Positions 1 through 64,000 of a stretch of 64,000 bases of DNA are shown here, piece after piece. The notes under the pieces are model-generated. The model saw only the letters and a list, made by a program, of their open reading frames with translations, was not told the DNA's origin and did no database searches. The first letter of the stretch is position 1, and each line of letters starts with the position of its first letter. A program made the position numbers and the translations under genes. The DNA is taken from the IMG/VR virus record IMGVR_UViG_3300046692_000091, positions 1 through 64,000 of that record. One strand, 5' to 3'.

Positions 1-1
1 T

Positions 2-1513
2 GTGTATCTCCCAGGTAACTCTGATAAGGTACCGCTCGACAAAGGTAACTTTGGCGCTTGCTGCTCTACGGAAATTGTTTATGACCCTGAGGCACGTGTT
101 ACCATTCGTTATCAAGATATCGCTGATGATAACTTCGCTTTGCCAACAGCGGTAAACACTTATAAGAACTTACCGGTGTGGGAAGATCCTATTCGTGATA
201 TCCAGGTATCCCCTGTCCGCCGTATGTTAGACTTCCGTGTTGACATTGAATATCAGTCCGAAGGGATTGTAATGGCTAAGCGTTGGTTAGATGAACAACG
301 CGCACGTGTGTCTCGTGGTGGGGCTGAACTTACACTCAAGCTCGACTACTATTACATGTTGCCTCGTCCACTGCAAGCTTTGTTGCGAGCCATGTACGAT
401 ACGATTCAATGCAGTGATTGGCCCATCGAAGAAACTTTCCAGCAGTACCTGGATAAATACTTCTGGCAATCTAACACCCATGTCTGCACATTGATCATGA
501 CCCACGAGCAGCCTGCTATTCGCGAGCGGCAATTAGATGTAGTGGGATGGTTTGACTTTACCGGTACTCCTGATACTCCGGCAGCTAACTCTGATAAAGC
601 CGGTGCTTACACGGTATCGGTTACATTCACTGTGCGGTTCGAACAACCAACCCACGTCTATGTACGCTATCCACTGGTTTGTCATCAGAACCCAATCCCT
701 AATATGTTCTGGCCTAAGGTTCAACCTAAACGCTATCAACAAGTAGACCGTAAGCAGTCTTATCTGCGTGGTCCTTTAGATAAGCGATTCGTTGCCCCTC
801 GGCCACGACACGTCCCGTACATCCAATATCCTGCAGCCAATGACTGGACTACGACTCAAAAGCCTTACGATGCATTCACGTTCTATACTGGACTGGTGAG
901 TATCGAGAAGTCTGATCGCCGTAGTTTATTGGATCTGACAAACATTGGTGATTGGTTCTTTACTCCACACTTCATGGAATACTTTACTGATAAAGGTACT
1001 AATGCCATTCTTCGTCCAGGTGGGTTGTTTAACTTCCGTCTGTATAAGAACAACGAATGGATGGATCTACAGTTAGAACTCGAACCGGGTACTACAATGA
1101 TTCGTGCACCTTTTGATCTAGACCCTACTAAGTACTATCACATCGAGATTTCTATTGATCGGAACTGGTGGGCTGTTCATGATAAGGTGTGGGATTGTCT
1201 ACGTCGTTATCCAACCGTGTTCTGGACGGTGTGTAACCTGTTCAATGTAAGTGTTGGTCGTAAGCCTATGGACGAGATGAAACTACTAGGTGTTAAGCTA
1301 CCTGAACGTTTACCGAAAGTAGGTTGTCCCGGTGAAGGCTTATCAAAGTGGACTATTGATGTTCCAGTATTCAAGACAGGTGAAGTTAAGATCGAAGACG
1401 TAACACGTGCCCGTCAAGAAATGGAAATGCGCGGTGGCCCTTGGTTTAAAGGTAACCGTAACCAGATCATGACTGTGTTGTGTGGCGATATCGTTTCAAC
1501 GAGGAAAGAATAA
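2..1513 (+). CDS. Conserved jumbo-phage virion structural protein (phiKZ gp98-like by synteny), 5' truncated by window edge
   Basis: Open frame from window start. First of four tightly packed ORFs (stop/start overlap at 1511-1515) ending at a terminator at 4929-4960. Identity inferred from size and order only. Confidence 0.5.
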   Translation: MYLPGNSDKVPLDKGNFGACCSTEIVYDPEARVTIRYQDIADDNFALPTAVNTYKNLPVWEDPIRDIQVSPVRRMLDFRVDIEYQSEGIVMAKRWLDEQRARVSRGGAELTLKLDYYYMLPRPLQALLRAMYDTIQCSDWPIEETFQQYLDKYFWQSNTHVCTLIMTHEQPAIRERQLDVVGWFDFTGTPDTPAANSDKAGAYTVSVTFTVRFEQPTHVYVRYPLVCHQNPIPNMFWPKVQPKRYQQVDRKQSYLRGPLDKRFVAPRPRHVPYIQYPAANDWTTTQKPYDAFTFYTGLVSIEKSDRRSLLDLTNIGDWFFTPHFMEYFTDKGTNAILRPGGLFNFRLYKNNEWMDLQLELEPGTTMIRAPFDLDPTKYYHIEISIDRNWWAVHDKVWDCLRRYPTVFWTVCNLFNVSVGRKPMDEMKLLGVKLPERLPKVGCPGEGLSKWTIDVPVFKTGEVKIEDVTRARQEMEMRGGPWFKGNRNQIMTVLCGDIVSTRKE

Positions 1514-2940
1514 TGCCAATCGTAGAACAAATTAAAGACCCCGGTGAACCGTGTTACGATCCGGGACAAGGCCCAGTGCCAGACGGTGCAGTGAAGATTG
1601 AATCCGAAGTCTTTCGTGGTATCACGATCGATAAAGAATATGCTCCTCCTTCTAACCTGATGCAGTGGACCAGTGGTTCGAACTGGATTGTAGATTACTG
1701 GTCACAGATTCTTAAAGCTGACCAAGAACCTACACCGCAGAACGTAGCCCGTGAACCACATGCACAACAGTATCGTTGGTTGAAAAGGATTCCATTGAAG
1801 GTTAACCAATCTTTGAATGGTGATTCTGATGATGTACTGAACGTCTGGACTCGAACAGGTGGTGGTCACACCTATGGCTTCATGACTCCTAACCAGGGTG
1901 ACATGTTTGCTGCCGGTATTGGTAATGGCCATACTGGTCTGTTTACCATCACTTCGGCTAAGCGTGTGACTATCCAGAAAGGATCGACGTATGCTATCGA
2001 GTGGAAGCAAGTCTCTGAGCTTACAGAAGAACGCTACAACGACTTGAAGCGTAAGTCTAACGAAGAGTACTGGTTCTCTGCTGCATCTGCTAACTCGGGC
2101 TGTGGTCCATTCATTTCGAATGAAGAACAAGCTCGTTCAACTATGTACGGTAAATTACTCCGCACATTGGTAGATCGTTACATCACGGATTTCTTCTCCA
2201 AAGAACATTCTACGTTCCTCGTACCAGATCAACTGTACAAGACTTATGACCATTGGGTAACCAAGGCATTCATCTCGATGGTTGATACTACGATGGATGG
2301 TCGGATGCGTAAGGTGAAAGCATTGAACGTAATGTCTGAACCAGTAATGTCTCAGCCTACTATCTGGGATGCTATTGTTCGACACGATATGGATAAGATC
2401 ACGGACTCTACTGAACGATGCCATTTGGTTAGCACCAAGATCTCTCGGTGGCGCCCTGAACTACAGGCTATCGGTTATTCAGGTATCCCTCGATTTGTGT
2501 TTCCTATGGAAGCTCCGACCGATGTGGATTCACAGTACGATGGTGAAGACCGTGCACGTCCATGGGGTATTCCATTCCATGAAGGTCAACCACGTCGCCC
2601 TCTGTCGGGTCCACATAAGACCCAGTTAGATCGTGATCTGGAATGGTTCCGTCGAGTTAAACCGGAAGAAGAAAAGAACTACTTCAATCAGATGTATCGT
2701 GTACCCGCTGATATCCACCCAGTGGTTCGTGACAACTATTATGTTTTCACGGAATCGTTCTATCGCTGTGATACTCACCTTCAATCTAAATTGGAGATGG
2801 TTACTACGACGATGATCAAAGGTGAAGAAATCGACAAAAATCAATTTGACGCATTGCTGGAGAACATCCGGTATTGGGACAACCTAGAACGGTTCTACTA
2901 CTACCCGGTGGTCATCGCATTGCTGAAGTATGCAATGTAG
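1513..2940 (+). CDS. Virion structural protein (phiKZ gp99-like by synteny)
   Basis: ATG at 1513 overlaps upstream TAA with AGGA RBS before it; about 475 aa. Confidence 0.5.
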   Translation: MPIVEQIKDPGEPCYDPGQGPVPDGAVKIESEVFRGITIDKEYAPPSNLMQWTSGSNWIVDYWSQILKADQEPTPQNVAREPHAQQYRWLKRIPLKVNQSLNGDSDDVLNVWTRTGGGHTYGFMTPNQGDMFAAGIGNGHTGLFTITSAKRVTIQKGSTYAIEWKQVSELTEERYNDLKRKSNEEYWFSAASANSGCGPFISNEEQARSTMYGKLLRTLVDRYITDFFSKEHSTFLVPDQLYKTYDHWVTKAFISMVDTTMDGRMRKVKALNVMSEPVMSQPTIWDAIVRHDMDKITDSTERCHLVSTKISRWRPELQAIGYSGIPRFVFPMEAPTDVDSQYDGEDRARPWGIPFHEGQPRRPLSGPHKTQLDRDLEWFRRVKPEEEKNYFNQMYRVPADIHPVVRDNYYVFTESFYRCDTHLQSKLEMVTTTMIKGEEIDKNQFDALLENIRYWDNLERFYYYPVVIALLKYAM

Positions 2941-2947
2941 GTAAATC

Positions 2948-3523
2948 ATGGAAAAGGCACTGATCACTCGTAACACCGCTGCATGGCGGATTTGGAACTT
3001 ACGGTTCCATGTACAAATCCCAACTCTGGCCCAATACTCCGCTGAGTACCTACGCAAGAACTACATCAACATCTCTGGTGATCGAAGTCTCGATAAACTA
3101 CGGATGAACCAACTCGTAGACGTTAAACAAACGTGTGCTGGTTTGGCGATGATTATTGCAGAAGGCTATTCGTTCTCTATCCTGAATCGTTGGGACTGTG
3201 TGCAGATGTATAGCGACATCCAAGAACACTTCAGGAATTGGTTGGACATGACGTATGGTGGTTATCCACCAGATGCATTCCCTCCTATCTCGGATATGCG
3301 CTTGTTGGAAACGGTTGCCTTAGAGATGCACTCAGAAGCACAGCGATTAGCCCCAGCGGATCGTGAGCAAGCTTCCCGTATCTTCGATGGCATCAATCGC
3401 ATGAACCGTCGACGTAACTTAGCAGCTTCTGATAAGCAGGCTCGTGACCGTGTAATGCAGGGTGGTCAGTTGAAACCATACAACTCCATGATCGATCAAA
3501 TTGAAAAGTATATCTTGGGGTGA
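2948..3523 (+). CDS. Conserved hypothetical protein (phiKZ gp100-like by synteny)
   Basis: 191-aa ORF within the operon. Confidence 0.5.
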   Translation: MEKALITRNTAAWRIWNLRFHVQIPTLAQYSAEYLRKNYINISGDRSLDKLRMNQLVDVKQTCAGLAMIIAEGYSFSILNRWDCVQMYSDIQEHFRNWLDMTYGGYPPDAFPPISDMRLLETVALEMHSEAQRLAPADREQASRIFDGINRMNRRRNLAASDKQARDRVMQGGQLKPYNSMIDQIEKYILG

Positions 3524-3527
3524 TTAA

Positions 3528-4925
3528 ATGGCTGTTGATAATACACTACTCATGCGAGAAGTTGATGACATCCGGGATAATGGCTTAGGCAATTCTGGAT
3601 GGCGGATTGATTGCCAAATCATTCTTAAAGAAACTCAATGGATCAAACCACGGAAAGTTGAATTCGAAGCACTAAACAGAGACTATGCTTCTAAGGAACA
3701 ATTCTCTGATCGGCGGATGATTCAATTCACGATGCAGCAGGGGGATTTCCAATATGACATTATTCCTAACCGGGATAACTTAATGGTGGAAGTTGTTTAC
3801 GTTCCTTTGCAATATAATTCGTCTGCTCCAGATACTACACGTAAGTCTGAAGTAAAACGTTATCGTGCTGTACTGATGTCTCAGTTCAACAATGCTCTAA
3901 CGAACAAGAATGCTCAGACCAGTTCACGAGAAGCATTGAACCAACTGGGCTTGATGCCTGTAGCAATGCAACTGATTGATGAAGCTGCATTCCGTATTAA
4001 CATGATGTCTTATGGCAATGGCTTACGTCAATGCACTACGATGATGGCTGTCCAAGAAGTATTAGCTTCTACGATGGGTGATGTTGGTACGCAGGATGCT
4101 AAACGAGTTAGCGGCATTAACTTCCAGGATGGTTTCAATACGGAGATCCGGACTGTTATGGATTTCCCTGATGGGATAATGTTGAAAGACGTACCCCATT
4201 ACATCCATGAAGAAGAAGGTGGTATTTATCCAACTGGGTTTGGTAGATACTTACAAGACCAGCATTGGTACATCTATCCACTGTACGACTCTACTCGGTA
4301 TAAGAAGAACACTAAGGTTCTGAAACTGATCAACGTTCCTAACGACCGTTATCAAGGTGCTGAACGTACGTACAAGATCGATGAGCAACATGTAACTGTG
4401 TTAGCTACAGGTGATGCGAGCTCTTTGGACAGTGGTTTAGCCGATAACCTGAAGCAAGGTAACGGTCTCCGCTTCGGGGACGTCACCAAGATGCTTGGGG
4501 AGTTCGGTACGGCGAAAGATAACAGAACCTTGATCGATCGTGCTTCTAACATCTTCGAGGTCTCTACGGGCCTCCTAGAGTCTGGTATGAACAACGTGCG
4601 CTGGGCGTATGATCGTGCTACCTCTAACCCATTCAAGCATTACTCCGAGATGGCTCGCCGTCGTGGTATGTTCTTGAAACTACAGTGGTACCATGGCGAT
4701 TCTGATTTACTGTACCCTGGAATGCCTGTTAAGTTTATGACTATCAATGACAACGATGTAGAAACATACAACGGTGTGTTATTAGGTGTAGACGAACAGC
4801 GAGGACAAGGTGACTCTAACGTGGAAGTAACATCTCACGTTGGTATTGTTACCCTCGGTGTATTCATTAACCGTAAAGAGGGTGACCCGGTGATCGTAGA
4901 TCCGGATGCTCCTCGCACAAACTAA
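3528..4925 (+). CDS. Virion structural protein (phiKZ gp101-like, possibly baseplate/tail)
   Basis: 465-aa ORF, last of operon, followed directly by hairpin terminator. Confidence 0.5.
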   Translation: MAVDNTLLMREVDDIRDNGLGNSGWRIDCQIILKETQWIKPRKVEFEALNRDYASKEQFSDRRMIQFTMQQGDFQYDIIPNRDNLMVEVVYVPLQYNSSAPDTTRKSEVKRYRAVLMSQFNNALTNKNAQTSSREALNQLGLMPVAMQLIDEAAFRINMMSYGNGLRQCTTMMAVQEVLASTMGDVGTQDAKRVSGINFQDGFNTEIRTVMDFPDGIMLKDVPHYIHEEEGGIYPTGFGRYLQDQHWYIYPLYDSTRYKKNTKVLKLINVPNDRYQGAERTYKIDEQHVTVLATGDASSLDSGLADNLKQGNGLRFGDVTKMLGEFGTAKDNRTLIDRASNIFEVSTGLLESGMNNVRWAYDRATSNPFKHYSEMARRRGMFLKLQWYHGDSDLLYPGMPVKFMTINDNDVETYNGVLLGVDEQRGQGDSNVEVTSHVGIVTLGVFINRKEGDPVIVDPDAPRTN

Positions 4926-4928
4926 CGA

Positions 4929-4960
4929 CATAAGTGCCTCCCCAACGGGAGGCGTTATGC
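4929..4960 (+). terminator. CATAA-stem-TTATG family hairpin terminator
   Basis: CATAA-GT-GCCTCCC-CAAC-GGGAGGC-G-TTATGC immediately after stop at 4925. Confidence 0.75.
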
Positions 4961-4970
4961 AGGTAATCAC

Positions 4971-5342
4971 ATGCTGGGTATTAATCACTTCATTCGCATA
5001 GAACAAGTCTGGTCTTACAACATGGTTGGTAGCCTTAAAGAAACGATGGCTATCGACATGCATGTTATCAATGATCTGTTTACCAAAGCAGCTTCTTATC
5101 TGATGGCAAAGCATAACTTTTACTTAGTGCAAGACAACCAGCAGTACAATGGCTACATGAACCAGCTCAGAGAGCATCTAGAGGGGCATTACACCGTTAC
5201 CCCTGACCATCTCATCTATTACTTCGAGAACATCTTCCGCATCATCTCACCGGCCTTGGCGCAGATCACTGATCGTATTGTTAATTGCACTACAATTACT
5301 ACAGATCAAGGAGATATTGAAGGATTCGTGTTCGGTACATAA
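4971..5342 (+). CDS. Hypothetical protein
   Basis: 123-aa ORF with AGGT RBS; true start may be a downstream ATG. Confidence 0.65.
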   Translation: MLGINHFIRIEQVWSYNMVGSLKETMAIDMHVINDLFTKAASYLMAKHNFYLVQDNQQYNGYMNQLREHLEGHYTVTPDHLIYYFENIFRIISPALAQITDRIVNCTTITTDQGDIEGFVFGT

Positions 5343-5349
5343 AACGTGG

Positions 5350-5380
5350 ATTTAAACCTTTTGAAAGGCTATATTACTAA
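5350..5380 (+). promoter_or_regulatory. phiKZ-type early (virion RNAP) promoter
   Basis: TATATTAC at 5370-5377 with upstream ATTTAAA; TATATTAC is the established phiKZ early promoter core. Confidence 0.8.
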
Positions 5381-5412
5381 CCTGAATCTAAGCCCTCAAA
5401 AGGAACTGACTT

Positions 5413-5733
5413 ATGGATACAACGTCTAAAGTTGTGCTTGGTATTACAGGTAGTATTGCTTCAATATGCGTAGCTTCATTCGCACGTATTGCGCACCGCT
5501 CTAAAGAGGCCACCAAAGCTCTTGACCAAATGGGTGTAGAAATCAGGCTCATTCAGATTCAATTCAATGATGCCGATATTTCTCACATTCAAGCCGAGCG
5601 TGCTATCGATGTAGTTGTTGATAAATACAAGCACATCTACATGTGCTACACCTTGTCAGATAAAGCTTCAGCAAATGAGTTCTTTGAAATTCATCGCGCT
5701 GGTAGCAAGAAATTGTTGGGGTTCCCAGTATGA
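5413..5733 (+). CDS. Small N-terminally membrane-anchored protein
   Basis: 106 aa; hydrophobic N-terminus VVLGITGSIASICVASFA; AAGGA RBS. Confidence 0.75.
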   Translation: MDTTSKVVLGITGSIASICVASFARIAHRSKEATKALDQMGVEIRLIQIQFNDADISHIQAERAIDVVVDKYKHIYMCYTLSDKASANEFFEIHRAGSKKLLGFPV

Positions 5734-5897
5734 GTAATGTGATTGATGATTCCGTTAACGAGCGTTACCGTAGAATGGCTGAGGGTAAGGAACCCAAGGT
5801 TACATCGCAAGACATCCTGTGGATCACACCAAAACGACTGGGCGCACTATTCACAGTGTGTCTGGTTATGACCGTTATGCTCAATGGTGTTCACTGA
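5730..5897 (+). CDS. Membrane microprotein (55 aa, below ORF-track cutoff)
   Basis: ATGA overlap with upstream stop; C-terminal hydrophobic LGALFTVCLVMTVML. Confidence 0.6.
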   Translation: MSNVIDDSVNERYRRMAEGKEPKVTSQDILWITPKRLGALFTVCLVMTVMLNGVH

Positions 5898-5901
5898 GCT
5901 T

Positions 5902-5942
5902 GATTTAAAACGATTACAGGGCTATATTACTACAGTGATAAT
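5902..5942 (+). promoter_or_regulatory. Early promoter
   Basis: GATTTAAAA...GCTATATTACTACAGTGATAAT; core at 5923-5930. Confidence 0.85.
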
Positions 5943-5968
5943 AGCCCACTAATTTAAGGAAAAGCATC

Positions 5969-6088
5969 ATGAAAAATGCGCTGATGGCTTGGATGACAGT
6001 ATCTGTTGTAGGAGTATCGATGTTGATGCTTAATGAAATAGGTCGTCGTATGCAGACCATCGACGCACGTGCTGCTAAAGCCATTTAA
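5969..6088 (+). CDS. Membrane microprotein (39 aa)
   Basis: TAAGGA RBS right after promoter; MKNALMAWMTVSVVGVSMLML. Confidence 0.6.
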   Translation: MKNALMAWMTVSVVGVSMLMLNEIGRRMQTIDARAAKAI

Positions 6089-6113
6089 TTAAATCTCTCG
6101 ATGGAGCTCTACC

Positions 6114-6425
6114 ATGAATAAGCTCGCTCTTAGTTTGGTTACTGGTGTTCTCGTTACCTGTGGTCTGGCTGCTTGGAAAATCAATGACGTCAGCAAACAA
6201 CACACCGAAGCTTTGGAGTTGTTTACCAAAGAATTCGATGCACTGCACGCATTGGTAAAGTCCGGCATGCTGTCGGTAGAAGCAGGGTTGCAAGAGTACG
6301 AAATCCTGCACGCTCGTGGTGCAGAACGTTGCTTGGCCCATACCCTCGATCGTAGTGCTACTAAACAGTGGCTCGGCGATATCCACAAGGTCAATGTTGA
6401 ATTGATCAAGACCGCTAACGTTTAA
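6114..6425 (+). CDS. Small N-anchored membrane protein
   Basis: 103 aa, GGAG RBS, N-terminal TM followed by helical domain. Confidence 0.75.
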   Translation: MNKLALSLVTGVLVTCGLAAWKINDVSKQHTEALELFTKEFDALHALVKSGMLSVEAGLQEYEILHARGAERCLAHTLDRSATKQWLGDIHKVNVELIKTANV

Positions 6426-6431
6426 CCATTC

Positions 6432-6459
6432 CATGGCGACTTCGGTCGCCAGTTATGCC
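6432..6459 (+). terminator. Hairpin terminator (family member)
   Basis: TGGCGAC-TTCG-GTCGCCA followed by GTTATGCC. Confidence 0.65.
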
Positions 6460-6482
6460 ATCCCACATTAAGGAGTTTCATC

Positions 6483-6803
6483 ATGAGTAAATTTATCGTA
6501 GGCTTTACTGTGGGTGTCGTAGTTGGCGTCGCCGCATTCGGTGCATCGCTCTGGGTCCGTCATTATAAGACAGCTCAAGCTATCGATGATCTGGTTACCG
6601 GGTTTGAAGTAATCCGTAAAGACCACAAGGCTACAAATAACAATCTTACCTTGCGTGATGTTCTGATTCGTTATGAACTGTTACTCACCGAGATCAAGGC
6701 ACGTGTTCGTGTATCTGCAATTGATCCAGAAGAAATTGAAAAGCATCTGGACAATATTGCTGAATCCCATCGCTCTATCCTGAACACCATGTCCAAATAC
6801 TGA
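6483..6803 (+). CDS. Small N-anchored membrane protein
   Basis: 106 aa, TAAGGAG RBS, Gly-rich TM FIVGFTVGVVVGVAAFG. Confidence 0.75.
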   Translation: MSKFIVGFTVGVVVGVAAFGASLWVRHYKTAQAIDDLVTGFEVIRKDHKATNNNLTLRDVLIRYELLLTEIKARVRVSAIDPEEIEKHLDNIAESHRSILNTMSKY

Positions 6804-7069
6804 TGCATCCATTAAAGGAGCCAATCGTGGCTAATGCACAAGTGCAGCAAAAACCAAAACCAGAATACGCTATCTACGGTTGTGAGATCGTTCCAGCTAC
6901 TAAGCTGTGGCCTGATCGTGAACAATGCGTAGGTAAGTTCATTGCAATGGGTCGGACTCAAGAAGAAGTTGACCCTGAGTTGCAAGGTATCCGTACCTCT
7001 CTGCTGGTCAAAGTTGACCTGGAAGCAGGTTACGTCGAAACCCTGAATTCGATCTACCGCATCAAATAG
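6803..7069 (+). CDS. Hypothetical phage protein
   Basis: 88 aa; start may be GTG near 6827 after AAGGAG. Confidence 0.7.
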   Translation: MHPLKEPIVANAQVQQKPKPEYAIYGCEIVPATKLWPDREQCVGKFIAMGRTQEEVDPELQGIRTSLLVKVDLEAGYVETLNSIYRIK

Positions 7070-7071
7070 TC

Positions 7072-7112
7072 GATTTAAAAGATTTAAACAGCTATATTAC
7101 TACAGTGATAAT
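7072..7112 (+). promoter_or_regulatory. Early promoter
   Basis: GATTTAAAAGATTTAAACAGCTATATTACTACAGTGATAAT; core at 7093-7100. Confidence 0.85.
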
Positions 7113-7138
7113 CCCCCAGTAATCTTAGGAGTTGCATC

Positions 7139-7315
7139 ATGCTTAAGCTTATTCATATCGCTGGTTTGGCCGCTTTCACCGCAGCTAATACTGCCGTGAT
7201 CGTAGAAGAAGTTAAGAAGCCTGAGCCGTTGCGCAGCAATGCGAAACTGGCTGTTGGTCTCTCCTGTGTTGCTTTGGGCGTAACTTCGCTCATGCTCTCT
7301 TTCCGTAATACCTAA
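7139..7315 (+). CDS. Two-TM microprotein (58 aa)
   Basis: AGGAG RBS; two hydrophobic segments around the loop VEEVKKPEPLRSN. Confidence 0.65.
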   Translation: MLKLIHIAGLAAFTAANTAVIVEEVKKPEPLRSNAKLAVGLSCVALGVTSLMLSFRNT

Positions 7316-7331
7316 TCTAAGGAATACAATC

Positions 7332-7511
7332 ATGATCGGTTCCATCCTTCGCGTTACCCTGCTTGGCGTTGGTACTTATGTCTACGGTCGTAGTACTGTG
7401 GTTGAACTGAAAAAGCCGTCTGGCGACCGCAATAACCTTCAGCTTGTAGTAAGTGGCGCGATTGCTGGATTGTGTGCCTGTGCGATTGCTGAGATTGTAA
7501 CCTCGAAATAA
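7332..7511 (+). CDS. Two-TM microprotein (59 aa), likely paralog of 7139-7315
   Basis: TAAGGA RBS; loop VVELKKPSGDRNN resembles that of the neighbour. Confidence 0.65.
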   Translation: MIGSILRVTLLGVGTYVYGRSTVVELKKPSGDRNNLQLVVSGAIAGLCACAIAEIVTSK

Positions 7512-7532
7512 CCCCTGCCAGGTTTGCGGCAT

Positions 7533-7560
7533 GAGTTTATAGTCTTCGGATTATAAGCTC
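7533..7560 (+). terminator. Hairpin, probable terminator
   Basis: GAGTTTATAGTC-TTCG-GATTATAAGCTC. Confidence 0.6.
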
Positions 7561-7609
7561 ACTCTAATTTAAGTTATATCAATTTTCTTTTTACCAGAGG
7601 ATACACATC

Positions 7610-7780
7610 ATGCAATTTAAAGGCATCTTCTCCAACGATCCAGCTAAAGCAATGTCGCAGAAAGACATTGATCTGCAGTCTTCCCGACTGAAATTTGTGA
7701 GTGCCGCCGGTGGTGTAATCATCATGGCTTTGGGTATTGCTTTGGGCACTGTAAAACTCGCCAATGAATTGAAAAAGTAA
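7610..7780 (+). CDS. C-terminally anchored microprotein (56 aa)
   Basis: GAGGA RBS; hydrophobic AAGGVIIMALGIALG. Confidence 0.6.
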   Translation: MQFKGIFSNDPAKAMSQKDIDLQSSRLKFVSAAGGVIIMALGIALGTVKLANELKK

Positions 7781-7848
7781 TCAGCACAATCTAATGAGAG
7801 GGATCATGTCCGATCCCTCCATTAACCAATTTCATGGGGGCCGGTTCA

Positions 7849-8325
7849 ATGGCTGAATTTATTATCGGTAAAGATATCTTCAAGGAACCTGGAGATCTTT
7901 ACATTGTCACAGTGAATACAATCGGTGTAATGGGTGCAGGTGTTGCCAAAGCATTCGCAGAACGTCATCACGATTTGTTTCTTAAATATAAACACGATTG
8001 CAAGATGAAGTCTATTACTATCGGACATCCTGCACTATACGAAGGTACGGATGGCAAGCGCTATCTAATGTTCCCCACCAAAGAGAACTGGCGGAACCCC
8101 TCAACCTACGATTACGTTGGATTAGGTCTACAGTGGATCATTGATAATATCGGTGAAGACGATGATCAGATCAATCCTAAATGGACAATGATTATACCAC
8201 CTCTCGGATGTGGCAATGGTGGCCTAGACTTCGATATCGTCTCTGAGATGATCGAAGAAGCATCACAGAAGATTCCAAACAAGATGGTTGTTGTGTATCC
8301 ACCTTGGATGAGCGGTAAACAGTGA
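7849..8325 (+). CDS. Macrodomain protein (ADP-ribose binding/hydrolase, DarG-like)
   Basis: Macro motifs TVNTIGVMGAGVAKAF, FPTKENWRNPS, IPPLGCGNGGLD. Confidence 0.9.
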   Translation: MAEFIIGKDIFKEPGDLYIVTVNTIGVMGAGVAKAFAERHHDLFLKYKHDCKMKSITIGHPALYEGTDGKRYLMFPTKENWRNPSTYDYVGLGLQWIIDNIGEDDDQINPKWTMIIPPLGCGNGGLDFDIVSEMIEEASQKIPNKMVVVYPPWMSGKQ

Positions 8326-8330
8326 TACGC

Positions 8331-8364
8331 CATAAGCGCTACCCTACGGGGTAGCCTTTATGCC
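8331..8364 (+). terminator. CATAA-stem-TTATG terminator
   Basis: CATAA-GC-GCTACCC-TACG-GGGTAGC-CT-TTATGCC. Confidence 0.8.
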
Positions 8365-8374
8365 GTGACATTGA

Positions 8375-8410
8375 AACAGAATAAACACCTATATTACTAC
8401 CTTGATAATG
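8375..8410 (+). promoter_or_regulatory. Early promoter
   Basis: CTATATTACTACCTTGATAAT; core at 8390-8397. Confidence 0.85.
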
Positions 8411-8429
8411 CACCACTAATTTAAGGATA

Positions 8430-8720
8430 ATGATCATGACCGTTGTGAAGAATCTCCTTGGCATAATTGTAGTCTGTGCCACATTTGCAGCCACCACCTA
8501 CAACCAATCCCGCTTGGATCGTAATGATGCCATGCGTCGTATCCCAAAAGAAATCGAAAGTGCGCTCAAGCACTTCGTCTTCAAGCCGACCTTCGATGAA
8601 CTGAAAGGTCAGATGGAATTCTTTAGAATTTACACCGTAATGGGTATCTTCTTTCAGAAGCACAAAGATGAGTTCATTGCAGAACTCGACAAACAAATCA
8701 AAATGGCATCTAACGGTTAA
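8430..8720 (+). CDS. Small N-anchored membrane protein
   Basis: 96 aa; TAAGGA RBS; LLGIIVVCATFAA. Confidence 0.75.
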   Translation: MIMTVVKNLLGIIVVCATFAATTYNQSRLDRNDAMRRIPKEIESALKHFVFKPTFDELKGQMEFFRIYTVMGIFFQKHKDEFIAELDKQIKMASNG

Positions 8721-8733
8721 TTAAGGAAGTTTC

Positions 8734-8913
8734 ATGAAGAATGCAGTTGGCGCAGTTGTAGCGATCGCAACCATTGGTGGCCTGGGTTATTTGGCATACT
8801 GTCGCTACATGACCAAAGTACTTGATGCTGGTACAGATCAAGTTGTCAAAGGAATGGCAAACGTTAATGTCAAAAACAATCAAGTGATTCACTTGGGCCA
8901 CACTAAGGAGTAA
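8734..8913 (+). CDS. Membrane microprotein (59 aa)
   Basis: TAAGGA RBS; AVGAVVAIATIGGLGYLAY. Confidence 0.65.
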   Translation: MKNAVGAVVAIATIGGLGYLAYCRYMTKVLDAGTDQVVKGMANVNVKNNQVIHLGHTKE

Positions 8914-8917
8914 CACC

Positions 8918-9355
8918 ATGCAGAAAGATTCACTCGCTTTCCAAATCGCTTTCTACACTGGATTGACCAAACGCATCCAAGCTGCTGGTTTCGCTCTCGG
9001 GCAGGAAACGCCATTGGTTGGCAAAACGTACAAAGGCTATCTGATCAAACAGATCCGCTGTACGATGGAAGTGCACGAAGCGTCTTACGCCGCAACGTAC
9101 ACCGACAAAGAGGGCAAGGAAGGGCATTGTGTTGAAGTGCTTCGCTTCGAAAATGACCAGGTGAAGAAATTCATCGCCCAACGTTTCAACGTAATGCTCT
9201 TCACTCGTGAAGTTATCGATGTAGCCGTAATCGGTTATGACGGCATTGCAGTTGATGGTGATCCAATCAGCTTGGGTGCAACTTCTGGTGAAAGCCAGAT
9301 GAGCCCTGATGCTCGGTTGTTCTTCGATTCTCGACTGGTAGGGAACAAGGAATGA
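8918..9355 (+). CDS. Hypothetical protein
   Basis: 145 aa with strong TAAGGAG RBS. Confidence 0.75.
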   Translation: MQKDSLAFQIAFYTGLTKRIQAAGFALGQETPLVGKTYKGYLIKQIRCTMEVHEASYAATYTDKEGKEGHCVEVLRFENDQVKKFIAQRFNVMLFTREVIDVAVIGYDGIAVDGDPISLGATSGESQMSPDARLFFDSRLVGNKE

Positions 9356-9561
9356 TGGAAGTTAACAAATGGCCTACTGCATTCTTGCGTAAGTCGGTAC
9401 AGAAGAAACTTCAGGTTAAGGAACACAACCTGTCGTACGAGGCTAGGAAAGCCACATTCGTTGGTCATCCACGGGATACTGACATCGGCCCACGTGGCCA
9501 AACTGAACTTGAAGCATCCACCGCTTTTGCTGAAACGATCCTTCAGTACAAAAGCAAATAA
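9352..9561 (+). CDS. Hypothetical protein
   Basis: 69 aa, AAGGA RBS, followed by hairpin at 9568-9583. Confidence 0.65.
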   Translation: MMEVNKWPTAFLRKSVQKKLQVKEHNLSYEARKATFVGHPRDTDIGPRGQTELEASTAFAETILQYKSK

Positions 9562-9567
9562 ACTTGT

Positions 9568-9592
9568 GGGGACTTCGGTCCCCTATAGTTTC
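9568..9592 (+). terminator. Hairpin terminator
   Basis: GGGGAC-TTCG-GTCCCC then T-rich tail. Confidence 0.6.
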
Positions 9593-9652
9593 TCTATAAT
9601 GCATCGTATCGATTTATTATAAAGACACTATCCCACATTAAGAGTAAACATC

Positions 9653-9823
9653 ATGAAAAACCATATCTATTTCGTAATTGGTCTGACCATCGGTTCGATT
9701 GGTTTGGCTAACTTGTCTGCTCTGGCAGATGATCGTAAGGAAGTTGTAACTGTAGTTAAGAAGCAAACCATTCTCGGCCATCGCATTGGTCCTAATGGGC
9801 AAGAAATGCTGGTAGTTAAATAA
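9653..9823 (+). CDS. Membrane/secreted microprotein (56 aa)
   Basis: MKNHIYFVIGLTIGSIGLANLSALA, signal-peptide-like. Confidence 0.6.
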   Translation: MKNHIYFVIGLTIGSIGLANLSALADDRKEVVTVVKKQTILGHRIGPNGQEMLVVK

Positions 9824-9848
9824 CCCCACCTGCAAAGGAATACCGACT

Positions 9849-10052
9849 ATGAATCTGCTGACTCGCGTTGCTATCACTGCTACCGCTGGTATCGCTTCTG
9901 GCTTGGGTATCACCCTGCTGAAAGAAGGTATCAAACACGTCCACTCGGAAGACAAAGATGTACGCTTCGATGCCACCATCTTCGTGGGCGCTGGTGCGTT
10001 CTGCTTGGCTGCTGGTGTCACGGCTGTTCTCTCGACCGTCTTCGAGGAATGA
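9849..10052 (+). CDS. Two-TM Gly/Ala-rich microprotein
   Basis: 67 aa; AAGGA RBS. Confidence 0.7.
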   Translation: MNLLTRVAITATAGIASGLGITLLKEGIKHVHSEDKDVRFDATIFVGAGAFCLAAGVTAVLSTVFEE

Positions 10053-10333
10053 CAGGCTGGCAAACTGTGATGACACTGCTGCCCTACGTGGGCAGCATTT
10101 TATTGTCGTTCGGTGAAGCTTCAGTAAAAGCTTTCCAATCCCGTAACATTGCACATGGTCATGAGAAGCCGGCGTTCTACACATCGGTCCTGGTATCATC
10201 GACTAACGTTGCAAACATTACTTTCGTAGTCATGGGTGGTTGGTGGGTATTGTTACCTATAGCCATCGGTGGTTCATTCGGCACCGTATTCGCAATGCGC
10301 TTACACAAACATTTATTTAAGGAAAAGTCATGA
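10049..10333 (+). CDS. Small multi-pass membrane protein
   Basis: 94 aa with about three hydrophobic segments, ending GGSFGTVFAMRL. Confidence 0.7.
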   Translation: MTGWQTVMTLLPYVGSILLSFGEASVKAFQSRNIAHGHEKPAFYTSVLVSSTNVANITFVVMGGWWVLLPIAIGGSFGTVFAMRLHKHLFKEKS

Positions 10334-10722
10334 AACTCATTCAAAAAGCACTCGGTGCCCTGGTCAAGATCAAATCCTTCATCGTTATCCGTGACGACAA
10401 GCAACAACGTCTCGTTGATACTGAAGTCGATGCGATCATGGGTCACATCCGTGCGCTCTATCCACAGTTCATGACCGCTGGTAGTGATTTCAATATCATC
10501 CGTACTACAGGTGCGATCGAGTTGGACTTCAAACAAATGTCCTTCTACAAACAATCTTTCCGTGATCTTGGTATCGCCTTGAGCAATGCCACGCCTGAAA
10601 TGCAAGAAGCTGGTTTCAACATGTATCTGCGTTTCGGTAACAACATGATCCCAGTCAAAGTCTACAAACAAGTAGATATTGGTCGTGGTCATCTTTGCCG
10701 CATGATGAAGCCTGCGATTTAA
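10330..10722 (+). CDS. Hypothetical protein
   Basis: 130 aa, TAAGGA RBS, ATGA overlap with upstream stop. Confidence 0.75.
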   Translation: MKLIQKALGALVKIKSFIVIRDDKQQRLVDTEVDAIMGHIRALYPQFMTAGSDFNIIRTTGAIELDFKQMSFYKQSFRDLGIALSNATPEMQEAGFNMYLRFGNNMIPVKVYKQVDIGRGHLCRMMKPAI

Positions 10723-10756
10723 AACATTTAAACGACTATATTACTGTTGTGATAAC
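10716..10756 (+). promoter_or_regulatory. Early promoter
   Basis: GATTTAAAACATTTAAACGACTATATTACTGTTGTGATAA; core at 10737-10744. Confidence 0.85.
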
Positions 10757-10782
10757 AGTTATCAATTTAAGGAGTTTCACCT

Positions 10783-10974
10783 ATGTCCGTATTCGAAAAT
10801 CTTGTTGCTGGTGGTTCTGCTGGTGCTGCTACCGGAGTTGGTGTCCTCTTCCTGACCGAAGGTAACCGGTTCCGCAAGGAAGGCGATAAGAAGAGTGCGG
10901 CCATTCTTCTAACCGCCGGTGCCATTGTTGGTCTGACTGGTATCTGCCACTTCGTTAATCTGCTTCGTAAGTAA
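10783..10974 (+). CDS. Two-TM glycine-zipper-like microprotein
   Basis: 63 aa; TAAGGAG RBS; AGGSAGAATGVG. Confidence 0.7.
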   Translation: MSVFENLVAGGSAGAATGVGVLFLTEGNRFRKEGDKKSAAILLTAGAIVGLTGICHFVNLLRK

Positions 10975-11003
10975 TTAACCAATCTAAGTTTAGGAGTATC
11001 CCC

Positions 11004-11120
11004 ATGGGTTCTTTCGTCAAGATCGTTATCGTTGCAGTAACCTGCGGCGTAGTTCAACAACTCGTTACTTCGGTTTCCGAGGCGTACCGTCCATCTCCGA
11101 AGGTTGAAGAACCTAAGTAA
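11004..11120 (+). CDS. Membrane microprotein (38 aa)
   Basis: TAGGAG RBS; FVKIVIVAVTCGVV. Confidence 0.55.
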   Translation: MGSFVKIVIVAVTCGVVQQLVTSVSEAYRPSPKVEEPK

Positions 11121-11172
11121 GTTCTTCTGTAAGTCTCCCACCGAATTTCAAATTAAGCTAGGGGCAATAACC

Positions 11173-11307
11173 ATGGGCAAAGCATTTATGGAAATGGGCG
11201 TGATTGGCAAGGTGATCGTGGTTCTGATCATTGCCAGTACCACCAAAGAATGTGTTCGGCACATTGCTGAAACCATTCGCATGAACAAAGAAGCATCCCC
11301 GAAGTAA
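11173..11307 (+). CDS. Membrane microprotein (44 aa)
   Basis: AGGGG RBS; VIGKVIVVLIIA. Confidence 0.55.
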   Translation: MGKAFMEMGVIGKVIVVLIIASTTKECVRHIAETIRMNKEASPK

Positions 11308-11358
11308 TCGGCGATTCCGCCTGCTGTACGTTTACTACCCCACGTAAGGAGTAACACC

Positions 11359-11529
11359 ATGTTCAGTACTCTTCTGAAAGTTGCTGGTATCGCCGCTATC
11401 GGTTACATCGGTTTCCAAGTCGGTCGTCACTGGGATGAAATCTCTGCGGAGATGGAAACCCTGGACCCACCGACGCCAACTGAACCCACTGTGGTCGTTG
11501 ATTCACCAATGCCACCGGCTGGAGAATAA
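11359..11529 (+). CDS. Membrane microprotein (56 aa) with Pro-rich tail
   Basis: TAAGGAG RBS; LLKVAGIAAIGYIGF. Confidence 0.65.
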   Translation: MFSTLLKVAGIAAIGYIGFQVGRHWDEISAEMETLDPPTPTEPTVVVDSPMPPAGE

Positions 11530-11532
11530 GTC

Positions 11533-11817
11533 ATGTCATTACTCGGTTCACTGATCAAGATCGGCGCAGTCGCCACCCTCGTTGTATTAGGTCAACGACT
11601 CTGGGACCGCTATCAGGTTGAAGACCTGTATGTGGAACTGGATGCGATCGTTGATCGTGTCCGGGCTGACAAAGGTCGGCGAGGAACTGTGCGTGCACAT
11701 GTCCTGGTCGAAGCAAAAGAACTCATCGCGATGTATGAACGTAAAGTAAATTACGTTGATTCATTGAATGAGCTCCGCCGTAACGTTGAGATCTACATCG
11801 AGTCGATCCCTGACTGA
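11533..11817 (+). CDS. Small N-anchored membrane protein
   Basis: 94 aa, GGAG RBS. Confidence 0.7.
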   Translation: MSLLGSLIKIGAVATLVVLGQRLWDRYQVEDLYVELDAIVDRVRADKGRRGTVRAHVLVEAKELIAMYERKVNYVDSLNELRRNVEIYIESIPD

Positions 11818-11822
11818 TGTCC

Positions 11823-11863
11823 GGGGTGGGGGGCTTCGGTCCCCCATCTCAACTTTCTTTTTT
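11823..11863 (+). terminator. Intrinsic terminator
   Basis: GGGGTGGGGGGC-TTCG-GTCCCCCATCTC then T-run. Confidence 0.75.
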
Positions 11864-11895
11864 ATACCGTATTAATTTTATTTAGGGGTTAACAC

Positions 11896-12231
11896 ATGTC
11901 CAACATCAAACTAGAAATCGCTGGGAAGATTGCATTCGCTGTAATAGCTACAGTAGCATTTGTTGCTATCGCGCAAGCTGCTGCACCAATGCGTGAGATC
12001 AATACAATCATCGAAGAAGTAAAGCTCGATTGGGTTGATGCTAAAATGCGTCAGTCCATTAATGACAAATACAATGCTGGTAAGTTAACTCGGCTTGCCT
12101 GGTTGGAAGCTATGCATAACGGTCCAGCTGCAACGTTATGGTTGCGCCTGTCTACAACTTATCCAAATCATACACACTACATCGCAAAACGTATCCGTCA
12201 AGAATATCCACATGCAACCAAATGGGTTTAA
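11896..12231 (+). CDS. N-anchored or secreted small protein
   Basis: 111 aa, AGGGG RBS, IAFAVIATVAFVAIAQA. Confidence 0.7.
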   Translation: MSNIKLEIAGKIAFAVIATVAFVAIAQAAAPMREINTIIEEVKLDWVDAKMRQSINDKYNAGKLTRLAWLEAMHNGPAATLWLRLSTTYPNHTHYIAKRIRQEYPHATKWV

Positions 12232-12233
12232 TC

Positions 12234-12437
12234 ATGCGCAAGATAGCTCTATCCCTGGCAATGTGCTGCGCCTGTATCATTGGCGTGGCTCAAGCCATGT
12301 GGGAAATCGAACAACCGGTTGGTGGCGTTTCAGAACAGTTCTGTAAGCGCCCTGATCGTCCTTGCACAGCTTTTAGCTACGAGGTGACCTATGAGTCAGT
12401 CGCCGCAACTTCAATCCCTACAGAGATCGTCCAGTGA
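12234..12437 (+). CDS. Small secreted protein (signal peptide ending AQA)
   Basis: MRKIALSLAMCCACIIGVAQA. Confidence 0.55.
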   Translation: MRKIALSLAMCCACIIGVAQAMWEIEQPVGGVSEQFCKRPDRPCTAFSYEVTYESVAATSIPTEIVQ

Positions 12438-12739
12438 TCGTTAAAACGTTTCCAACTCATTCCCAGATCTGGCCTGCTGTACCGAAAGGTAAAGTGGACA
12501 AGCTCCGTAACTTGATCGTCAAGAACATGATGTTCCCTGATAACCAACCGGCCTGGCAAGTTTCAGGTCCTAAAGGTGAACAGGGTTTCAATGTTCGTAT
12601 TCCTGGTATCTACTCTGCTGAAGAAGTAGAAGTGTATCGTCAGGAAATGTCATCGGCTGACTGGGAACTCCGGAAAGTCAAACACCATGCTGGGAACACA
12701 ATTATCGTTCTCGTCAAAACAGGAAATGACCATGCTTGA
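12434..12739 (+). CDS. Hypothetical protein, distant member of the 'YW..G..EL..GW' family
   Basis: 101 aa; FNVRIPGIYSAEEVEVYRQEMSSADW. Confidence 0.6.
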   Translation: MIVKTFPTHSQIWPAVPKGKVDKLRNLIVKNMMFPDNQPAWQVSGPKGEQGFNVRIPGIYSAEEVEVYRQEMSSADWELRKVKHHAGNTIIVLVKTGNDHA

Positions 12740-13247
12740 GTTGTCGCCACTTGTTACACAACTGTTCCGTACCATCCCAACGAATGACACAATTGAGAAC
12801 TGGCGTGAGCTGGCTCATTTATTCGTTACCGCGATGAATACGGAACAACCCGATTGGTTGGACGATTGCCCAGTGCTACTCGCTGGTGACCCCAACGAAT
12901 GGGATTGGATGGCGTGGTTGATCGTTCTCAAGTGTCTTGTTGAGAAGGGTTTTAAGCTTCAGGTTGGTAACTGCAAGTCCTACTGGTTCCTAAAGAGCCA
13001 AACTTCCAAGTGGGCTACGATCGAAGGTGAACATAAGCTGATCGAGCTTTGTTTCGTGTCTCTATTCGGGGATACCTTCTCTGGCCATGCCACTGAGTAT
13101 TACCCTTCATCTGATGCACTGCAGGCTATTCGTGCATTGCGTCGTCGTATCGTGGATGACCTGACTACGAAAGATTCTGGTTTCGGTTGGTCGGTTGAAG
13201 AAGCCATTCGTCTTAATGGGAAGAGTCATGTTGCGATTCCTGCGTAA
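12726..13247 (+). CDS. Hypothetical protein
   Basis: Start reassigned to ATG after AGGA; about 173 aa. Confidence 0.7.
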   Translation: MTMLELSPLVTQLFRTIPTNDTIENWRELAHLFVTAMNTEQPDWLDDCPVLLAGDPNEWDWMAWLIVLKCLVEKGFKLQVGNCKSYWFLKSQTSKWATIEGEHKLIELCFVSLFGDTFSGHATEYYPSSDALQAIRALRRRIVDDLTTKDSGFGWSVEEAIRLNGKSHVAIPA

Positions 13248-13446
13248 ACTGTTGGGTCTGTGTAATCACGAATACCAGATGATCTCCCGTGAACGAGTTA
13301 AGTCTCGTCCGGGGGCTACATTTATTTCGATTGATCGTGCTGGTAAGTACGACACTCATGAATTGTTCGTGTTCCAATGTGCTCATTGCTGCACTGTTCG
13401 TACACGACGTGTTGATTTGGTTACGGGAAAAGTGAAATGCCGTTAG
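13228..13446 (+). CDS. Small putative Zn-ribbon protein
   Basis: CNHEY...QCAHC motif. Confidence 0.6.
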   Translation: MLRFLRKLLGLCNHEYQMISRERVKSRPGATFISIDRAGKYDTHELFVFQCAHCCTVRTRRVDLVTGKVKCR

Positions 13447-13643
13447 GTATGGCCGGTGGAGTTATCTTCGCCATGACTGTTATGTTGATCATCTCTATTC
13501 TGGCAGCAATCGTTGTCATCAATAAAGATAGCCACGATCGCAATGGTCAGTTGATGTGGACCTTCGGGACAATGGGTGTAGAGGTACTGGTTATTTTCGT
13601 AACCATGACTAACTACATCAATCACGGGATAGGTGCTGCATGA
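13437..13643 (+). CDS. Two-TM microprotein
   Basis: 68 aa, two hydrophobic helices. Confidence 0.65.
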   Translation: MPLGMAGGVIFAMTVMLIISILAAIVVINKDSHDRNGQLMWTFGTMGVEVLVIFVTMTNYINHGIGAA

Positions 13644-13906
13644 TGATCCCATGGATAACACTAGCGGTAGCCTTGGCAGCTCTTGTAGTTGCCGTTATCG
13701 CTCTTTACAGAGCAACTCATACCGAGCGTAAGGTTATGGTGATACCACCGCCTTGCTCTCACAAGTGGAGTGTGCGTGATTTCTCTAACCAGACTGATCG
13801 AAACTACCGCTGCACGGGGTATGTGTACATCATGCAGTGTGCCAACTGTGGTGATCTTAAAGACATGCATGTTAACGTTAACGGACGCAATCGGACGGAA
13901 CATTAA
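13640..13906 (+). CDS. Membrane-anchored putative Zn-ribbon protein
   Basis: N-terminal TM, then CSHKW...QCANC. Confidence 0.65.
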   Translation: MMIPWITLAVALAALVVAVIALYRATHTERKVMVIPPPCSHKWSVRDFSNQTDRNYRCTGYVYIMQCANCGDLKDMHVNVNGRNRTEH

Positions 13907-14403
13907 TGAAAGACGAAACTCTGTACCAAGCATTCCAGGCTTTGTTCTTCACCTGCTGGCAATCGAAAGATGCTAAAAAGAACTACACCGAAAAGCTTCG
14001 TGCTCTGTGTGAACTCGGTGAAGGGGTATGGCCTGAGCGTTTCGAGATGGTTCGAGGCAACCATGCCTGGCCCAACTGGCAACAGCGTTACAATGACCCT
14101 GAGGCTATTCTGCCTCAGCAGATCTGTGACGATGCATTGCTGCAACGTATTACGATCGAGATGTTGATGGACTGCTCGTTTCATGCTCGGAATGATTGGT
14201 ACATCAATATCGAAGGTAATCGTCGTGTTGATGATGGCTTGGGTGCAATCAAGTTGACCTACTATAACCGTGTCTCGGAAGAGACTCTGTATATCGGTCA
14301 GTTCTTCGGTTGCGGTATTACCAGCAATGCCATTATTGAAGTGGGTCGACACATCCGCTTCATTGAAGGTGCTTCTAATCCAATGACGGCCGATACTGAA
14401 TGA
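13906..14403 (+). CDS. Hypothetical protein
   Basis: 165 aa, TAATG overlap. Confidence 0.7.
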   Translation: MKDETLYQAFQALFFTCWQSKDAKKNYTEKLRALCELGEGVWPERFEMVRGNHAWPNWQQRYNDPEAILPQQICDDALLQRITIEMLMDCSFHARNDWYINIEGNRRVDDGLGAIKLTYYNRVSEETLYIGQFFGCGITSNAIIEVGRHIRFIEGASNPMTADTE

Positions 14404-14648
14404 TCCAGATAACTTCAATGGGTTTCTGGGCAGCATGTGCATTGATCAGTGTTGCCATTGCCTTCTTAGGTGGATGGCATCATTGGCACCTGGATGAACG
14501 CTTTCGTGAACTAAAGGTTCACAATGACAGTCAGGTTAAATACTTCAGTACAATCGTGCACTTGTTCGGTTGTATTGCATGGATAATCCTGGCTGCAATC
14601 TGTTGTGGAATGATGGTTTACATGGACATCAAAGCACGGGGATTGTAA
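14400..14648 (+). CDS. Two-TM small protein
   Basis: 82 aa. Confidence 0.65.
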   Translation: MIQITSMGFWAACALISVAIAFLGGWHHWHLDERFRELKVHNDSQVKYFSTIVHLFGCIAWIILAAICCGMMVYMDIKARGL

Positions 14649-14659
14649 AAGTACTGACA

Positions 14660-14712
14660 CCCCCTACCTAATGTGGAGACAGGCTACTAAGAGCATAGGA
14701 GGGGGCTTTTTA
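14660..14712 (+). terminator. Long-loop hairpin terminator
   Basis: CCCCCT-A-CCT-A-ATG...CAT-AGG-AGGGGG then CTTTTT. Confidence 0.55.
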
Positions 14713-14793
14713 TCGCTTTAATTGGGAGTAGAGTCTTTAGCTCTACTCTTCCTTTATTCTTTTTGCTCTACGATAACCCAACAGGGGATTACT

Positions 14794-15132
14794 ATGAAAC
14801 TGGTAACGGCTTCATCTTCTGCACGTATATTTCTTGATGCCAAGCTGGCTACAACAATTTATACGGATGAGAACTCTAACAAGCAGACTGTTTACTCATG
14901 GCGTGTGATAATCGATGGTGATTATGTTGCATACGTGGCAACACACTCTCGCCGGCTAAGGGATCTGGTTGATGCTAAATGGTTCCCCTCTAAAGTTACA
15001 TTGGGTGAGTACATTGCACTCATCTCTCTTTATGAGGATGGTGAACCTGAATCGGAAGATATGTTCACTGAGACAACGTCGGTATACTCGTTTGATGAGT
15101 ATATTGCTTATCTAGATGAAGATTCTGTCTAG
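14794..15132 (+). CDS. Hypothetical protein, acidic C-terminus
   Basis: Start at ATG after AGGGGA. Confidence 0.65.
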   Translation: MKLVTASSSARIFLDAKLATTIYTDENSNKQTVYSWRVIIDGDYVAYVATHSRRLRDLVDAKWFPSKVTLGEYIALISLYEDGEPESEDMFTETTSVYSFDEYIAYLDEDSV

Positions 15133-15174
15133 TAAGTCGGTACATTAACTTTAATACCACAATAGGGATTCACC

Positions 15175-15717
15175 ATGTTCAAGTCTGGCGATAGTTATAC
15201 CGTACCGGTTTTACAAATTGGCAATATCGATTTCCTGCGGGAAGGATGGTCAGAGGAGGCCGGAGTAGCAGGTGATCGTATTTGGTGTATTACCAATAAC
15301 CCTAAGTCTGGTATTATCCGTGTACAGGTTACGAAAGTAAAACGTTTCCCACTGCGTACTGTTCAAGAACTCCGTAAGATTTCTGAAATGGTTAACTGGG
15401 CTCTTACTGATGGGTACTACATGGACGTTCATCAAGTCCATGGTTACCTGCAGAACAAGTACATGTGCCTGATGTTGAAAGGCAGCCATTGTCATTCGTT
15501 CACCAGAACAGAAACAGATATGGGGGTTGATTACATCATGACTTATCTGAATGCATCCAGTAATGGCACATGCACATCAGTAGCCCAGCATGTGACTAAT
15601 CTAGCTGGCTGTGATCTTGACCCATGGCAAATGCGTGCATCTGCACGTACCTGGTATCAACGTCTGTTAGATGACATCGAATTCAAACTTAACCAACTAG
15701 AGAAGGAAGCAGCTTGA
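15175..15717 (+). CDS. Hypothetical protein
   Basis: 180 aa, AGGGA RBS. Confidence 0.7.
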   Translation: MFKSGDSYTVPVLQIGNIDFLREGWSEEAGVAGDRIWCITNNPKSGIIRVQVTKVKRFPLRTVQELRKISEMVNWALTDGYYMDVHQVHGYLQNKYMCLMLKGSHCHSFTRTETDMGVDYIMTYLNASSNGTCTSVAQHVTNLAGCDLDPWQMRASARTWYQRLLDDIEFKLNQLEKEAA

Positions 15718-16511
15718 TGTTGTCTAATATTGAACATGGCCTCCAACACTTCGGTTTCGGTAAAGCATACATCGCGTTAGCACCAGAAACAGTTCGTAGT
15801 GAATCTTACTACATTGCACTTAGTGATGGTAAGACTACCTGGTATCTTGGCCGGCATGAGAACTGGATAACCGTGTACAATGAATCCATGTTGCTAACCT
15901 GGAATCAAACAGAGCACTTCTGGCTCAACGAACAACGTCCTAGGTTACTGCAAGGCATAGCACTGCAGGTGGGTCACATTGCCAAGAAGTTCGATATGAA
16001 AACAGTTTGTCTTAATCTGGTTGAACTCGATACCAACGTTATTGTAGACTCGGTCTGGATCGAACAGTACATCACCAAACGTGCTCAGTTGGTACCTATC
16101 TCCATGGCGATGAACTTATCACCCGAACAAACCCGTGGTGTGTATGCCGTAGGACAACAGCAATGTCAGGTTTTCGATAACTACCACATAACAACTCCGG
16201 CTACGACAGAAGAAAGTGACTGGGCTATCCCGACAGTTGCAGAATTCCGTAAGCGTCAGAACATGGACACTGTTACTTATCAAGAAGTGATGAATGCTGT
16301 TGAAGCATTATTCGAAGATCCAAAGATGTGGGATCAGCGTTTGGTTAGCGATGATCGTTATTATTGGACCATCGGAGTCCATGGTCAGGTAAGCCAAGGA
16401 CTCATGAACAAAGTAAAACTGGAACTTACTACAAAAGGCTGGGATGTCCTCTGGGGTCACAATTCAAGACACTGGGATCTGTCTCTGTATGTAAATAAGG
16501 AAAACAAGTAA
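15714..16511 (+). CDS. Hypothetical protein with C-terminal 'YW..G..EL..GW' domain
   Basis: 265 aa; C-terminus YYWTIGVHG...KVKLELTTKGW. Confidence 0.7.
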   Translation: MMLSNIEHGLQHFGFGKAYIALAPETVRSESYYIALSDGKTTWYLGRHENWITVYNESMLLTWNQTEHFWLNEQRPRLLQGIALQVGHIAKKFDMKTVCLNLVELDTNVIVDSVWIEQYITKRAQLVPISMAMNLSPEQTRGVYAVGQQQCQVFDNYHITTPATTEESDWAIPTVAEFRKRQNMDTVTYQEVMNAVEALFEDPKMWDQRLVSDDRYYWTIGVHGQVSQGLMNKVKLELTTKGWDVLWGHNSRHWDLSLYVNKENK

Positions 16512-16807
16512 TGCACGTAACTAAGTTTATGTCTCGACACGTACCAACCATTCCCGAGGATCTCAACATTGTTGAATATCCATCTGCTGGAATGTTCCTG
16601 GTAGATTTGAAACGTCGTGCCCGTGCTGTGGCAGGACTCCGTGGTGTCACCAATGCAGATACCATGTCTCTCGATCTGAATGCTTTGCAACATGCTGAGC
16701 GTAAGATCGTTGATGGTTACAAAGGAAAGTTCTCGGTTGATGAACACATCATCGCTGAGTACGCAATTCACGTCGCAAACGAATCCTGCTATTGGAACTT
16801 CAAATAA
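16511..16807 (+). CDS. Hypothetical protein
   Basis: 98 aa, TAATG overlap. Confidence 0.7.
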   Translation: MHVTKFMSRHVPTIPEDLNIVEYPSAGMFLVDLKRRARAVAGLRGVTNADTMSLDLNALQHAERKIVDGYKGKFSVDEHIIAEYAIHVANESCYWNFK

Positions 16808-16856
16808 AACTACTCTGGAGCAAACATTATGTTTGTCTTTTAGAGTGGTGGTGAAA

Positions 16857-17393
16857 ATGTCAGTAATAGTAGAACAAGCAAGAGCATTCTGTGTAGGTGC
16901 CCATACCGCGGTAGGACAAGTACGCAAATATACTTTTGAAGATTACCATTGGCATCCGTTCGGCGTTCTAGAGATCCTGGAACTCGCTGCGGATGTCGAT
17001 GATGAAATGCGTTGTGGTGCTTTACTGCATGACGTAGAAGAAGATACCGCTACTAAAAATGGTCACATTGCGTGGATATTCGGTACGGGTGTCGCTTCAC
17101 TGGTCTCTGACCTAACTGACGTATCGAAACCAGAAGATGGTAATCGGGAAGTTCGTAAGGCCATTGATCGGGAACATACAGCAAAAGCACAACCGCGAGC
17201 TAAAACCATTAAGCTTGCTGACTTGATCCACAACTCCAGAAACATCATGGAGTGCGATCTGAAGTTTGCTAAGGTGTACATGCCTGAGAAACGGGCACTG
17301 TTGGAAGTCCTTACTGAAGGAGACCCAACGCTGTATGCTATCGCTAAAGAAATCGTAGATAACTATTTCCTGGAGAACCCTGATGTTTCGTAA
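16857..17393 (+). CDS. HD-domain small alarmone hydrolase-like protein (RelA/SpoT/Mesh1 hydrolase family)
   Basis: AH..GQVRK..Y..HP, LLHDVEEDT and KLADLIHN motifs of the (p)ppGpp hydrolase HD domain. Confidence 0.85.
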   Translation: MSVIVEQARAFCVGAHTAVGQVRKYTFEDYHWHPFGVLEILELAADVDDEMRCGALLHDVEEDTATKNGHIAWIFGTGVASLVSDLTDVSKPEDGNREVRKAIDREHTAKAQPRAKTIKLADLIHNSRNIMECDLKFAKVYMPEKRALLEVLTEGDPTLYAIAKEIVDNYFLENPDVS

Positions 17394-17814
17394 ACTGAAA
17401 GAAGCCCTCATTGGCGTTTGGTCTGATGATCGTGATCCAAACGCCCCACTGCGTCGTGAACGCGCTGACATGAATCGTCGCGTAGCGAATCTGGTGGAGC
17501 GGGCTATTGTAAGTGGCGCATACGCCGGCCCACGTTTAGCCGATGACGGTTTCATGTGTATCGTTCTGAGCAACACTGTCGATGATATTGAAGCGGCAAA
17601 GGTAGCAAGAGAACGGATCATGCACCGTATCTATCCGAAGGTATCTTTGGTGTCTTATCTGGTGGAACACGACGAGCTTGATCTTACAGACGACCAGTTT
17701 ACAATGCGTATCCATGCCTCGAATTGGTACTGGAAATTTGTTAATGAACAACGCGGTCATGCAGATCGCCTTGAACAAAATTGCTGCCCCTTCCAATTTA
17801 ATAAGGTTCTGTGA
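17383..17814 (+). CDS. Hypothetical protein (FMC...WYWxF family)
   Basis: 143 aa. Confidence 0.7.
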   Translation: MFRKLKEALIGVWSDDRDPNAPLRRERADMNRRVANLVERAIVSGAYAGPRLADDGFMCIVLSNTVDDIEAAKVARERIMHRIYPKVSLVSYLVEHDELDLTDDQFTMRIHASNWYWKFVNEQRGHADRLEQNCCPFQFNKVL

Positions 17815-18245
17815 TGCGTGAAGCTTTTCGTAATCTCTTTGTAAAGTATCTCCCTGGCTGTGACTATGCTCGTGGTATCGAATTCGAGCGTAAGCGGGAT
17901 CAAGAAGTACACGAACTCCGTACTGCCGCTGCAACAATCAAAAAGATGTTGTGTAAAGGCTATTATTTCCAGCCATATTCTGCGTTCATGTGTGTAGCTG
18001 TGTCGCAAGCAAATCATCGTAAAGAACTCACTGACGAAGAATGCATTATCACCAGAAAGGTGATTGCAACTGAGTTGGGTGATGACCAGGTCCTTGCGAT
18101 CCACATGCGTTATCGCGGTGAACGTCTCGAAGACGATTATGATGGCGATGAATTCGTTGCACGTATTGCCCGTTCCGTATGGTACTGGCAGTTCATCAAA
18201 CGTCTGCAGCTCCGTGCAGCCCAACGCTCAGCACAGTTCTGGTGA
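17811..18245 (+). CDS. Hypothetical protein, paralog of 17383-17814
   Basis: 144 aa; shared FMC and WYW(K/Q)F motifs. Confidence 0.7.
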   Translation: MMREAFRNLFVKYLPGCDYARGIEFERKRDQEVHELRTAAATIKKMLCKGYYFQPYSAFMCVAVSQANHRKELTDEECIITRKVIATELGDDQVLAIHMRYRGERLEDDYDGDEFVARIARSVWYWQFIKRLQLRAAQRSAQFW

Positions 18246-18249
18246 TCCC

Positions 18250-18540
18250 ATGAAACTCCCAACTTCCCGAGACGTAGTCGGTATGTTAGTTAGAGAACAA
18301 ATCGAAGCCTTCGAAAAAGAAATGAACCAGCAGATGCACACAGCTGGATCAGCAGCATGTAATTCTCGTACTGAACCAGAAGGGAAGAATCGTCGTTACT
18401 GGAACATCGGTGTTAATGGCAAAATCAATGTCACGACCTTTCTACACATTCGGGACGAACTACGTAAAGTAGGTTGGCAAGTCCTGGAATTGGTCGATCA
18501 TGGCGCTGATCGCTACTCATTCAGAATCGCAGTATTGTGA
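18250..18540 (+). CDS. 'YW..G..EL..GW' family protein
   Basis: Start reassigned to MKLPTS; RYWNIGVNG...IRDELRKVGW. Confidence 0.65.
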   Translation: MKLPTSRDVVGMLVREQIEAFEKEMNQQMHTAGSAACNSRTEPEGKNRRYWNIGVNGKINVTTFLHIRDELRKVGWQVLELVDHGADRYSFRIAVL

Positions 18541-18574
18541 CATAACGCCTCTCCTTCGGGAGAGGCTTTTATTT
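18541..18574 (+). terminator. CATAA-family terminator
   Basis: CATAAC-GCCTCTCC-TTCG-GGAGAGGC-TTTTATTT. Confidence 0.8.
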
Positions 18575-18594
18575 CGTGTTTTGGATTTGGATTC

Positions 18595-18630
18595 AACTTT
18601 GTTTTAGCACTATATTACTAACTTGAATAT
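18595..18630 (+). promoter_or_regulatory. Early promoter
   Basis: CTATATTACTAACTTGAAT; core at 18611-18618. Confidence 0.8.
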
Positions 18631-18645
18631 ACTAGGAGCAACACC

Positions 18646-19359
18646 ATGTCTAACCTTATCCGCGTTTATATTCGCAATACCCGTACCTCCACTGTTTACT
18701 ATCTCGTATTAGTAGGCGGGAAATGCGAATGGCGCGAGAAACACACCATGATCGATGCGGTCCGTGAAGCTATGTGGTTTGACCGCGGTAGCGAAACGTT
18801 CACCAATATGTACAAGGAAGTCGCAGATTTCATCAAAGCCTCGCCAGATCTGGCGAAGTACGTTGAAGTAATTGTCGAAGATAACAACCATGGTACTTTC
18901 TATCGCGGTGACCTCCAAGGGCTCATCAACCTCGAAACCACTTCCACTCACATCGCTGATGCAATGGCGAATATCCCTGCAGAACCTGCTGTTGAAAAAG
19001 TTCAGGTGGTAACACCCGAACCGGTCGAACCAGTGGAGATCCAACCCCCGAGACATATTGTCTCAACCGCTCAAGTTCTCGACGTTGCTAACGAAGAGAT
19101 CATCGATGAGTTCTGTGAAGAGTTCAACGATAAAATGTCCAAAGGTCAATGGGTCTTAGACCACGCGATTTATGGGTCAGGCGGTAAACAATATTGGAAG
19201 TTTACCTACCCAGGTACTTTCAATGCCCGTACCATTGAAGCAATCGAGAACATCCTGAAGGAAGGCGGATGGCACATTATGGACGTTACCCATGGGGAAA
19301 GCAAGGGTGCGTTTATTGATGGTCCATTTACCTGCCTGGATGTAGGACGAGCCGCTTAA
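18646..19359 (+). CDS. Two-domain protein: N-domain, Pro/Glu linker, C-terminal 'YW..G..EL..GW' domain
   Basis: 237 aa, AGGAG RBS. Confidence 0.75.
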   Translation: MSNLIRVYIRNTRTSTVYYLVLVGGKCEWREKHTMIDAVREAMWFDRGSETFTNMYKEVADFIKASPDLAKYVEVIVEDNNHGTFYRGDLQGLINLETTSTHIADAMANIPAEPAVEKVQVVTPEPVEPVEIQPPRHIVSTAQVLDVANEEIIDEFCEEFNDKMSKGQWVLDHAIYGSGGKQYWKFTYPGTFNARTIEAIENILKEGGWHIMDVTHGESKGAFIDGPFTCLDVGRAA

Positions 19360-19373
19360 CAAGGAGGTGCAAT

Positions 19374-19595
19374 ATGTCTGAAGCTATTGAACTGATGAAA
19401 ACCGTAGGTGATCATCATTACATTGCAGCAGATAGCTCTATCGTAGCAGCTAGGGAGTATGGGTTGTCCACAACAGGCAATCCATTAAAAGGTGCTTGGG
19501 TGTTGCGTGAGTTGAACACCGGCAAGTACCTGGATCATGACTACAACCGACATGATCTATTCGAAAGAAATAAAATCAAAATACTGGAGCTTTAA
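19374..19595 (+). CDS. Hypothetical protein
   Basis: 73 aa, AGGAGG RBS. Confidence 0.75.
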   Translation: MSEAIELMKTVGDHHYIAADSSIVAAREYGLSTTGNPLKGAWVLRELNTGKYLDHDYNRHDLFERNKIKILEL

Positions 19596-19597
19596 GC

Positions 19598-19978
19598 ATG
19601 TGTCGTAGATTGGGGCGGAAACATCTGGAATATACAGATCGCAGGAAAAATCTGTATATTCCCAACAAGGACGTTGGACGTGTCTCAACGGATGGGACAT
19701 TGAATGTCGGTGCCAAGCTGGTAATGCAACGTGCCTACAATGGGCGTCGCATTGTTGAACTCTATGGGTTCAATGCGTTGAATGCTTTCACGGATCTTCG
19801 TGATAAGTTCAACGATGGCGAACAGTTCTCTTTGAACTTACGTCAAACACCAGCGAAGAGAGATCGATTGGTACATATCGCATACAGTCATGACCGTGTT
19901 GGTCCTGGCCATTATACGAATGTGCGCCGCGCTGATCACCTCAAACGCAATAACGTAAAAGCAACCGGTCGGGTATAA
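19598..19978 (+). CDS. Basic hypothetical protein (MCRxLG family)
   Basis: 126 aa; paralog of 22397-22756. Confidence 0.7.
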   Translation: MCRRLGRKHLEYTDRRKNLYIPNKDVGRVSTDGTLNVGAKLVMQRAYNGRRIVELYGFNALNAFTDLRDKFNDGEQFSLNLRQTPAKRDRLVHIAYSHDRVGPGHYTNVRRADHLKRNNVKATGRV

Positions 19979-19987
19979 GGAAATATA

Positions 19988-20278
19988 ATGTCACGTGTAA
20001 TTTCTGCTGCACAGGCGCTCGGCCAACTCCGCGACGATCAAGTTGATGAATTTTTCACCGAATTCAATGACTGCATGAAAGATCCACAATGGGTCGATTC
20101 ATGGCGTTGCGGCCTGCCTGATGCAAACTACTGGCGGTTCTCTATGCATGGGGAACACAACGTCGCCACGGAATTAAAAATCCGTAGTGAACTGGAAATA
20201 GCCGGTTGGAAAGTAAACGAAGTGGCGCGCGGGGTAGACCGCAATGCTTATACCTGCTACTGCGTTGCAAAAGCGTAA
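19988..20278 (+). CDS. 'YW..G..EL..GW' family protein
   Basis: 96 aa, TAAGGA RBS. Confidence 0.75.
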   Translation: MSRVISAAQALGQLRDDQVDEFFTEFNDCMKDPQWVDSWRCGLPDANYWRFSMHGEHNVATELKIRSELEIAGWKVNEVARGVDRNAYTCYCVAKA

Positions 20279-20304
20279 GAAACAAAACGACACTGTGTAA
20301 AAAG

Positions 20305-20330
20305 AGGAGCGGTAGAGGATTACCGCTCCT
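20305..20330 (+). terminator. Hairpin (terminator or RNA-stabilising)
   Basis: AGGAGCGGTA-GAGGAT-TACCGCTCCT; no strong U-tract. Confidence 0.45.
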
Positions 20331-20350
20331 TCCACTAATTAAGGAAAATC

Positions 20351-21142
20351 ATGCCGTACGAAAAGATTTATAAAGGTCAACGTGAAACTGGTGTTGTCAA
20401 TACATACGACTACGTTGATGAGAATGGCGAAACATGCTTCATGAACGTACCGGAAAAAGAAGCCCATCACGAAATTGAATGGCGCACACCTTGGCAGCCA
20501 GAGCATGCCCCGGTTGGTTCTGTAGTCCGCTACAGGTCAGCAGCGTCCTTTGATGAAGATGCACCATTAAAAGAAGTGACTGTAACTGGTCACTACTGGA
20601 ATGGCATTAAGTCCTGGGTTATCCTGACGAATGATGTCTGCCCTATCTTGGGCAAAGAAAACAAGTGTAGCTTCAATGGTGATCACTTGCGTGAAATTGT
20701 TTCTCGTGGTAAAGGTGGCATTCAGTTTACGAACAACCTAAACACCGTCGCCCATTACGTGAAGTCGTATAAAGATGAACTGGCCCAGTTGCCAGTATAT
20801 GTGAAGCGGCCACATGAATACGCGGCCTGGAACCATAGAAACATCATTGGTTATGTGTTGACCACACACCCGAAGTTTGCTGGGTTCTTTGATGGCGTGC
20901 ATGAGAACATCTCGGTCAGTGCTCTTACCTGGATGCTAGGTAATATTCCTGGTCTATTCACATTGACACGGTATACAGCTTATACCGGTTATGTGACAGT
21001 GAACAAGAAGAAGCTAATCAAAGCAATGTTGCGTTTGATTGCTCGTGGCCGCTCCAGTAAGATGCTTTCCTGGAAGGCGGAACAAAAGGCAGCACATGAA
21101 GATTACATGCGTGATATGAAATCTTTCTGCGACGACCTGTAA
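20351..21142 (+). CDS. Hypothetical protein
   Basis: 263 aa, TAAGGA RBS. Confidence 0.75.
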   Translation: MPYEKIYKGQRETGVVNTYDYVDENGETCFMNVPEKEAHHEIEWRTPWQPEHAPVGSVVRYRSAASFDEDAPLKEVTVTGHYWNGIKSWVILTNDVCPILGKENKCSFNGDHLREIVSRGKGGIQFTNNLNTVAHYVKSYKDELAQLPVYVKRPHEYAAWNHRNIIGYVLTTHPKFAGFFDGVHENISVSALTWMLGNIPGLFTLTRYTAYTGYVTVNKKKLIKAMLRLIARGRSSKMLSWKAEQKAAHEDYMRDMKSFCDDL

Positions 21143-21201
21143 CCTCGGAACGATTGTTCCTGCTAACTTTTGATTGACTTGATTTGGGGTAACGTTACAA
21201 A

Positions 21202-21540
21202 ATGCGTATTACTAACATGTCCAAGAACTTTTCCCCTCCTGCGCTGGACCTGGTAAATCAACTCATTGATGCTAATGGGATGGTTCCGGTTTATCACAAA
21301 GCTGGTCTGTGTAATCGTTGGGTTGGTGATGGTGTTCGTGAAACACTCGATCCAACTTCTGTGTGCCATGACTTCATGGTACCTGCGGCGTCACTACAAG
21401 CCCGTTTGGGAACTGATGCTGGCGGTGAGTTCATGCATCTTACCTTTCCTGCAGCTTGTGGTAAATGGCACAACATCGTTCGTGCCGAAAATGGTCGCCT
21501 GGTAATGGGTGATCCAAAACTCCCAACCTGGATGTGCTAA
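21202..21540 (+). CDS. Hypothetical protein
   Basis: 112 aa. Confidence 0.6.
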   Translation: MRITNMSKNFSPPALDLVNQLIDANGMVPVYHKAGLCNRWVGDGVRETLDPTSVCHDFMVPAASLQARLGTDAGGEFMHLTFPAACGKWHNIVRAENGRLVMGDPKLPTWMC

Positions 21541-21943
21541 GATGAATACTCAGTTCCACGAAGTTGATATAAAGGTCGTGAACAGTTACCACTCTCCGGA
21601 AGTGATTAACGCGTTCTATGCCTTAATCAAACATCCGACCGGTAAGGTTCGGATTGTCCATCAGTTCTACCCAGAAACGTGCACACGCCACGTAGAGATC
21701 ATGGTTGATGATAAGGTAGCATATACCTGCGTCTTCGACATGATGGGCAATGAGATGGTTCGTGGACTGATTAACTATCAGATCCGTGAAGATCCAGTTC
21801 ATTTGTCTCGCATGGCTCTACGGGATGTGTACAACTTCCTGCAACAAAATGCAATTCACCACTACGAAGCAATCGTAGAACGAGTATCTGCGGACTATCG
21901 TGATGTACACGATACCGACGGTCTCGTCAAAAACATTTCTTAA
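21509..21943 (+). CDS. Hypothetical protein
   Basis: Likely true start at MNTQF (21542). Confidence 0.65.
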   Translation: MIQNSQPGCAKMNTQFHEVDIKVVNSYHSPEVINAFYALIKHPTGKVRIVHQFYPETCTRHVEIMVDDKVAYTCVFDMMGNEMVRGLINYQIREDPVHLSRMALRDVYNFLQQNAIHHYEAIVERVSADYRDVHDTDGLVKNIS

Positions 21944-22382
21944 GGAGCGGTACATGCATCCGGATCTCAGCAGGCTGAAACTGAAGTACTACATCAATCG
22001 ATACGGTGAAATCACCTACGATGAAGCAGTTCAGCTTGCGAAAGAAGCAGAACAAACCGCTACAGACTGTGGTCCAATGGACCCAGCCTTTATTTACTTT
22101 GCGCAACAAGTCCGCGATATGTGGAAGTTTGCCTCAGTTCGCAATGAAACCGAAAATCTGGAACGGAATGATCACCTGGATCGTAAGGTGTTCCTCTGTG
22201 CTTGGACGGATTCCCCATGGGGTAAACCAAAAGTCCAACGTACTGAAGAAATCATTTTTCAGGTACCTCGATACAATCGGGCGCTTTCGGAACAACGGTC
22301 ATACATGGCCCAGGATATTCGAACACGCTTCGATGTATTGGTTTGTACGGATGATATTGAATTCATGGCAGTTGAAGAATAA
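21900..22382 (+). CDS. Hypothetical protein
   Basis: Likely true start MHPDL after TAAGGAG. Confidence 0.65.
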   Translation: MMYTIPTVSSKTFLKERYMHPDLSRLKLKYYINRYGEITYDEAVQLAKEAEQTATDCGPMDPAFIYFAQQVRDMWKFASVRNETENLERNDHLDRKVFLCAWTDSPWGKPKVQRTEEIIFQVPRYNRALSEQRSYMAQDIRTRFDVLVCTDDIEFMAVEE

Positions 22383-22396
22383 GTAAGGAATAAAAC

Positions 22397-22756
22397 ATGT
22401 GCCGTAAATTAGGTAAAGGTCATCCAGACTACGTTTGTCGTAAAGACAATCAATATGCCATTGCTGAAGATGGTGTATCACGTATGCGCCGCATGCACAA
22501 TGGTCGACGCGTTGTTGACCATCACGGCGCAAACGTTTTGAATGCTTATACCGATCTGCGTGATAAGCATTGGTCTTGGCATCCAGAGCTTCCAGATTCT
22601 CATTTGCTAAAACAAAATGCAGCAAAAGCTAAGCAACTCGCCCGGTTGGAGCAGCATACTAACCATGGCATGAGTCGCAACTGGGCTGCCCGACGTGCTC
22701 ACCTGTTCCGTAACAACGTGTGCGTTGTATCATACATGCGTGACAACATCAGCTAA
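22397..22756 (+). CDS. Basic hypothetical protein (MCRxLG family)
   Basis: 119 aa, TAAGGA RBS. Confidence 0.7.
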   Translation: MCRKLGKGHPDYVCRKDNQYAIAEDGVSRMRRMHNGRRVVDHHGANVLNAYTDLRDKHWSWHPELPDSHLLKQNAAKAKQLARLEQHTNHGMSRNWAARRAHLFRNNVCVVSYMRDNIS

Positions 22757-22775
22757 TGCTACTCAAGGAAAGAAG

Positions 22776-23147
22776 TTGAAAAAGATCATCGCAGTGCATC
22801 GTAAACGACATGGGATTTCTTACATCCCAAAACACTACGTGAAAGACCTAGCTGATGGTGTTAATATCATCAGCATTATTTTGGAAGGTGATCGTCGACC
22901 AGCCTTTAAGCCAAATCAGAAAGTACTTGAACTGACTGATTTGGCTTTCGGTTTGAATGGCGAGGATCACATGAACGCGTTGGACTTTCTAGATGAATTG
23001 AATGGGGAAAACCTTTTCATTCATTGTGAGATGGGTATCAAGCGTTCCAAGAACCTGGCGCAGTGGCTACAGTATCAGCGACCACAGTACCGCATTGGTT
23101 GCCATACCACTGACTTTTGTACAGCTCTTCTGATTCGTAAGGATTAA
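22776..23147 (+). CDS. CX5R (PTP/dual-specificity-like) phosphatase
   Basis: LFIHCEMGIKRS P-loop (HCxxGxxRS); probable TTG start after AAGGA. Confidence 0.75.
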   Translation: MKKIIAVHRKRHGISYIPKHYVKDLADGVNIISIILEGDRRPAFKPNQKVLELTDLAFGLNGEDHMNALDFLDELNGENLFIHCEMGIKRSKNLAQWLQYQRPQYRIGCHTTDFCTALLIRKD

Positions 23148-23149
23148 AA

Positions 23150-23614
23150 ATGCGATTTGATATACCTCAGCATGCTATTCCGTCTTTCTTGCGACTAGTT
23201 GAAAAAGATGAACTAGCGAAGCATGTGTGGATGTGGGGACAGTACATGGATTCATTCAGTACCCCATTGTACATTGAAACAGGTGTACCCCTCTACGAAA
23301 CCCAGAGTGCCATGATGCAAGCTGGGTTTACCTCTGACAGCGATGTGATGGAAGCCATGAAATGGAGAATGGCGTTGCTGACAGAAATGTTCGAGGATGG
23401 CATACATGTCCATACTGGCGTTGCTGATCGCCTCTCTGTACGCATGGCCTCCGATTGTTACGTACTCAGCTACGAATCCATTGGGCGTATACGCGACTGG
23501 TGCTGGATCAATCAGAATGCAGACGAACAGTTTCGACTCGATCGTCCATTCGATGTAATGGCTGCATTAGTACGCCGCTTCCCTAATCCGCATGATAATA
23601 CCACCACGGTTTAA
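23150..23614 (+). CDS. Hypothetical protein
   Basis: 154 aa, TAAGGA RBS. Confidence 0.7.
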   Translation: MRFDIPQHAIPSFLRLVEKDELAKHVWMWGQYMDSFSTPLYIETGVPLYETQSAMMQAGFTSDSDVMEAMKWRMALLTEMFEDGIHVHTGVADRLSVRMASDCYVLSYESIGRIRDWCWINQNADEQFRLDRPFDVMAALVRRFPNPHDNTTTV

Positions 23615-23620
23615 TTCCAC

Positions 23621-23902
23621 ATGACTTCCACGTATTCTGAACCAGTTAGCACCGCAGACGTACTGTACATCGAACACTACGGTAATCCGAATTCTTTCGG
23701 TATGTTGGCACAACGTATTACCGACCATTTTGGTCCAGACGTCAAACTCAGTCAGTTTGATATCGAACCAGAACGCCTGCAAGTTCGAGGGTGCATGTGC
23801 TGTAATGACTCCAGTGACTACGAAATCTATTTGGTGATTACCCGCCGCAACGATCTGTGTGAATCAACTGCAGATCAGCTGATGTCCAGCCTTACGATCT
23901 GA
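23621..23902 (+). CDS. Hypothetical protein with CxCC motif
   Basis: 93 aa; GCMCCND. Confidence 0.65.
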   Translation: MTSTYSEPVSTADVLYIEHYGNPNSFGMLAQRITDHFGPDVKLSQFDIEPERLQVRGCMCCNDSSDYEIYLVITRRNDLCESTADQLMSSLTI

Positions 23903-23925
23903 TTTTCTACCCCGAGGGATTACAC

Positions 23926-24498
23926 ATGACTACTCAAGTGACTGATACTGAACTACTGAAAGCTATCTGTGAAGTTGTTTCCGGTTCCCCAACGAATCGG
24001 CTTGCCAGCATCCAGAACATGGTTGACTGCATGAAACGTCACCCAGAAGCATCTGGGACACTCAGTGATGCCATGACGAGTCATTGTGTGGACAATCTCG
24101 AATGGGTGATTATTGGCAAGTGTTCAGATTCCGATCTGACCATGCATGCTGCCAACCTGATCCGTGCTTACTTCTTTGCACATCTGCGCCGTCACGAACT
24201 TGTGTACATTCACAAAGATCGATCGAAGGTTACGGTGAGTATTGCAATGGTGAAAACCAAGCATGAAAATAATATCGCTTTCTATCGGGTATCTTCAGTG
24301 AATCCAGAAGGTGTACCTGGCGAAGAAGAATACTACATGTTCCCTACCTGGAAATTCCAGGCAGGTGTCTCACGTCGTTGCCGGGAAGCCTCCCCAAACA
24401 AGCGTACAGCCTTCGGGTTAGCTTCTCCTCACGATGCAGTAGACGACAACATCCAACCAGTTGAGCCACGCGTAAGACGGGTTGTTGAAGAAGACTAA
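23926..24498 (+). CDS. Hypothetical protein
   Basis: 190 aa, GAGGGA RBS. Confidence 0.7.
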   Translation: MTTQVTDTELLKAICEVVSGSPTNRLASIQNMVDCMKRHPEASGTLSDAMTSHCVDNLEWVIIGKCSDSDLTMHAANLIRAYFFAHLRRHELVYIHKDRSKVTVSIAMVKTKHENNIAFYRVSSVNPEGVPGEEEYYMFPTWKFQAGVSRRCREASPNKRTAFGLASPHDAVDDNIQPVEPRVRRVVEED

Positions 24499-24510
24499 CT
24501 GCAATGACGA

Positions 24511-24544
24511 CATAAAGGGCTACCCACTGAGGTAGCCCTTTCTT
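24511..24544 (+). terminator. CATAA-family terminator
   Basis: CAT-AAAGGGCTACC-CACTGA-GGTAGCCCTTT. Confidence 0.75.
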
Positions 24545-24570
24545 AAAAGATTAACGTTTTGTAAGGATAC

Positions 24571-24804
24571 ATGATGGACGCTAAGTTGATACAACACATC
24601 CGGGAAAACATGCCCCGGTTCAGTCATCACGATACAATTGAAGATCCACCGAACCCACCACGTGGACCTACGGTAGTGGTACGTATCGATGGTCCAGCAC
24701 TGAATATCTACGGGGATGAGACACACCACAAACCATTCCCAGATATCAGTGAGAAGATTCGTGCCGATGGTGCGGTGTTTGCTCTACGGGATATAACGGC
24801 ATAA
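24571..24804 (+). CDS. Hypothetical protein
   Basis: 77 aa, TAAGGA RBS. Confidence 0.65.
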   Translation: MMDAKLIQHIRENMPRFSHHDTIEDPPNPPRGPTVVVRIDGPALNIYGDETHHKPFPDISEKIRADGAVFALRDITA

Positions 24805-24836
24805 AGCTATCCATCAAGGTAGCTACTTATTTAAGG

Positions 24837-25250
24837 ATGAACATGAGCAATTCTAAAGTTACTAGCTTGACTGATGCAATCAAAGGTAGCATGGACGCGA
24901 TGGCTAATACCCATCTGCTGGTAAGCAACTTGTTGAAAGAAACCGACCTGCGTGATGTGAACGAACAGTTCGCTGCAGAGATGGGTAAGTCTTTGCAAGC
25001 GTCGTTGTACGATCTGGAGAAAGTTCACGATAACCAACGGAAAGCAATTGCCCAACTGGCAGCTGTTCTTTACTACAAAGACATGGAACTCAACAAAGGT
25101 TCTAAAGGGGAATGGCGAGAGATCGCTACGGCGCAAAAGCATTACCGTGTGAGTCTGGATGCAATCCGCAGCCTGCGTGAAACCTACGGCATTAACCTGG
25201 TAGAAGCACGCCTGGTAGTAGAAGCGTACAATGCAGGCATGTTTGAATAA
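24837..25250 (+). CDS. Helical protein with C-terminal ribosomal L7/L12-CTD-like motif
   Basis: LDAIRSLRETYGINLVEARLVVE resembles the bL12 motif AIKxVRExTGLGLKEAKxxVE. Confidence 0.5.
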   Translation: MNMSNSKVTSLTDAIKGSMDAMANTHLLVSNLLKETDLRDVNEQFAAEMGKSLQASLYDLEKVHDNQRKAIAQLAAVLYYKDMELNKGSKGEWREIATAQKHYRVSLDAIRSLRETYGINLVEARLVVEAYNAGMFE

Positions 25251-25254
25251 GACA

Positions 25255-25306
25255 ACATAATGGCTACCCTTCGGGGTAGCCGCTATGCCTTATTTTTTTT
25301 TTGTTT
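25255..25306. terminator. Terminator between convergent genes; 47-nt identical copy at 38154
   Basis: ACATAATGGCTACCC-TTCG-GGGTAGCCGCTATGCCTTA-T10. Confidence 0.85.
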
Positions 25307-25766
25307 AATTCGGTTCTCGACCGAGGTGCATCAAGACTTCATGACAAGTATCAAGATCATAGAAGACACGATCATATTCACCTGTGTGAATCTCTAAGTA
25401 ATTCCCTTCGGTATGAGGGAATGGTTTCTGGAAAGCATCAATAACAATACGCTTACTGTAGAACAAATCTTTCAGCAGGATGTCTCTACGCAAAACAATC
25501 TCGGATTCACCGATAGTTGAATGATCCCACTCGATACCTTTAAGGATACTGTGTGCGATCTCCCCTGCTGCGTTTAGAACAGGGATAAGGTTCTGACTAG
25601 CCGTGAACACTACCACACGTGCCGAAAGTCCCATACGAGCTTTATAGACAACATGGTTACGTAAGGCTTCGATCAGGTGATCAATTTGTTTCATTTTGTA
25701 CTCCGGGAATAGGGTAACGGAATAAATTCTCCCCGAAGGGAGAACCATTCCTGCAACCACCACCAA
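25305..25766 (-). CDS. Conserved hypothetical protein downstream of DnaB (phiKZ gp117-like by synteny)
   Basis: 153 aa, co-oriented with the helicase. Confidence 0.6.
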   Translation of the reverse strand: MVVVAGMVLPSGRIYSVTLFPEYKMKQIDHLIEALRNHVVYKARMGLSARVVVFTASQNLIPVLNAAGEIAHSILKGIEWDHSTIGESEIVLRRDILLKDLFYSKRIVIDAFQKPFPHTEGNYLEIHTGEYDRVFYDLDTCHEVLMHLGREPN

Positions 25767-25772
25767 GGTTCG

Positions 25773-27305
25773 TTAGATAGACCAAGCATCGTCACCAGCT
25801 GCACCAGACATTCCTGGGAGCGCACGCATGCTGTAATCTGCTTCTTTGTCGATGTCCCATGGAATTGTTCCCACAGGTGCAAATGGAAGTACACAGTATT
25901 GGTCAGCTTCACCAGTTACAGTGTTCCGATGTTTACCACGCTGAATGGTGAAGTACGATTTGCCTGCTACCTTAACAATGTGGAAAATGAGTTCCAAGTC
26001 TGGTTCCTGACCAAGACGACGGCAACCATCATAGTAACCACGGTTAGCTACAATCTTCACGAAGTCTTCTGTGTTCTCACGCATGAGCTGCAACGCATCA
26101 GATGACAACTGGTGTGGACTGAAGAATGTAATGCCTCGTGGAGCCGTGTAGTTACGCATACGACGGAATAGAAGTCGAATGTCATCACCAGCTACCTTCG
26201 CATCCAAACCTGTCTTCGGCAACATGTTAAGATAGTCAACGCAAAGATATTGGATCTCGTAACCCTGAGCCTGCAAACCATCTAGCCAGTTAGTGAAACC
26301 AGCAATAGTAAAGTCAGTTGGGTCAAAACGAGTAATCAGAACTTTGAAACCAGATTCCTGCAAACGAGCAGAAATGTATTGGGTAGCCATGACCGGATCG
26401 ATCAGTGTTTCATCTACAGCTTCGCCAGTCTCGTTCTCCATCAGATACTTATAAAGGATCAACAAGTTGTCAGACAGTTCGTTCTCTAGTGTTACGAATA
26501 AGCAGAGAGGCTTCTTGTTCTTATCTCGCATGAATGGTTTGTTGAACAAACAAATGTGCGAGAATACAGTCAGAGCAAAACCAGTTTTAAAGTTGTGCTG
26601 CAGACCACCACCTAGAATGAACTCACCACGACGGATAGCGCCCAGTTTACCAAGCATGCGGTTAAGACCTTTCCAACCAGTCTTAAATGCACCTTCAATG
26701 GACATAGTCTCTTTAACAGCTTCGAAGTATCGAGCTACGCCTTCTGGATCATCGAAGTCAACAGTACCGATTTCAGCAGGGTGCTTAGCTTCAGCACGAG
26801 CTTGTACAAATGGATCAAGCTTGGATTGCATCTCACGGATCAGACTGATGCTATTAGTAGAACCAGTAGCATTAAATAGAAGCTTGTGAGAATACTCCTT
26901 CATGATCTGAGAGATCTTCGTATCATTCAAGTGAGCACGCAGAACGTTACGCTTCTCATTGATACGCTGCATGATGGACAAGCCATCAGGGAATACTTCG
27001 TTTACCGCAGCCGCAACTGCTTCAAATAGGTATGACTCTTCACGAGCACAAACTTGAACGTTCTGAAGAACTTCCATGAGGCTCGGGAACTCGGTAGGTG
27101 TCTTGCAGTTAAGATCAACTACTAACCTACGAAGCTCTAAAAATGTTTGACGTCCATGGTCGCTATCGATCGAAGTTTCTTTAACTTGGATCGTTTCGAT
27201 TACGTCAGAAATCAGCTCGGTCGAGGCCGATGCAGGGGAGTCGTCGCGATGCTCTAGGCAGAGCAAAGTGATGCAACTAACTAAAAGTTGTTTATGCGAA
27301 GACAT
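25773..27305 (-). CDS. dnaB: DnaB-like (SF4) replicative helicase (phiKZ gp118-like)
   Basis: TGWKGLNRML, RRGE..LGGGLQHNFKTG (Walker A region), LCVDYLNML (Walker B), SPHQLS, RGKHR; adjacent to capsid gene. Confidence 0.9.
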   Translation of the reverse strand: MSSHKQLLVSCITLLCLEHRDDSPASASTELISDVIETIQVKETSIDSDHGRQTFLELRRLVVDLNCKTPTEFPSLMEVLQNVQVCAREESYLFEAVAAAVNEVFPDGLSIMQRINEKRNVLRAHLNDTKISQIMKEYSHKLLFNATGSTNSISLIREMQSKLDPFVQARAEAKHPAEIGTVDFDDPEGVARYFEAVKETMSIEGAFKTGWKGLNRMLGKLGAIRRGEFILGGGLQHNFKTGFALTVFSHICLFNKPFMRDKNKKPLCLFVTLENELSDNLLILYKYLMENETGEAVDETLIDPVMATQYISARLQESGFKVLITRFDPTDFTIAGFTNWLDGLQAQGYEIQYLCVDYLNMLPKTGLDAKVAGDDIRLLFRRMRNYTAPRGITFFSPHQLSSDALQLMRENTEDFVKIVANRGYYDGCRRLGQEPDLELIFHIVKVAGKSYFTIQRGKHRNTVTGEADQYCVLPFAPVGTIPWDIDKEADYSMRALPGMSGAAGDDAWSI

Positions 27306-27430
27306 TTTAGCGGTATTCCTGAAAGTGAATGTTTCTAATTATGTGCCGTGTATTATTAACTTGGTAGGTAGTTTATTACATATCCCTATGTATCCAGCTA
27401 TAACGTCAACATTCAACGGGGTGTCCTCCA

Positions 27431-27967
27431 ATGGTCAAACTGTTAGTCCTACCCGTCACCCTACTGGAACATTTCCGTAATGACGGCGTACAGCTTACTA
27501 AATTGCTTGACATCAACTATATGGCAAGCGTTGCGTCAGTCAGCGATCTCGCTGCGATCCATGACGCGATCAATAAATTCCCATTCAAGTTTTGTGAATC
27601 CACTAAAGTTGAATTAGCAGATAGTCCGGTATCCGGCCTTATGCAACTAGCCAGTGCTCCAGGTGTTACGAACCTTAAGATGCAAGATTTACACAATCGT
27701 GTAGAAGGACGTATTACTAACAACGCACTAACTAAAGCTCTGCATCCTAGCCTAGAATGCTATGAATACAGTCTTTATCCTGTAGATGAGAATCTTTGGG
27801 TTGCTGTGCAAAAGAGTTTGCACATGGGTAATGGCGATCCTGCTCGACTCTCCATCAAGGCCAATCGTGCATTATTTGATAGTATGATTGGCGAACTGAT
27901 GCGAACTCGAACATTCGAGAGTGTCGCTTCAACAAAACTGTTCACTTATTATTTAGAGGCATTGTAG
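27431..27967 (+). CDS. Minor capsid/structural protein (phiKZ gp119-like)
   Basis: 178 aa between helicase and major capsid gene, as in phiKZ. Confidence 0.65.
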   Translation: MVKLLVLPVTLLEHFRNDGVQLTKLLDINYMASVASVSDLAAIHDAINKFPFKFCESTKVELADSPVSGLMQLASAPGVTNLKMQDLHNRVEGRITNNALTKALHPSLECYEYSLYPVDENLWVAVQKSLHMGNGDPARLSIKANRALFDSMIGELMRTRTFESVASTKLFTYYLEAL

Positions 27968-28033
27968 GCCAAGCTCCTACATCCCTGAATTTTGTAACAC
28001 CACCAAAAACTCATCCCTTCGAAGGAATAGAAT

Positions 28034-30250
28034 ATGAATCTCGATTCACTGTTTAAACATAATGCCCAGAAGCAATACACCCGCTTCTCGATGGAAGACT
28101 TCCTCGGCGCACTGGAAGCAGAACAGAACTACGGCGACAGCGTTCTGGCTAAAGGTAAAGACCTGGTTGGTTTCATTAGCCAAGAAAACTTCGGTGACAT
28201 CTCGGAAGTCCAACGCGGCACCGCTGGTCAAATGTATACCGACATCGGTACTACCATGAAGAAGTTCGGTTTCGAACACTTCAAAGAAGGCCGTGGCTAC
28301 ATCACCGAGAACCAACAGCGCGCTGCTACAGTAGCTGCTATTGCATGTGCTGATCCAGAAGCTTACAAACGCGCTCTGCGTGCTGTAGCTAAAGAAGTCA
28401 TTTCCAACGAAGACAACGTTTACAACGTACGTCACGAATTCGGCGGTCCTGCTGGTGCTCTGCAAGTATTCCAAGACCACCTGGGTCTGGAAAACTACAA
28501 CGAAAAATCTCAACGTGACTTCCGCGTCGTAACTGTTGGTTACAACCTCGAAGCTTCCCGTCAGGATGAGTTCGCTGAACGTCTGTACCCTACTACCGTT
28601 ATCAACCCAGTTGAAGGTGGTGTTGTTCAGGTTCTTCCTTACATCGCTGTAATGAAAGACGTCTACCACGCTGTATCGGGTGCCAAACTGGCAAACGCAG
28701 AAGTAAACATGGTAGAAGCATACCGTGACCCTTCGATCCTGGATGACAACTGCACCGACCTGATCCCTGCTGTTGATCCAGATGGTACCAACCTGAAGTT
28801 CTTCACTGATCCTGCTCTGGTTCCACATCACGTTGTTACCAACGAACAGAACATGTCGGTTACCACTGGTCCTCTGCGTCCAAACGTTAAGATCGACCTG
28901 ATGGGTAACTCGAACGCCAACCTGCTGATCAACAAAGGCATGCTGGACATTTCTGATACCATCGATCCAAGTGGTCGTCTGAAAGCTCTGTACGTCAAGT
29001 TCGATGGCAAAGTAATCCGTTTCGTTGTTGACCGTCTGCCTACCGCTGTGTTCCAGCCTGGTCTGGTTGGTGATACTCGTCAAGCTAAACTGGACTTCGT
29101 AACTGACGACCTGGTTGTTGGTGCTGACACCAAAGCAATCGACGGTTCGATCTCTGCTAACATGCAGGAACTGGTTAACCGTAAGTGGACTGCACGTGTA
29201 AGCGTATCGTTCAGCGGTCATGTATCCACTTCCCGTGGTGATGCTCGTTACGGCGCTGCTGGTATCGAAATCGACCGTATCGTCGACGAAGACCGTAAGC
29301 TGATCTCGATCGAATCCGGTGACGGTGCTGATCTGGTTGCTGCTATCGGCGATCTGGAAGTTGTAGGTTACGACCTGGACGTTAAGTTCACCAACACTAA
29401 CCGCCGTCAGCGTGGTCACCTGTTGCAAACTCGCGCTATCCAGTTCCGTCACCCAATCCCGATGCACGCTCCGGTTACCCTGCCAATGTCCACCATGGAC
29501 GAGCAAGGCCCAGGCGACGTCGTTAAGGCGCTGACTGTTAACACCAACATCCGTAACAGCAACAACGCTGTTAAACGTCTGTTGAACTACCTGGCACAAC
29601 TGAAAGAAGTTGTTGGTAATGGTTACGACCGTCCTAAGTTCGGCGCTGTTGAAGGTGCTCTGAGCATCATGATGCGTCCAACCTACCGTGAAGGTTCGTT
29701 GCACCTGCCTGACCACATCGACACCCTGAAGTCTCAGGATCGCTGGCAGGACGTTTGCAGCACCATCTTGAACTTCGCTAAAGGTATCCTGTTCCCAGCA
29801 TACCGCGAGTCCAACATCGAAGCTGCTTTCCGTGTGATCTCGGGTAACCAAGACGAGAAGCCAATGTTCATCTTCGCTACCGACAAAGAAATCGGTAACT
29901 ACCTGATGACTCAAGGCGACGACCGTACCCTGGGCGCAATCCTCGAGTACGACCTGGTAACTACCAACAACGAACTGTTCGATGGTAAACTGGTAATCGT
30001 TCCTACTCGTAAGAACCCAACCGAAAACGACATCCTGTCCTTCGGCCAGTTCTTCTACGTATCGACCGTCATCGCTGACCTGCCTATCACCCGTGGTGGC
30101 AACCAAGTGACTCGTGAGATCGCAGCTGTTCCGTTCAACCTGCACGTGAACAACATCCCATTCGCAATCAACCTGACCATCACTGGTCTGGAAGAAGTGA
30201 TGGGCAAATCGCAGTGGAACAAACCACTGATCGATGCTATCTCTGCTTGA
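28034..30250 (+). CDS. Major capsid protein (phiKZ gp120-like)
   Basis: 738 aa, extreme high-expression codon bias, AAGGA RBS, (S/A/G)xE prohead-protease sites in the N-terminal region (SME, ALE, SQE, GLE153), position after DnaB/gp119. Confidence 0.9.
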   Translation: MNLDSLFKHNAQKQYTRFSMEDFLGALEAEQNYGDSVLAKGKDLVGFISQENFGDISEVQRGTAGQMYTDIGTTMKKFGFEHFKEGRGYITENQQRAATVAAIACADPEAYKRALRAVAKEVISNEDNVYNVRHEFGGPAGALQVFQDHLGLENYNEKSQRDFRVVTVGYNLEASRQDEFAERLYPTTVINPVEGGVVQVLPYIAVMKDVYHAVSGAKLANAEVNMVEAYRDPSILDDNCTDLIPAVDPDGTNLKFFTDPALVPHHVVTNEQNMSVTTGPLRPNVKIDLMGNSNANLLINKGMLDISDTIDPSGRLKALYVKFDGKVIRFVVDRLPTAVFQPGLVGDTRQAKLDFVTDDLVVGADTKAIDGSISANMQELVNRKWTARVSVSFSGHVSTSRGDARYGAAGIEIDRIVDEDRKLISIESGDGADLVAAIGDLEVVGYDLDVKFTNTNRRQRGHLLQTRAIQFRHPIPMHAPVTLPMSTMDEQGPGDVVKALTVNTNIRNSNNAVKRLLNYLAQLKEVVGNGYDRPKFGAVEGALSIMMRPTYREGSLHLPDHIDTLKSQDRWQDVCSTILNFAKGILFPAYRESNIEAAFRVISGNQDEKPMFIFATDKEIGNYLMTQGDDRTLGAILEYDLVTTNNELFDGKLVIVPTRKNPTENDILSFGQFFYVSTVIADLPITRGGNQVTREIAAVPFNLHVNNIPFAINLTITGLEEVMGKSQWNKPLIDAISA

Positions 30251-30331
30251 AGGAATCCGGGTAACATCCGTCGACTAGAAGATGGATCAATCCGGTATCT
30301 GGAAGATGGTCCCGAGAGGTACCTAGAGTAG
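30251..30331 (+). other. In-frame 26-codon read-through extension of the capsid gene: RNPGNIRRLEDGSIRYLEDGPERYLE*
   Basis: Open frame directly after TGA (context TGA-A) ending at TAG just before the terminator; 8-codon repeat with synonymous variation. Confidence 0.6.
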
Positions 30332-30335
30332 CAAA

Positions 30336-30370
30336 CATAACTGCCTCCCCTAGCGGGAGGCTTTATGCCG
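30336..30370 (+). terminator. CATAA-stem-TTATG terminator of the capsid operon
   Basis: CATAACT-GCCTCCC-CTAGC-GGGAGGC-TTTATGCCG. Confidence 0.85.
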
Positions 30371-30384
30371 TGTTAGACTGCAAT

Positions 30385-30410
30385 TAATTTCAGATCTATA
30401 TTACTGTTAT
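30385..30410 (+). promoter_or_regulatory. Early promoter of the gp121-gp122-nvRNAP operon
   Basis: TCAGATCTATATTACT; core at 30397-30404. Confidence 0.8.
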
Positions 30411-30450
30411 ACTAGATTCCCAACCCTCTTTAGATCTTGAGATCCTAATC

Positions 30451-31047
30451 ATGAATTACTTTGAACGCTTTGAAAGAGTGCTCAACCAAAAGTTCAATGG
30501 AGACATGCAGGCTTGCCTGAGCTCCACTGGATTTGATAGCTACAAAGATCGACCCATACGTATCGTTGAGATTGATCGTCGTCCTAAAAAGGAACCTGTC
30601 TATGTGACAGTTCCAGTTGAAGTTGTAACCCCAGTTGTTGAACCAGAGGAAGTGAATGATATTGAGTTTGATGTAATCGATCTAGAAGCAGAAATGGAAA
30701 GAAGGAGAAAAAGTACTGAGACTAATAATCCTGTACAACCTGAACCAGCCATCGAAGATTCGAAAGCTGTTCCTCTTTCTTTGACCGTACGGGATTCGAC
30801 CAAGTCGTTATCCAGGGGGTCGGTTTTACAAAAGAAGAAGAGTCAAGCTACCAAGACCTCGTTCACCGCAACCGGTGGCAATAGAGCCCAACGTAGAGCC
30901 GCCCAAGCCCTCATGCGCAAAGGTGGTAAAACGTCAAGTTCGAGTACTCGGAAAGACGATGAACGAAACAGTGGTGGTTCACAAAAAGCCGACGCACCGA
31001 AACGTGTAAGTTTGAGTGAACTGGAATTCGGGTTTAGATTGGAATAG
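30451..31047 (+). CDS. Hypothetical low-complexity protein (acidic middle, basic C-terminus; gp121-like by synteny)
   Basis: 198 aa. Confidence 0.65.
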   Translation: MNYFERFERVLNQKFNGDMQACLSSTGFDSYKDRPIRIVEIDRRPKKEPVYVTVPVEVVTPVVEPEEVNDIEFDVIDLEAEMERRRKSTETNNPVQPEPAIEDSKAVPLSLTVRDSTKSLSRGSVLQKKKSQATKTSFTATGGNRAQRRAAQALMRKGGKTSSSSTRKDDERNSGGSQKADAPKRVSLSELEFGFRLE

Positions 31048-32239
31048 CTTTATGCCGCAACGTGGGAAAAGCCCCTTCACAGAAATCAAAGGCCTAGATT
31101 ACCAAGCCGGTTATATCAGCAAAGAATCAGCAATCGCAACTGCCCAGGGTAAATTGGGTTCTCAGATGTCTATCGGCGGTAGCTGGATTATCGAGAACTA
31201 TACCGATACTGAGATCATCAGTTATAATCGGCTGGGCATCACCCAACGAGCTAAGCAATGTAAACCAGTCCGTGGGTATGTACGAATTGAGATGTGTATG
31301 TGGGTTGGCACTCTGTCAGCATTCGAAGATCTGACGCTTCGCACCACCACCAAGCATCTGACTGAATCACAACGCAAAATGATTGCAGACTACATGGCGT
31401 CGCCAGTGGCGGATCGACTGCGTCCTCAATCTGGTTATCAAGAACTAAGACTGCATTGGGATATCCCAGCACAGTTGTTGCATGACAATCCACATGGTGT
31501 CTATCTGGATGTCCTAGGAATTGTAATCGCATTCGTAGATCCGAATGCTAGCTCTTTCGCTGCACCACATGTTGACTTCGAATATCTCGAAGACGATGAG
31601 TTCGAACATCAGGGTGTATATGCATCCTTCAATAAACATGATGAACTAGTCCAGTCTATCTGGATCAATTATAAGGGGACAAGTGCCACCAAGCTCTGTA
31701 ACAACCAGAACGATCCAAGCCAAGATGAAGGCCTGACTGTATGGATCGATGGCGAGAAGCATTTCTATAAGCTGTCTGAGATGGCTAGCAATGGCTACCA
31801 CATGACAAAAGCTGCAGCGTATGCTGAGCATTCCGAATCTAATGCTGCCGCCTCTGGTGCGCACAAACAACATCTACAGGAGATGGAAAGAGATTACGAT
31901 CGAAGGTTGAATGAAGAGAAGACGACTTATGAACGTCGAATGCGTGAAGAAGCAATTGCGCGAGAGCTAGAACAGAAAGAATCTGATCGGCAACTTAAAG
32001 AAGCTGACCGGGTTAATAAAGACCTCCAAATGAAGCTTTCTGCAGAGCGAGACTATCGCCTCTATCTGGACAATCGTGCAGATAAGAAATACGACCGGGA
32101 TCAACTTATGGTTGACAAGCGGCCAACACGGATTACCTCAAGGCTAACTGTAGTTGCCACTGCCACCACTGTAATGCTTGGCTGTATCAAGTTCTATCAA
32201 GAAGTGAAGAAGATGTACGGCACAGAAGGGAGTACGTAG
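31016..32239 (+). CDS. Conserved protein with C-terminal coiled coil and hydrophobic tail (gp122-like)
   Basis: 407 aa; E/R/K-rich helix then LTVVATATTVMLGCI. Confidence 0.65.
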   Translation: MNWNSGLDWNSFMPQRGKSPFTEIKGLDYQAGYISKESAIATAQGKLGSQMSIGGSWIIENYTDTEIISYNRLGITQRAKQCKPVRGYVRIEMCMWVGTLSAFEDLTLRTTTKHLTESQRKMIADYMASPVADRLRPQSGYQELRLHWDIPAQLLHDNPHGVYLDVLGIVIAFVDPNASSFAAPHVDFEYLEDDEFEHQGVYASFNKHDELVQSIWINYKGTSATKLCNNQNDPSQDEGLTVWIDGEKHFYKLSEMASNGYHMTKAAAYAEHSESNAAASGAHKQHLQEMERDYDRRLNEEKTTYERRMREEAIARELEQKESDRQLKEADRVNKDLQMKLSAERDYRLYLDNRADKKYDRDQLMVDKRPTRITSRLTVVATATTVMLGCIKFYQEVKKMYGTEGST

Positions 32240-33867
32240 TGGACCCGAAGTTAATTGCAGGAATCAAAGCACGTATGCCACGGATGAATCCTATCCTGGC
32301 GAATGGTATCGCAGTCGAGCAGATGATGACTATCGACGAAGATACTGGCATCAATTATACCCGACGTGAAATTGATCGCATCATGGGAATCAACGCCAAC
32401 ATCTGGCCAGCTGATTTCAAATATGTCGGCAACACACTGGTAACTCCTTGGAAACACTTCGATGAGATTACCCGTGAGTATGGTTCTAAACGTATCGCTA
32501 ACATTGCGAAGTCTACCACCTACATGGTGAACTTGAACTTCACGTATAAAGGCGAAGCGCTGTTCCCTCGTCCATTGCTCTTACCATCCGTTCAAGATGG
32601 TGGCATCGTAACACTCAACGGTGCAAACTACACCGTATCCCCAGTATCGAAAGACGTAGCGTTCTCTGTACTGAACGGTAGCATCTTTATCCCACTCCGT
32701 CGGACCAAGCTGACATTCAAACAGAAGTCGCACCACTACTTCTGTAATGGCAACCGAAAGATCATGTATGTGATTTGGTCTCAGATTCACAACGAGATGG
32801 GTAAACGTACTAAGAAGGATTATGATAAGCGTGAGCGAATCGAATCCAGTTTGGCGCAATACTTCTTCGCACAATTCGGCGTAACTGAGTCATTCAAACG
32901 CTGGGCAGGTGCAGATGTACAAGTAGGTTATCTGAAAGACTTCCCTGAATCGCAATACCCACGTGATCAATGGAACGTATACCAATCTGCCACGCTTACA
33001 GGTGCTCACCCAACAGGTGATCATGTCCTGGTCGTCCCAGCCCATCAAGAAAATGATCTGGTGAAACGATTGGTTGCAGGATACTGGTACGTAGTCGATA
33101 CATTCCCTAACCGGTTTGTGGAACCACACTACGCTGATTCTATCGATCTCTGGCGCATCATCCTGGGCCACATGGTTTTCGGTGACTTCGAACACCAAGG
33201 CAAAGTGGCAGAGAACATCAAGTCCCACATGTATTCCCTGGAAACAACTCTCGATGAGATGACCATGGAAGAATTACATTCGGTTGGCATCAAAGCCAAT
33301 AACATCTGGGAACTGTTCCATTCTATCATGACCGATATGGCCCACCACTTGTATGCTTCGGATATCGATGAAACGTCGATGTATAACAAGCGTCTCACAG
33401 TGCTGCCATATGTGATGGAAGACTTCAACTATGCTGTATCCATGTTCTCGTATATGTTCCAAGGTCGTCGGGATAAAACCGAATGGTCTCTACAAGAACT
33501 GAACGATGGCCTGAAGCGTTCGTTTAAACTGAACACAGCCATCCGTAAACTTACATCTGAACACGGTGAACTGGATACTCTATCCATGCCAGGTTCTAAC
33601 AAAGTTATTCGTTGTACCTCTATCCTGGTTCCTCAGGATCGTGCGAAGTCTGCACTGGCACACAACAAGTCGTTGCTGGCGGATAACTCTCGATTGCTGA
33701 ACGCATCTATTGCAGAAGTGTGTCAGTATCGAAACCAACCGAAGAACAACCCTGATGGCCGAGGTCGACTTAATCTGTTTGCCAAGTTCAGGCATGACGG
33801 ATTGATCGAACGGCGTGATGAAGTAAAAGATCGTATCGATGTAGCACAAAGCCGCTTCAGTCGATAA
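32239..33867 (+). CDS. Non-virion RNA polymerase beta subunit, N-terminal part (phiKZ gp123-like)
   Basis: 542 aa; LPSVQDGGIVTLNGANY resembles the beta-subunit 'G.F.INGxE' region; size and position match; GTG start overlaps upstream TAG. Confidence 0.8.
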   Translation: MDPKLIAGIKARMPRMNPILANGIAVEQMMTIDEDTGINYTRREIDRIMGINANIWPADFKYVGNTLVTPWKHFDEITREYGSKRIANIAKSTTYMVNLNFTYKGEALFPRPLLLPSVQDGGIVTLNGANYTVSPVSKDVAFSVLNGSIFIPLRRTKLTFKQKSHHYFCNGNRKIMYVIWSQIHNEMGKRTKKDYDKRERIESSLAQYFFAQFGVTESFKRWAGADVQVGYLKDFPESQYPRDQWNVYQSATLTGAHPTGDHVLVVPAHQENDLVKRLVAGYWYVVDTFPNRFVEPHYADSIDLWRIILGHMVFGDFEHQGKVAENIKSHMYSLETTLDEMTMEELHSVGIKANNIWELFHSIMTDMAHHLYASDIDETSMYNKRLTVLPYVMEDFNYAVSMFSYMFQGRRDKTEWSLQELNDGLKRSFKLNTAIRKLTSEHGELDTLSMPGSNKVIRCTSILVPQDRAKSALAHNKSLLADNSRLLNASIAEVCQYRNQPKNNPDGRGRLNLFAKFRHDGLIERRDEVKDRIDVAQSRFSR

Positions 33868-33892
33868 AATCTCAGATCTACATTACTAGGGT
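33865..33892 (+). promoter_or_regulatory. Variant early promoter
   Basis: TCAGATCTACATTACT, 15/16 identical to 30390-30405. Confidence 0.65.
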
Positions 33893-33947
33893 AGAACTCA
33901 CACAGAAGGGGTAAGCCCTAATTGCAAATACTCAAAAGGAAACATGC

Positions 33948-36119
33948 ATGTACTCGCAACAAATGATGCAACAGCCACAACAGCAGCAGCAACACCAGCC
34001 GCAGTATCTGGCTAACATCTGCATCAACCAAGTGGATCACTCTACATTCAATCCAAACCTGCCAGCCGGGAATGATTTGCCGATCCAGGTTCCACAGTCC
34101 CAATGGCTGCAGAATCCACAAGCCGTACAATTGCTTGGTGCTGCGCTCGGTACATTCCGTCTGCGTCTGCAGGAACGTGCAGCTCGCTCGCCTCTGCATA
34201 CCTGGGCATATAACCAAATCTCCCAGAACCGTTTCCAGAATCCAATCTGGCAACAGTGGTCGGCACATGTTGCAGGCTTCCTGGAATTCATCATGGTAGC
34301 ACAGGGTCAGAACAACCCACCGCAAGTGGCAGTTCCGAAAGCAGCAGATACCATGTTCAAATGCTATCTGTCGAACTGTGTTGCAGCTCAGCCTTCCCTC
34401 GGTCAATTCGTAGCGCAAGATCAAGCAGCTATGATGGACCTGCAGAAGTATAGCCAGATGTTCGGTGTGATCATGCAGGACATCCAAGCATATCGCTCGG
34501 GTCGTGCAATGGCACCACAACAACAGGTTATGGTTCAACAGCCTCAGATGGGTATGATGAACAATGGTCAAATGGTTTCCATGCAGCAGCCAGGCATGGG
34601 TCAACTTCCAGCCATCGGTGTTAATCCACAATATGGTCAACCACAAATGATCCAGCGTGCACCAATGCATCTGTCTTCTATGGCAGTAGGTTCTCAACCA
34701 CTGGGCGTTCAAGCGATCGCACCACAACCATTGCAGGGTACCGGCAGTACTGGTATGGACTATGGCATCCCTGCCGCAGAGCCTGCTCCAGCCCCTGTAG
34801 TGATCGTACAGCAACAACAGCAGTCGACTGCACCGTTGATGCCAGTTGAGTCCTATGGTGAGTATGTAGCACCTGTGACTACCCCTGTGGTACATCAGCC
34901 AATGCTGAGCGTGGAAGAACTGGATCGTCCGATCCCGATGTCTACCAAAGATGTCATCCTCGATCCGCACTATCACAACCCAGCTGGATTCGAAGTTGAT
35001 ATGGAACGTCCATTCGACATCATCCATTCTCCAGGTGGCGTGATTACTCGTCCAGCTTATCAGGTTCCTGATTGGAACGTGACGCGTAACGATACATTCG
35101 TCTATACCCAAATGGTCGATCCTTCCCGTTATATCCGTTTCTATACGAAGTGGCCAGATGGGATGGTTCAAGAAAGCATTGTCGAGATTACTGACATGAT
35201 GAACTATCTGCAACATGAGATCGATGCTGATCTTCGTCAAGCTGCTACCAAGCATACCGGTGAAGTGCGTCGTACCGCCCTGAAAATTCACACAGAGATC
35301 ACAGACATGAAGCCCCTCGCTGAAGTCAAAGAACTGCAACTGGCAGATGAATGCCAACCAGTTAAGATGTCGGTAGACTTCCAAGGTACCACTGACATGG
35401 AGAACGAAGTAGAGTCCCGTAAGGTTCTCCGCCAAGAACTCAGCCTGTCGAAAGAAGCCAAGCTGCCATCCCATGAGTATAGCTCCACTCGTACTCACCT
35501 GATCGATATCGATCAAGATGGTTTCGATGCTCTGCTGGCTAGCCTGGATACTAACGATCTGCAACAAGTCGCCAAAGACTTCGCTCTGCATAATCGCCAA
35601 GGTCTGCTATCGGCTCGTGTCTACAACTTCATCAACCAGCGCCTGACCCTGGAAACGAATTCGTTCATGAAAGATGCCATGTCTCTGGATGTGGATATCG
35701 ATGACTTCATGCAGGACATCGGTCCTCTGATGGATCACCTGAACTCTGACTTCGATGCCAAGTATCTGACGCTGCTGAAAGAAGCGACTTCGCTGATCCT
35801 GTCCCGTGCAGTTCAGCTGTCCCGTACCGAAGATGATGAAGGTGAAATCACCTATTCGATCAATGACACATTCGTCAACCTGCAGACCGGTTGGTTGCTG
35901 GCTGATCTGACTGATGCCAAACTGAATACCGAAGCACAACTGGTATCCGGTTATACTCACCAGGCTCTGATCGATTCGATCAAAGGCATGTATGGTCGTG
36001 CATCTGCAGGCGAGCGCATTCTGCGTCGCTTCCGTGTCGTGACTCTGGATGGTGCTTACCTGGAAATCTTCAAAGGTGTCCTGGTTGACAAAGCGTTCAT
36101 GTTCAAGCGTGTAGCGTAA
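33948..36119 (+). CDS. Large conserved protein with Gln/Met/Pro-rich low-complexity segments (phiKZ gp124/125-like by synteny)
   Basis: 723 aa, AAGGA RBS, biased codons, N-terminus MYSQQMMQQPQQQQQHQPQ. Confidence 0.75.
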   Translation: MYSQQMMQQPQQQQQHQPQYLANICINQVDHSTFNPNLPAGNDLPIQVPQSQWLQNPQAVQLLGAALGTFRLRLQERAARSPLHTWAYNQISQNRFQNPIWQQWSAHVAGFLEFIMVAQGQNNPPQVAVPKAADTMFKCYLSNCVAAQPSLGQFVAQDQAAMMDLQKYSQMFGVIMQDIQAYRSGRAMAPQQQVMVQQPQMGMMNNGQMVSMQQPGMGQLPAIGVNPQYGQPQMIQRAPMHLSSMAVGSQPLGVQAIAPQPLQGTGSTGMDYGIPAAEPAPAPVVIVQQQQQSTAPLMPVESYGEYVAPVTTPVVHQPMLSVEELDRPIPMSTKDVILDPHYHNPAGFEVDMERPFDIIHSPGGVITRPAYQVPDWNVTRNDTFVYTQMVDPSRYIRFYTKWPDGMVQESIVEITDMMNYLQHEIDADLRQAATKHTGEVRRTALKIHTEITDMKPLAEVKELQLADECQPVKMSVDFQGTTDMENEVESRKVLRQELSLSKEAKLPSHEYSSTRTHLIDIDQDGFDALLASLDTNDLQQVAKDFALHNRQGLLSARVYNFINQRLTLETNSFMKDAMSLDVDIDDFMQDIGPLMDHLNSDFDAKYLTLLKEATSLILSRAVQLSRTEDDEGEITYSINDTFVNLQTGWLLADLTDAKLNTEAQLVSGYTHQALIDSIKGMYGRASAGERILRRFRVVTLDGAYLEIFKGVLVDKAFMFKRVA

Positions 36120-36123
36120 GATC

Positions 36124-36160
36124 GGCATAAGCCCTCCCTTCGGGGAGGGTTCTATTTTGT
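36124..36160 (+). terminator. CATAA-family terminator
   Basis: GGCATAAG-CCCTCCC-TTCG-GGGAGGG-TTCTATTTT. Confidence 0.8.
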
Positions 36161-36520
36161 TTGGAGCTGTTAATGATTAGCAAGTGTGTACGCAACATCA
36201 GTCGTGACAAAGGTCTGACCATTCCAGATTGGAAAAAGTTCTTCGAAGCTAACCCAACTCCATGGGTATACAAAACTCATGCGGATGCCAAGACTGAAGA
36301 AGTCATTAACACCGCGATGAATGCTAAAGCATACATCAGTAACATAGTGTTCCAAGACGATGGCTTCTCCTACGATCTGAACCTGCTGGATGGGTTTACC
36401 GAAGAAGACCAATACCATCACTTCATCGAACCAGTCTATGGAATCATCTTCCGTGGCGGTAAAGCAGTGCAAGCAGAAATCAAATTCCTGGAGTTCTCGC
36501 CTAGTGAAATCGCTCGGTAA
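36161..36520 (+). CDS. Hypothetical protein
   Basis: About 115-119 aa; likely ATG start at MISK. Confidence 0.6.
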   Translation: MELLMISKCVRNISRDKGLTIPDWKKFFEANPTPWVYKTHADAKTEEVINTAMNAKAYISNIVFQDDGFSYDLNLLDGFTEEDQYHHFIEPVYGIIFRGGKAVQAEIKFLEFSPSEIAR

Positions 36521-36917
36521 TAATCTCTACCAAATCGAACTACCTTATTCAGATTATCCAGAAGGGTTCAAAGAACTAGTTAAGGATGAGAAGGAATGGC
36601 AGAAGTGGGTAAGTGATGGCCCTAACTATTGCGAACCCTACAACTACGTCGATGGCAACAATGTCATCGGTCTGATGAGCGACATGTCGTTCCAGGAAGA
36701 AACCTTCACTTTCATCTATCAGGACATGTTGTGCAATCCCGATATAATGGACCTACTGAAGTTCTATGCCCGTGGTGTAGTCACTGCCAAGACTCCTGAA
36801 GAAACACCAAAGATACATCAGTTGTTTTGTTTCGATTGCACCCCCTCTGAATGGCCTGACCCCATCCGTAATATTCATGATGGCTCTAAAGCACTTCACT
36901 ACAGAAATCCAGTCTAA
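36390..36917 (+). CDS. Hypothetical protein (true start probably GTG near 36503)
   Basis: The N-terminal extension in the track overlaps the upstream gene. Confidence 0.6.
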   Translation: MGLPKKTNTITSSNQSMESSSVAVKQCKQKSNSWSSRLVKSLGNNLYQIELPYSDYPEGFKELVKDEKEWQKWVSDGPNYCEPYNYVDGNNVIGLMSDMSFQEETFTFIYQDMLCNPDIMDLLKFYARGVVTAKTPEETPKIHQLFCFDCTPSEWPDPIRNIHDGSKALHYRNPV

Positions 36918-36942
36918 CTCAAATTAAAAAAGGAACGTTAAG

Positions 36943-37767
36943 ATGAATGCCATTGTAATCTGTGACAAAGCTTTGAATGAAGTGATGGACCAAGAGTCTC
37001 GCCAAGTGCAGTATATCACTGGCAGTGGTCGGGTGGTTAAAACAAGACCACCTAGCCATGAAGAAATCCAGGCGATGCATAGCAAGCTTCAACTGGATCA
37101 CGATGCTCTTGAATTACATGGCGCTGCTAATCCGTTACCTTACACTCGCGAATGGCAACGTCAGCGTGAGAACCGTCATAACAAAGACTACATGGAGCTA
37201 GTTGTGGAACCAATGGTTGAAGCTGAGAAACGTAAACATGAAGATGGCACGTACCACTACGTAGCCATGGACGACCTACCTGAAATGGGTTTTCCTGATC
37301 ACATCTACAAAGTTACCAGCAGTGGCGATCTATTCAAGTTCGAAGATGGACAATATCTATCTTACAATCCATATGCGGATGAAGGCAAGCAATTGTCGGT
37401 ACCACGTATGTTGATCGAAGATGATACTGTACATATGCCCACTGCCGGTAAAGGACCTCTGTCGGTCATCTACAATGTTCACGCGCTGCGTCGTGATCTG
37501 TACATGAAAGGCGTGATGAACTGGACTTATGCAGACATGGCTCCAAAAGGTCTGATCTCTCCCTCCTTTCCACTTGATGCACAACGCTCCATGTACTTCC
37601 GTCACAGTCACCGGGCACTTGCAGAACAAATCCGTACCCAGGTTCGCCGAGATGGGGAACTTCAGAAAGAATACGTTGATGCACTGGATCGTATCGGTGT
37701 AGAGATCTGGTATGCGGATAAGCGCTTTGGTTTCAAAGATGGCGATTTCGTAGCGGTGTTTGCGTGA
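36943..37767 (+). CDS. Hypothetical protein
   Basis: 274 aa, AAGGA RBS. Confidence 0.75.
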   Translation: MNAIVICDKALNEVMDQESRQVQYITGSGRVVKTRPPSHEEIQAMHSKLQLDHDALELHGAANPLPYTREWQRQRENRHNKDYMELVVEPMVEAEKRKHEDGTYHYVAMDDLPEMGFPDHIYKVTSSGDLFKFEDGQYLSYNPYADEGKQLSVPRMLIEDDTVHMPTAGKGPLSVIYNVHALRRDLYMKGVMNWTYADMAPKGLISPSFPLDAQRSMYFRHSHRALAEQIRTQVRRDGELQKEYVDALDRIGVEIWYADKRFGFKDGDFVAVFA

Positions 37768-38147
37768 ACTGGACAGATGGGACAGACAACCGTAAACGCA
37801 ATGCACGTATTGCAAAGAAAGTAGCGAAGTGGCGTAGGACCAAAAAGAGCCTTACGATGCTATTGGGCACAGCTCTATATTGCCCAGGGCTAACTCCTAA
37901 TACAGTGCGTGCACTAAAGAAACATGCACGTGAATTACCAATGCGACATGCACGTAAGATCTTCGAACATCTTGCTGTGCATAAGCGTTTTGGTTATGAC
38001 ACAGTGAAACTACGCGTCCGTAAAGGAAAAGAAAACCCACCCAATAACTACACGACGGTTTATTCTAAGTTAGTATCCAGAAAGGATGTAGAATTCTGGA
38101 AAGGAATTTTAGACGTTTTCGATGTTGTCGATCCTCGGCATAAGTAA
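37764..38147 (+). CDS. Highly basic hypothetical protein
   Basis: 127 aa, K/R-rich. Confidence 0.65.
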   Translation: MNWTDGTDNRKRNARIAKKVAKWRRTKKSLTMLLGTALYCPGLTPNTVRALKKHARELPMRHARKIFEHLAVHKRFGYDTVKLRVRKGKENPPNNYTTVYSKLVSRKDVEFWKGILDVFDVVDPRHK

Positions 38148-38153
38148 TAAACG

Positions 38154-38204
38154 ACATAATGGCTACCCTTCGGGGTAGCCGCTATGCCTTATTTTTTTTT
38201 GTTT
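38154..38204. terminator. Terminator between convergent genes; copy of 25255-25306
   Basis: Same 47-nt sequence; T-run one base shorter. Confidence 0.85.
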
Positions 38205-38211
38205 CGGCGAG

Positions 38212-38640
38212 CTAGAAACTCAGTGTAACTGGGTTTGGTGGTAACCAACCGAGAGCATTGATCCGTGGAGTCAAAGTTACCGAAGTAGCTGTAGGTAGAA
38301 TAGGATCAAAGAAGAAGTCTTCTTCATAAGCCACAATGCCGTAAACATCACCGAGCATCTTTAATACATCACTCGTGTTAGCGTAGTCGCCAGGTTTACC
38401 AATCAGCTTAACGTCCTTCAAGGCCTCATCGATACGGTAACGATTGTAATAGATCACCATCGAACCTCTGATGCGGTTAGAACTAGCCTTAGCTTGGATA
38501 GTCACCCTAGCATTACATTGGTTCTGTAGCCATACCCCAGCATTAACAAAGTCAACATCAGTAACTTGGATCGGAGGAACAATGTCATGCAATGCACTGA
38601 ACTCATTTAAGAGCTTTTCTTTTGTGTCGTGTAAATACAT
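38212..38640 (-). CDS. Virion structural protein (gp126-like; YxRL-motif family)
   Basis: 142 aa; IYYNRYRI; synteny. Confidence 0.6.
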   Translation of the reverse strand: MYLHDTKEKLLNEFSALHDIVPPIQVTDVDFVNAGVWLQNQCNARVTIQAKASSNRIRGSMVIYYNRYRIDEALKDVKLIGKPGDYANTSDVLKMLGDVYGIVAYEEDFFFDPILPTATSVTLTPRINALGWLPPNPVTLSF

Positions 38641-38647
38641 GTCAACC

Positions 38648-39523
38648 TCAATCGTAGTGCAGGCGTAAGAAACCCGTCATGTTGGAAGTTAGATTACCGA
38701 GTTCCAATACTAGTACCCGATAGAAGTCAGAACGAGATGTCCACTTCGGTATAGTCGCCCCATTATAGAGAACCTTACAATGCTTCTCGCCATCTACCAA
38801 TGAATGAACAATGTTGTTAGCTGAAACAACACTCTGGCATTGGAACTTAATACCCGAAGTCTGGAATAACGGATTCAGTAGTTGCTCAGGATTGTGGTAC
38901 AACCCAACTGGAATGTCTTTAAGACTATCCCGATACTTACTGAAATCATAACCACTCATGTAGTAGTCGCCATTGATCTTAGTCGCATCGGGCTTCACTA
39001 CTGCATTGGGAAACTCATTAACTGGGGTGGTGAGCGTGGAGATATCAATCTTAGCGGTGTTCGTTAGACGCACCTTTAAGAAACCCACGAACCGGAGAGA
39101 CCGATCGTCAGCCTGGATATTGAAATCGTTTTCACCAATTGCACTGAAGTGATCGAATGTCTGATGCACGAAGTCATCTACCTCGAACACAATCTCATTG
39201 CGTGTACCAAGCTTCTTCAGGATATCGAATGTAGTAATCGGAAGCGTTAAGCCACGGATATCTACAGCGAATGTATTACGGAAGAATTCGGTGCAGTTCA
39301 ACCGATCGTAAGTAAATACCGTTTCGGTAATCTTCGGCATCCTGTTGACTGGGTTAGCGGATCGATTAGGGATGATCTCAATCTGAGTCAGTTTAGGACC
39401 CAGTTTCGTCATCTCTTTCAACTTCGCAATACCGGGTTGGAGTTGGAAGTTATATTTGTCGTTGATCATGTCACAAATAGCTTGCCATGATCCTACCTTG
39501 AGGTAGTCGCGTGTGATATACAT
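38648..39523 (-). CDS. Virion structural protein (gp127-like)
   Basis: 291 aa; FTYDRLN; synteny. Confidence 0.6.
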   Translation of the reverse strand: MYITRDYLKVGSWQAICDMINDKYNFQLQPGIAKLKEMTKLGPKLTQIEIIPNRSANPVNRMPKITETVFTYDRLNCTEFFRNTFAVDIRGLTLPITTFDILKKLGTRNEIVFEVDDFVHQTFDHFSAIGENDFNIQADDRSLRFVGFLKVRLTNTAKIDISTLTTPVNEFPNAVVKPDATKINGDYYMSGYDFSKYRDSLKDIPVGLYHNPEQLLNPLFQTSGIKFQCQSVVSANNIVHSLVDGEKHCKVLYNGATIPKWTSRSDFYRVLVLELGNLTSNMTGFLRLHYD

Positions 39524-39532
39524 CTGATCACC

Positions 39533-41695
39533 TTACATGTCAGGGTAGAGAGGGTCGTCGGAGTTTTTGTACTGGCCGAGATAATTATCAACCGGTGGAG
39601 AATCGTCTGTAGTGAAGATTACTTTCTGCAGCGTTACACTCGGCATTCTCGTTTTGATCTTTATCGAAGACAAAGAAAGATCGTTAATGTAAACAGTCGG
39701 ATCAATCTTACGATAGATGGTTCCATCAGCAGACAGGTTGATGTCTGGCAGAATTACCTTATCAGTAATCTTCGTCTTCACGAAGCCTTGCGACTTGTAA
39801 GCATGCACATTAATCTCGTCAACCACCACTCGGAAGTAGGAGCCCATAGAGGCACGATAATCACCTACCCGTACCGATGGCATACCAATGACATGGAAGT
39901 TGGTGTAGGCGACGTTACGGAGGTACTGGAGAGGATAAGAGGATAGACGCTTCATCAACCGCAACAGTTCTCGTTGAATTTCACCCAGAGTGATCACTTT
40001 GAATAAGTTTGCACCGGTAGCAATGTTGATGCAGTCAGTTACAAGCTGCTCATATTCAGACTTACGATAGCCACGAATGTCGATACCCTGAGGCACTAAG
40101 TAATCGTCAAAAGAAGTTGGGGTCTTAACCAATCGACAAGTGCGATTCATGTAGTGTGCCTTAACAGCGTTCTCACACATAGCTCGACCATCTTTGTGCT
40201 CTTGCAACGAATACAGTTCCCACAAACGCAGATAAGACTTATGTGCACGAGTTGCATCTAAGTAGAACTGTTCAGTAGAGATGTAAGACGTCATTGGGAA
40301 TACACGGTCCTGAATAGCGGTCAGTACGTTGTCTCCAACAACCCGTGGAGATACGAACGTCTTAAGTTGAGCCAGTGTCGGGAGTGGACTACGCATCACC
40401 TCATACGCCACTACAGAAGGAATCATTGTGATATCTGATTCCAGTGTTTGTGCATAAGCGTAAAGCATTACGATGTAAGCGTCCTTAACCGACAGAGTCA
40501 TCAACTCACCAGTCCGTGGGTTAGGGATCTGTACATAAGCACGATACTTACCACGAGCCGCCAAGTCTAACCAATGGTTCAACAGAACGTTCATGTGTGA
40601 ACGAACAGAAGAAGTCGATCGATCAATTACTTCAGAATCCAGTATTTTAGTTGGCAGGATAGAGAACTGGTCAGATTCAATTTGTTCAGTGATCTCTTTC
40701 TCTGCATCGAAACGTACGAGTGGGTTATCACGAGCCAATCCATCTTCACGTTCTAGAATCTGCTCAACAGTGGCTTTGTCTTGTCCGTCATGAACGATAG
40801 GAAAGTTAACATCTAACTTGATCAGCTCAGCGGCAGGCTTTAGTTCGCCAGGCATTGCTGATGCATTCTGCTTGATGTTATACCAGATCAACGGAATACC
40901 ACGAGGGGTGAGAATATTATCCACCAATCGTTGCCATGTCGATTCTTTACCCACGTTCCGTTCGTACCAGTTAACATCACGGTACAGATGAAGTTGTTGG
41001 CCTTTATCGAGATAAGGCATGAACTCATCCAAACGAGAGTTCGAACCTAGCCATTCGCGAATGAAGAAACTATTAGCCCGTCGAGTCTTAGCATTACGCA
41101 AACGAATAAGCATAATAGCTAATGGCAATTGCGTATAGAGTGAACCTAAGAAGCCTGCAAAATACAGGTCATCTGAAATGTTAAACTGTGCGTTGTACCA
41201 ACGGTTGTAGAATGATGTGACCCAGTCTTGAAGTTCATGATCGAAGTTATCTTCGTTCTCTTCAACATACTTAGGATCATAGTACAAAATCTCACCATCA
41301 TGTGAATCAATCGCACGATCGATGTCAATCGGGTAGATAACCCCATTGATCAAACCTACCTGATCAGGAAACTGAAGCACTAGGTTATTGTAATAAATGC
41401 TGCCTGGAACATACTCTCGGGCAGTTGCACGGTGAATTGCTAGATTATCCTTTGTGAAGTCTATCATTTCCAACGTGTCCATGGACCGCACTACCATCTT
41501 GCTGTCTGTCGAGTGATACTCGCCAGCCATGTTCATGTAGTACTTCCACGATTTTGGATCAAGCTCATCCGAGATGATACCTTCTTCCGCCAGCCGTTCA
41601 TTTAGAATAGTGGCTGCTGCATCGAACTTAATTACCACTGTACGGGCTAGGCGCATTGTATCGTTTCGGTAAACTTCGAAATAAACGTTGCTCAT
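39533..41695 (-). CDS. Virion structural/baseplate-associated protein (gp128-like)
   Basis: 720 aa, divergent from portal. Confidence 0.6.
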   Translation of the reverse strand: MSNVYFEVYRNDTMRLARTVVIKFDAAATILNERLAEEGIISDELDPKSWKYYMNMAGEYHSTDSKMVVRSMDTLEMIDFTKDNLAIHRATAREYVPGSIYYNNLVLQFPDQVGLINGVIYPIDIDRAIDSHDGEILYYDPKYVEENEDNFDHELQDWVTSFYNRWYNAQFNISDDLYFAGFLGSLYTQLPLAIMLIRLRNAKTRRANSFFIREWLGSNSRLDEFMPYLDKGQQLHLYRDVNWYERNVGKESTWQRLVDNILTPRGIPLIWYNIKQNASAMPGELKPAAELIKLDVNFPIVHDGQDKATVEQILEREDGLARDNPLVRFDAEKEITEQIESDQFSILPTKILDSEVIDRSTSSVRSHMNVLLNHWLDLAARGKYRAYVQIPNPRTGELMTLSVKDAYIVMLYAYAQTLESDITMIPSVVAYEVMRSPLPTLAQLKTFVSPRVVGDNVLTAIQDRVFPMTSYISTEQFYLDATRAHKSYLRLWELYSLQEHKDGRAMCENAVKAHYMNRTCRLVKTPTSFDDYLVPQGIDIRGYRKSEYEQLVTDCINIATGANLFKVITLGEIQRELLRLMKRLSSYPLQYLRNVAYTNFHVIGMPSVRVGDYRASMGSYFRVVVDEINVHAYKSQGFVKTKITDKVILPDINLSADGTIYRKIDPTVYINDLSLSSIKIKTRMPSVTLQKVIFTTDDSPPVDNYLGQYKNSDDPLYPDM

Positions 41696-41728
41696 GCTTT
41701 TTACTCACTTGAATAATGGGAGCTTCTC

Positions 41729-44464
41729 ATGGCTCGAAAAACTGGGGGGAACGGTAAAACGTATCCCATGTTTGAACAAACCCAAGAAGGCATCAATCCA
41801 TTAACGCCGATTGGCGGTGTTATTAATTTACTGCGTAAATCAGTAAATGAAAAGGGACAAAGTGTCAACCAACCACGCGTTGGTATCAACAAACAAACAA
41901 TGGATCGCGTATCACGTCAGACGTCTCAGGACATTACTGACAACGACGCAATCATGCAGCTCAACCCCGATCTAGAACTTGTTGAGACCGTAATGGTCGG
42001 CAACATTCTTTCGCCTAAAGATCTGGGTGAAACGGAACTGGCATGGTCTGTTGACCCGGTTCTATTTGATAGCGAAATTGCACGACTACTGATAGAGCCA
42101 GTAGAAGAACATTTTAAACGAGACTATAAGATTAACGACCGTCTCGACCTGGTGCTTCGAGAGATCATGTTCCGTAAAGGTGCATCGATCCACATCGTTC
42201 TGCCAGAGACTGTACTCGACCATTTGGTTAACGGTACACGCAAAGTTTCTATGGAAGACTACGCTGGTTTCCGTAAGCGCATGGCCCAAGGTGAACCACT
42301 GGGTTTATTAGGTCATCCAACTAATGCTAACATCTCCTTAGAAAGTTGGAATGTTAGCAATGATGGTGCTAACAAGATTGCTGGTGATGGTAACTTGTTG
42401 GTAACTGACAACTTTAACATCCTGAAGTCCCCAGTTGTAGGTCGTCGTGTTCGTGAGATGCGAATTGCTGATCGACTCAATCGCCATCGTGTTTCTTTAG
42501 AAGTAGAGATGGAGAAAGAAACACAGAACTACAACTTTACTAATGCTGACATTGAAAGGCTGTATCAGCGGAATCGTAATGGCGTTACTGAACATGCACA
42601 GGTTGTAACATCACCTCAGTTCATGGATCGGAAGTCCGTAGGGCATCCCCTGGCATTGTTACCACCAATGGAAGCCGTTATCCCAGTATTCATGCAAGGT
42701 CGTCCACATGAGCACGTAGGCTATTTCCTGCTGGTTGACCAAAATGGTTATCCGGTATCGAAAGACTCTACTCGTGACTTTTACGGTGAACTACAAAGCT
42801 CCTGGAACTCTGGTGGTAATGGTAGTTCCGATGGTAACTCTGAGATCCTCCGTCTAACTCGTGAGGCAATGGGTGCTAATGCCAGCAAGCAGGATTATGA
42901 AGTAGATGAGATTCAAAAGACTTATAACTCGATTATTGTGAATGACCTACATAACCGTCTCCGTAACGGTGAGTACGATCAAGAACTTGAAATCGGTATG
43001 TCTGAAGAAATCCAACGGATCATGTTGTTCCGTAGCTGGGAACAGAAATGTACCCAACTCGTTTTCATTCCAGCTGAACTCTGCACTTACATGGCTTTCA
43101 ACTTCAACGCAAACGGTGTAGGCGAAAGCCTGCTATCCCGTTCGAAGATGATTGCAACCATGCGCTCTACTTTGCTGATGGCTGACACTGTAGGTGGTAT
43201 GCGTAACGCAGTAGGCCGTAAGAAGGTTAACATCACGTTAGACCCGGATGATCCCGATGCTGAACAAACCATCTCGAATATCCAGTCGTCTATCATGGAG
43301 CAAGCACATCGCTCGTTCCCACTGGCTGCTCCCGATCCTACTCAAGCAATGGATCACCTGATTCGTTCTGGCTTCGACTTTGCCATTAACGTTAACGGTG
43401 CAGACTATGCTGAAACGAAAGTAGAGTATGACGACTACAACACGAACCAACAGGCTGGTAACCCAGACCTACAGGATCGTCTACGTCGCATGCACATTTC
43501 CGGTATGGGTGTACACCCTGAGAAAGTTGACCCGATGTCTTCTCCAGACTTCGCTACTACTGCAACTCAGAACGACTTGGTATTCTCCCGTCGTGTACGT
43601 GCTTATCAGAAAGCTTTCACTGAGTACCTACAGAAGTTCATTCGTACTTACACCCACCACAGTTCGATCCTACGTCAGAAGATGGCTAAGGCAATTGTGA
43701 AGAACCGTAAGATGTTGAGCCCTGAGCAAACAGCACAACCAATCGATGAGATCATTGATGACTTTATCGCAGCATTGGAAGTATCGCTGCCAGCTCCTGA
43801 TAACACACAGCATGAACGTCAAGCTGAATCGTATCGTGCTTACTCGGATCTGTTGGATTCGACATTGGAAGCTTACATTACTCCTGATCTGTTCCCTGAT
43901 GAAGTACTAGGAATGTCTGGTGTAGCTGACAAGATTCTGAACCATGTTAAAGCTTACTTCAAACGTCAGTGGCTAACCAACAACAACGTCATGCCTGAAC
44001 TGGGTGTGTTGTTAGAGATGGATGGCGATAAGCCTGCATTCTCATTGCTGGATTACATGGCAACTGCACAGTCCACAATGGGCCGGGCATTCATGGAGTT
44101 CATGAAACACGAAGTCGATAACAAAGATGCATTCGCCAGAGAGTTCAAGAAAGTTATTGAAGAATCCGGTGGAAGCGATGGCGGTTTCGGTGGAGACGAT
44201 ACAGGCGGTAGCTTCGGTGATGATACCGGAGGCGGAGATGACACGGCAGGCGGCGGAGATGACTTCGGCGATCTGGGTGGTGGCACTGATGATGGTATGG
44301 GCGGTGACCTCGGTGGTACCGATGACATGGGGCTTGATGAACCTTCTACAGATGAGCCAGCAGCAGATGAGGATTCCGCAGGCGATACAGCCGGCTTGGA
44401 TGATCCACATGCAGCAGCAGCTAAAGATGAAGAAGAGGACGAAGAAGCTCTCAACAACCTATAA
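41729..44464 (+). CDS. Portal protein (phiKZ gp129-like) with acidic Gly/Asp C-tail
   Basis: 911 aa; SME/SLE protease-type motifs in the N-terminal third; low-complexity GGDD tail; synteny. Confidence 0.75.
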   Translation: MARKTGGNGKTYPMFEQTQEGINPLTPIGGVINLLRKSVNEKGQSVNQPRVGINKQTMDRVSRQTSQDITDNDAIMQLNPDLELVETVMVGNILSPKDLGETELAWSVDPVLFDSEIARLLIEPVEEHFKRDYKINDRLDLVLREIMFRKGASIHIVLPETVLDHLVNGTRKVSMEDYAGFRKRMAQGEPLGLLGHPTNANISLESWNVSNDGANKIAGDGNLLVTDNFNILKSPVVGRRVREMRIADRLNRHRVSLEVEMEKETQNYNFTNADIERLYQRNRNGVTEHAQVVTSPQFMDRKSVGHPLALLPPMEAVIPVFMQGRPHEHVGYFLLVDQNGYPVSKDSTRDFYGELQSSWNSGGNGSSDGNSEILRLTREAMGANASKQDYEVDEIQKTYNSIIVNDLHNRLRNGEYDQELEIGMSEEIQRIMLFRSWEQKCTQLVFIPAELCTYMAFNFNANGVGESLLSRSKMIATMRSTLLMADTVGGMRNAVGRKKVNITLDPDDPDAEQTISNIQSSIMEQAHRSFPLAAPDPTQAMDHLIRSGFDFAINVNGADYAETKVEYDDYNTNQQAGNPDLQDRLRRMHISGMGVHPEKVDPMSSPDFATTATQNDLVFSRRVRAYQKAFTEYLQKFIRTYTHHSSILRQKMAKAIVKNRKMLSPEQTAQPIDEIIDDFIAALEVSLPAPDNTQHERQAESYRAYSDLLDSTLEAYITPDLFPDEVLGMSGVADKILNHVKAYFKRQWLTNNNVMPELGVLLEMDGDKPAFSLLDYMATAQSTMGRAFMEFMKHEVDNKDAFAREFKKVIEESGGSDGGFGGDDTGGSFGDDTGGGDDTAGGGDDFGDLGGGTDDGMGGDLGGTDDMGLDEPSTDEPAADEDSAGDTAGLDDPHAAAAKDEEEDEEALNNL

Positions 44465-44467
44465 CAA

Positions 44468-44503
44468 CATATTAGCCTTCCCCAACGGGAAGGCTTTATG
44501 CCG
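44468..44503. terminator. CATA-stem-TTATG terminator between convergent genes
   Basis: CATATT-AGCCTTCCC-CAAC-GGGAAGGCT-TTATGCCG. Confidence 0.8.
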
Positions 44504-45751
44504 TCAATTAGAACCAAGCACTCGGAAGAAAGCTTCGTCATGGGTAAATGGATGTGATGGGTTCCGACCACCATCTACAATCGCACTTGATTGCCACCGT
44601 CTGTGGTTAGCATCGTAGTCATGTCGAATGTTGTCAGTACCAACGTAAACGAAAGTATCAACTTCATGAATCGTGTGATAATCAAGCATCCGACCATAAG
44701 CACCTACGAGCGGCAGGTTGTCTCCAGATGCATCAATAAACCGGCCTGGTAGACGTAACCATTCAATTGGTTCGTAGTCCTGGAAGAACGATGGTGTATC
44801 CACGATCACAAAGAAAGACTGTGTCATAGTGAGATACTTAAGCACGACGTCATCAGAACGCATTTGCTCTAGTGACATTAGTGTCGGGTTCTTCGGATCA
44901 ATGGTTAAACCCAAATGATCCAGATCTAGTTCTTTAACAGATTGGATATACCGATCCAAGAACATCGATGCACCTACTTCAATACGCCATGTCCGATCAC
45001 CTACTGGTTTATATACCTTACCCAATACTTGCAGGTAACCCCCAATAACCAACAGAACTGTTTTGTTCTCGATGTTAATGTTATTGGGCATGCTGATATA
45101 GGACGCATCATTTAGAGGAGCACCTGGTCGTTGAGGTTTAATCATTGACGCAGTAATAGGTACCTTCTGGATGGCCCCAATCGTTTCGAATGAATATACA
45201 CCGATCTGATTGTTGTTAGCTCGACGTACTGACTTGTTACCATCCAACACACGAATCCCATCGACTGTCCAATCCGTAATATGGAAGTATCCATTAACAG
45301 TAGTCAAGCAATATTTATCGTAGTCGGCGTACGAATGGGTTGGGTGGGTCAGAATCAAATCTTCTTTGACAAACTTAGATGCCGTAGAATTGATATGTAA
45401 GTCACGACCTTTAGGTTGAGCAATATAACCAGCGTGCCAAGCCTGAGCATAACGTACTAACCGTTCTGTTTCATCCGGCAGCTTAGCTTCGAAGGGTAGC
45501 GTTGTATTGCCGATAGAAGTCAGCCATTGGGTTACTGTGAATGTTGGATCAACACCATTCATCCAAGTAGTGACATTATCAAACTTGAGTGCTTTGAGTT
45601 GTTGCGTTCCTGTTCCGCCATAACTGACGTAAAGAATCACGTCACCATACGTTGTTGATAACGTGGTAACGATTGCATTACTGAGGTCAGCTTCTTGCCA
45701 ACGACCTTTACGTCTATCGGCCCGATAGCGTGCACGTACTAGAGTGTACAT
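44504..45751 (-). CDS. Virion structural protein (gp130-like)
   Basis: 415 aa, GGAGG RBS on minus strand; synteny. Confidence 0.6.
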   Translation of the reverse strand: MYTLVRARYRADRRKGRWQEADLSNAIVTTLSTTYGDVILYVSYGGTGTQQLKALKFDNVTTWMNGVDPTFTVTQWLTSIGNTTLPFEAKLPDETERLVRYAQAWHAGYIAQPKGRDLHINSTASKFVKEDLILTHPTHSYADYDKYCLTTVNGYFHITDWTVDGIRVLDGNKSVRRANNNQIGVYSFETIGAIQKVPITASMIKPQRPGAPLNDASYISMPNNINIENKTVLLVIGGYLQVLGKVYKPVGDRTWRIEVGASMFLDRYIQSVKELDLDHLGLTIDPKNPTLMSLEQMRSDDVVLKYLTMTQSFFVIVDTPSFFQDYEPIEWLRLPGRFIDASGDNLPLVGAYGRMLDYHTIHEVDTFVYVGTDNIRHDYDANHRRWQSSAIVDGGRNPSHPFTHDEAFFRVLGSN

Positions 45752-45858
45752 TGATGAACCTCCGTGGGATTGAATAATCCTATGTGAATTTAAAAATACT
45801 GGTGTGCATACACATCATTAAGCTAACAACTGCGCACCAGCGCTACATAGGAGGATAT

Positions 45859-48084
45859 ATGTCCACCATGAGTACAACTGGTCTCTACGAAGAGGACCTG
45901 CACGGTACGAACCCTGCGAACCTCGTAACAGGTGAGATTCAGACGCTGCAAGTTCCTGGGCCTGATGATTACTACTTCATCATTCCAAAAGCTGCTCCGT
46001 ACTTCGCGGACTCTCTCAAAGTGTACAACCACCAAACTGGTGCATTGTACGTGGAAAACGTAGACTACCTAATTGGCCACTACTTCATTGAAGCGATGGA
46101 TTCCATCGGGCGACCAATCTGTGGTTCTATTCGTTTTATGAAACGTACCATCCAAGGTCAAGCTCGCTTAGAGTATCGGACTGTTGGTGGTCAATGGGGC
46201 TTTAGTGATTCGGCTATTCTGGCAGAACTGTCTAATCGACAGCTTAACCCACTTATCCGTACTTGGGCTCAGATCGATGTGCTCCCGGCATTGTTCCCTG
46301 TACTAGAACACAACCAACCAGTTAACTCGTTGATCGGTTCTGCACAGATCCTGGAAGCGCTGGAAGACCTGGCTGCTATTATCGAAGCTTCGGCTGAAGG
46401 GGCATCACAGTCCCACTTGCTTGACTTTCAGAACCCACACAAGGTGACGAAAGCACAGGTACTGTTAGGCTTAGTGCAGAACTACGGAATGGCTACAGAT
46501 CTTGAAGCCAAGGCCGGTGTACGTGATGACGTTTATATGTCTGCACGGGCCGTCTATCTGCAGGTAATGGATAAAGCACTGACTCCGCTCAATGCTCACA
46601 TCAATGCCATCGGTAACGTCCACGGCCTGACTGCTGCTGACATCAACCTGGGTCGTGTTCCTAACTTCTCTGCCGCTACCCCAACTGAAGCTATCGACAT
46701 CACAAACAACAACACGTTGCTGACGCCGTACACTGGCGCACTGTTGATCGAGAAGCTTTCGAACGTACCGCGTATTGATGCACTAGAGAACTTGATCCGT
46801 AATCACATTGCGGATATCAACAACCCACACCAACTGACGCCTGCTATTTTGGGTATGTACTCGAATGCACAGATCGATCAGAAGCTTGCCGATATTTCTG
46901 GCGGTGGTGGCGATGCAACTACCTTCGGTGGTAAGACTCCAGCCCAATGGGAAGATGGTTTTACTTCGGTAGATGATGTTGAAGGTGTGATCGATAAAGT
47001 TCGTATTCAATTTGAAGCGAACATTGCCTTGATTCAACCTGTTGCTCTAGAGTCCCCTTGGACTCCAAGTAATGAAACAGCTTATCAGAATTCATTGATT
47101 GTTTATGCGACCCCACGCTTCGGCATGTATGGCGTAGGGAACACACTCAATTCGGTTGATCTGATTCAAGCATCTGACGTCCCACAGATTCCTAATTTGG
47201 CTACTCTGCGGAATGCTGCTGAGGGTTGGTCAGCCACTAAAGATGCAGTCTATGTGATTGCTCCGAATGGTTCACTGCGGGCTTACGGTTCAGCATCTGT
47301 TGCTGCTCCAGTTGGTTGGAAGGACGATGTTTCCTTTGTCCCAGCTAACGCATTGGAATCAGTATGGGCTACGAAAGACCTAGTGTATATCCGTAAGCGT
47401 GGTTCGGGGAGCGTAGTTGGTGATACGTACGTGTATGGCACATCTACCGCATTGACATTGGTTTCGCCAACGTCAGAAGGTTTAGTGACCATCCTTACCA
47501 CTGCCCAACAAACCTACGTCGGTGAAACAACCGTATTGCAACTTGACGGTAAAGTTTTCAAAGGTCGTGGTTTGGCTGCATGGGTAACTGCGTTCAACGC
47601 CGTTGTCACGGCAGTGAATGCTGAGATCGCAGGGAAAGAAGCAGGCGATACTATTCGCGATGTGCGCGTTGGTGAGACTAACGTTATCATTACGAGCGCA
47701 TCACGTGGGGAAGTCTATGTGTATCAAATCAACCGTACGGGTAACAACGTTACTGGCTTAGTCCGTGTTGCAGATCCATTCATCTACGACACCCATGGCG
47801 TCAAAGTTCCAGTAGGTACCATTACTGGCATTAAAGCACTTTCTGGCGCATACAAGCACTTCTGTCTACTCACTGCCGATAATAAGGCATTGTTCTTCGG
47901 TGATAACTCACAGGGTCAATGTGAAGTAGATAACGAAGCGGGTCCGTTCTTGTCGATTGCAGCTGGTAATAACTACACCGTTACGGTTAACGACAAGCAT
48001 CAACCGATGTTCTGGGGAAATTCACCAGATAACTCAATGTTGTATAACAACCGTGGCACAGTGATCGAAGAGGTAACTCCATGA
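45859..48084 (+). CDS. Tail fibre/baseplate protein with C-terminal beta-propeller (phiKZ gp131-like)
   Basis: AGGAGG RBS; repeated H..D..NPH.VT...LG.V.N fibre motifs; RCC1-like blades FFGDNSQGQ and IAAGNNYTV..WGN. Confidence 0.8.
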   Translation: MSTMSTTGLYEEDLHGTNPANLVTGEIQTLQVPGPDDYYFIIPKAAPYFADSLKVYNHQTGALYVENVDYLIGHYFIEAMDSIGRPICGSIRFMKRTIQGQARLEYRTVGGQWGFSDSAILAELSNRQLNPLIRTWAQIDVLPALFPVLEHNQPVNSLIGSAQILEALEDLAAIIEASAEGASQSHLLDFQNPHKVTKAQVLLGLVQNYGMATDLEAKAGVRDDVYMSARAVYLQVMDKALTPLNAHINAIGNVHGLTAADINLGRVPNFSAATPTEAIDITNNNTLLTPYTGALLIEKLSNVPRIDALENLIRNHIADINNPHQLTPAILGMYSNAQIDQKLADISGGGGDATTFGGKTPAQWEDGFTSVDDVEGVIDKVRIQFEANIALIQPVALESPWTPSNETAYQNSLIVYATPRFGMYGVGNTLNSVDLIQASDVPQIPNLATLRNAAEGWSATKDAVYVIAPNGSLRAYGSASVAAPVGWKDDVSFVPANALESVWATKDLVYIRKRGSGSVVGDTYVYGTSTALTLVSPTSEGLVTILTTAQQTYVGETTVLQLDGKVFKGRGLAAWVTAFNAVVTAVNAEIAGKEAGDTIRDVRVGETNVIITSASRGEVYVYQINRTGNNVTGLVRVADPFIYDTHGVKVPVGTITGIKALSGAYKHFCLLTADNKALFFGDNSQGQCEVDNEAGPFLSIAAGNNYTVTVNDKHQPMFWGNSPDNSMLYNNRGTVIEEVTP

Positions 48085-48398
48085 TCAGTACAGCAAAAGT
48101 AACGGCCATGCTTCAACGTATGGCCCTATGGGCAGGCGAAACAGTTAGTCGTCTCACACTGGTGAAGAATCGGTTAGACGCATTAGAGTCGCTTACTCGT
48201 GACTTGAACCAGATGGACGCCGATAAAGTCGGCTTAGGTCGAGTCGCCAACTATGCACCAGCCACATTAACGCAAGCAGTTAATGGAGTTAACAACACAT
48301 CAACCATGACCCCCCGTAGAACAGTGGATTTCGCTGAAGCTAATATCTACGGCCCCATTGGTGATGCTTTCGCTGCAGCTGCTGCACGCTTGCCATAA
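48081..48398 (+). CDS. Small tail protein (gp132-like)
   Basis: 105 aa; DKVGLGRVANY fibre motif. Confidence 0.7.
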   Translation: MISTAKVTAMLQRMALWAGETVSRLTLVKNRLDALESLTRDLNQMDADKVGLGRVANYAPATLTQAVNGVNNTSTMTPRRTVDFAEANIYGPIGDAFAAAAARLP

Positions 48399-48409
48399 AC
48401 CCACAAGAC

Positions 48410-48436
48410 AGGACATGGGCAACCGTGTCCTCTTTT
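48410..48436 (+). terminator. Intrinsic terminator
   Basis: AGGACATGG-GCAA-CCGTGTCCT-CTTTT. Confidence 0.7.
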
Positions 48437-48463
48437 GTAAGCATTATCCAAACGGAGTAACCC

Positions 48464-49813
48464 ATGGATAGCCCAATCGTACAGCTACCACTAGATCTAA
48501 CGGGTACTAACCCTAATAACCATATTGGTAGCGAAGAACACCTACTGGTGGATCTTGATGGTTTCCCGTATAAAATCATCACCCTCTTCCATGGTGGTTT
48601 TTATACGAAGGGACTCAAGGTCTACGATGCAGACTACAACAAGCTTATGCCTGATGTAGATTACATCTGTACTTACAAACATCAACAAGTCAGTGATCGT
48701 ACTGGTCTAGAAGTTTGCAGTGCAATCGTTTTCATTAACCCTGCCATTGATGGCATCGTTTATACCTCTTCCCAAATGGTCGGTGGTGATCTCGCATTCA
48801 GCTTTACTGTTGTGCAGGATTACATCACTTTCTACAATACCAAAACATCTGGCTATGTGCCTAAATGGGTTGACTACAATGGTACCGAACCCAACTGGGG
48901 TCCAGGTGAACTAGTGCAACAACGTTGGGGGTTGGACACATACCAACCATTTAACAATGAACTAGAAGTCATCTCTCGTCGAATGATGATTGGCGCTGAC
49001 GCAGCTGAAGAAAATCTACGGGATTCTATTCGTGATCGACTGGATGTATTCTTAGCACGATTCAATAGTCGCCTACAGGATCACATCGATGACAAAGCTA
49101 ACCCACACCATTCAGATGCCGAGAAAGTAGGTTTAGGTTTACTGCGTAACTTGCCGGTAGCTACAACGCCACAAGCAATCGCCATTACCTCCGATGCACT
49201 ATACATGACACCAGCATTATCTTGGCAAGTCAGTGATCAATTAGCCGCTCTTCCGTTGAAAGCCCACACGGATCTGAAACCAGCTAACCCACATGACGTT
49301 AAGAGTGCTCAGTTGAACTCGCATGACAAAGCACAAGCTACCGCGATCATCAACTCGAAACATAACAAAGGGACAACCATCTCCAATACACGAACCATCA
49401 TGTATCAGGGCGAATGGCACACCTACGAGGCATATGTAGCTAAGCTACGGAAGAACTTGTCGACTACTTATTTCCCTAATGGTGTTTTGCAACCGTCTAG
49501 ATTAGGTGCAGGTCCATTAGAATGGAATGCAGTAATGCGTGGTGATCGTCGTTGGTCACGCGTGAGCGATATTCTTGCTGAGTACGTTACAGCTCCAGCT
49601 GCTTCGTTTAATGGTATCTCGGTTAACACGTATGATCCAAACGTAGCAATGAATATTGTGCGTTCTACTTGGCCATATGAACCAGTTGGTAGTACCGTAT
49701 TTGCACGCTGCTTAGTGCAAGTATCTCAGGGTTGGGGTAACGGTTCACAGCAATACGACGTCGCCCAAGACTATGCCTTCGTTATGACACCATCTGGCTG
49801 GATTAAGGCTTAA
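48464..49813 (+). CDS. Tail fibre protein, paralog 1 (gp133-135 family)
   Basis: LPLDLTG..N..E.H N-terminus; NPH repeats. Confidence 0.75.
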   Translation: MDSPIVQLPLDLTGTNPNNHIGSEEHLLVDLDGFPYKIITLFHGGFYTKGLKVYDADYNKLMPDVDYICTYKHQQVSDRTGLEVCSAIVFINPAIDGIVYTSSQMVGGDLAFSFTVVQDYITFYNTKTSGYVPKWVDYNGTEPNWGPGELVQQRWGLDTYQPFNNELEVISRRMMIGADAAEENLRDSIRDRLDVFLARFNSRLQDHIDDKANPHHSDAEKVGLGLLRNLPVATTPQAIAITSDALYMTPALSWQVSDQLAALPLKAHTDLKPANPHDVKSAQLNSHDKAQATAIINSKHNKGTTISNTRTIMYQGEWHTYEAYVAKLRKNLSTTYFPNGVLQPSRLGAGPLEWNAVMRGDRRWSRVSDILAEYVTAPAASFNGISVNTYDPNVAMNIVRSTWPYEPVGSTVFARCLVQVSQGWGNGSQQYDVAQDYAFVMTPSGWIKA

Positions 49814-49823
49814 GGTAAAAGAG

Positions 49824-51194
49824 ATGACTCCACTACTACACAAGTTTCCATTAGACTGGACAGGTACCGACCTGCGTAATCGGACACGAAGCGAGATGCA
49901 TGATATGTCTGCGCTCTATGACCTGGACTACCGCTGTGTAGTCTTGGATCATGGTTACTTCTATACCAACGATCTGTACATCATCGATGAAGCAGGCCGT
50001 GTATTAAAAGAAACCTTAGACTATCAACTAGTTGGTTTCAATACTGATGTAGTTGGTAAGACAGCCAGGACCGTTGTATCCGTAATAGTGATTACTAATA
50101 AAAAGGTAACCTCTAAGATTTACGTTGATGCACAAATGGTCGGCGGTGGTTATGAGAAGGTAGGCAAAGCAATCGATCAGATGGCTATGGGTCTACTCAA
50201 CAACACCCGCAAAGTGCACTGGAACAACATCAAAGGCAAACCTGACCATTTCCCTGCAGGTGGTCATATGCACGCGCTATGGGAACTGTACGGCTTCACA
50301 CCTACGGTTACTGTATTGAAACGGATGTCCGTTGCATTTGGTAAGAAAGTTCAACTGGTGTTGAATGGCATTTACAAAGACTTCGATGCACAAATGAAAA
50401 TCATCGAGGGTGAATTGGATGCTGTGGAAGCTCGTTTGACTGCACACATCGCAGATCAGAATAACCCACACAAAGACTGGAAAGGTAACATCGGTTTAGC
50501 AAATGTGTTCAATGCCCCTACGGCTACACTGACACAGGCTCGCTTAACAAACGGTAGTTTGATGTCGACCTATGCAACTCCATGGTCCATCGGTCAAGCA
50601 CTTGATGCTAACTTTACTCCGATCTTGCAAGAACACATTGCTAACAGAAACAACCCGCACCAGAATAATATTACTCAACTGAATATGTACTCCATTCCTC
50701 AGATGAATGATAAGGCCAGTCTGTATACCGATCTCAATGCAACGATGGACAAGTCTACTTTGGTTTATGGATTAACCTCTACTGCCCTGCAGCCACAAGT
50801 GCAATCGAACAACCATGTGGCCAACCTAACGATTGGTATGTACCCATTCCAAATCTGGGCACGTCCTTATATCGGTGGCCTCTCCCCAAATGCACAGGTA
50901 TTTAAACCTGATGGTTATTGGCAGAACATCGCTGACGTTATTCAACGCGAGGTTCGTCCAAGCACTTTGATTACAGTTATGCAAGGTGACTTCGATAGTT
51001 ATGCAGGATGTGTAAACACAGCAAACCAATGGTTGATCGGTTATCCAATAGGTTCATTGTGTTATTGCCACTACAACATCAACCGGCACTCCGGTAATGG
51101 TAACGGGTCTATTCAATATGCCCGGACACAAAACACCACGATTCTCGTTTACGCAGGTGGCCCCGGTTGGATTACTAGCGCAGGAGGTGTATAA
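49824..51194 (+). CDS. Tail fibre protein, paralog 2
   Basis: FPLDWTG N-terminus; VDAQMVGG; NPH repeats. Confidence 0.75.
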   Translation: MTPLLHKFPLDWTGTDLRNRTRSEMHDMSALYDLDYRCVVLDHGYFYTNDLYIIDEAGRVLKETLDYQLVGFNTDVVGKTARTVVSVIVITNKKVTSKIYVDAQMVGGGYEKVGKAIDQMAMGLLNNTRKVHWNNIKGKPDHFPAGGHMHALWELYGFTPTVTVLKRMSVAFGKKVQLVLNGIYKDFDAQMKIIEGELDAVEARLTAHIADQNNPHKDWKGNIGLANVFNAPTATLTQARLTNGSLMSTYATPWSIGQALDANFTPILQEHIANRNNPHQNNITQLNMYSIPQMNDKASLYTDLNATMDKSTLVYGLTSTALQPQVQSNNHVANLTIGMYPFQIWARPYIGGLSPNAQVFKPDGYWQNIADVIQREVRPSTLITVMQGDFDSYAGCVNTANQWLIGYPIGSLCYCHYNINRHSGNGNGSIQYARTQNTTILVYAGGPGWITSAGGV

Positions 51195-52522
51195 TGGCTA
51201 GACTTACATTTCTGCCCCTGGATTTAACGGGGCAGTCACTCGTCAACAGACGTACGGGTGAGCAACATCCACTGATCAAGGTTGGCAATAAAGTTAACCG
51301 AGTGTGTGTCCTAGGTCATGGTGCTTTCTATACCCAAGGCTTAATAGTACGTGATAACACAGGGCGATTGCTCTCACCTGTCACTGACTTCAAGACAACC
51401 TACCACTACGAACAGTTAACTAAACTGACTGCAAAAGAAGTAATGGGTTTGATCGTTGTTACAAATCCTGCAGTAGTGTCGCCACTGACAGTCCAGTACC
51501 AAGCGGTGGGTGGTAACTTTGCAGTCTCTGTCCCAGAACTGAAAGCACTATTGGATTCCATCAAGGAAGATAACTTCGACCTTAAATGGGAAGACATCAT
51601 CGGTAAGCCAACTGCTTATGTTCCTGAAGATCATGAACATGAATACTGGCAGCTTTGGGGTATGGAAACCACAGTCACCGAAATCGATCGTATTGGTGCT
51701 GCATGGAAAGCCGGTTCCACCGCTATCGCCAAAGAGAGCAAAGACTACGGTGTTATATACGTTCAGAAAGGACGGGATGCTATCGATGCCTATGCTCTTA
51801 AAGTAAGTATCCACTTGACGGATATTAATAACCCACACTTGACGGATAAGACTAAAGCAGGTTTAGGTTATATCAACAACTGGACGATGGCTAGCCCTCT
51901 ACAAGTAGTTGACCGCAATGATGCAACCCATTACATGCCTATTGGTGGGATGTACCGGATTCTGAATACAGGTCCATTACCAGATCTTTCTGCACACGTG
52001 AGTAACTATCTCAATCCACATGGCACAACTGCTGCAATGGTAGGCAGTTGGACTAAAACCGAGATTGACTCAGCTTTTGCTGGGAAATATCTGTGGACAG
52101 ATGTCGCTAACAATGCAAGTTTGTATGGCGGGCGTGCCCAATCAACACTTCGTTACGATGTGACCACTAACCTGGACCCTCGGGATATTACGTTCGGTGG
52201 CTTCCCTCATACGCAGATTGGTTATGGTGGTGGCGGTATTGGTTCCGACACTTGGAACTGGGCATTGTGTGGTGATGGCGTTTGGAGACGTTGGTCTGAT
52301 TTGGTTGCACCATTCAACAATAGCCGCCGTCGTTATGTATCACTAGGCAACTACAGTACGCCAGCAGCGCTTCAGAATATCGCTAACGTAGTCTATGCTG
52401 GTTGGCCAGATAATACTATCGCAATCGGTACGTATTACAACTTCCCGACTGAAGATGTCGAGTTCACACTACTTAAAGCCTTTATTAAATCAAACGGCTC
52501 CTGGATTCCGGTCTGGGGTTAA
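51194..52522 (+). CDS. Tail fibre protein, paralog 3
   Basis: LPLDLTG N-terminus; YQAVGG; NPH repeats. Confidence 0.75.
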   Translation: MARLTFLPLDLTGQSLVNRRTGEQHPLIKVGNKVNRVCVLGHGAFYTQGLIVRDNTGRLLSPVTDFKTTYHYEQLTKLTAKEVMGLIVVTNPAVVSPLTVQYQAVGGNFAVSVPELKALLDSIKEDNFDLKWEDIIGKPTAYVPEDHEHEYWQLWGMETTVTEIDRIGAAWKAGSTAIAKESKDYGVIYVQKGRDAIDAYALKVSIHLTDINNPHLTDKTKAGLGYINNWTMASPLQVVDRNDATHYMPIGGMYRILNTGPLPDLSAHVSNYLNPHGTTAAMVGSWTKTEIDSAFAGKYLWTDVANNASLYGGRAQSTLRYDVTTNLDPRDITFGGFPHTQIGYGGGGIGSDTWNWALCGDGVWRRWSDLVAPFNNSRRRYVSLGNYSTPAALQNIANVVYAGWPDNTIAIGTYYNFPTEDVEFTLLKAFIKSNGSWIPVWG

Positions 52523-52537
52523 AAGAGGAAACAACCA

Positions 52538-53107
52538 ATGTATAACAGTACAGTTCTTTCAAATCTAACCAGCGGTGTTCGAACACGTGCATTACTGATG
52601 TTCAACAAAGCAAATGGAGAATTCATTTCCGCAATCAGTTGGAATGACCCTGAAACGTTAGGTGGGGGAGACTACATCCTTTTCGTTGAAGCACAATACG
52701 ACCTGTTGAATGATGTAGTTAAGGGTACTTATCCTGATTACGTAATCATGAATAGAGATGAAGGTCCTCAGCTTTATTACGAATCGCAAGCTGATACAGC
52801 CATGTCGACTAAGATCACTAAGAAATACCCAGTGGTCGAACAAGTAAACGTACTGGCTCGCGCCGTCGGTATCTTAGCAGAGAAACTCGGTATGACCGAA
52901 GATCTCACCGAACTGGCTGAGATGATTGAATACATCAAGCTCTGTAAAGAAGTGAACGCCACTACTAAGGAATTCCACCGTGAGTCTCCCGATTACATTT
53001 ACGTCAGCAATAAAGAACTTGCAGAACAAGAAAACGCAAGATACGAAGGTGGTCTACACGAAGCCATTGGGCCAAGACCGATCACAGGTGGACGTGTTTT
53101 CGGCTGA
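52538..53107 (+). CDS. Tail-associated/chaperone-like protein (gp136-like)
   Basis: 189 aa directly after the fibre genes; GAGGA RBS. Confidence 0.55.
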   Translation: MYNSTVLSNLTSGVRTRALLMFNKANGEFISAISWNDPETLGGGDYILFVEAQYDLLNDVVKGTYPDYVIMNRDEGPQLYYESQADTAMSTKITKKYPVVEQVNVLARAVGILAEKLGMTEDLTELAEMIEYIKLCKEVNATTKEFHRESPDYIYVSNKELAEQENARYEGGLHEAIGPRPITGGRVFG

Positions 53108-53540
53108 TACGGCTGAAGCCATTGTGGGGGCCCTAGAGGCCCTCCCGGTAGGTTACTGGTATCAACGCTCAAAGATCAACTCCATTCCCACTAAAGGGGT
53201 GACTGAGTGCGACTACGGGTTCCTGGGGCACAACCAGATGCCTAGAGAACTCCGTGAAGCGCTTTGGGACCTAGCTCCGTCTATCCCTAAGGCCATGTTA
53301 GAAGAAATTTGCGTTAACCGTTACGAAATTGGTACTGGGATGCCCGAGCATATTGACCTGGCTGAGTATCAATACAACATGGTTGTCGCTCTTTCTAACA
53401 ATGGGGACGGTTGCACAATAATGGATGAGTTCTTTGTTGATGTGCCCGGTAAAGGAATGGTGTTCCCACGCAAATCGGAACCACACGCCGTACCACCGGT
53501 TAAACATAAACGTTTTGTAATCATTTTCCTGTATGCATAA
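53094..53540 (+). CDS. 2OG-Fe(II) dioxygenase
   Basis: NRY..G.GM..HID...H.V.PV..KR gives the HxD...H iron triad and 2OG-binding Arg; probable GTG start after AGGTGG. Confidence 0.75.
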   Translation: MFSADTAEAIVGALEALPVGYWYQRSKINSIPTKGVTECDYGFLGHNQMPRELREALWDLAPSIPKAMLEEICVNRYEIGTGMPEHIDLAEYQYNMVVALSNNGDGCTIMDEFFVDVPGKGMVFPRKSEPHAVPPVKHKRFVIIFLYA

Positions 53541-53549
53541 GGAGTAGAC

Positions 53550-54041
53550 ATGTACACACGTCTGCACACACTTTCAGAAACAGCAGTAGCCGAACTCCGT
53601 GGGCTTAAAGACGAAGTTGTTTTCTCGAATTCGTACGGTGCCCGTCGGAGACAAGGTAAGAACGATGCCAACGCTCTAAGTATCTACAACTACTCTAAGT
53701 GGTTTAACTGGACTCACAAACAACGTGAAGTTTTCCGTAAAACCCTTCCGGAGAGACAAACCCAGAAAACTAAACAAGTCTGGTTCTTGGATATCCCAGC
53801 ACGTACTGGTTTCCTAGATGAAATGACGTATTGGATCACCCATGCGAAAAGCTGTGGGAAGATCTGTGCTTATTCGTTGACTGATAAACAGACGATCTAT
53901 CTTAACGGTAATTCGGTTACTCTCGAAAAGGGAGAAGGCATTTACTTTTGTCTATCGAACATCCATTCGATCAAGCCTTCCAAAGATGGTCAATTGTGGG
54001 CATGTGTGATGACTACCTCACCTGTCACTGACCTACTGTAG
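53550..54041 (+). CDS. Double-stranded beta-helix (cupin/2OG-oxygenase-like) protein
   Basis: 163 aa; TAAGGAG RBS; GEGIYF..NIHSIKP C-terminal pattern; HxD not evident. Confidence 0.45.
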   Translation: MYTRLHTLSETAVAELRGLKDEVVFSNSYGARRRQGKNDANALSIYNYSKWFNWTHKQREVFRKTLPERQTQKTKQVWFLDIPARTGFLDEMTYWITHAKSCGKICAYSLTDKQTIYLNGNSVTLEKGEGIYFCLSNIHSIKPSKDGQLWACVMTTSPVTDLL

Positions 54042-54091
54042 AAATACGTTTCTACTTAATAATACAATGCCTCAATCACAAGGACATCGAA

Positions 54092-54988
54092 ATGTCGATC
54101 TTGGACCAACAAGTTGTTAACGTAACGCGTACCGCTATTGGTGCTCTGTTACAAACCGTTAAATATCTGGGGATGCCTACAAAGCTTGCCCTGCTGCTGA
54201 ATACCACTCTGAACCAGAAGTTTGCTGTGCAGAATGGCGTACTGCCTTCCGATGCACAATCACTGAACTTCCGTTACCTCGTTATTGGTAACATGGGTCA
54301 CTTCACTGTCAAAGCTGACGACGGTTCTGATGAGACTGATGTCCGTCCACACCGTACTAACCATAACGGGCTGTACAACCACATCCCGTTTGTACTCCGT
54401 GAAGTAACTGATGACCTGACCTCCCTAGAACGTGAGAAATACGCTCTCCGCACACCAGAGACACACAAAGGCAAACCTTACTTTGCTTACTACGCTCGTC
54501 GTATCAATATCTCTGCAACTGTACCACAGCTGTTAGAAGTAGAGATTATCAATGGCGTGGAAGTAACTCGTCCGTACGTACCAACTCTGGAAGACTTGAA
54601 CCCTACCCCTCCAGCTATTCCGAATACCGGTATTGTTGTCGGATCGAACAAGTTCATTTCTGCTTCTGCCATTGTTGAAGTTAAGTTCACCAAAGAAGAC
54701 ATTGCCGAGATCGTTAACGCTCACCGTGTTCGCACTAGTTCTACCCGTTCTCCGGTTATCTCTGAGATTGGTCTGGTTACTGGTGTTGATAAACTGGTTC
54801 CTGGTCAAGCAGGCGGCGGTGGCTCGTTGGATTACAACGAAGTTATCGGTGCCCAGATCTCTGTACACGTAGCAACCAACCACCCTATCGCGTACAACTC
54901 TAATGGTCTGACCATGGTTTACGATATCGGTGCTTCTGAACCAATGTTGGGCGATCAAGCTCTTAACGTTGCCGAGTTTGCGAGCTAA
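54092..54988 (+). CDS. Virion structural protein (gp139-like)
   Basis: 298 aa; YFAYYARRI and ISEIGLVTG motifs; synteny. Confidence 0.65.
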   Translation: MSILDQQVVNVTRTAIGALLQTVKYLGMPTKLALLLNTTLNQKFAVQNGVLPSDAQSLNFRYLVIGNMGHFTVKADDGSDETDVRPHRTNHNGLYNHIPFVLREVTDDLTSLEREKYALRTPETHKGKPYFAYYARRINISATVPQLLEVEIINGVEVTRPYVPTLEDLNPTPPAIPNTGIVVGSNKFISASAIVEVKFTKEDIAEIVNAHRVRTSSTRSPVISEIGLVTGVDKLVPGQAGGGGSLDYNEVIGAQISVHVATNHPIAYNSNGLTMVYDIGASEPMLGDQALNVAEFAS

Positions 54989-54990
54989 CT

Positions 54991-55632
54991 ATGCTTAAGA
55001 TGCCGGAGAACTCAGAACCGTTTAAGATTCTGTCTCTAGACCCTGGCTCTTCGCATCTTGGAGTTGCCATACTACTCGACTTGTTAGATGGTTCTGATGT
55101 AACAATTGATGACTCCTTCACTGTACACCTGAAAGACACCTGCCCAGAATATGCTGAGCTAGGTGATCTGCATGGTAACCGTGTAATACGCTTGATGCAA
55201 CTCGGGGATGCTGTACTAAACCTCGTGAGAACGCACAGGCCACACGCGGTGATTGTGGAGGCTAACTACTTAGGTCGTTTCGCTACCGCCTTCGCAGCGC
55301 TCGTAGAATGCGTTGCGATGGTTCGTAGTGCTGTGTATATGTACGACCCTTTTATGCCACTCTACCAAGTAGATCCTTCAACCGCGAAGATCAATGCTGG
55401 TATGGAACGTATTAAAGGAACTGACAAGGAAGATGTCCGTCGTGCAATGAGAAAGCGTAAAGGCATTGTGTGGAATGTTAATCTAGAAGAACTAGACGAA
55501 CACAGTGTCGATGCATGTGCTATTGGCATGTATTGCGCGGATCACATTACACCTAGGGTAATGCCCGCTGAACCTATCAAGAAGATCAAGGTGAAGAAGG
55601 ACCGTAAGCGGAGAAGAGGTAAGAGACGATGA
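54991..55632 (+). CDS. ruvC: RuvC-like Holliday junction resolvase
   Basis: ILSLDPGSSHLG, VIVE, DEHSVDACAIG acidic catalytic motifs; basic C-tail. Confidence 0.85.
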   Translation: MLKMPENSEPFKILSLDPGSSHLGVAILLDLLDGSDVTIDDSFTVHLKDTCPEYAELGDLHGNRVIRLMQLGDAVLNLVRTHRPHAVIVEANYLGRFATAFAALVECVAMVRSAVYMYDPFMPLYQVDPSTAKINAGMERIKGTDKEDVRRAMRKRKGIVWNVNLEELDEHSVDACAIGMYCADHITPRVMPAEPIKKIKVKKDRKRRRGKRR

Positions 55633-56138
55633 ATTTTTTCAAAGGTCTGCAATGGTTTGAATGGCTCCTGATTGGTATCGTAGTTACGATGCTCGGAGTC
55701 TCGTATTTACTCTGGAACAAATACGATGAACGTACTGAACAAATCGGCGGTATTAAAGTCGAGAACAGTGTGCTCACGGAGACGGTGAAATATAAAGATC
55801 AGTCCGCTACCATCTCGGACCAGGTTGTCGCTGAATTTGTTCAGGAGAAAGAAGATGTGAAGGCAGAGCTGGAACAGTCACGTGAAGGAGTGATTGATGA
55901 CTACATTAACATGGCAACAGCCCCAACGGTTGCGCCCGCCGCGACTGTCGTGGACGTCCCTAAAGCAAAGGTTACAACGAGGCCAAAAGCAACTCAAACT
56001 AGGCCCACCTCCGAAGTATCTGATGCTACTGGTGCTAGTGATCGCATTAGCCTCTTGGCTAACCGGATGCACGAGCACTACTGCGCAGCTGCCCCAGAGC
56101 GTGGTGTCGGCTGCAATGCCGTCCGTACTAACCAATGA
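55629..56138 (+). CDS. Putative i-spanin (Rz-like)
   Basis: N-terminal TM WLLIGIVVTMLGVSYLLW, coiled coil, single C-proximal Cys pair; overlaps a lipoprotein gene. Confidence 0.7.
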   Translation: MNFFKGLQWFEWLLIGIVVTMLGVSYLLWNKYDERTEQIGGIKVENSVLTETVKYKDQSATISDQVVAEFVQEKEDVKAELEQSREGVIDDYINMATAPTVAPAATVVDVPKAKVTTRPKATQTRPTSEVSDATGASDRISLLANRMHEHYCAAAPERGVGCNAVRTNQ

Positions 56139-56373
56139 GTGTTACGTTTCTCCGTCCCCTACTGTCGAAGATATTCTTAACGCTCCACAGCGTTATCGTG
56201 TAGCCGGTAAGATGTCGGACTGGGAAGCTCGTTTCCTGTTGATGTCTGATCAATGGCTCCTACAAACTGACGCACTTGGTGTATGTAATACACAGGTACG
56301 CAAATCACGTGAGTGGGTAAACAAACATCGTGGTTTGGAGAAGCCAAATGAAAATCTCGGAAATCCTGAATGA
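56023..56373 (+). CDS. Putative o-spanin lipoprotein (Rz1-like), overlapping the i-spanin in another frame
   Basis: MLLVLVIALASWLTG|C lipobox; true start at 56023, not 55894. Confidence 0.75.
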   Translation: MLLVLVIALASWLTGCTSTTAQLPQSVVSAAMPSVLTNECYVSPSPTVEDILNAPQRYRVAGKMSDWEARFLLMSDQWLLQTDALGVCNTQVRKSREWVNKHRGLEKPNENLGNPE

Positions 56374-56749
56374 GATCGACCAGAGTCCGATTTCCTCTCA
56401 CTCAACTGCAGCATTAATGATCGGTTATCTGAACAGTGAATTAACACTGGTTGGAGAAACCGCATTGACTTCGAGCTCTACGGGTGCAGAAGCCATTGCT
56501 GCAATCTACAAAACCCCACGTGAAAAACAAGATGTTATTTTCCAGAAGGACTTCACGTCTATTCGGAAGAAAGACAGTTACAAGTTCACGGTATTATCTC
56601 TGGCCGTATTGGCAGTGGTAGCGGGAGCAGGCTTCGCAGGAAGTGTAGCTAAGTTAGAAGGTGAGGCAGCAGCAGGTGTAACAGACGTGTTTAAAGTTCT
56701 GATCACCGGCCTGTTTGAAATTGCGAAAATGATGATTTCAGGTCAATAA
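56348..56749 (+). CDS. Membrane protein, holin/antiholin candidate
   Basis: C-terminal hydrophobic helices; located between spanins and endolysin. Confidence 0.4.
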   Translation: MKISEILNEIDQSPISSHSTAALMIGYLNSELTLVGETALTSSSTGAEAIAAIYKTPREKQDVIFQKDFTSIRKKDSYKFTVLSLAVLAVVAGAGFAGSVAKLEGEAAAGVTDVFKVLITGLFEIAKMMISGQ

Positions 56750-56752
56750 AAA

Positions 56753-56790
56753 CATACTGTCCGTCCCATTAAGGGACGGACTTTATTATG
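56753..56790 (+). terminator. CATA-stem-TATG terminator
   Basis: GTCCGTCCC-ATTAA-GGGACGGAC-TTTATTATG. Confidence 0.75.
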
Positions 56791-56836
56791 CTATGTGGAT
56801 TAATCAACTTTGTAACCACAGGACCGAGGTTTAAAC

Positions 56837-57376
56837 ATGATCACTACAGATCGTTTCCCGTATGACATGCCTTCCCGCGACGCGCTCGTGGAACAGGTGA
56901 ACCGTGACTTGCAACGGAACTACAAACCGAACCAAGTTAGTTTTGAAGACATGTTCTTTGCCCCTCTGCCTGCTATCCCTGGCCGTACGTTTATCGAGAT
57001 GACTAGTCGCCTTACAGGCCTAAAGGAATTCTTTGTATATCGTCGGTTAGATCTGGCGAATCCTAAGGCACTGGGTACAAGCACTCGCATTAAGGTATTG
57101 GGTCGTCCGACTCCAGCCAGTATTGCAAACGAAATCAATCGTAGCCGTAAGATGACATTCGGCCCAGATGACCTTTCGTTCTCAACAGTTGTTATTAACA
57201 ACTCTGAGGAAACATTCGTCTATCGCTTGAAAGCGATGACAGGCAGCTACGCATACTTCGGTGAAACAGATGTTATCGTTGAAGTGTTAGAAGCTAATCC
57301 GTATGCACGTTATCTCGAAGACGGTGATGCTCGGTTGATGGAAACCGGTGACATTCGTGAACTCGAACACGTCTGA
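56837..57376 (+). CDS. Putative virion protein (gp143-like) with YxRL domain and C-terminal RxLEDG repeat
   Basis: VYRRLDL; ends NPYARYLEDGDARLMETGDIRELEHV. Confidence 0.65.
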   Translation: MITTDRFPYDMPSRDALVEQVNRDLQRNYKPNQVSFEDMFFAPLPAIPGRTFIEMTSRLTGLKEFFVYRRLDLANPKALGTSTRIKVLGRPTPASIANEINRSRKMTFGPDDLSFSTVVINNSEETFVYRLKAMTGSYAYFGETDVIVEVLEANPYARYLEDGDARLMETGDIRELEHV

Positions 57377-57386
57377 GGTAAATGAC

Positions 57387-57971
57387 ATGGCTACTCAAAA
57401 CGCTATACTCGATTCTATTCCCTTACCAAAAGCGAATAAGTCTCGTGCAGCAGCTATGCCAACCCTAGAAGCTATTGGCAAGATTAGCGGTATGTCTCCG
57501 ACTATACTGGCTACCTTCGCTTCGATTGAGTCTGGGTTTGACTATACTGTCAAAGCATCGACATCAAGTGCAACTGGTTGGTTTCAACATCTGAATAAAA
57601 CTTGGGATGATATCCTGGCGTTAACTAATGCCAAGTACAGTCTTAAGGATGATGCTCAGCGTGGTCTCCGGTTAGATCCTCGGGCTAATGGCCTGATGGG
57701 TGCAGAACTGTTGAAAGACAACGCTCGCATTCTTCGGAGTGGTCTGGGTCGTGAGCCTAACGATACGGAATTGTACGCCGCACACTTCTTCGGAGTGGGT
57801 GCAGCTAAGAAGTTCTTGCTAGCTGATCGTAACGCTTTGGGTAAGGACCTGTTCCCTAAACAAGCTGAAGCTAACATTGGTATCTTCTACGCTCGCGATA
57901 AGAAGACAGCTCTGACAATCGCACAGATTATCGACTTGTTAGATTCTAAAGTCGCCAAGCACCGCGGTTGA
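57387..57971 (+). CDS. Lytic transglycosylase endolysin, phiKZ gp144 (KZ144)-like catalytic domain only
   Basis: IPLPKANKSRAAA, TFASIESGFD (catalytic Glu), TSSATGWFQ, LYAAHFFG closely parallel KZ144 as recalled; start after GAGGT. Confidence 0.9.
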   Translation: MATQNAILDSIPLPKANKSRAAAMPTLEAIGKISGMSPTILATFASIESGFDYTVKASTSSATGWFQHLNKTWDDILALTNAKYSLKDDAQRGLRLDPRANGLMGAELLKDNARILRSGLGREPNDTELYAAHFFGVGAAKKFLLADRNALGKDLFPKQAEANIGIFYARDKKTALTIAQIIDLLDSKVAKHRG

Positions 57972-58000
57972 TCAACTTTATGTAATAAAAGGATTTCGCT

Positions 58001-58615
58001 ATGAGCACACCAATTACTGATGTGGTACCAAACAAAAACATGCTTTCCGGTATGGAATCCCTGCTCACTTTGAGTGGCGATGAACTCGTGGAAGTGGTAC
58101 GGCTAATGCCGGATGGTTCATATAAGAACTATCGTACATTCGCTTCTAAACTACGTGTGGGTAAATCCGCATATGAGGGGGCTGTTCAAAATGGCTTCGT
58201 TGGTACAGAAGTAGAATGGCTTGCAACATTGGTAGGCGAATCAGCTTACAAGACTGCTGTACGTTTAGGCGAGTTCGTCGGTACAGAAACCGAATGGGTT
58301 CAGTCGGTGGCTCCGCTATATGCACACGATGTTGAAACTAGTGGCCAAGCTCTGGTTGCTGGTGTAGACGGTATCGGTGCATGGACGCAACTGACTGGTG
58401 CACACGTTGGCTTGGATCAAGCCGATAATACCCCGGACATGGAAAAGCCGGTGTCTGATCCGCAGAGGACTGAGTTTGCTCGGTACCTCTTGCGGTCTCG
58501 GACAACTACCGAAGTAATGAAGGTGCTATTGGCACTTCCAGGCATTCGTTATACTGACGACATGAAAGACATCATCTTTGATGAAGGTCGAGTAACGCCT
58601 GTTACAACACCATAA
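58001..58615 (+). CDS. Short fibre protein, paralog of the large fibre N-terminus (gp145-like)
   Basis: GMESLLTLSG...DGSYKNYR; two GKSAY-type repeats. Confidence 0.75.
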   Translation: MSTPITDVVPNKNMLSGMESLLTLSGDELVEVVRLMPDGSYKNYRTFASKLRVGKSAYEGAVQNGFVGTEVEWLATLVGESAYKTAVRLGEFVGTETEWVQSVAPLYAHDVETSGQALVAGVDGIGAWTQLTGAHVGLDQADNTPDMEKPVSDPQRTEFARYLLRSRTTTEVMKVLLALPGIRYTDDMKDIIFDEGRVTPVTTP

Positions 58616-58635
58616 CCCTAGAAGGAACGACGACT

Positions 58636-59118
58636 ATGATCGTACAAGTCAAACGTGGCACAACAGCAGAAGCGGCAGCAAGACTTGGTTTGGAGGGGAC
58701 ACTGTTTATTGACTATGTTGCCAAGAAACTATATCTGCATGATGGCGTTACTGTTGGTGGCACTCTGGTGAATGGTGTTAGTGCGGAAACAGTTAATCAA
58801 TTGATTGCTACTGCACTGGATGCTTTTGAAGTAACTATCGCTGACATCACCGGACTGGAGACAGCTCTGGCCGATACTCTGAAAACTGCAGATATCGGTG
58901 ACAAAGTAGCATCTTTGGTCGGTGGCAAAGTGCCTGCTGAACAACTCCCTGATCCTGTTGTAGTGCCTGTTAAAGCAACTGGTGCTGAACTGATCGATGG
59001 TACAGACGATGTTAAGTTTGCTACGGCAGCTTCATTGGTTGCACTATTAGCTGACATCGGTTTTACCAAAGACGGTAATGGCGATTGGAAGCTTGACCCA
59101 AGTGTTGTAGCTCCGTAA
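58636..59118 (+). CDS. Fibre/adaptor protein with Mtd_N-like N-terminal domain
   Basis: QVKRGTTAE...LYLHDGVTVGG. Confidence 0.65.
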   Translation: MIVQVKRGTTAEAAARLGLEGTLFIDYVAKKLYLHDGVTVGGTLVNGVSAETVNQLIATALDAFEVTIADITGLETALADTLKTADIGDKVASLVGGKVPAEQLPDPVVVPVKATGAELIDGTDDVKFATAASLVALLADIGFTKDGNGDWKLDPSVVAP

Positions 59119-59121
59119 AAA

Positions 59122-59151
59122 CATAGGGAGCCTTCGGGTTCCCTTATGCCG
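59122..59151 (+). terminator. CATA-stem-TTATG terminator
   Basis: CATAGGGAGCC-TTCG-GGTTCCCTTATGCCG. Confidence 0.8.
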
Positions 59152-59245
59152 TCTCAGTATTTTATTCTATTGTATGAGTCTTATTTACGTTTTAGTAAGA
59201 CGACCGGTTGATTTTACTAAGACTCTCTTTAAAGGAAACATCGCG

Positions 59246-62200
59246 ATGGCTGAGTCAAATAAGAAGGGTATGATCTCTGGAATGGAGTCGCTGCTAACAA
59301 TCAGTGGTGAAGAATTCCTTGAGGTAATCCGTATGGAGACCGATGGCAGTTTTAAAAACTACCGTTTGCTGGTTTCCAAAATCCGTAACAACGCAGGTCT
59401 ATCCGCTTACGAGATCGCTGTTCAAAATGGTTTCGTTGGTACCGTCGATGCATGGCTTGAGTCGCTCGAAGGTAAGACCGCATATCAGATCGCAGTGGAC
59501 CTCGGGTTTGCTGGCGATGAAGCCGCTTTTATTGCCTCATTGAAAGGCACTGAAGGCGAGGTAGGTAAGTCAATCTACGAGATCGCAGTTGATACTGGGT
59601 TCGTAGGTACCGAAGCAGACTTCCTGAAAACTTTGGTTGGTAAGTCCGCTTATCAAACCTGGCTAGAGCAACCTGGCAACGCCGGCAAAACAGAAGCTGA
59701 ATTCATCGCTTCGATTAAAGGCGTCCAAGGGGATGATGGTATCCAGGGCATCCAAGGTGAAGATGGTAAATCTGCATTCGAAGTGTGGCAGGCCTTACCG
59801 GGTAACATTGGTAAAGATGAGGCGGAATATCTGGAAGCACTGAAAGGTGACACAGGTGCATCGGCTTATGAAATTGCAATCTCTGACGGCTTCGCAGGAA
59901 CAGAGGCTGAATGGTTAGCATCGATCGAAGGTCCTTCGGCTTACGAAGTGGCTAAAGCTGCTGATCCAGCTATCCCGAACGAAGCTGCATGGCTAGCGTC
60001 TTTGGAAGGTCCTTCTGCATTTGAAGTAGCTAAGGCTGGTGGTTTTCCTGGTACTCAAGCGGAGTGGCTCGCTACTCTGGTAGGTAAGTCCGCATACAAA
60101 TCTTGGCAGGATGCAGGTAACACTGGTTCGGAAGCACAGTTCCTGGAATCTCTCGAAGGTTCGGATGGCGTAGACGGTACTAACGGTGTTGATGGTAAAT
60201 CAGCTTACGAAACGTGGAAAGCTTTGCCTGGCAATGCCGGCAAAACAGAAGCTGAATTCATTGCCTCCCTCAAGGGTGTTAAAGGTGATGACGGCGTAGA
60301 CGGCTTGGATGGTGTCGACGGTAAGTCTGCCTACCAAACTTGGCTCCTGCTTCCAGGTAATGCTGGTAAGACAGAGGCAGAGTTTATTGCTTCCCTTAAA
60401 GGAGCTAAGGGTACAGATGGAACCAACGGTACGAATGGCACTAACGGTAAGTCCGCTTACCAAGTAGCTGTCGACGATGGTTTCGTAGGTTCTGTTGATC
60501 TGTGGCTGGAAAGCCTCGTTGGGCAAGACGGTCAGATTGGTGCTGGCGTAAATGTAATCGATACCATCACTCCAGAAGAGTATGCAGATATCGTTACTGC
60601 TGGTACTTCCGTAGCTGGTGATGCCTACATCGTAGAAACCTTCCTCTACATCTACAATGGTTCCGCTTGGGTTAAGTCTAACTCTATCCAAGGTCCAGAA
60701 GGCCAAGGCCTGAACTATCTGGGCGAATGGCCTACCGGTATTGCTCTGCCTCTCGATGTCAACTACGTATCTGGCGACACTTATGTGTGGCGTAGCTCGT
60801 TGTGGACTCTGGTAGAAGAACCTACTCGTAAATGGGTAGACATTGGTGTTCCTGGTCCCGAAGGTAAATCTGCTTATGAGACGTGGTTGCTGTTGCCAGG
60901 TAACGCAGGTAAGACTGAAGCTGAATTCATTGCGACTCTGAAAGGTCCTCGTGGTGATGATGGTACGGATGGCATTAAAGGTGATGACGGCAACTCCGCT
61001 TATGAAATCGCCGTGCTTGATGGTTTCGTAGGAACTGAAGTACAATGGCTTGCCTCGCTGAAAGGCGATACTGGTGAACAAGGTATTCCTGCACTGGCAT
61101 TCGAAATCAAAGGTACCCTGACTGACGTTTCTCAACTACCTCGTCCTGGTAACCCAGCTGAAGCATATTACGTTAACCGTGATCTGTACATCTGGATCGT
61201 TGATGATACTACCCCTGCGAACTCTGACTATCAAAACTTCGGTTCTCTGAACGGTGCTTCGGCATACGAGATTGCTGTTGATGAAGGTTTTGTTGGCACT
61301 GAAGCCCAATGGCTGTTATCGCTGAAAGGCACTAACGGTGTCGACGGTACAGACGGGACCGATGGTCGTAACCTGCAAGTCAAAGGTACTCAAGTTAACC
61401 TGGCTGCTATCCAAGCTCTTCCAACTCCTGTTGATCAGGATGCATGGGTAGCTCTGGACACTGGTCACCTGCATATTCGTGTAGGTGCTGCCTGGATTGA
61501 TGCTGGTCCTTTCCGTGGTCAAGATGGTACTAACGGTGTTGATGGTACTAACGGTACCAATGGTCGCAACGTAACTGTTAAAGGTTCTGTTGCTAACCAA
61601 GCTGCTCTACCTGGTGGTGCTGTTGAACAAGATGCGTATATCACTCTGGATACCGGCACTCTGTTCATGTGGATCTCTGGTACTTGGGTTAACCTCGGTG
61701 TATTCCGTGGTCCTAAGGGCGACACTGGTGCCGACGGTCTCGTTGGTAACGATGGTGCTCCAGGTATCGGTATCATCATCAAAGGTGAAGTTGATGTAGT
61801 AGGTGATCTACCAAATCCAGCAACATTGGAGCCAGGTGATGCGTACTACGTGGTTGCAGATAACAAACTGTACCAAGTAAACGATGTTAACGTGTACGGT
61901 CCTGGTATTACTATCGTTGGCCCACAAGGCGCAGACGGTGTACAAGGTATCCAAGGCCCTGCTGGTAACTCAATTGCTATCATGGGTTCCTATGCTACTG
62001 AAGCTGCCCTGAAGGCTGCCCATCCTACTGGTGTGAATGGTGAAGGTTATCTGGTCGGTAGCGATCTATACCTCTACGGCGTAAACCCGGTTGGTGGTGC
62101 TACTGAATGGTACAACGCTGGTCCTGTCCGTGGTCCGAAAGGTGATCAGGGTATCCAAGGTGTCACGGGTCTCCGTGGTATCCAAGGTCTGACTGGCGAA

Positions 62201-63580
62201 CGTGGTGCACTGTGGCTGACTCTGCCGAATGGCGTTGAAGAACCTACCTCCGGCTACGGTCGTGAAGGTGACTGGGCTGTTAGCGCTGACTTCAATACCT
62301 TCTACAAAGCTCCGGGTACTGGCTGGGTTCAGATCGGTCGTCTGGTAGCTGGTGACGTTAACTCGCCACTGGGTAGCTTGGGTAAAGTAGTTCGTCTGGG
62401 TACCTCGTGGGTTGCTCTGCCGGTTGATGAAGTTCCAAGTCTTGCCTCCGGTAAGATCTACGCTCGTCAATCTAAAGCTGGGTCTACCACTGAAGGTGAG
62501 TGGGTTGAAGTTGTCTTCCCGGATTCGTTCGATGAAGCTCCTGATGATGCTAAGCTCTACGTCCGTACTCGTTCCGTTGGTGTTGAAGATGGTAGCTGGT
62601 TCGAATTGCCGAAGACCATCGGTGATCTGGTTACTAAAGATACCAAACAATACGCTCGTACTTTCGAAGCAGCTGACTCTGCCCCTAAGTGGAAAGAGAT
62701 TGTTATCCCATCAGTTGTCGTTGGTGAAGCTCCTACCACCGCAGGCAAAGTTTACCTGCGTAGCGGTCAGAATGCCAACTGGGTCGAATATGTAGCTCCG
62801 GCTGCAGGCGTACCAGAAGCTCCTACCACTGCTGGTCTTGCATTTGCACGTCGTGGTGACAACACTAGTTGGGTCGAAGCTACACCAGAAGTAACTGGTG
62901 CTGCCGGTACTGTCTTCGGTCGTAAGGGCGATAAGACTTGGGTACCTGCTGCTCCAGAAGCTCCAACTACAGCTGGTAAGTTCTACATGCGTCGTGGTGA
63001 TACTGCCGCGTGGGTAGAATACGTTGCTCCATCGGGTGGTGTGGCTGAGGCACCAACTACTGCAGGTAAAACATTCCTGCGTAGTGGCCAGAATACTAAC
63101 TGGGTAGAGTTCACCGATACTCCAACTGATACCAAGTCGTATCTGCGGAAAGGTGATAAGACCTGGGTTGAGTATGTGGCTCCTGCTGCTGGTATTACTG
63201 AGGCTCCTAACGACGGTAAACAATACGTCCGTAAGAACCAAGCATGGGCTTCCTTCGATCGTTATGATACCCCTATCACTGCGATCGTAGCCACCGCTAC
63301 ACTTGATCCACTAGTCAACCAGTTCTTCACCGTAGCTAACGCCTCGGGTGCTAAGACTCTGACCATCAACGCAGGCCCTGCTTCGCGTGCGATGACTATC
63401 GTTCTGGTAGTAAGTGGTTCTGGTGGTACTCTGACCTTCACCCCTGGTTCTGGCGCAGGTACTGCTGTCAAGTGGAACACTGGTACAGCTCCAGTCTTCA
63501 CCGGTACTAAAACTGTTCTTACTCTCCTTTGGGATGGGACAGAATGGATCGGTGCACAAGGTGCAGTAACAACTAGCTAA
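59246..63580 (+). CDS. Large collagen-like repetitive fibre protein (gp146-like)
   Basis: AAGGA RBS; about 15 (G)xSAY..GF.G.E..WL.SL.G repeats, Gly-X-Y stretches, about 8 small beta-domains, about 10 EAP..GK.Y.R...W repeats, distinct C-terminal domain. Confidence 0.85.
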   Translation: MAESNKKGMISGMESLLTISGEEFLEVIRMETDGSFKNYRLLVSKIRNNAGLSAYEIAVQNGFVGTVDAWLESLEGKTAYQIAVDLGFAGDEAAFIASLKGTEGEVGKSIYEIAVDTGFVGTEADFLKTLVGKSAYQTWLEQPGNAGKTEAEFIASIKGVQGDDGIQGIQGEDGKSAFEVWQALPGNIGKDEAEYLEALKGDTGASAYEIAISDGFAGTEAEWLASIEGPSAYEVAKAADPAIPNEAAWLASLEGPSAFEVAKAGGFPGTQAEWLATLVGKSAYKSWQDAGNTGSEAQFLESLEGSDGVDGTNGVDGKSAYETWKALPGNAGKTEAEFIASLKGVKGDDGVDGLDGVDGKSAYQTWLLLPGNAGKTEAEFIASLKGAKGTDGTNGTNGTNGKSAYQVAVDDGFVGSVDLWLESLVGQDGQIGAGVNVIDTITPEEYADIVTAGTSVAGDAYIVETFLYIYNGSAWVKSNSIQGPEGQGLNYLGEWPTGIALPLDVNYVSGDTYVWRSSLWTLVEEPTRKWVDIGVPGPEGKSAYETWLLLPGNAGKTEAEFIATLKGPRGDDGTDGIKGDDGNSAYEIAVLDGFVGTEVQWLASLKGDTGEQGIPALAFEIKGTLTDVSQLPRPGNPAEAYYVNRDLYIWIVDDTTPANSDYQNFGSLNGASAYEIAVDEGFVGTEAQWLLSLKGTNGVDGTDGTDGRNLQVKGTQVNLAAIQALPTPVDQDAWVALDTGHLHIRVGAAWIDAGPFRGQDGTNGVDGTNGTNGRNVTVKGSVANQAALPGGAVEQDAYITLDTGTLFMWISGTWVNLGVFRGPKGDTGADGLVGNDGAPGIGIIIKGEVDVVGDLPNPATLEPGDAYYVVADNKLYQVNDVNVYGPGITIVGPQGADGVQGIQGPAGNSIAIMGSYATEAALKAAHPTGVNGEGYLVGSDLYLYGVNPVGGATEWYNAGPVRGPKGDQGIQGVTGLRGIQGLTGERGALWLTLPNGVEEPTSGYGREGDWAVSADFNTFYKAPGTGWVQIGRLVAGDVNSPLGSLGKVVRLGTSWVALPVDEVPSLASGKIYARQSKAGSTTEGEWVEVVFPDSFDEAPDDAKLYVRTRSVGVEDGSWFELPKTIGDLVTKDTKQYARTFEAADSAPKWKEIVIPSVVVGEAPTTAGKVYLRSGQNANWVEYVAPAAGVPEAPTTAGLAFARRGDNTSWVEATPEVTGAAGTVFGRKGDKTWVPAAPEAPTTAGKFYMRRGDTAAWVEYVAPSGGVAEAPTTAGKTFLRSGQNTNWVEFTDTPTDTKSYLRKGDKTWVEYVAPAAGITEAPNDGKQYVRKNQAWASFDRYDTPITAIVATATLDPLVNQFFTVANASGAKTLTINAGPASRAMTIVLVVSGSGGTLTFTPGSGAGTAVKWNTGTAPVFTGTKTVLTLLWDGTEWIGAQGAVTTS
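59400..61330 (+). repeat. Coding tandem repeats (SAY module plus collagen linkers)
   Basis: Near-identical GNAGKTEAEFIA units near 59680, 60230, 60360 and 60900. Confidence 0.8.
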
Positions 63581-63581
63581 T

Positions 63582-63614
63582 GGCATAAAGCCTCCCTACG
63601 GGGAGGCTCTTATG
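63582..63614 (+). terminator. GGCATAA-stem-TTATG terminator
   Basis: GGCATAA-AGCCTCCC-TACG-GGGAGGCT-CTTATG. Confidence 0.8.
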
Positions 63615-63654
63615 TTATTTTATGATCCAATAAACAAGTCCTTAAGGAATCAAC

Positions 63655-64000
63655 ATGACCACAGTTAATCGTACTACCCGTCTGATTGAATCGGACAGCG
63701 GTGACTATCCTCTTTACTTAGCCGATCTTGCTTCACGTGTAAACAATACTTCCTTCCCACAAGTTGTCGACTCCGAAATCCTTTTCGAGTTTGGCTACGA
63801 AGTTGTACTAGACACAACAATTCCAGTTAATGACGTTGTTACAGAAGGTGCACCAGAACTACGCGATGGTAGCTGGTACCGGGTATGGAATGCTCGTCCT
63901 TTCAATGAGAACGAACTGACTGCTAATTTGGCGGCAGCGAAAGCGGCTCTGAAAGCACAAGCTGAAGCCAAACGCGTTACTGACTTCGAAAAGGGTTTCC
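63655..64000 (+). CDS. Tail fibre assembly/chaperone-like protein, 3' truncated (absent from ORF track)
   Basis: TAAGGA RBS; MTTVNRTTRLIESDSGDYPLYLADLASRVNNTSFP; open to window end. Confidence 0.65.
   Translation, partial: MTTVNRTTRLIESDSGDYPLYLADLASRVNNTSFPQVVDSEILFEFGYEVVLDTTIPVNDVVTEGAPELRDGSWYRVWNARPFNENELTANLAAAKAALKAQAEAKRVTDFEKGF

What the first reader, a model, noticed from the sequence alone, without database searches (positions are those of the whole stretch)
5413..14648. Dense early-expressed array of about 23 membrane microproteins
Seen: ORFs of 38-111 aa with one to three hydrophobic helices start at 5413, 5730, 5969, 6114, 6483, 7139, 7332, 7610, 8430, 8734, 9653, 9849, 10049, 10783, 11004, 11173, 11359, 11533, 11896, 12234, 13437, 13640 and 14400. 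Most have a clear SD. Ten or so are below the ORF-track cutoff. Five TATATTAC promoters drive the region. Known: phiKZ-like phages transcribe early genes with virion RNAP, initially from a membrane-bound early infection vesicle. Inference: this is an immediate-early membrane-remodelling module (vesicle maintenance, superinfection exclusion, or decoys/inhibitors of membrane-based defences) that standard annotation would largely miss.
Basis: partly seen in the sequence, partly recalled or inferred. Interest (0 to 1): 0.72.

Follow-up and report, generated by a model that had tools for sequence, protein, structure and literature searches.

The report
Early membrane-microprotein island in jumbo phage
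A 9-kb stretch of a phiKZ-like giant phage really does encode about 23 tiny, fast-evolving membrane-anchored proteins, most of them behind early virion-polymerase promoters; they are candidates for the unknown phage proteins that sit on the early infection vesicle or inner membrane, but automated annotation already calls them and their function is untested.

Summary
All 23 ORFs exist, and all 22 that have an ortholog in the closest relative are under purifying selection (dN/dS 0-0.44). This 3% of the 314.8-kb genome holds 21 of its 49 small TM genes (p=1e-8). The five TATATTAC sites match the extended phiKZ/201phi2-1 early-promoter consensus.

Corrections to the finding:
- Only 14 of the 23 genes lie in units headed by those promoters. 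Nine lie behind hairpins with no early promoter.
- The "annotation would miss them" claim is refuted. JGI/IMG and Logan called even the 38-aa genes on this contig, and GenBank relatives annotate them.

The island is conserved by position around a macro-domain gene in Pseudomonas chimalliviruses (phiKZ gp102.1-gp108, PhiPA3 gp109-113). It is expanded here by local gene duplication and cassette replacement, and sequences turn over beyond recognition.

The best functional precedent is phiKZ gp241. It has an N-terminal TM anchor and a helical tail, sits behind an early promoter, locates to the EPI vesicle and is sensed by JukA. It shares architecture with the array but has no detectable homology to it. 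One member (10049) matches a "holin" PHROG.

Function remains inferred: early, cytoplasm-facing membrane-anchored accessory factors in a host arms race.

The parts
5348..5385 (+). Early (virion RNAP) promoter P1; core TATATTAC at 5370-5377
   Evidence: Exact core plus extended consensus, PWM 37.7. 36 nt upstream of the ATG at 5413.
5413..5733 (+). 106 aa; N-terminal TM anchor plus helical tail (class A, gp241-like architecture)
   Evidence: Omega 0.08 vs L025. hhalign 91% to the 6114 family over the soluble part.
5730..5897 (+). 55 aa; C-terminal TM (tail-anchored)
   Evidence: Orthologs in 8 relatives. hhalign 82% to phiKZ gp102.1.
5901..5938 (+). Early promoter P2; core at 5923-5930
   Evidence: PWM 45.7; 39-nt leader.
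5969..6088 (+). 39 aa; single TM
   Evidence: 100% aa identity with 3 synonymous changes vs L025. Called by JGI and Logan.
6114..6425 (+). 103 aa; N-terminal TM plus helical tail (class A)
   Evidence: Paralog of 6483 (hhalign 94.5%, full length).
6483..6803 (+). 106 aa; N-terminal TM plus helical tail (class A); absent from the closest relative
   Evidence: No ortholog in L025. Only a 28% match in Psa21.
7071..7108 (+). Early promoter P3; core at 7093-7100
   Evidence: PWM 43.0; 39-nt leader.
7139..7315 (+). 58 aa; 2-TM hairpin
   Evidence: Adjacent paralog of 7332 (hhalign 97%). Omega 0.11.
7332..7511 (+). 59 aa; one strong TM and one weak hydrophobic segment
   Evidence: Omega 0.23.
7532..7561 (+). 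Intergenic CTTCGG-loop hairpin (terminator-like, AT-rich stem)
   Evidence: sequence shown.
7610..7780 (+). 56 aa; C-terminal-half TM; no early promoter upstream
   Evidence: Orthologs 55-96%.
7834..8325 (+). 163-aa macro-domain protein; conserved anchor of the island (phiKZ gp104 / PhiPA3 gp108)
   Evidence: Pfam Macro, 28.2 bits against a cutoff of 22. 58-95% identical across chimalliviruses.
8337..8362 (+). Hairpin followed by CTTTATG after the macro gene (phiKZ-type terminator look-alike)
   Evidence: Read directly from the sequence. The same hairpin-CTTTAT arrangement precedes phiKZ gp241's promoter.
8368..8405 (+). Early promoter P4; core at 8390-8397
   Evidence: PWM 38.1.
8430..8720 (+). 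96 aa (94 aa if the start is 8436); N-terminal TM plus helical tail (class A)
   Evidence: Omega 0.44. The 39-nt leader rule points to the ATG at 8436.
8734..8913 (+). 59 aa; N-terminal TM
   Evidence: Omega 0.29 vs L025.
9568..9583 (+). GC-rich CTTCGG hairpin (terminator-like)
9653..9823 (+). 56 aa; N-terminal TM or signal-like segment plus conserved C-terminal motif; the most widely conserved member
   Evidence: phrog_15989, E=1.3e-9. hhalign 97% to PhiPA3 gp111. No early promoter upstream.
9849..10052 (+). 67 aa; 2-TM hairpin; paralog of 10783
   Evidence: Omega 0.05.
10049..10333 (+). 94 aa; 2 TM; matches the PHROG 'holin' family
   Evidence: phrog_7045, E=1.8e-13. Homologs occur in many chimalliviruses and in small Vibrio and Pseudoalteromonas phages. 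Genomic context is equivocal.
10715..10752 (+). Early promoter P5; core at 10737-10744
   Evidence: PWM 43.1.
10783..10974 (+). 63 aa; 2-TM hairpin; replaced allele relative to the closest relative
   Evidence: 46% aa identity to L025 amid neighbours at 95-99%; dS 1.27. Paralog of 9849.
11004..11120 (+). 38 aa; single TM
   Evidence: Adjacent paralog of 11173 (hhalign 96%).
11173..11307 (+). 44 aa; hydrophobic segment with an embedded Lys (weaker TM call)
   Evidence: Omega 0.08.
11359..11529 (+). 56 aa; N-terminal hydrophobic segment plus Pro/Thr-rich tail
   Evidence: Paralog at G000 93521.
11533..11817 (+). 94 aa; N-terminal hydrophobic helix (invariant K9) plus helical hairpin; invariant C-terminal EIYIESIPD
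   Evidence: Alignment A1. AF2 model pLDDT 84. Only 8 full-length representative clusters in 1.84 billion proteins.
11823..11850 (+). 12-bp GC-rich CTTCGG hairpin followed by a T-run (best terminator candidate)
11896..12231 (+). 111 aa; N-terminal TM plus tail (class A); no early promoter upstream
   Evidence: Omega 0.18.
12234..12437 (+). 67 aa; signal-peptide-like N-terminus (ends AQA)
   Evidence: Omega 0.27.
13437..13643 (+). 68 aa; 2 TM
   Evidence: 74% aa identity to L025.
13640..13906 (+). 88 aa; N-terminal TM plus Cys-rich tail
   Evidence: phrog_18527, E=1.3e-6. 59% aa identity to L025, omega 0.44.
14400..14648 (+). 82 aa; 2 TM
   Evidence: Omega 0.15.
14724..14750 (+). Hairpin that closes the array

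Best explanation
This is a positionally conserved, hypervariable accessory island of membrane-anchored microprotein genes in a phiKZ-like (Chimalliviridae) Pseudomonas jumbo phage from a rhizosphere metagenome.

Shown:
- The genes are real and under purifying selection.
- They are strongly enriched for conserved hydrophobic anchors.
- Five phiKZ-type early promoters head units that contain 14 of the 23 genes.
- The island sits between the gp097-101-like virion genes and the downstream early genes, around a macro-domain gene. That is the same place as phiKZ gp102.1-gp108 and PhiPA3 gp109-gp113.
- It grew partly by local gene duplication, and alleles are swapped by recombination.

Inferred mechanism:
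- Within minutes of injection the virion RNA polymerase transcribes these units from inside the EPI vesicle.
- The exported mRNAs are translated nearby.
- The products are mostly predicted N-out/C-in single-pass anchors, tail anchors and 2-TM hairpins that translocate only a few residues. They would therefore insert without large-domain export into the closest inner-membrane-derived bilayer (the EPI vesicle and/or the inner membrane), leaving short helical tails facing the cytoplasm.
- There they would act as dispensable, host-specific interaction factors (vesicle-surface functions, counter-defence or exclusion). Host sensors of such proteins, as JukA is for phiKZ gp241, would drive their rapid turnover.

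The nine genes without an early promoter, including the 'holin'-like 10049, may be expressed by read-through or at another time, and need not share the function.
For: - Real genes: best frame in 23 of 23. Omega 0-0.44 in 22 of 22 vs L025 and 0.05-0.42 for almost all members with an ortholog in L010.
- TM segments are conserved in orthologs at 30-50% identity, and most members are predicted N-out/C-in.
- Enrichment p=1.2e-8.
- Promoters: the extended consensus matches the published phiKZ/201phi2-1 motif (PMC7058600, PMC11512511). PWM gives 32-35 forward and 0 reverse hits, close to phiKZ's 32 early promoters (10.1101/2023.10.13.562163). Leaders of 36-39 nt fit phiKZ's 31-40-nt 5'UTRs (PMC8244752).
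- Synteny of the array across Psa21, D6, RVTF4, the UViG loci, L025 and L026; smaller versions in PhiPA3 and phiKZ.
- Duplication: hhalign 91-97% for five gene pairs. Three to four promoter-leader segments are near-identical.
- Cassette replacement at 10783, 13437 and 13640; indel of 6483.
- Precedent: phiKZ gp241 is 109 aa with an N-terminal TM and a helical tail, behind a hairpin and TATATTAC. It is reported as an EPI-vesicle early protein sensed by JukA, and as non-essential (PMC13434031, PMC13282480, 10.1101/2025.11.23.690004).
- Genome-wide, 8 of 26 genes that come first after an early promoter are TM microproteins, against 41 of 408 others (p=0.005).
Against: - There is no expression, localisation or phenotype data for this phage. 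No RNA run was listed.
- Nine of the 23 genes have no early promoter.
- Terminators are only pattern matches.
- TM and topology calls come from hydrophobicity and charge rules, not dedicated predictors. 11173 and 11533 are marginal.
- gp241 shows no sequence or profile homology to any member, so the analogy is architectural only.
- Outside the array, the link between early promoters and TM microproteins is not significant (3/21 vs 25/382, p=0.17).
- 10049 hits a 'holin' family, which points to a late lysis role for at least one member.
- Whether the products go to the vesicle or to the inner membrane cannot be distinguished.
Confidence: 0.5

Rival explanations
1. Classical superinfection-exclusion or host-takeover proteins of the inner membrane. 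Like T4 Imm and Sp or T5 Llp, they would be made early and inserted in the cell's inner membrane or periplasm to block secondary phage DNA entry or receptors, with no role at the EPI vesicle.
For: Small size, early promoters and TM anchors. Two members have signal-peptide-like N-termini that could export the tail (9653, 12234). Fast evolution and cassette swapping fit phage-phage competition. The T4 Imm and Sp architectures are cited from my own knowledge.
Against: No Pfam or PHROG hit to any exclusion family. Most members are predicted C-in, leaving almost nothing exposed to the periplasm. Literature on chimalliviruses attributes isolation between co-infecting phages to separate vesicles and nuclei (PMC12908238).
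Confidence: 0.2
2. A lysis-control module: holins, antiholins or pinholin-like proteins and their regulators. This would apply at least to the promoter-less block 9653-10722, and the membrane microproteins would act late.
For: 10049 matches phrog_7045 'holin' at E=1.8e-13 and has 2 TM. Relatives' annotations copy this label. Its block lacks an early promoter. In Pseudoalteromonas phage RIO-1 the homologous segment lies about 270 nt downstream of a putative endolysin.
Against: No endolysin or spanin lies next to it in the window. In Vibrio phage R31B the homolog sits among queuosine genes, and in RIO-1 it is the C-terminal part of a 199-aa protein. Fourteen other members are behind early promoters, which is the wrong timing for lysis. 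The label is an unverified family name.
Confidence: 0.12
3. Membrane tethers for virion morphogenesis: small anchors that organise procapsid assembly on the inner membrane, encoded next to the head and virion genes.
For: The island directly follows the virion-gene block on the same strand. Chimallivirus capsids assemble on the inner membrane (PMC12908238).
Against: Early promoters, not late ones, head the units. Turnover is extreme compared with structural genes (omega 0.01-0.04 and 88-99% identity for the neighbours). Gene content differs between close relatives, unlike morphogenesis genes.
Confidence: 0.05
4. Chance ORFs or non-coding leader or spacer DNA between real genes.
For: Very short lengths (38-59 aa for ten of them). 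No family hits for 20 of the 23.
Against: Best frame in 23 of 23. Omega well below 1 in 22 of 22. Syntenic orthologs with conserved TM segments. Strong SD in 13 of 23. Tight packing with no alternative genes on either strand.
Confidence: 0.02

Closest known systems
phiKZ gp241 (PHIKZ241), activator of the Juk (JukA/JukB) anti-jumbo-phage defence
   Same: About 100 aa with an N-terminal TM helix and a helical cytoplasmic tail. It sits directly behind a terminator hairpin and a TATATTAC early promoter. It is lineage-restricted and fast-evolving and non-essential (10.1101/2025.11.23.690004). Six array members (5413, 6114, 6483, 8430, 11533, 11896) share the architecture. The 11533 model (H3-45, H53-69, H75-90) has the same three-helix layout as the low-confidence gp241-family model.
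   Different: No detectable sequence or profile homology (phmmer E>0.8; hhalign 12% or less). It lies at a different genomic locus. EPI-vesicle location and JukA binding are known only for gp241.
phiKZ gp102.1-gp108 and PhiPA3 gp109-gp113 (uncharacterised small genes flanking the macro gene gp104/gp108)
   Same: Same genomic position, same strand, early promoters, and N- or C-terminally anchored small proteins. 5730 matches gp102.1 (hhalign 82%) and 9653 matches PhiPA3 gp111 (97%). PhiPA3 gp109 is a weak structural match to the 11533 model (TM-score 0.61).
   Different: Far fewer members (about 3-6 in phiKZ, about 9 in PhiPA3, against 23 here). All other members are unrecognisable by sequence.
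T4 Imm and Sp; T5 Llp (early small membrane proteins for superinfection exclusion)
   Same: Early-expressed phage membrane proteins under 100 aa with 1-2 TM segments or a signal anchor. This is functional logic recalled from my own knowledge.
   Different: No family match in Pfam or PHROGs. Those are single genes, not a 23-gene island. Most members here are predicted cytoplasm-facing.
Phage holins (PHROG phrog_7045)
   Same: 10049 matches the profile (E=1.8e-13) and has 2 TM.
   Different: Only one of the 23 matches. No adjacent endolysin. The family's genomic context elsewhere is inconsistent with a lysis cassette.
Chlamydial inclusion-membrane (Inc) proteins
   Same: Conceptual only: a large, fast-evolving set of pathogen-made proteins with paired hydrophobic segments that decorate the cytosolic face of the pathogen's own vacuole (PMC4324299 abstract).
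   Different: Unrelated organisms, delivery route and size. No homology is claimed or tested.

Membership tests
phiKZ-type early (virion RNAP) promoter | Core TATATTAC | tested here: met
   Five exact sites in the array. 30 forward and 2 reverse in the genome, against 1 and 6 for the control. The core is as published (PMC7058600).
phiKZ-type early (virion RNAP) promoter | Conserved AT-rich upstream elements around -20/-30 and a GTG downstream, as in the 201phi2-1/phiKZ logos | tested here: met
   The consensus gATTTAAA..TTTaaA...C-TATATTAC-Ta..GTGaat comes from 30 sites. Array sites score 37.7-45.7 on the PWM.
phiKZ-type early (virion RNAP) promoter | Intergenic position with a 5'UTR of about 30-40 nt | tested here: met
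   27 of 30 sites are intergenic. The array sites are 36-39 nt from the core to the ATG (PMC8244752).
phiKZ-type early (virion RNAP) promoter | Transcription start observed early in infection and independent of host RNAP | not testable with these tools
   No RNA run was listed for this phage.
gp241 / Juk-activator family | Sequence homology to PHIKZ241 | tested here: not met
   phmmer and blastp give E>0.1 against the whole proteome. hhalign gives 12% or less for all 23 families.
gp241 / Juk-activator family | N-terminal TM plus a helical tail of about 85 aa, encoded behind an early promoter | tested here: met
   5413, 6114, 6483 and 8430 lie in early units. 11533 is a marginal TM call, and 11896 has no early promoter.
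gp241 / Juk-activator family | Localises to the EPI vesicle and binds JukA | not testable with these tools
   Needs microscopy or pull-downs. The gp241-family model was too poor (pLDDT 56) for structural comparison.
Holin (phrog_7045), for 10049 only | Profile match and at least one TM domain | tested here: met
   E=1.8e-13 over 72 residues; 2 TM.
Holin (phrog_7045), for 10049 only | Lysis-cassette context (adjacent endolysin or spanin) | tested here: not met
   The neighbours 9849 and 10330 have no lysis-family hits. Context in other phages is mixed.
Holin (phrog_7045), for 10049 only | Late expression and membrane permeabilisation | not testable with these tools
   The only result is negative: no early promoter upstream.
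T4 Imm / Sp-type superinfection exclusion proteins | Family-level sequence match | tested here: not met
   No Pfam or PHROG match of that kind for any of the 23.
Macro domain (7834-8325, anchor gene) | Pfam PF01661 above the gathering score | tested here: met
   28.2 bits against a cutoff of 22. Orthologs are annotated as macro-domain proteins.

The most novel reading that the evidence does not exclude
The island encodes the phage-made membrane components of the EPI vesicle that reviews list as unidentified. Early microproteins would insert into the vesicle bilayer and build or regulate its exchange functions (mRNA export, nucleotide import) or the docking and hand-off site to the nascent ChmA nucleus. 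This would make it a viral organelle-membrane proteome that evolves under pressure from vesicle-targeting defences (Juk, Dionysus, Avs5).
Probability: 0.12. Interest if true: 0.9.

Novelty: new variant of a known kind. Interest (0 to 1): 0.55.

Why it matters
Recent reviews name two open questions (PMC12908238, PMC13282480). First, which proteins populate the EPI vesicle membrane, and how are molecules exchanged across it? Second, what do the many small uncharacterised jumbo-phage genes do?

This analysis turns a block of 'hypothetical proteins' into a defined candidate set:
- a positionally conserved island behind virion-RNAP promoters;
- products that are almost all membrane-anchored and predicted to face the cytoplasm;
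- evolution by duplication and cassette swapping.

The only characterised protein with the same architecture, gp241, is the trigger of a widespread anti-jumbo-phage defence. If other members are likewise sensed by, or counteract, vesicle-targeting defences, the island would help explain host range in phages that are candidates for biocontrol of Pseudomonas syringae. If the genes turn out to be ordinary exclusion or lysis genes, the result is still a clean annotation of 23 real microprotein genes.

Tried and rejected
- RNA evidence: the region is held only by DNA metagenome runs (rhizosphere, root, sediment). No RNA run was listed for the P10737 operon.
- Pfam: nothing passes its cutoff for any of the 23.
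- PHROGs: only 9653, 10049 and 13640 hit.
- ESM Atlas features for 11533: best score 0.78, within the range that shuffled proteins reach, so no lead.
- gp241 homology was rejected by phmmer, blastp and hhalign. A shared 'IYIE[S/P]' motif is not significant.
Two gp241-family proteins returned by the homology search gave pLDDT 56, too poor for a fold search.
- BFVD search with the 11533 model: only its Psa21 ortholog is significant. The other chimallivirus ORFan matches (TM-score 0.6-0.8, E of 0.03 or more) are suggestive only, because small helical folds match easily.
- Sigma-70-like promoters are not enriched (18 found against 22.4 expected), so host-RNAP transcription was rejected as an explanation.
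- Degenerate early promoters upstream of 7610, 9653 and 11896 were looked for and not found.
- A first hhalign run inflated the 9849/10783 score because the two families shared members. It was redone with non-overlapping families.
- dN/dS against L010 and more distant relatives had saturated dS and was replaced by the L025 comparison.
- Literature searches found no paper describing TM-microprotein arrays in chimalliviruses. The library is incomplete; for example, I could not find the published Juk paper in it.

Full report
**What the window is.**
The window is the first 64 kb of a 314,814-bp IMG/VR jumbo-phage record recovered from a rhizosphere metagenome. I used a 163-aa macro-domain protein inside the flagged region (7834-8325) as an anchor. 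Its nearest named relatives are Pseudomonas phages D6 (87%), Psa21 (84%) and RVTF4 (78%), then PhiPA3 gp108 (67%) and the phiKZ group (58%). The phage is therefore a nucleus-forming phiKZ-like virus (Chimalliviridae). The region lies immediately downstream of the conserved virion-gene block equivalent to phiKZ gp097-gp101.

**Checking the observation.**
- All 23 ORFs are present at the stated coordinates with ATG starts.
- 22 of them have a 19-residue Kyte-Doolittle window of 1.6 or more. 11359 is just under that but has an uncharged hydrophobic run. 11173 and 11533 have a lysine inside the hydrophobic stretch and are weaker TM calls.
- A codon log-odds model trained on the genome's 140 long ORFs ranks the annotated frame first of the six frames for all 23.
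- 13 have a strong SD core, 8 a weak one and 2 none.
- A rough genome-wide gene call gave 434 genes, of which 49 are small (115 aa or less) with a TM segment. 21 of these lie in this 3% of the genome. 21 of 26 small genes in the region are TM, against 28 of 132 elsewhere (Fisher p=1.2e-8).

**Are they real genes?**
Yes. Most have syntenic orthologs in Psa21, D6, RVTF4 and five uncultured relatives. A very close relative (L025, a 314,538-bp contig) is syntenic gene for gene. Against it, dS is unsaturated and all 22 genes with an ortholog have dN/dS of 0.00-0.44, including the two with weak codon scores; the flanking structural genes have 0.01-0.04. The hydrophobic segments persist in orthologs that are only 30-50% identical. 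The reading that these are chance ORFs is rejected.

**Promoters and units.**
TATATTAC is the published core of the phiKZ early promoter (PMC7058600). It occurs 30 times forward and 2 reverse in this genome, against 1 and 6 for a reversed control.
- Aligning the sites recovers the extended consensus gATTTAAA..TTTaaA...C-TATATTAC-Ta..GTGaat, which matches the 201phi2-1 and phiKZ logos (PMC11512511).
- A PWM built from the 27 intergenic sites finds 32-35 forward and no reverse hits. That is close to the 32 early promoters reported for phiKZ (10.1101/2023.10.13.562163).
- The five sites in the region score 37.7-45.7. Each is followed 36-39 nt later by the start of a TM microprotein gene, and three to four of them share a near-identical leader.
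- Four intergenic CTTCGG-loop hairpins (7532, 9568, 11823, 14724), plus one after the macro gene, look like terminators.
- Together these define early units containing 14 of the 23 genes: 5413 and 5730; 5969, 6114 and 6483; 7139 and 7332; 8430 and 8734; and 10783 through 11533.
- The remaining nine (7610; 9653, 9849, 10049; 11896 through 14400) follow hairpins and have no early-promoter match, even a degenerate one. Whether they are read through or transcribed later is open.
- Sigma-70-like sites are not enriched.

**The annotation claim.**
This claim is refuted. The exact sequences of the ten smallest ORFs (38-59 aa) are already in the JGI/IMG and Logan gene calls for this same contig. JGI calls the whole array in L025 and L026. 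GenBank records of Psa21, D6 and RVTF4 annotate genes of 114-123 nt here. Only the older PhiPA3 annotation leaves several small TM ORFs uncalled.

**Anatomy and evolution.**
By architecture the members fall into four groups:
- Six proteins of about 94-111 aa with an N-terminal anchor and a helical tail (5413, 6114, 6483, 8430, 11533, 11896).
- Seven proteins with two hydrophobic segments (7139, 7332, 9849, 10049, 10783, 13437, 14400).
- Eight short single-pass or signal-like proteins (5969, 8734, 9653, 11004, 11173, 11359, 12234, 13640).
- Two anchored in the C-terminal half (5730, 7610).

Charge flanks predict N-out/C-in for most. Only a few residues would need to cross the membrane, and the tails would face the cytoplasm.

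Profile-profile comparison with non-overlapping ortholog families shows local duplication: 7139/7332 (97%), 9849/10783 (96%), 11004/11173 (96%), 6114/6483 (94.5%, full length) and 5413/6114 (91%).

Turnover is high. Identity to Psa21 is about 50% for array genes against 84-90% for the anchor and structural genes. 6483 is missing from the closest relative. 10783, 13640 and 13437 are 46-74% identical to L025 amid neighbours at 94-100%, with much higher dS, which indicates cassette replacement.

The array keeps its position in more distant relatives. I counted 15-19 small TM genes in each Psa21-like phage, about 9 in PhiPA3 and 3-6 in phiKZ/PA7. Only two sequence links reach the model phages: 9653 to PhiPA3 gp111, and 5730 to phiKZ gp102.1.

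**Function: what the databases say.**
- No Pfam family passes its cutoff for any of the 23.
- PHROGs matches only 9653 and 13640 (unknown function) and 10049 ('holin', E=1.8e-13).
- The 10049 family is widespread in chimalliviruses and in small marine phages. Its context is inconsistent with a lysis cassette: one case lies near an endolysin but is fused into a larger protein, and another lies among queuosine genes. I treat the holin label as unverified.
- The 11533 family is confined to this clade, with 8 full-length representative clusters in 1.84 billion proteins.
- Its AF2 model (pLDDT 84) is one long N-terminal helix plus a helical hairpin. Apart from the Psa21 ortholog, its best BFVD matches are other 87-118-aa chimallivirus ORFans, including PhiPA3 gp109. 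TM-scores are 0.6-0.8 but E-values are weak.

**Function: the precedent.**
Reviews state that JukA senses an early phiKZ protein located in or anchored to the EPI vesicle, gp241 (PMC13282480, PMC13434031). Phage Tn-seq lists gp241 as non-essential (10.1101/2025.11.23.690004).

I fetched gp241. It is 109 aa, with an N-terminal TM helix and a helical tail, directly behind a terminator hairpin and a TATATTAC promoter. That is the same architecture and expression signal as the array's roughly 100-aa class. It is not homologous to any array member by phmmer, blastp or hhalign, and its own family is restricted to the phiKZ genus. The gp241-family model was too poor for structural comparison. The link is therefore 'works like', not 'is a member of'.

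**Best explanation and its limits.**
- Shown: a real, positionally conserved, hypervariable island of membrane-anchored microprotein genes, mostly behind virion-RNAP promoters.
- Inferred: early synthesis; insertion into the EPI vesicle and/or the inner membrane with cytoplasm-facing tails; and accessory host-interaction roles whose rapid turnover reflects conflict with vesicle-targeting defences or competing phages.
- Genome-wide, TM microproteins are over-represented as the first gene after an early promoter (8/26 vs 41/408, p=0.005). Outside the array this is not significant.
- Rivals: inner-membrane exclusion proteins of the T4 Imm/Sp type; a lysis module for the 9653-10722 block; morphogenesis tethers.
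- None of these can be separated without expression and localisation data, and none was available.

**Novelty.**
Small early genes of unknown function in jumbo phages are well known, and these particular genes are already annotated as hypothetical in relatives. I did not find the following described in the searchable literature:
- the strong TM enrichment;
- the conserved position around the macro gene;
- the growth of the island by duplication and cassette swapping;
- the architectural match to the Juk trigger.

I rate this a new variant of a known kind, of moderate interest, mainly because it supplies a concrete candidate list for the unidentified phage proteins of the EPI vesicle membrane.

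Noticed in passing
L025:12280-12984 (between the orthologs of window 9653 and 9849): The closest relative carries a 234-aa GIY-YIG homing-endonuclease gene inserted in the array. It is absent from the window, which is a possible driver of local recombination.
   Followed up: partly
window 6483-6803: This 106-aa class A gene, a distant paralog of 6114, is missing from the otherwise gene-for-gene syntenic relative L025. It has only a 28% match in Psa21.
   Followed up: partly
G000 92559-93694, 124762-125100 and 280674-281843 (outside the window): There are three further places where an early promoter (93046, 124716, 280892) is followed by TM microproteins. One is a run of five 67-79-aa TM proteins, mostly with two TM segments. 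Another is a 112-aa gp241-like N-anchored protein. 93521 is a paralog of window 11359.
   Followed up: partly
whole genome G000: All 32-35 early-promoter PWM hits are on the + strand and none on the - strand. Many are preceded by a hairpin followed by CTTTATG, as upstream of phiKZ gp241.
   Followed up: partly
window 15717-20278: Just downstream of the array is a separate paralog family of soluble proteins: 18250, 19988, the C-terminal part of 18646, and weakly 15717. 17383/17814 and 19598/22397 are also paralog pairs.
   Followed up: no
window 13195-13446 and 13640-13906: By eye, the soluble 83-aa protein and the TM-anchored 88-aa protein share a Cys/His pattern (C-x-H ... Q-C-A-x-C) that looks like a zinc ribbon. 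A blastp comparison printed no alignment.
   Followed up: partly
window 11533-11817 vs phiKZ gp241 (L021:21900-22229): Both families contain an invariant 'IYIE[S/P]' motif. It is at the C-terminus in the 11533 family and internal in gp241. hhalign probability is only 11%.
   Followed up: partly
L016/L018 (PhiPA3 95-114 kb) and phiKZ-group records: PhiPA3's annotation leaves gaps beside gp108 in which my gene caller finds small TM ORFs of 34-60 aa. The 10049 'holin-like' homolog is unannotated in many phiKZ-group GenBank records.
   Followed up: no
window 8430 vs 8436: The constant 39-nt promoter-to-ATG spacing and the SD position favour the ATG at 8436 (94 aa) over 8430 (96 aa, as called by JGI).
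   Followed up: partly
P0038 (ortholog of window 11359 in the 314,538-bp contig): A source names this 56-aa protein 'threonine/homoserine/homoserine lactone efflux protein'. That is probably a spurious label caused by its hydrophobic composition.
   Followed up: no

Follow-up and report, generated by a model that had tools for sequence, protein, structure and literature searches.

A conserved in-frame extension follows the UGA stop of the major capsid gene in phiKZ-like Pseudomonas jumbo phages, suggesting a read-through capsid tail

Introduction

Does the major capsid gene of a phiKZ-like jumbo phage really end at its stop codon? The question is raised by a 64,000-nucleotide stretch of DNA (the window; positions 1 to 64,000 of IMG/VR record IMGVR_UViG_3300046692_000091), in which an initial annotation pointed to an open frame of 26 codons beyond the TGA of the capsid gene, with a repeated (RxLEDGxx)n motif shared with another putative virion protein. 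It proposed that read-through of the stop places a docking peptide on a fraction of capsid subunits, or alternatively that the TGA is a recent nonsense change that trimmed an ancestral tail. Here we ask whether the extension is there, whether it is conserved as protein, what it resembles, and how it might be expressed.

Results

The capsid stop codon and its in-frame extension

The major capsid protein gene (phiKZ gp120 homologue; Pfam PhiKZ_MCP, 749 bits; PHROG 3231, major head protein) occupies 28034–30250 on the plus strand and comprises 738 codons followed by TGA at 30248–30250. We find that frame 0 continues with RNPGNIRRLEDGSIRYLEDGPERYLE (30251–30328), an arrangement of the form (RxLEDGxx)2-RxLE, and closes with a second stop, TAG, at 30329–30331. 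The synonymous differences between the repeats are as first listed, and the extension contains no in-frame ATG, GTG or TTG. The original observation is thus confirmed, apart from one detail: the extension was said to end 4 nt before the terminator, but the stem of the terminator starts at 30343, leaving a gap of 11 nt after the TAG. This terminator (30343–30369, plus strand) is a GC-rich hairpin with a 7-bp stem and a 5-nt loop, followed by TTTATGCC, and the hairpin plus GCTTTATG is conserved in relatives. Beyond it, at 30392–30404 (plus strand), lies AGATCTATATTAC, a conserved promoter-like motif for the next gene which bounds the recoding unit but is not part of it; this motif is invariant in a five-phage alignment, and nine copies with up to 2 mismatches are found in the window, against 1.5 expected.

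The stop context itself (30248–30251, TGA-A), a leaky one, is the proposed read-through site, whereas the genome otherwise prefers TAA and TGA-T. Across the 71 ORFs of the window the stops are TAA in 40, TGA in 21 and TAG in 10, and TGA-T is the commonest TGA context (11 of 21); the only other two TGA-A stops lie in ATGA gene overlaps.

The stop and the extension are conserved together

We next asked whether relatives share this arrangement, and find it in all 22 distinct relatives that carry the motif, including phiKZ, PhiPA3, 201phi2-1, Phabio and Noxifer. These sequences span the listed genera Phikzvirus, Tepukevirus, Pawinskivirus, Phabiovirus, Serwervirus, Noxifervirus and Miltoncavirus, plus unclassified isolates and metagenomic lineages, and TGA plus the in-frame RxLEDG tail is conserved from this phage to phiKZ and Noxifer, which is 63% identical over the last 250 capsid residues. 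In every one the capsid stop is TGA, with a fourth base of A in 18, G in 3, C in 1 and T in none, followed by 24–30 in-frame codons with the motif and then a stop (TAA, TAG or TGA) just before the terminator. Of 13 relatives without the motif, 11 end in TAA and 2 in TGA (Fisher p 2e-7, or 1e-4 after collapsing lineages). On the capsid-protein tree the trait requires at least 3–4 changes, and TAA lineages without the tail are nested among TGA lineages with it, so that loss of the tail went with a TGA-to-TAA switch. The tail has been lost several times, so it is dispensable in some lineages.

The pattern of conservation is that of coding sequence. In a codon alignment of 16 sequences, frame 0 has 0 stops against 22 and 12 in frames 1 and 2, and amino acid identity is 0.52 against 0.41 and 0.40. 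All indels are multiples of three, and the invariant Arg, Glu and Gly use 2–4 codons each, with CGT, CGG, CGA, AGG and AGA represented for Arg, all four codons for Gly and both for Glu. Constraint is concentrated on the R, E, D/N and G positions and is weak elsewhere; pooled pN/pS over the whole extension is 0.61, compared to 0.29 for the last 60 capsid codons.

tblastn of the phiKZ extension against 50,697 phage records finds only phiKZ-like Pseudomonas phages, with 110 places in 63 records; each phiKZ-type genome has two, of which the best lies just past the capsid gene and is unannotated, while the other is presumably gp143. No extension is found in the more distant chimalliviruses Deimos-Minion, SPN3US, FBKp24, RTH11, RP12 and pVa-21, so the device is confined to the Pseudomonas phiKZ-like clade. 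Among 120 capsid homologues none has a sense codon in place of the TGA and none carries the tail fused to the capsid protein; this fits a need for low copy number, but it also removes the simplest proof of translation.

The extension matches the C-terminal tail of gp143

The match between the two tails is more than chance. In all six frames of the window, the pattern [RK]x[LMIVFYS]E[DNT]G occurs tandemly at only two places, the capsid extension and the end of the protein encoded at 56837–57376 (plus strand). The initial annotation described the latter as another virion protein sharing the motif, which is correct and can be made stronger: tblastn identifies it as the homologue of phiKZ gp143, with hits to 69 phage records, and its extreme C-terminus, NPYARYLEDGDARLMETGDIRELEHV (57296–57373), is the same 2.5-octad module. 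R158, R166, E169 and R174 are invariant in the family alignment. A profile built from 41 gp143-family tails matches the capsid extension end to end (E 8e-11, 38.4 bits, profile positions 1–24 aligned to extension residues 3–26) among 2395 six-frame segments, the next best of which scores E 0.65. The same profile matches all 22 extensions (E 2e-11 to 2e-3) and none of 39 control frames from the tail-less relatives (1.2 bits or less). The two DNA segments are only about 50% identical, so this is not a recent copy, and the NP that precedes the motif at both places is shared only within the Psa21-like clade and is not general. The tails alone match nothing in Pfam or PHROGs at E up to 10.

The remainder of the gp143 homologue (about residues 9–151) is predicted to adopt a DUF7941 fold. 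The Pfam DUF7941 model (PF25613) scores 21.9 bits, below its gathering cut-off of 27, although precomputed Pfam hits list PF25613 for this cluster; an AF2 model (pLDDT 84.5) matches the N-terminal domain of phiKZ gp127 (9xqd_0) in a Foldseek search, with E 1e-6 and a TM-score of 0.71 normalised to target length. In this monomer model the tail is ordered (pLDDT about 75) with periodic beta-bridges. The gene lies in the lysis cassette beside a homologue of the phiKZ holin gp142, identified by tblastn (56330–56749, plus strand; role from PMC12894885). Homologues of phiKZ gp126 and gp127, the other DUF7941 proteins (PMC13742148), lie at 38212–39523 on the minus strand and have no RxLEDG tail by motif scan. 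They were found only with the phiKZ proteins as queries, since jackhmmer with the gp143 homologue against all window ORFs found only itself.

One phage retains the gp143 tail while lacking the capsid extension, showing that the two tails are not obligate partners of each other. In sister lineages without the extension, the capsid protein often carries a long low-complexity C-terminal tail instead, which is acidic, rich in Thr and Gly, contains no repeat motif, is fused to every subunit and ends in TAA with no conserved frame downstream; the capsid C-terminus thus tolerates appendages.

RNA-level and other features

RNAalifold gives −6.1 kcal/mol with a covariation term of −0.12, indicating no conserved structure and no conserved hairpin 3' of the UGA of the kind that a bacterial SECIS would require, and there is no Rfam match. 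The single-sequence fold of the window's own sequence is somewhat better than shuffles (z −1.8). No tRNA gene, and hence no suppressor tRNA, lies within the window, which covers 64 kb of an approximately 315-kb genome. The prohead protease gp175 cuts after S/A/G-x-E, and by inspection alone no conserved site of that form is seen in the tail, so the idea of a prohead-protease site was dropped on that basis. A phiKZ TnSeq data set gives gene-level counts only, in which gp143 tolerates insertions and gp120 does not, with no information for the 80-nt extension. No paper in the literature searched mentions read-through of this gene or the peptide strings, and no genome record searched describes it.

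Discussion

Programmed read-through as the favored model

Collectively, these data give strong comparative support to the recoding part of the original proposal, and we consider the following model more likely than not. The capsid mRNA would carry a programmed, low-efficiency read-through of its UGA stop, most likely by near-cognate decoding by host tRNA-Trp, as in Qbeta, such that most ribosomes terminate to make the 738-aa protein and a small fraction continue for 26 codons to make a 765-aa isoform. The added peptide, of two and a half octad repeats, is a copy of the extreme C-terminal module of gp143, which has been reported as a virion protein and a holin regulator in phiKZ. In phiKZ the C-terminal arm of the capsid protein forms the central six-helix bundle of hexamers and contacts the outer protein gp244 in pentamers (PMC11297242), and a few hexamers per capsid would therefore present the module. 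It would then engage whatever the gp143 tail engages, which could be the DUF7941 N-terminal domain, by analogy with head-to-tail docking, or other copies of the tail through co-oligomerization; either way, gp143/DUF7941 proteins would be tethered to the capsid at low copy number.

The analysis establishes the conservation of TGA, frame and motif, the link between TGA and the presence of the tail, and the homology of the extension to the gp143 tail. That the extension is translated at all, that read-through is the means, how efficient it is, whether the tail is exposed on the capsid surface, and what it binds are inferred from sequence alone. The interpretation offered in the initial annotation is therefore only partly supported, since its docking peptide, or attachment code, remains an inference. 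The published 3.x-angstrom phiKZ capsid model stops at residue 747, which is expected for a low-occupancy tail under icosahedral averaging but lends no support, and the phiKZ structural papers do not place gp143.

Alternative explanations

The alternative that survives best, although we regard it as unlikely, is that the extension is made by read-through but that its role does not involve gp143/DUF7941. The module may bind a third partner, such as a host envelope component, the phage nucleus or PhuZ during capsid trafficking, or a chaperone or protease, or may act as a small foldon-like self-association unit between neighboring capsid subunits. The partner of the gp143 tail is not known, this tail persists without the capsid extension, and its ordered, periodic appearance in the AF2 monomer is compatible with an autonomous mini-fold; its size, C-terminal position and paired DG turns resemble the T4 fibritin foldon, a resemblance that is a lead only. 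Nothing specific speaks against this reading, but it is less economical than a link to the protein family that carries the only other copy of the module.

Less likely still is translation by a route other than near-cognate read-through, namely selenocysteine insertion, a phage-encoded opal-suppressor tRNA, or phage-induced weakening of RF2 late in infection. UGA is the codon used by all of these routes and Pseudomonas hosts have the selenocysteine machinery, but no SECIS-like hairpin follows the UGA and no tRNA gene lies in the part of the genome inspected; the tRNA sets of phiKZ and 201phi2-1 differ and are not known to include a suppressor.

We consider it improbable that the block is a nucleic-acid element with an incidental open frame, whether a 24-nt periodic protein-binding site, an RNA structure that tunes termination or mRNA stability, or an aid to the terminator. 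Its position between a highly expressed gene and its terminator, the modest folding z-score and the only moderately low pN/pS are in its favor. However, conservation has three-base periodicity with Arg switching between CGN and AGR, frame 0 is open in 22 lineages, no covarying structure is found, and the same peptide is encoded at gp143 by DNA of only about 50% identity; nor does this reading give a reason for the stop to be TGA only when the block is present.

A recent nonsense change, the alternative raised in the initial annotation, is refuted by the depth of conservation, and a relic of an ancestral tailed capsid protein, cut off by a nonsense mutation and not yet decayed, is very unlikely: although an intact ancestor cannot be excluded and several lineages have lost the tail, TGA and motif are retained together across genomes that are not near-clonal, with capsid C-terminal regions only 60–75% identical and a pooled synonymous difference of about 0.45–0.55, an untranslated remnant would have accumulated stops and frame-breaking indels as frames 1 and 2 have, and where the tail is gone nothing recognizable remains and the stop is TAA in 11 of 13 cases.

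Relation to known systems

The closest parallel is the A1 protein of Qbeta, an ssRNA levivirus in which the coat gene ends in a leaky UGA, an in-frame extension follows, and a few per cent of coat subunits in the virion carry it. The Qbeta extension is about 196 aa, forms a folded domain and is needed for infection, whereas here a roughly 315-kb dsDNA jumbo phage with a T=27-type capsid encodes a 26-aa repeat peptide with no sequence relationship, the translation of which is inferred. T7/T3 gp10B, Lactobacillus phage A2 gp5B and Listeria phage PSA Cps-L are likewise minor, C-terminally extended capsid proteins of tailed dsDNA phages that are made by recoding and co-assemble with the main form, but they arise by −1 or +1 frameshifting at slippery sites into another frame, whereas this extension lies in frame 0 directly after a stop. 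In gp143 the module follows a DUF7941 domain and is made on every copy, whereas on the capsid protein it lies behind a stop codon. DUF7941 proteins are reported to assemble head-to-tail through a short peptide after the N-terminal globular domain (Goslar gp22/gp23; phiKZ gp126–gp127; PMC13742148), but the phiKZ gp127 linker proposed to dock on gp126 shows no RxLEDG motif, nor do the gp126 and gp127 homologues, and the analogy is by architecture only.

Implications

A more far-reaching possibility, which we put forward tentatively, is that phiKZ-like phages use UGA read-through to place a few copies per capsid of a peptide that mimics the gp143 module, a route that to our knowledge has not been described for tailed dsDNA phages, and that the capsid would thereby recruit or titrate gp143. 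One possible consequence is that DUF7941 host-recognition filaments are anchored on the head; another is that the number of assembled capsids feeds into lysis timing. In this reading lineages have switched the device off repeatedly by changing TGA to TAA.

phiKZ is the model nucleus-forming jumbo phage, with a capsid solved to near-atomic resolution and a proteome mapped repeatedly, yet every GenBank record inspected leaves this 80-nt stretch unannotated or covers it with a spurious ORF in the wrong frame. If the tail is translated, a recoded isoform of the most abundant virion protein has been overlooked, stop-codon read-through joins frameshifting as a way for tailed phages to set capsid isoform ratios, and there is a concrete link between the capsid and the poorly placed DUF7941/gp143 proteins, which are implicated in host recognition and lysis control. 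It would also mark a natural low-copy display site at hexamer centers that could be used for engineering phiKZ-type phages, and the repeated switching between TGA with a tail and TAA without one is a natural experiment on what the tail is worth to the phage.

The capsid 3′ end and its in-frame extension

The window, the first 64 kb of the 314,814-bp IMG/VR contig IMGVR_UViG_3300046692_000091, derives from a phiKZ-like Pseudomonas jumbo phage whose closest relatives are Psa21 (89% DNA identity at the capsid 3′ end), D6 and RVTF4; phiKZ itself is 72% identical over the same region. The ORF at 28034-30250 is the major capsid protein (Pfam PhiKZ_MCP, 749 bits) and ends in TGA at 30248-30250, followed by A. 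We find that the same frame continues as RNPGNIRRLEDGSIRYLEDGPERYLE and stops at a TAG at 30329-30331, with a 7-bp GC hairpin (30343-30361) followed by TTTATG lying 11 nt further on, and that the protein encoded at 56837-57376 ends in NPYARYLEDGDARLMETGDIRELEHV. The initial annotation, which had described a hidden capsid extension sharing a repeat motif with this second protein, is therefore correct in its observation, although it placed the terminator 4 nt after the second stop. A 699-aa ORF on the strand opposite the capsid gene (28046-30145, minus strand) is almost certainly a codon-bias artefact of this highly expressed gene.

Downstream of the capsid terminator, the motif AGATCTATATTAC (core CTATATTAC; 30392-30404) is invariant in five phages, and it occurs nine times in the window with up to two mismatches, against 1.5 expected. 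The other copies lie at 5918, 7088, 8385, 18606, 33874, 37353 and 37871 on the plus strand and at 39513-39525 on the minus strand, and by position against the ORF list most appear to fall between ORFs. The motif resembles the AT-rich early-promoter consensus of phiKZ.

The stop codon, reading frame and motif are conserved

We next extracted the capsid 3′ end from isolates and metagenomic relatives. In the window, Psa21, D6, RVTF4, phiKZ, HPP-Temi, PS119XW, Phabio, 201phi2-1 and Noxifer, the gene ends in TGA, and frame 0 continues for 24-28 codons with RxLE(D/N)Gxx-RxLEDGxx-RxLE before stopping shortly upstream of the terminator. Viktualia and PhiPA3 show the same arrangement, as do seven further distinct IMG/VR genomes and three divergent metagenomic lineages (capsid homologues P0130, P0168 and P0145). 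This gives 22 distinct sequences, all with TGA, in which the fourth base is A in 18, G in 3, C in 1 and never T. By comparison, the 71 long ORFs of the window end in TAA (40), TGA (21) or TAG (10), TGA-T is the commonest TGA context, and the only other two TGA-A stops are ATGA overlaps with the next gene. Two GenBank records annotate small "hypothetical protein" ORFs over the extension region in a different frame from the capsid gene, at 1207-1350 of the HPP-Temi sequence (L005) and 366-464 of the Viktualia sequence (L028); these look like spurious gene calls that hide the in-frame tail. In addition, several near-identical capsid homologues (P0053, P0055 and P0056) are named "virulence-associated protein VapD" by JGI, which looks like a mis-annotation of a PhiKZ_MCP protein.

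A protein-guided codon alignment of 16 lineages reveals no stop in frame 0, against 22 and 12 in frames 1 and 2, with an amino-acid identity of 0.52 in frame 0 versus 0.41 and 0.40 in the other frames. Invariant residues are encoded by several codons (R8 by CGT/AGG/CGA; R17 by CGG/CGT/AGA/CGA; G13 and G22 by all four Gly codons; E11 by GAA/GAG), and every indel is a whole number of codons. The pooled pN/pS is 0.61 for the extension, compared to 0.29 for the last 60 capsid codons; selection is real but concentrated on the R, E, D/N and G positions. No conserved RNA structure is predicted (consensus −6.1 kcal/mol, covariation −0.12), no Rfam family matches, and the window's own sequence folds only marginally better than shuffled sequences (z −1.8). 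A DNA or RNA element does not explain the pattern.

TGA is linked to the presence of the tail

Thirteen relatives lack the motif. Six are distant chimalliviruses (Deimos-Minion, SPN3US, FBKp24, RTH11, RP12 and pVa-21), while seven are metagenomic lineages that are 59-76% identical to the window over the C-terminal region of the capsid protein. Eleven of the thirteen end in TAA, and of the two with TGA, one is followed at once by TAG. Fisher's test, uncorrected for phylogeny, gives p = 2e-7, or 1e-4 after collapsing lineages. On a maximum-likelihood tree of the capsid proteins, the trait requires at least 3-4 changes, and tail-less TAA lineages (P0107 with P0137, and P0122) are nested among TGA lineages that carry the tail; each time the tail disappeared, the stop became TAA. 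Sister lineages without the read-through tail (the metagenomic relatives L038, L039, L040 and L041) carry 15-40-residue low-complexity tails fused to every capsid subunit, which are acidic or rich in Thr and Gly, for example ending in ...GGDAGGDDDTNP, and which end in TAA or in tandem stops.

This linkage is what one expects if TGA is kept only because it must be read through, and is the opposite of the recent nonsense mutation that the initial annotation had offered as an alternative. None of 120 capsid homologues has the tail fused by a sense codon, which fits a requirement for low copy number.

The tail is shared with the gp143 homologue

The protein encoded at 56837-57376 is the homologue of phiKZ gp143, and lies between the homologues of the holin gp142 and the transglycosylase gp144. 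Its AlphaFold2 model (pLDDT 84.5) has one significant structural neighbor in the PDB, chain 9xqd_0, which is phiKZ gp127 in the outer peripheral baseplate; the model therefore assigns it a predicted DUF7941 fold, although the Pfam score is below threshold. In 41 family members, the last 25 or so residues are RxLEDGxx-RLLExGxx-RELEHx, with R158, R166, E169 and R174 invariant. A profile of these tails finds the capsid extension at E = 8e-11, aligned end to end, among 2395 six-frame segments of the window, with the next best segment at E = 0.65, and it matches all 22 extensions and none of 39 control frames. A tblastn search of the phiKZ extension against 50,697 phage genomes finds only phiKZ-like Pseudomonas phages, at two places per phiKZ genome; the place just past the capsid gene is unannotated, while the second is presumably gp143. 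The two copies in the window share only about 50% DNA identity, indicating that the duplication is old and that the similarity is maintained at the protein level.

The order of the phiKZ lysis cassette appears to be kept at 54991-57971. Homologues of gp140 (54991-55533), gp142 and gp143 were identified by tblastn and a gp144-like transglycosylase by family searches, and by position alone the spanin gp141 would be the ORF at 55629-56138; the capsid-tail module is therefore shared with a gene inside the lysis cassette. The first possible start of the gp144-like ORF (GTG at 57348) overlaps the last 29 nt of the gp143-like gene (57348-57376), inside the tail-coding region, but PHROG matches begin at residue 16-22, so the true start is probably further downstream.

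Published work places these proteins in context. DUF7941 proteins, including phiKZ gp126, gp127 and gp143, are reported to form head-to-tail assemblies in which the peptide after the N-terminal domain of one protomer docks on the next, and are very abundant in Goslar virions (PMC13742148). gp143 is reported as a holin-specific lysis regulator that acts through the cytoplasmic N-terminus of gp142 (PMC12894885), and TnSeq finds it non-essential. The C-terminal arm of the phiKZ capsid protein (residues 728-747) forms a six-helix bundle at the center of each hexamer and, in pentamers, reaches the outer protein gp244 (PMC11297242). Neither these papers nor any other in the literature searched mentions read-through or the peptide.

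A proposed read-through capsid isoform

We propose that most ribosomes terminate at the UGA, while a small share insert an amino acid and add the 26-residue module. The inserted residue is probably Trp from near-cognate tRNA, by analogy with Qbeta. No tRNA gene lies in the window, the only 64 kb of the genome covered by the tRNA scan. If read-through were about 1-3%, a T=27 shell of 1620 subunits would carry about 15-50 tails, at hexamer centers and probably on the outside. Because the module is the gp143 tail, it should bind what that tail binds, which could be a DUF7941 N-terminal domain or other copies of the tail; either way, gp143/DUF7941 proteins would be linked to the head at a controlled low copy number. 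One relative keeps the gp143 tail while its capsid gene, on the same contig, ends in TAA with no extension. The gp143 tail therefore has its own partner, and the capsid tail is better seen as a mimic than as its obligate mate.

The interpretation given in the initial annotation is thus partly supported. The extension, its deep conservation, its coding signature and its match to the gp143 tail are established by the sequences themselves, and recoding is well supported by this comparative evidence; translation of the tail, and the efficiency of read-through, are inferred from sequence alone, and a docking function remains an inference that is plausible on present evidence. Recoded capsid isoforms are already known; what differs here is that the isoform would be made by stop-codon read-through in a jumbo dsDNA phage, with a tail shared with a DUF7941 lysis and virion protein.
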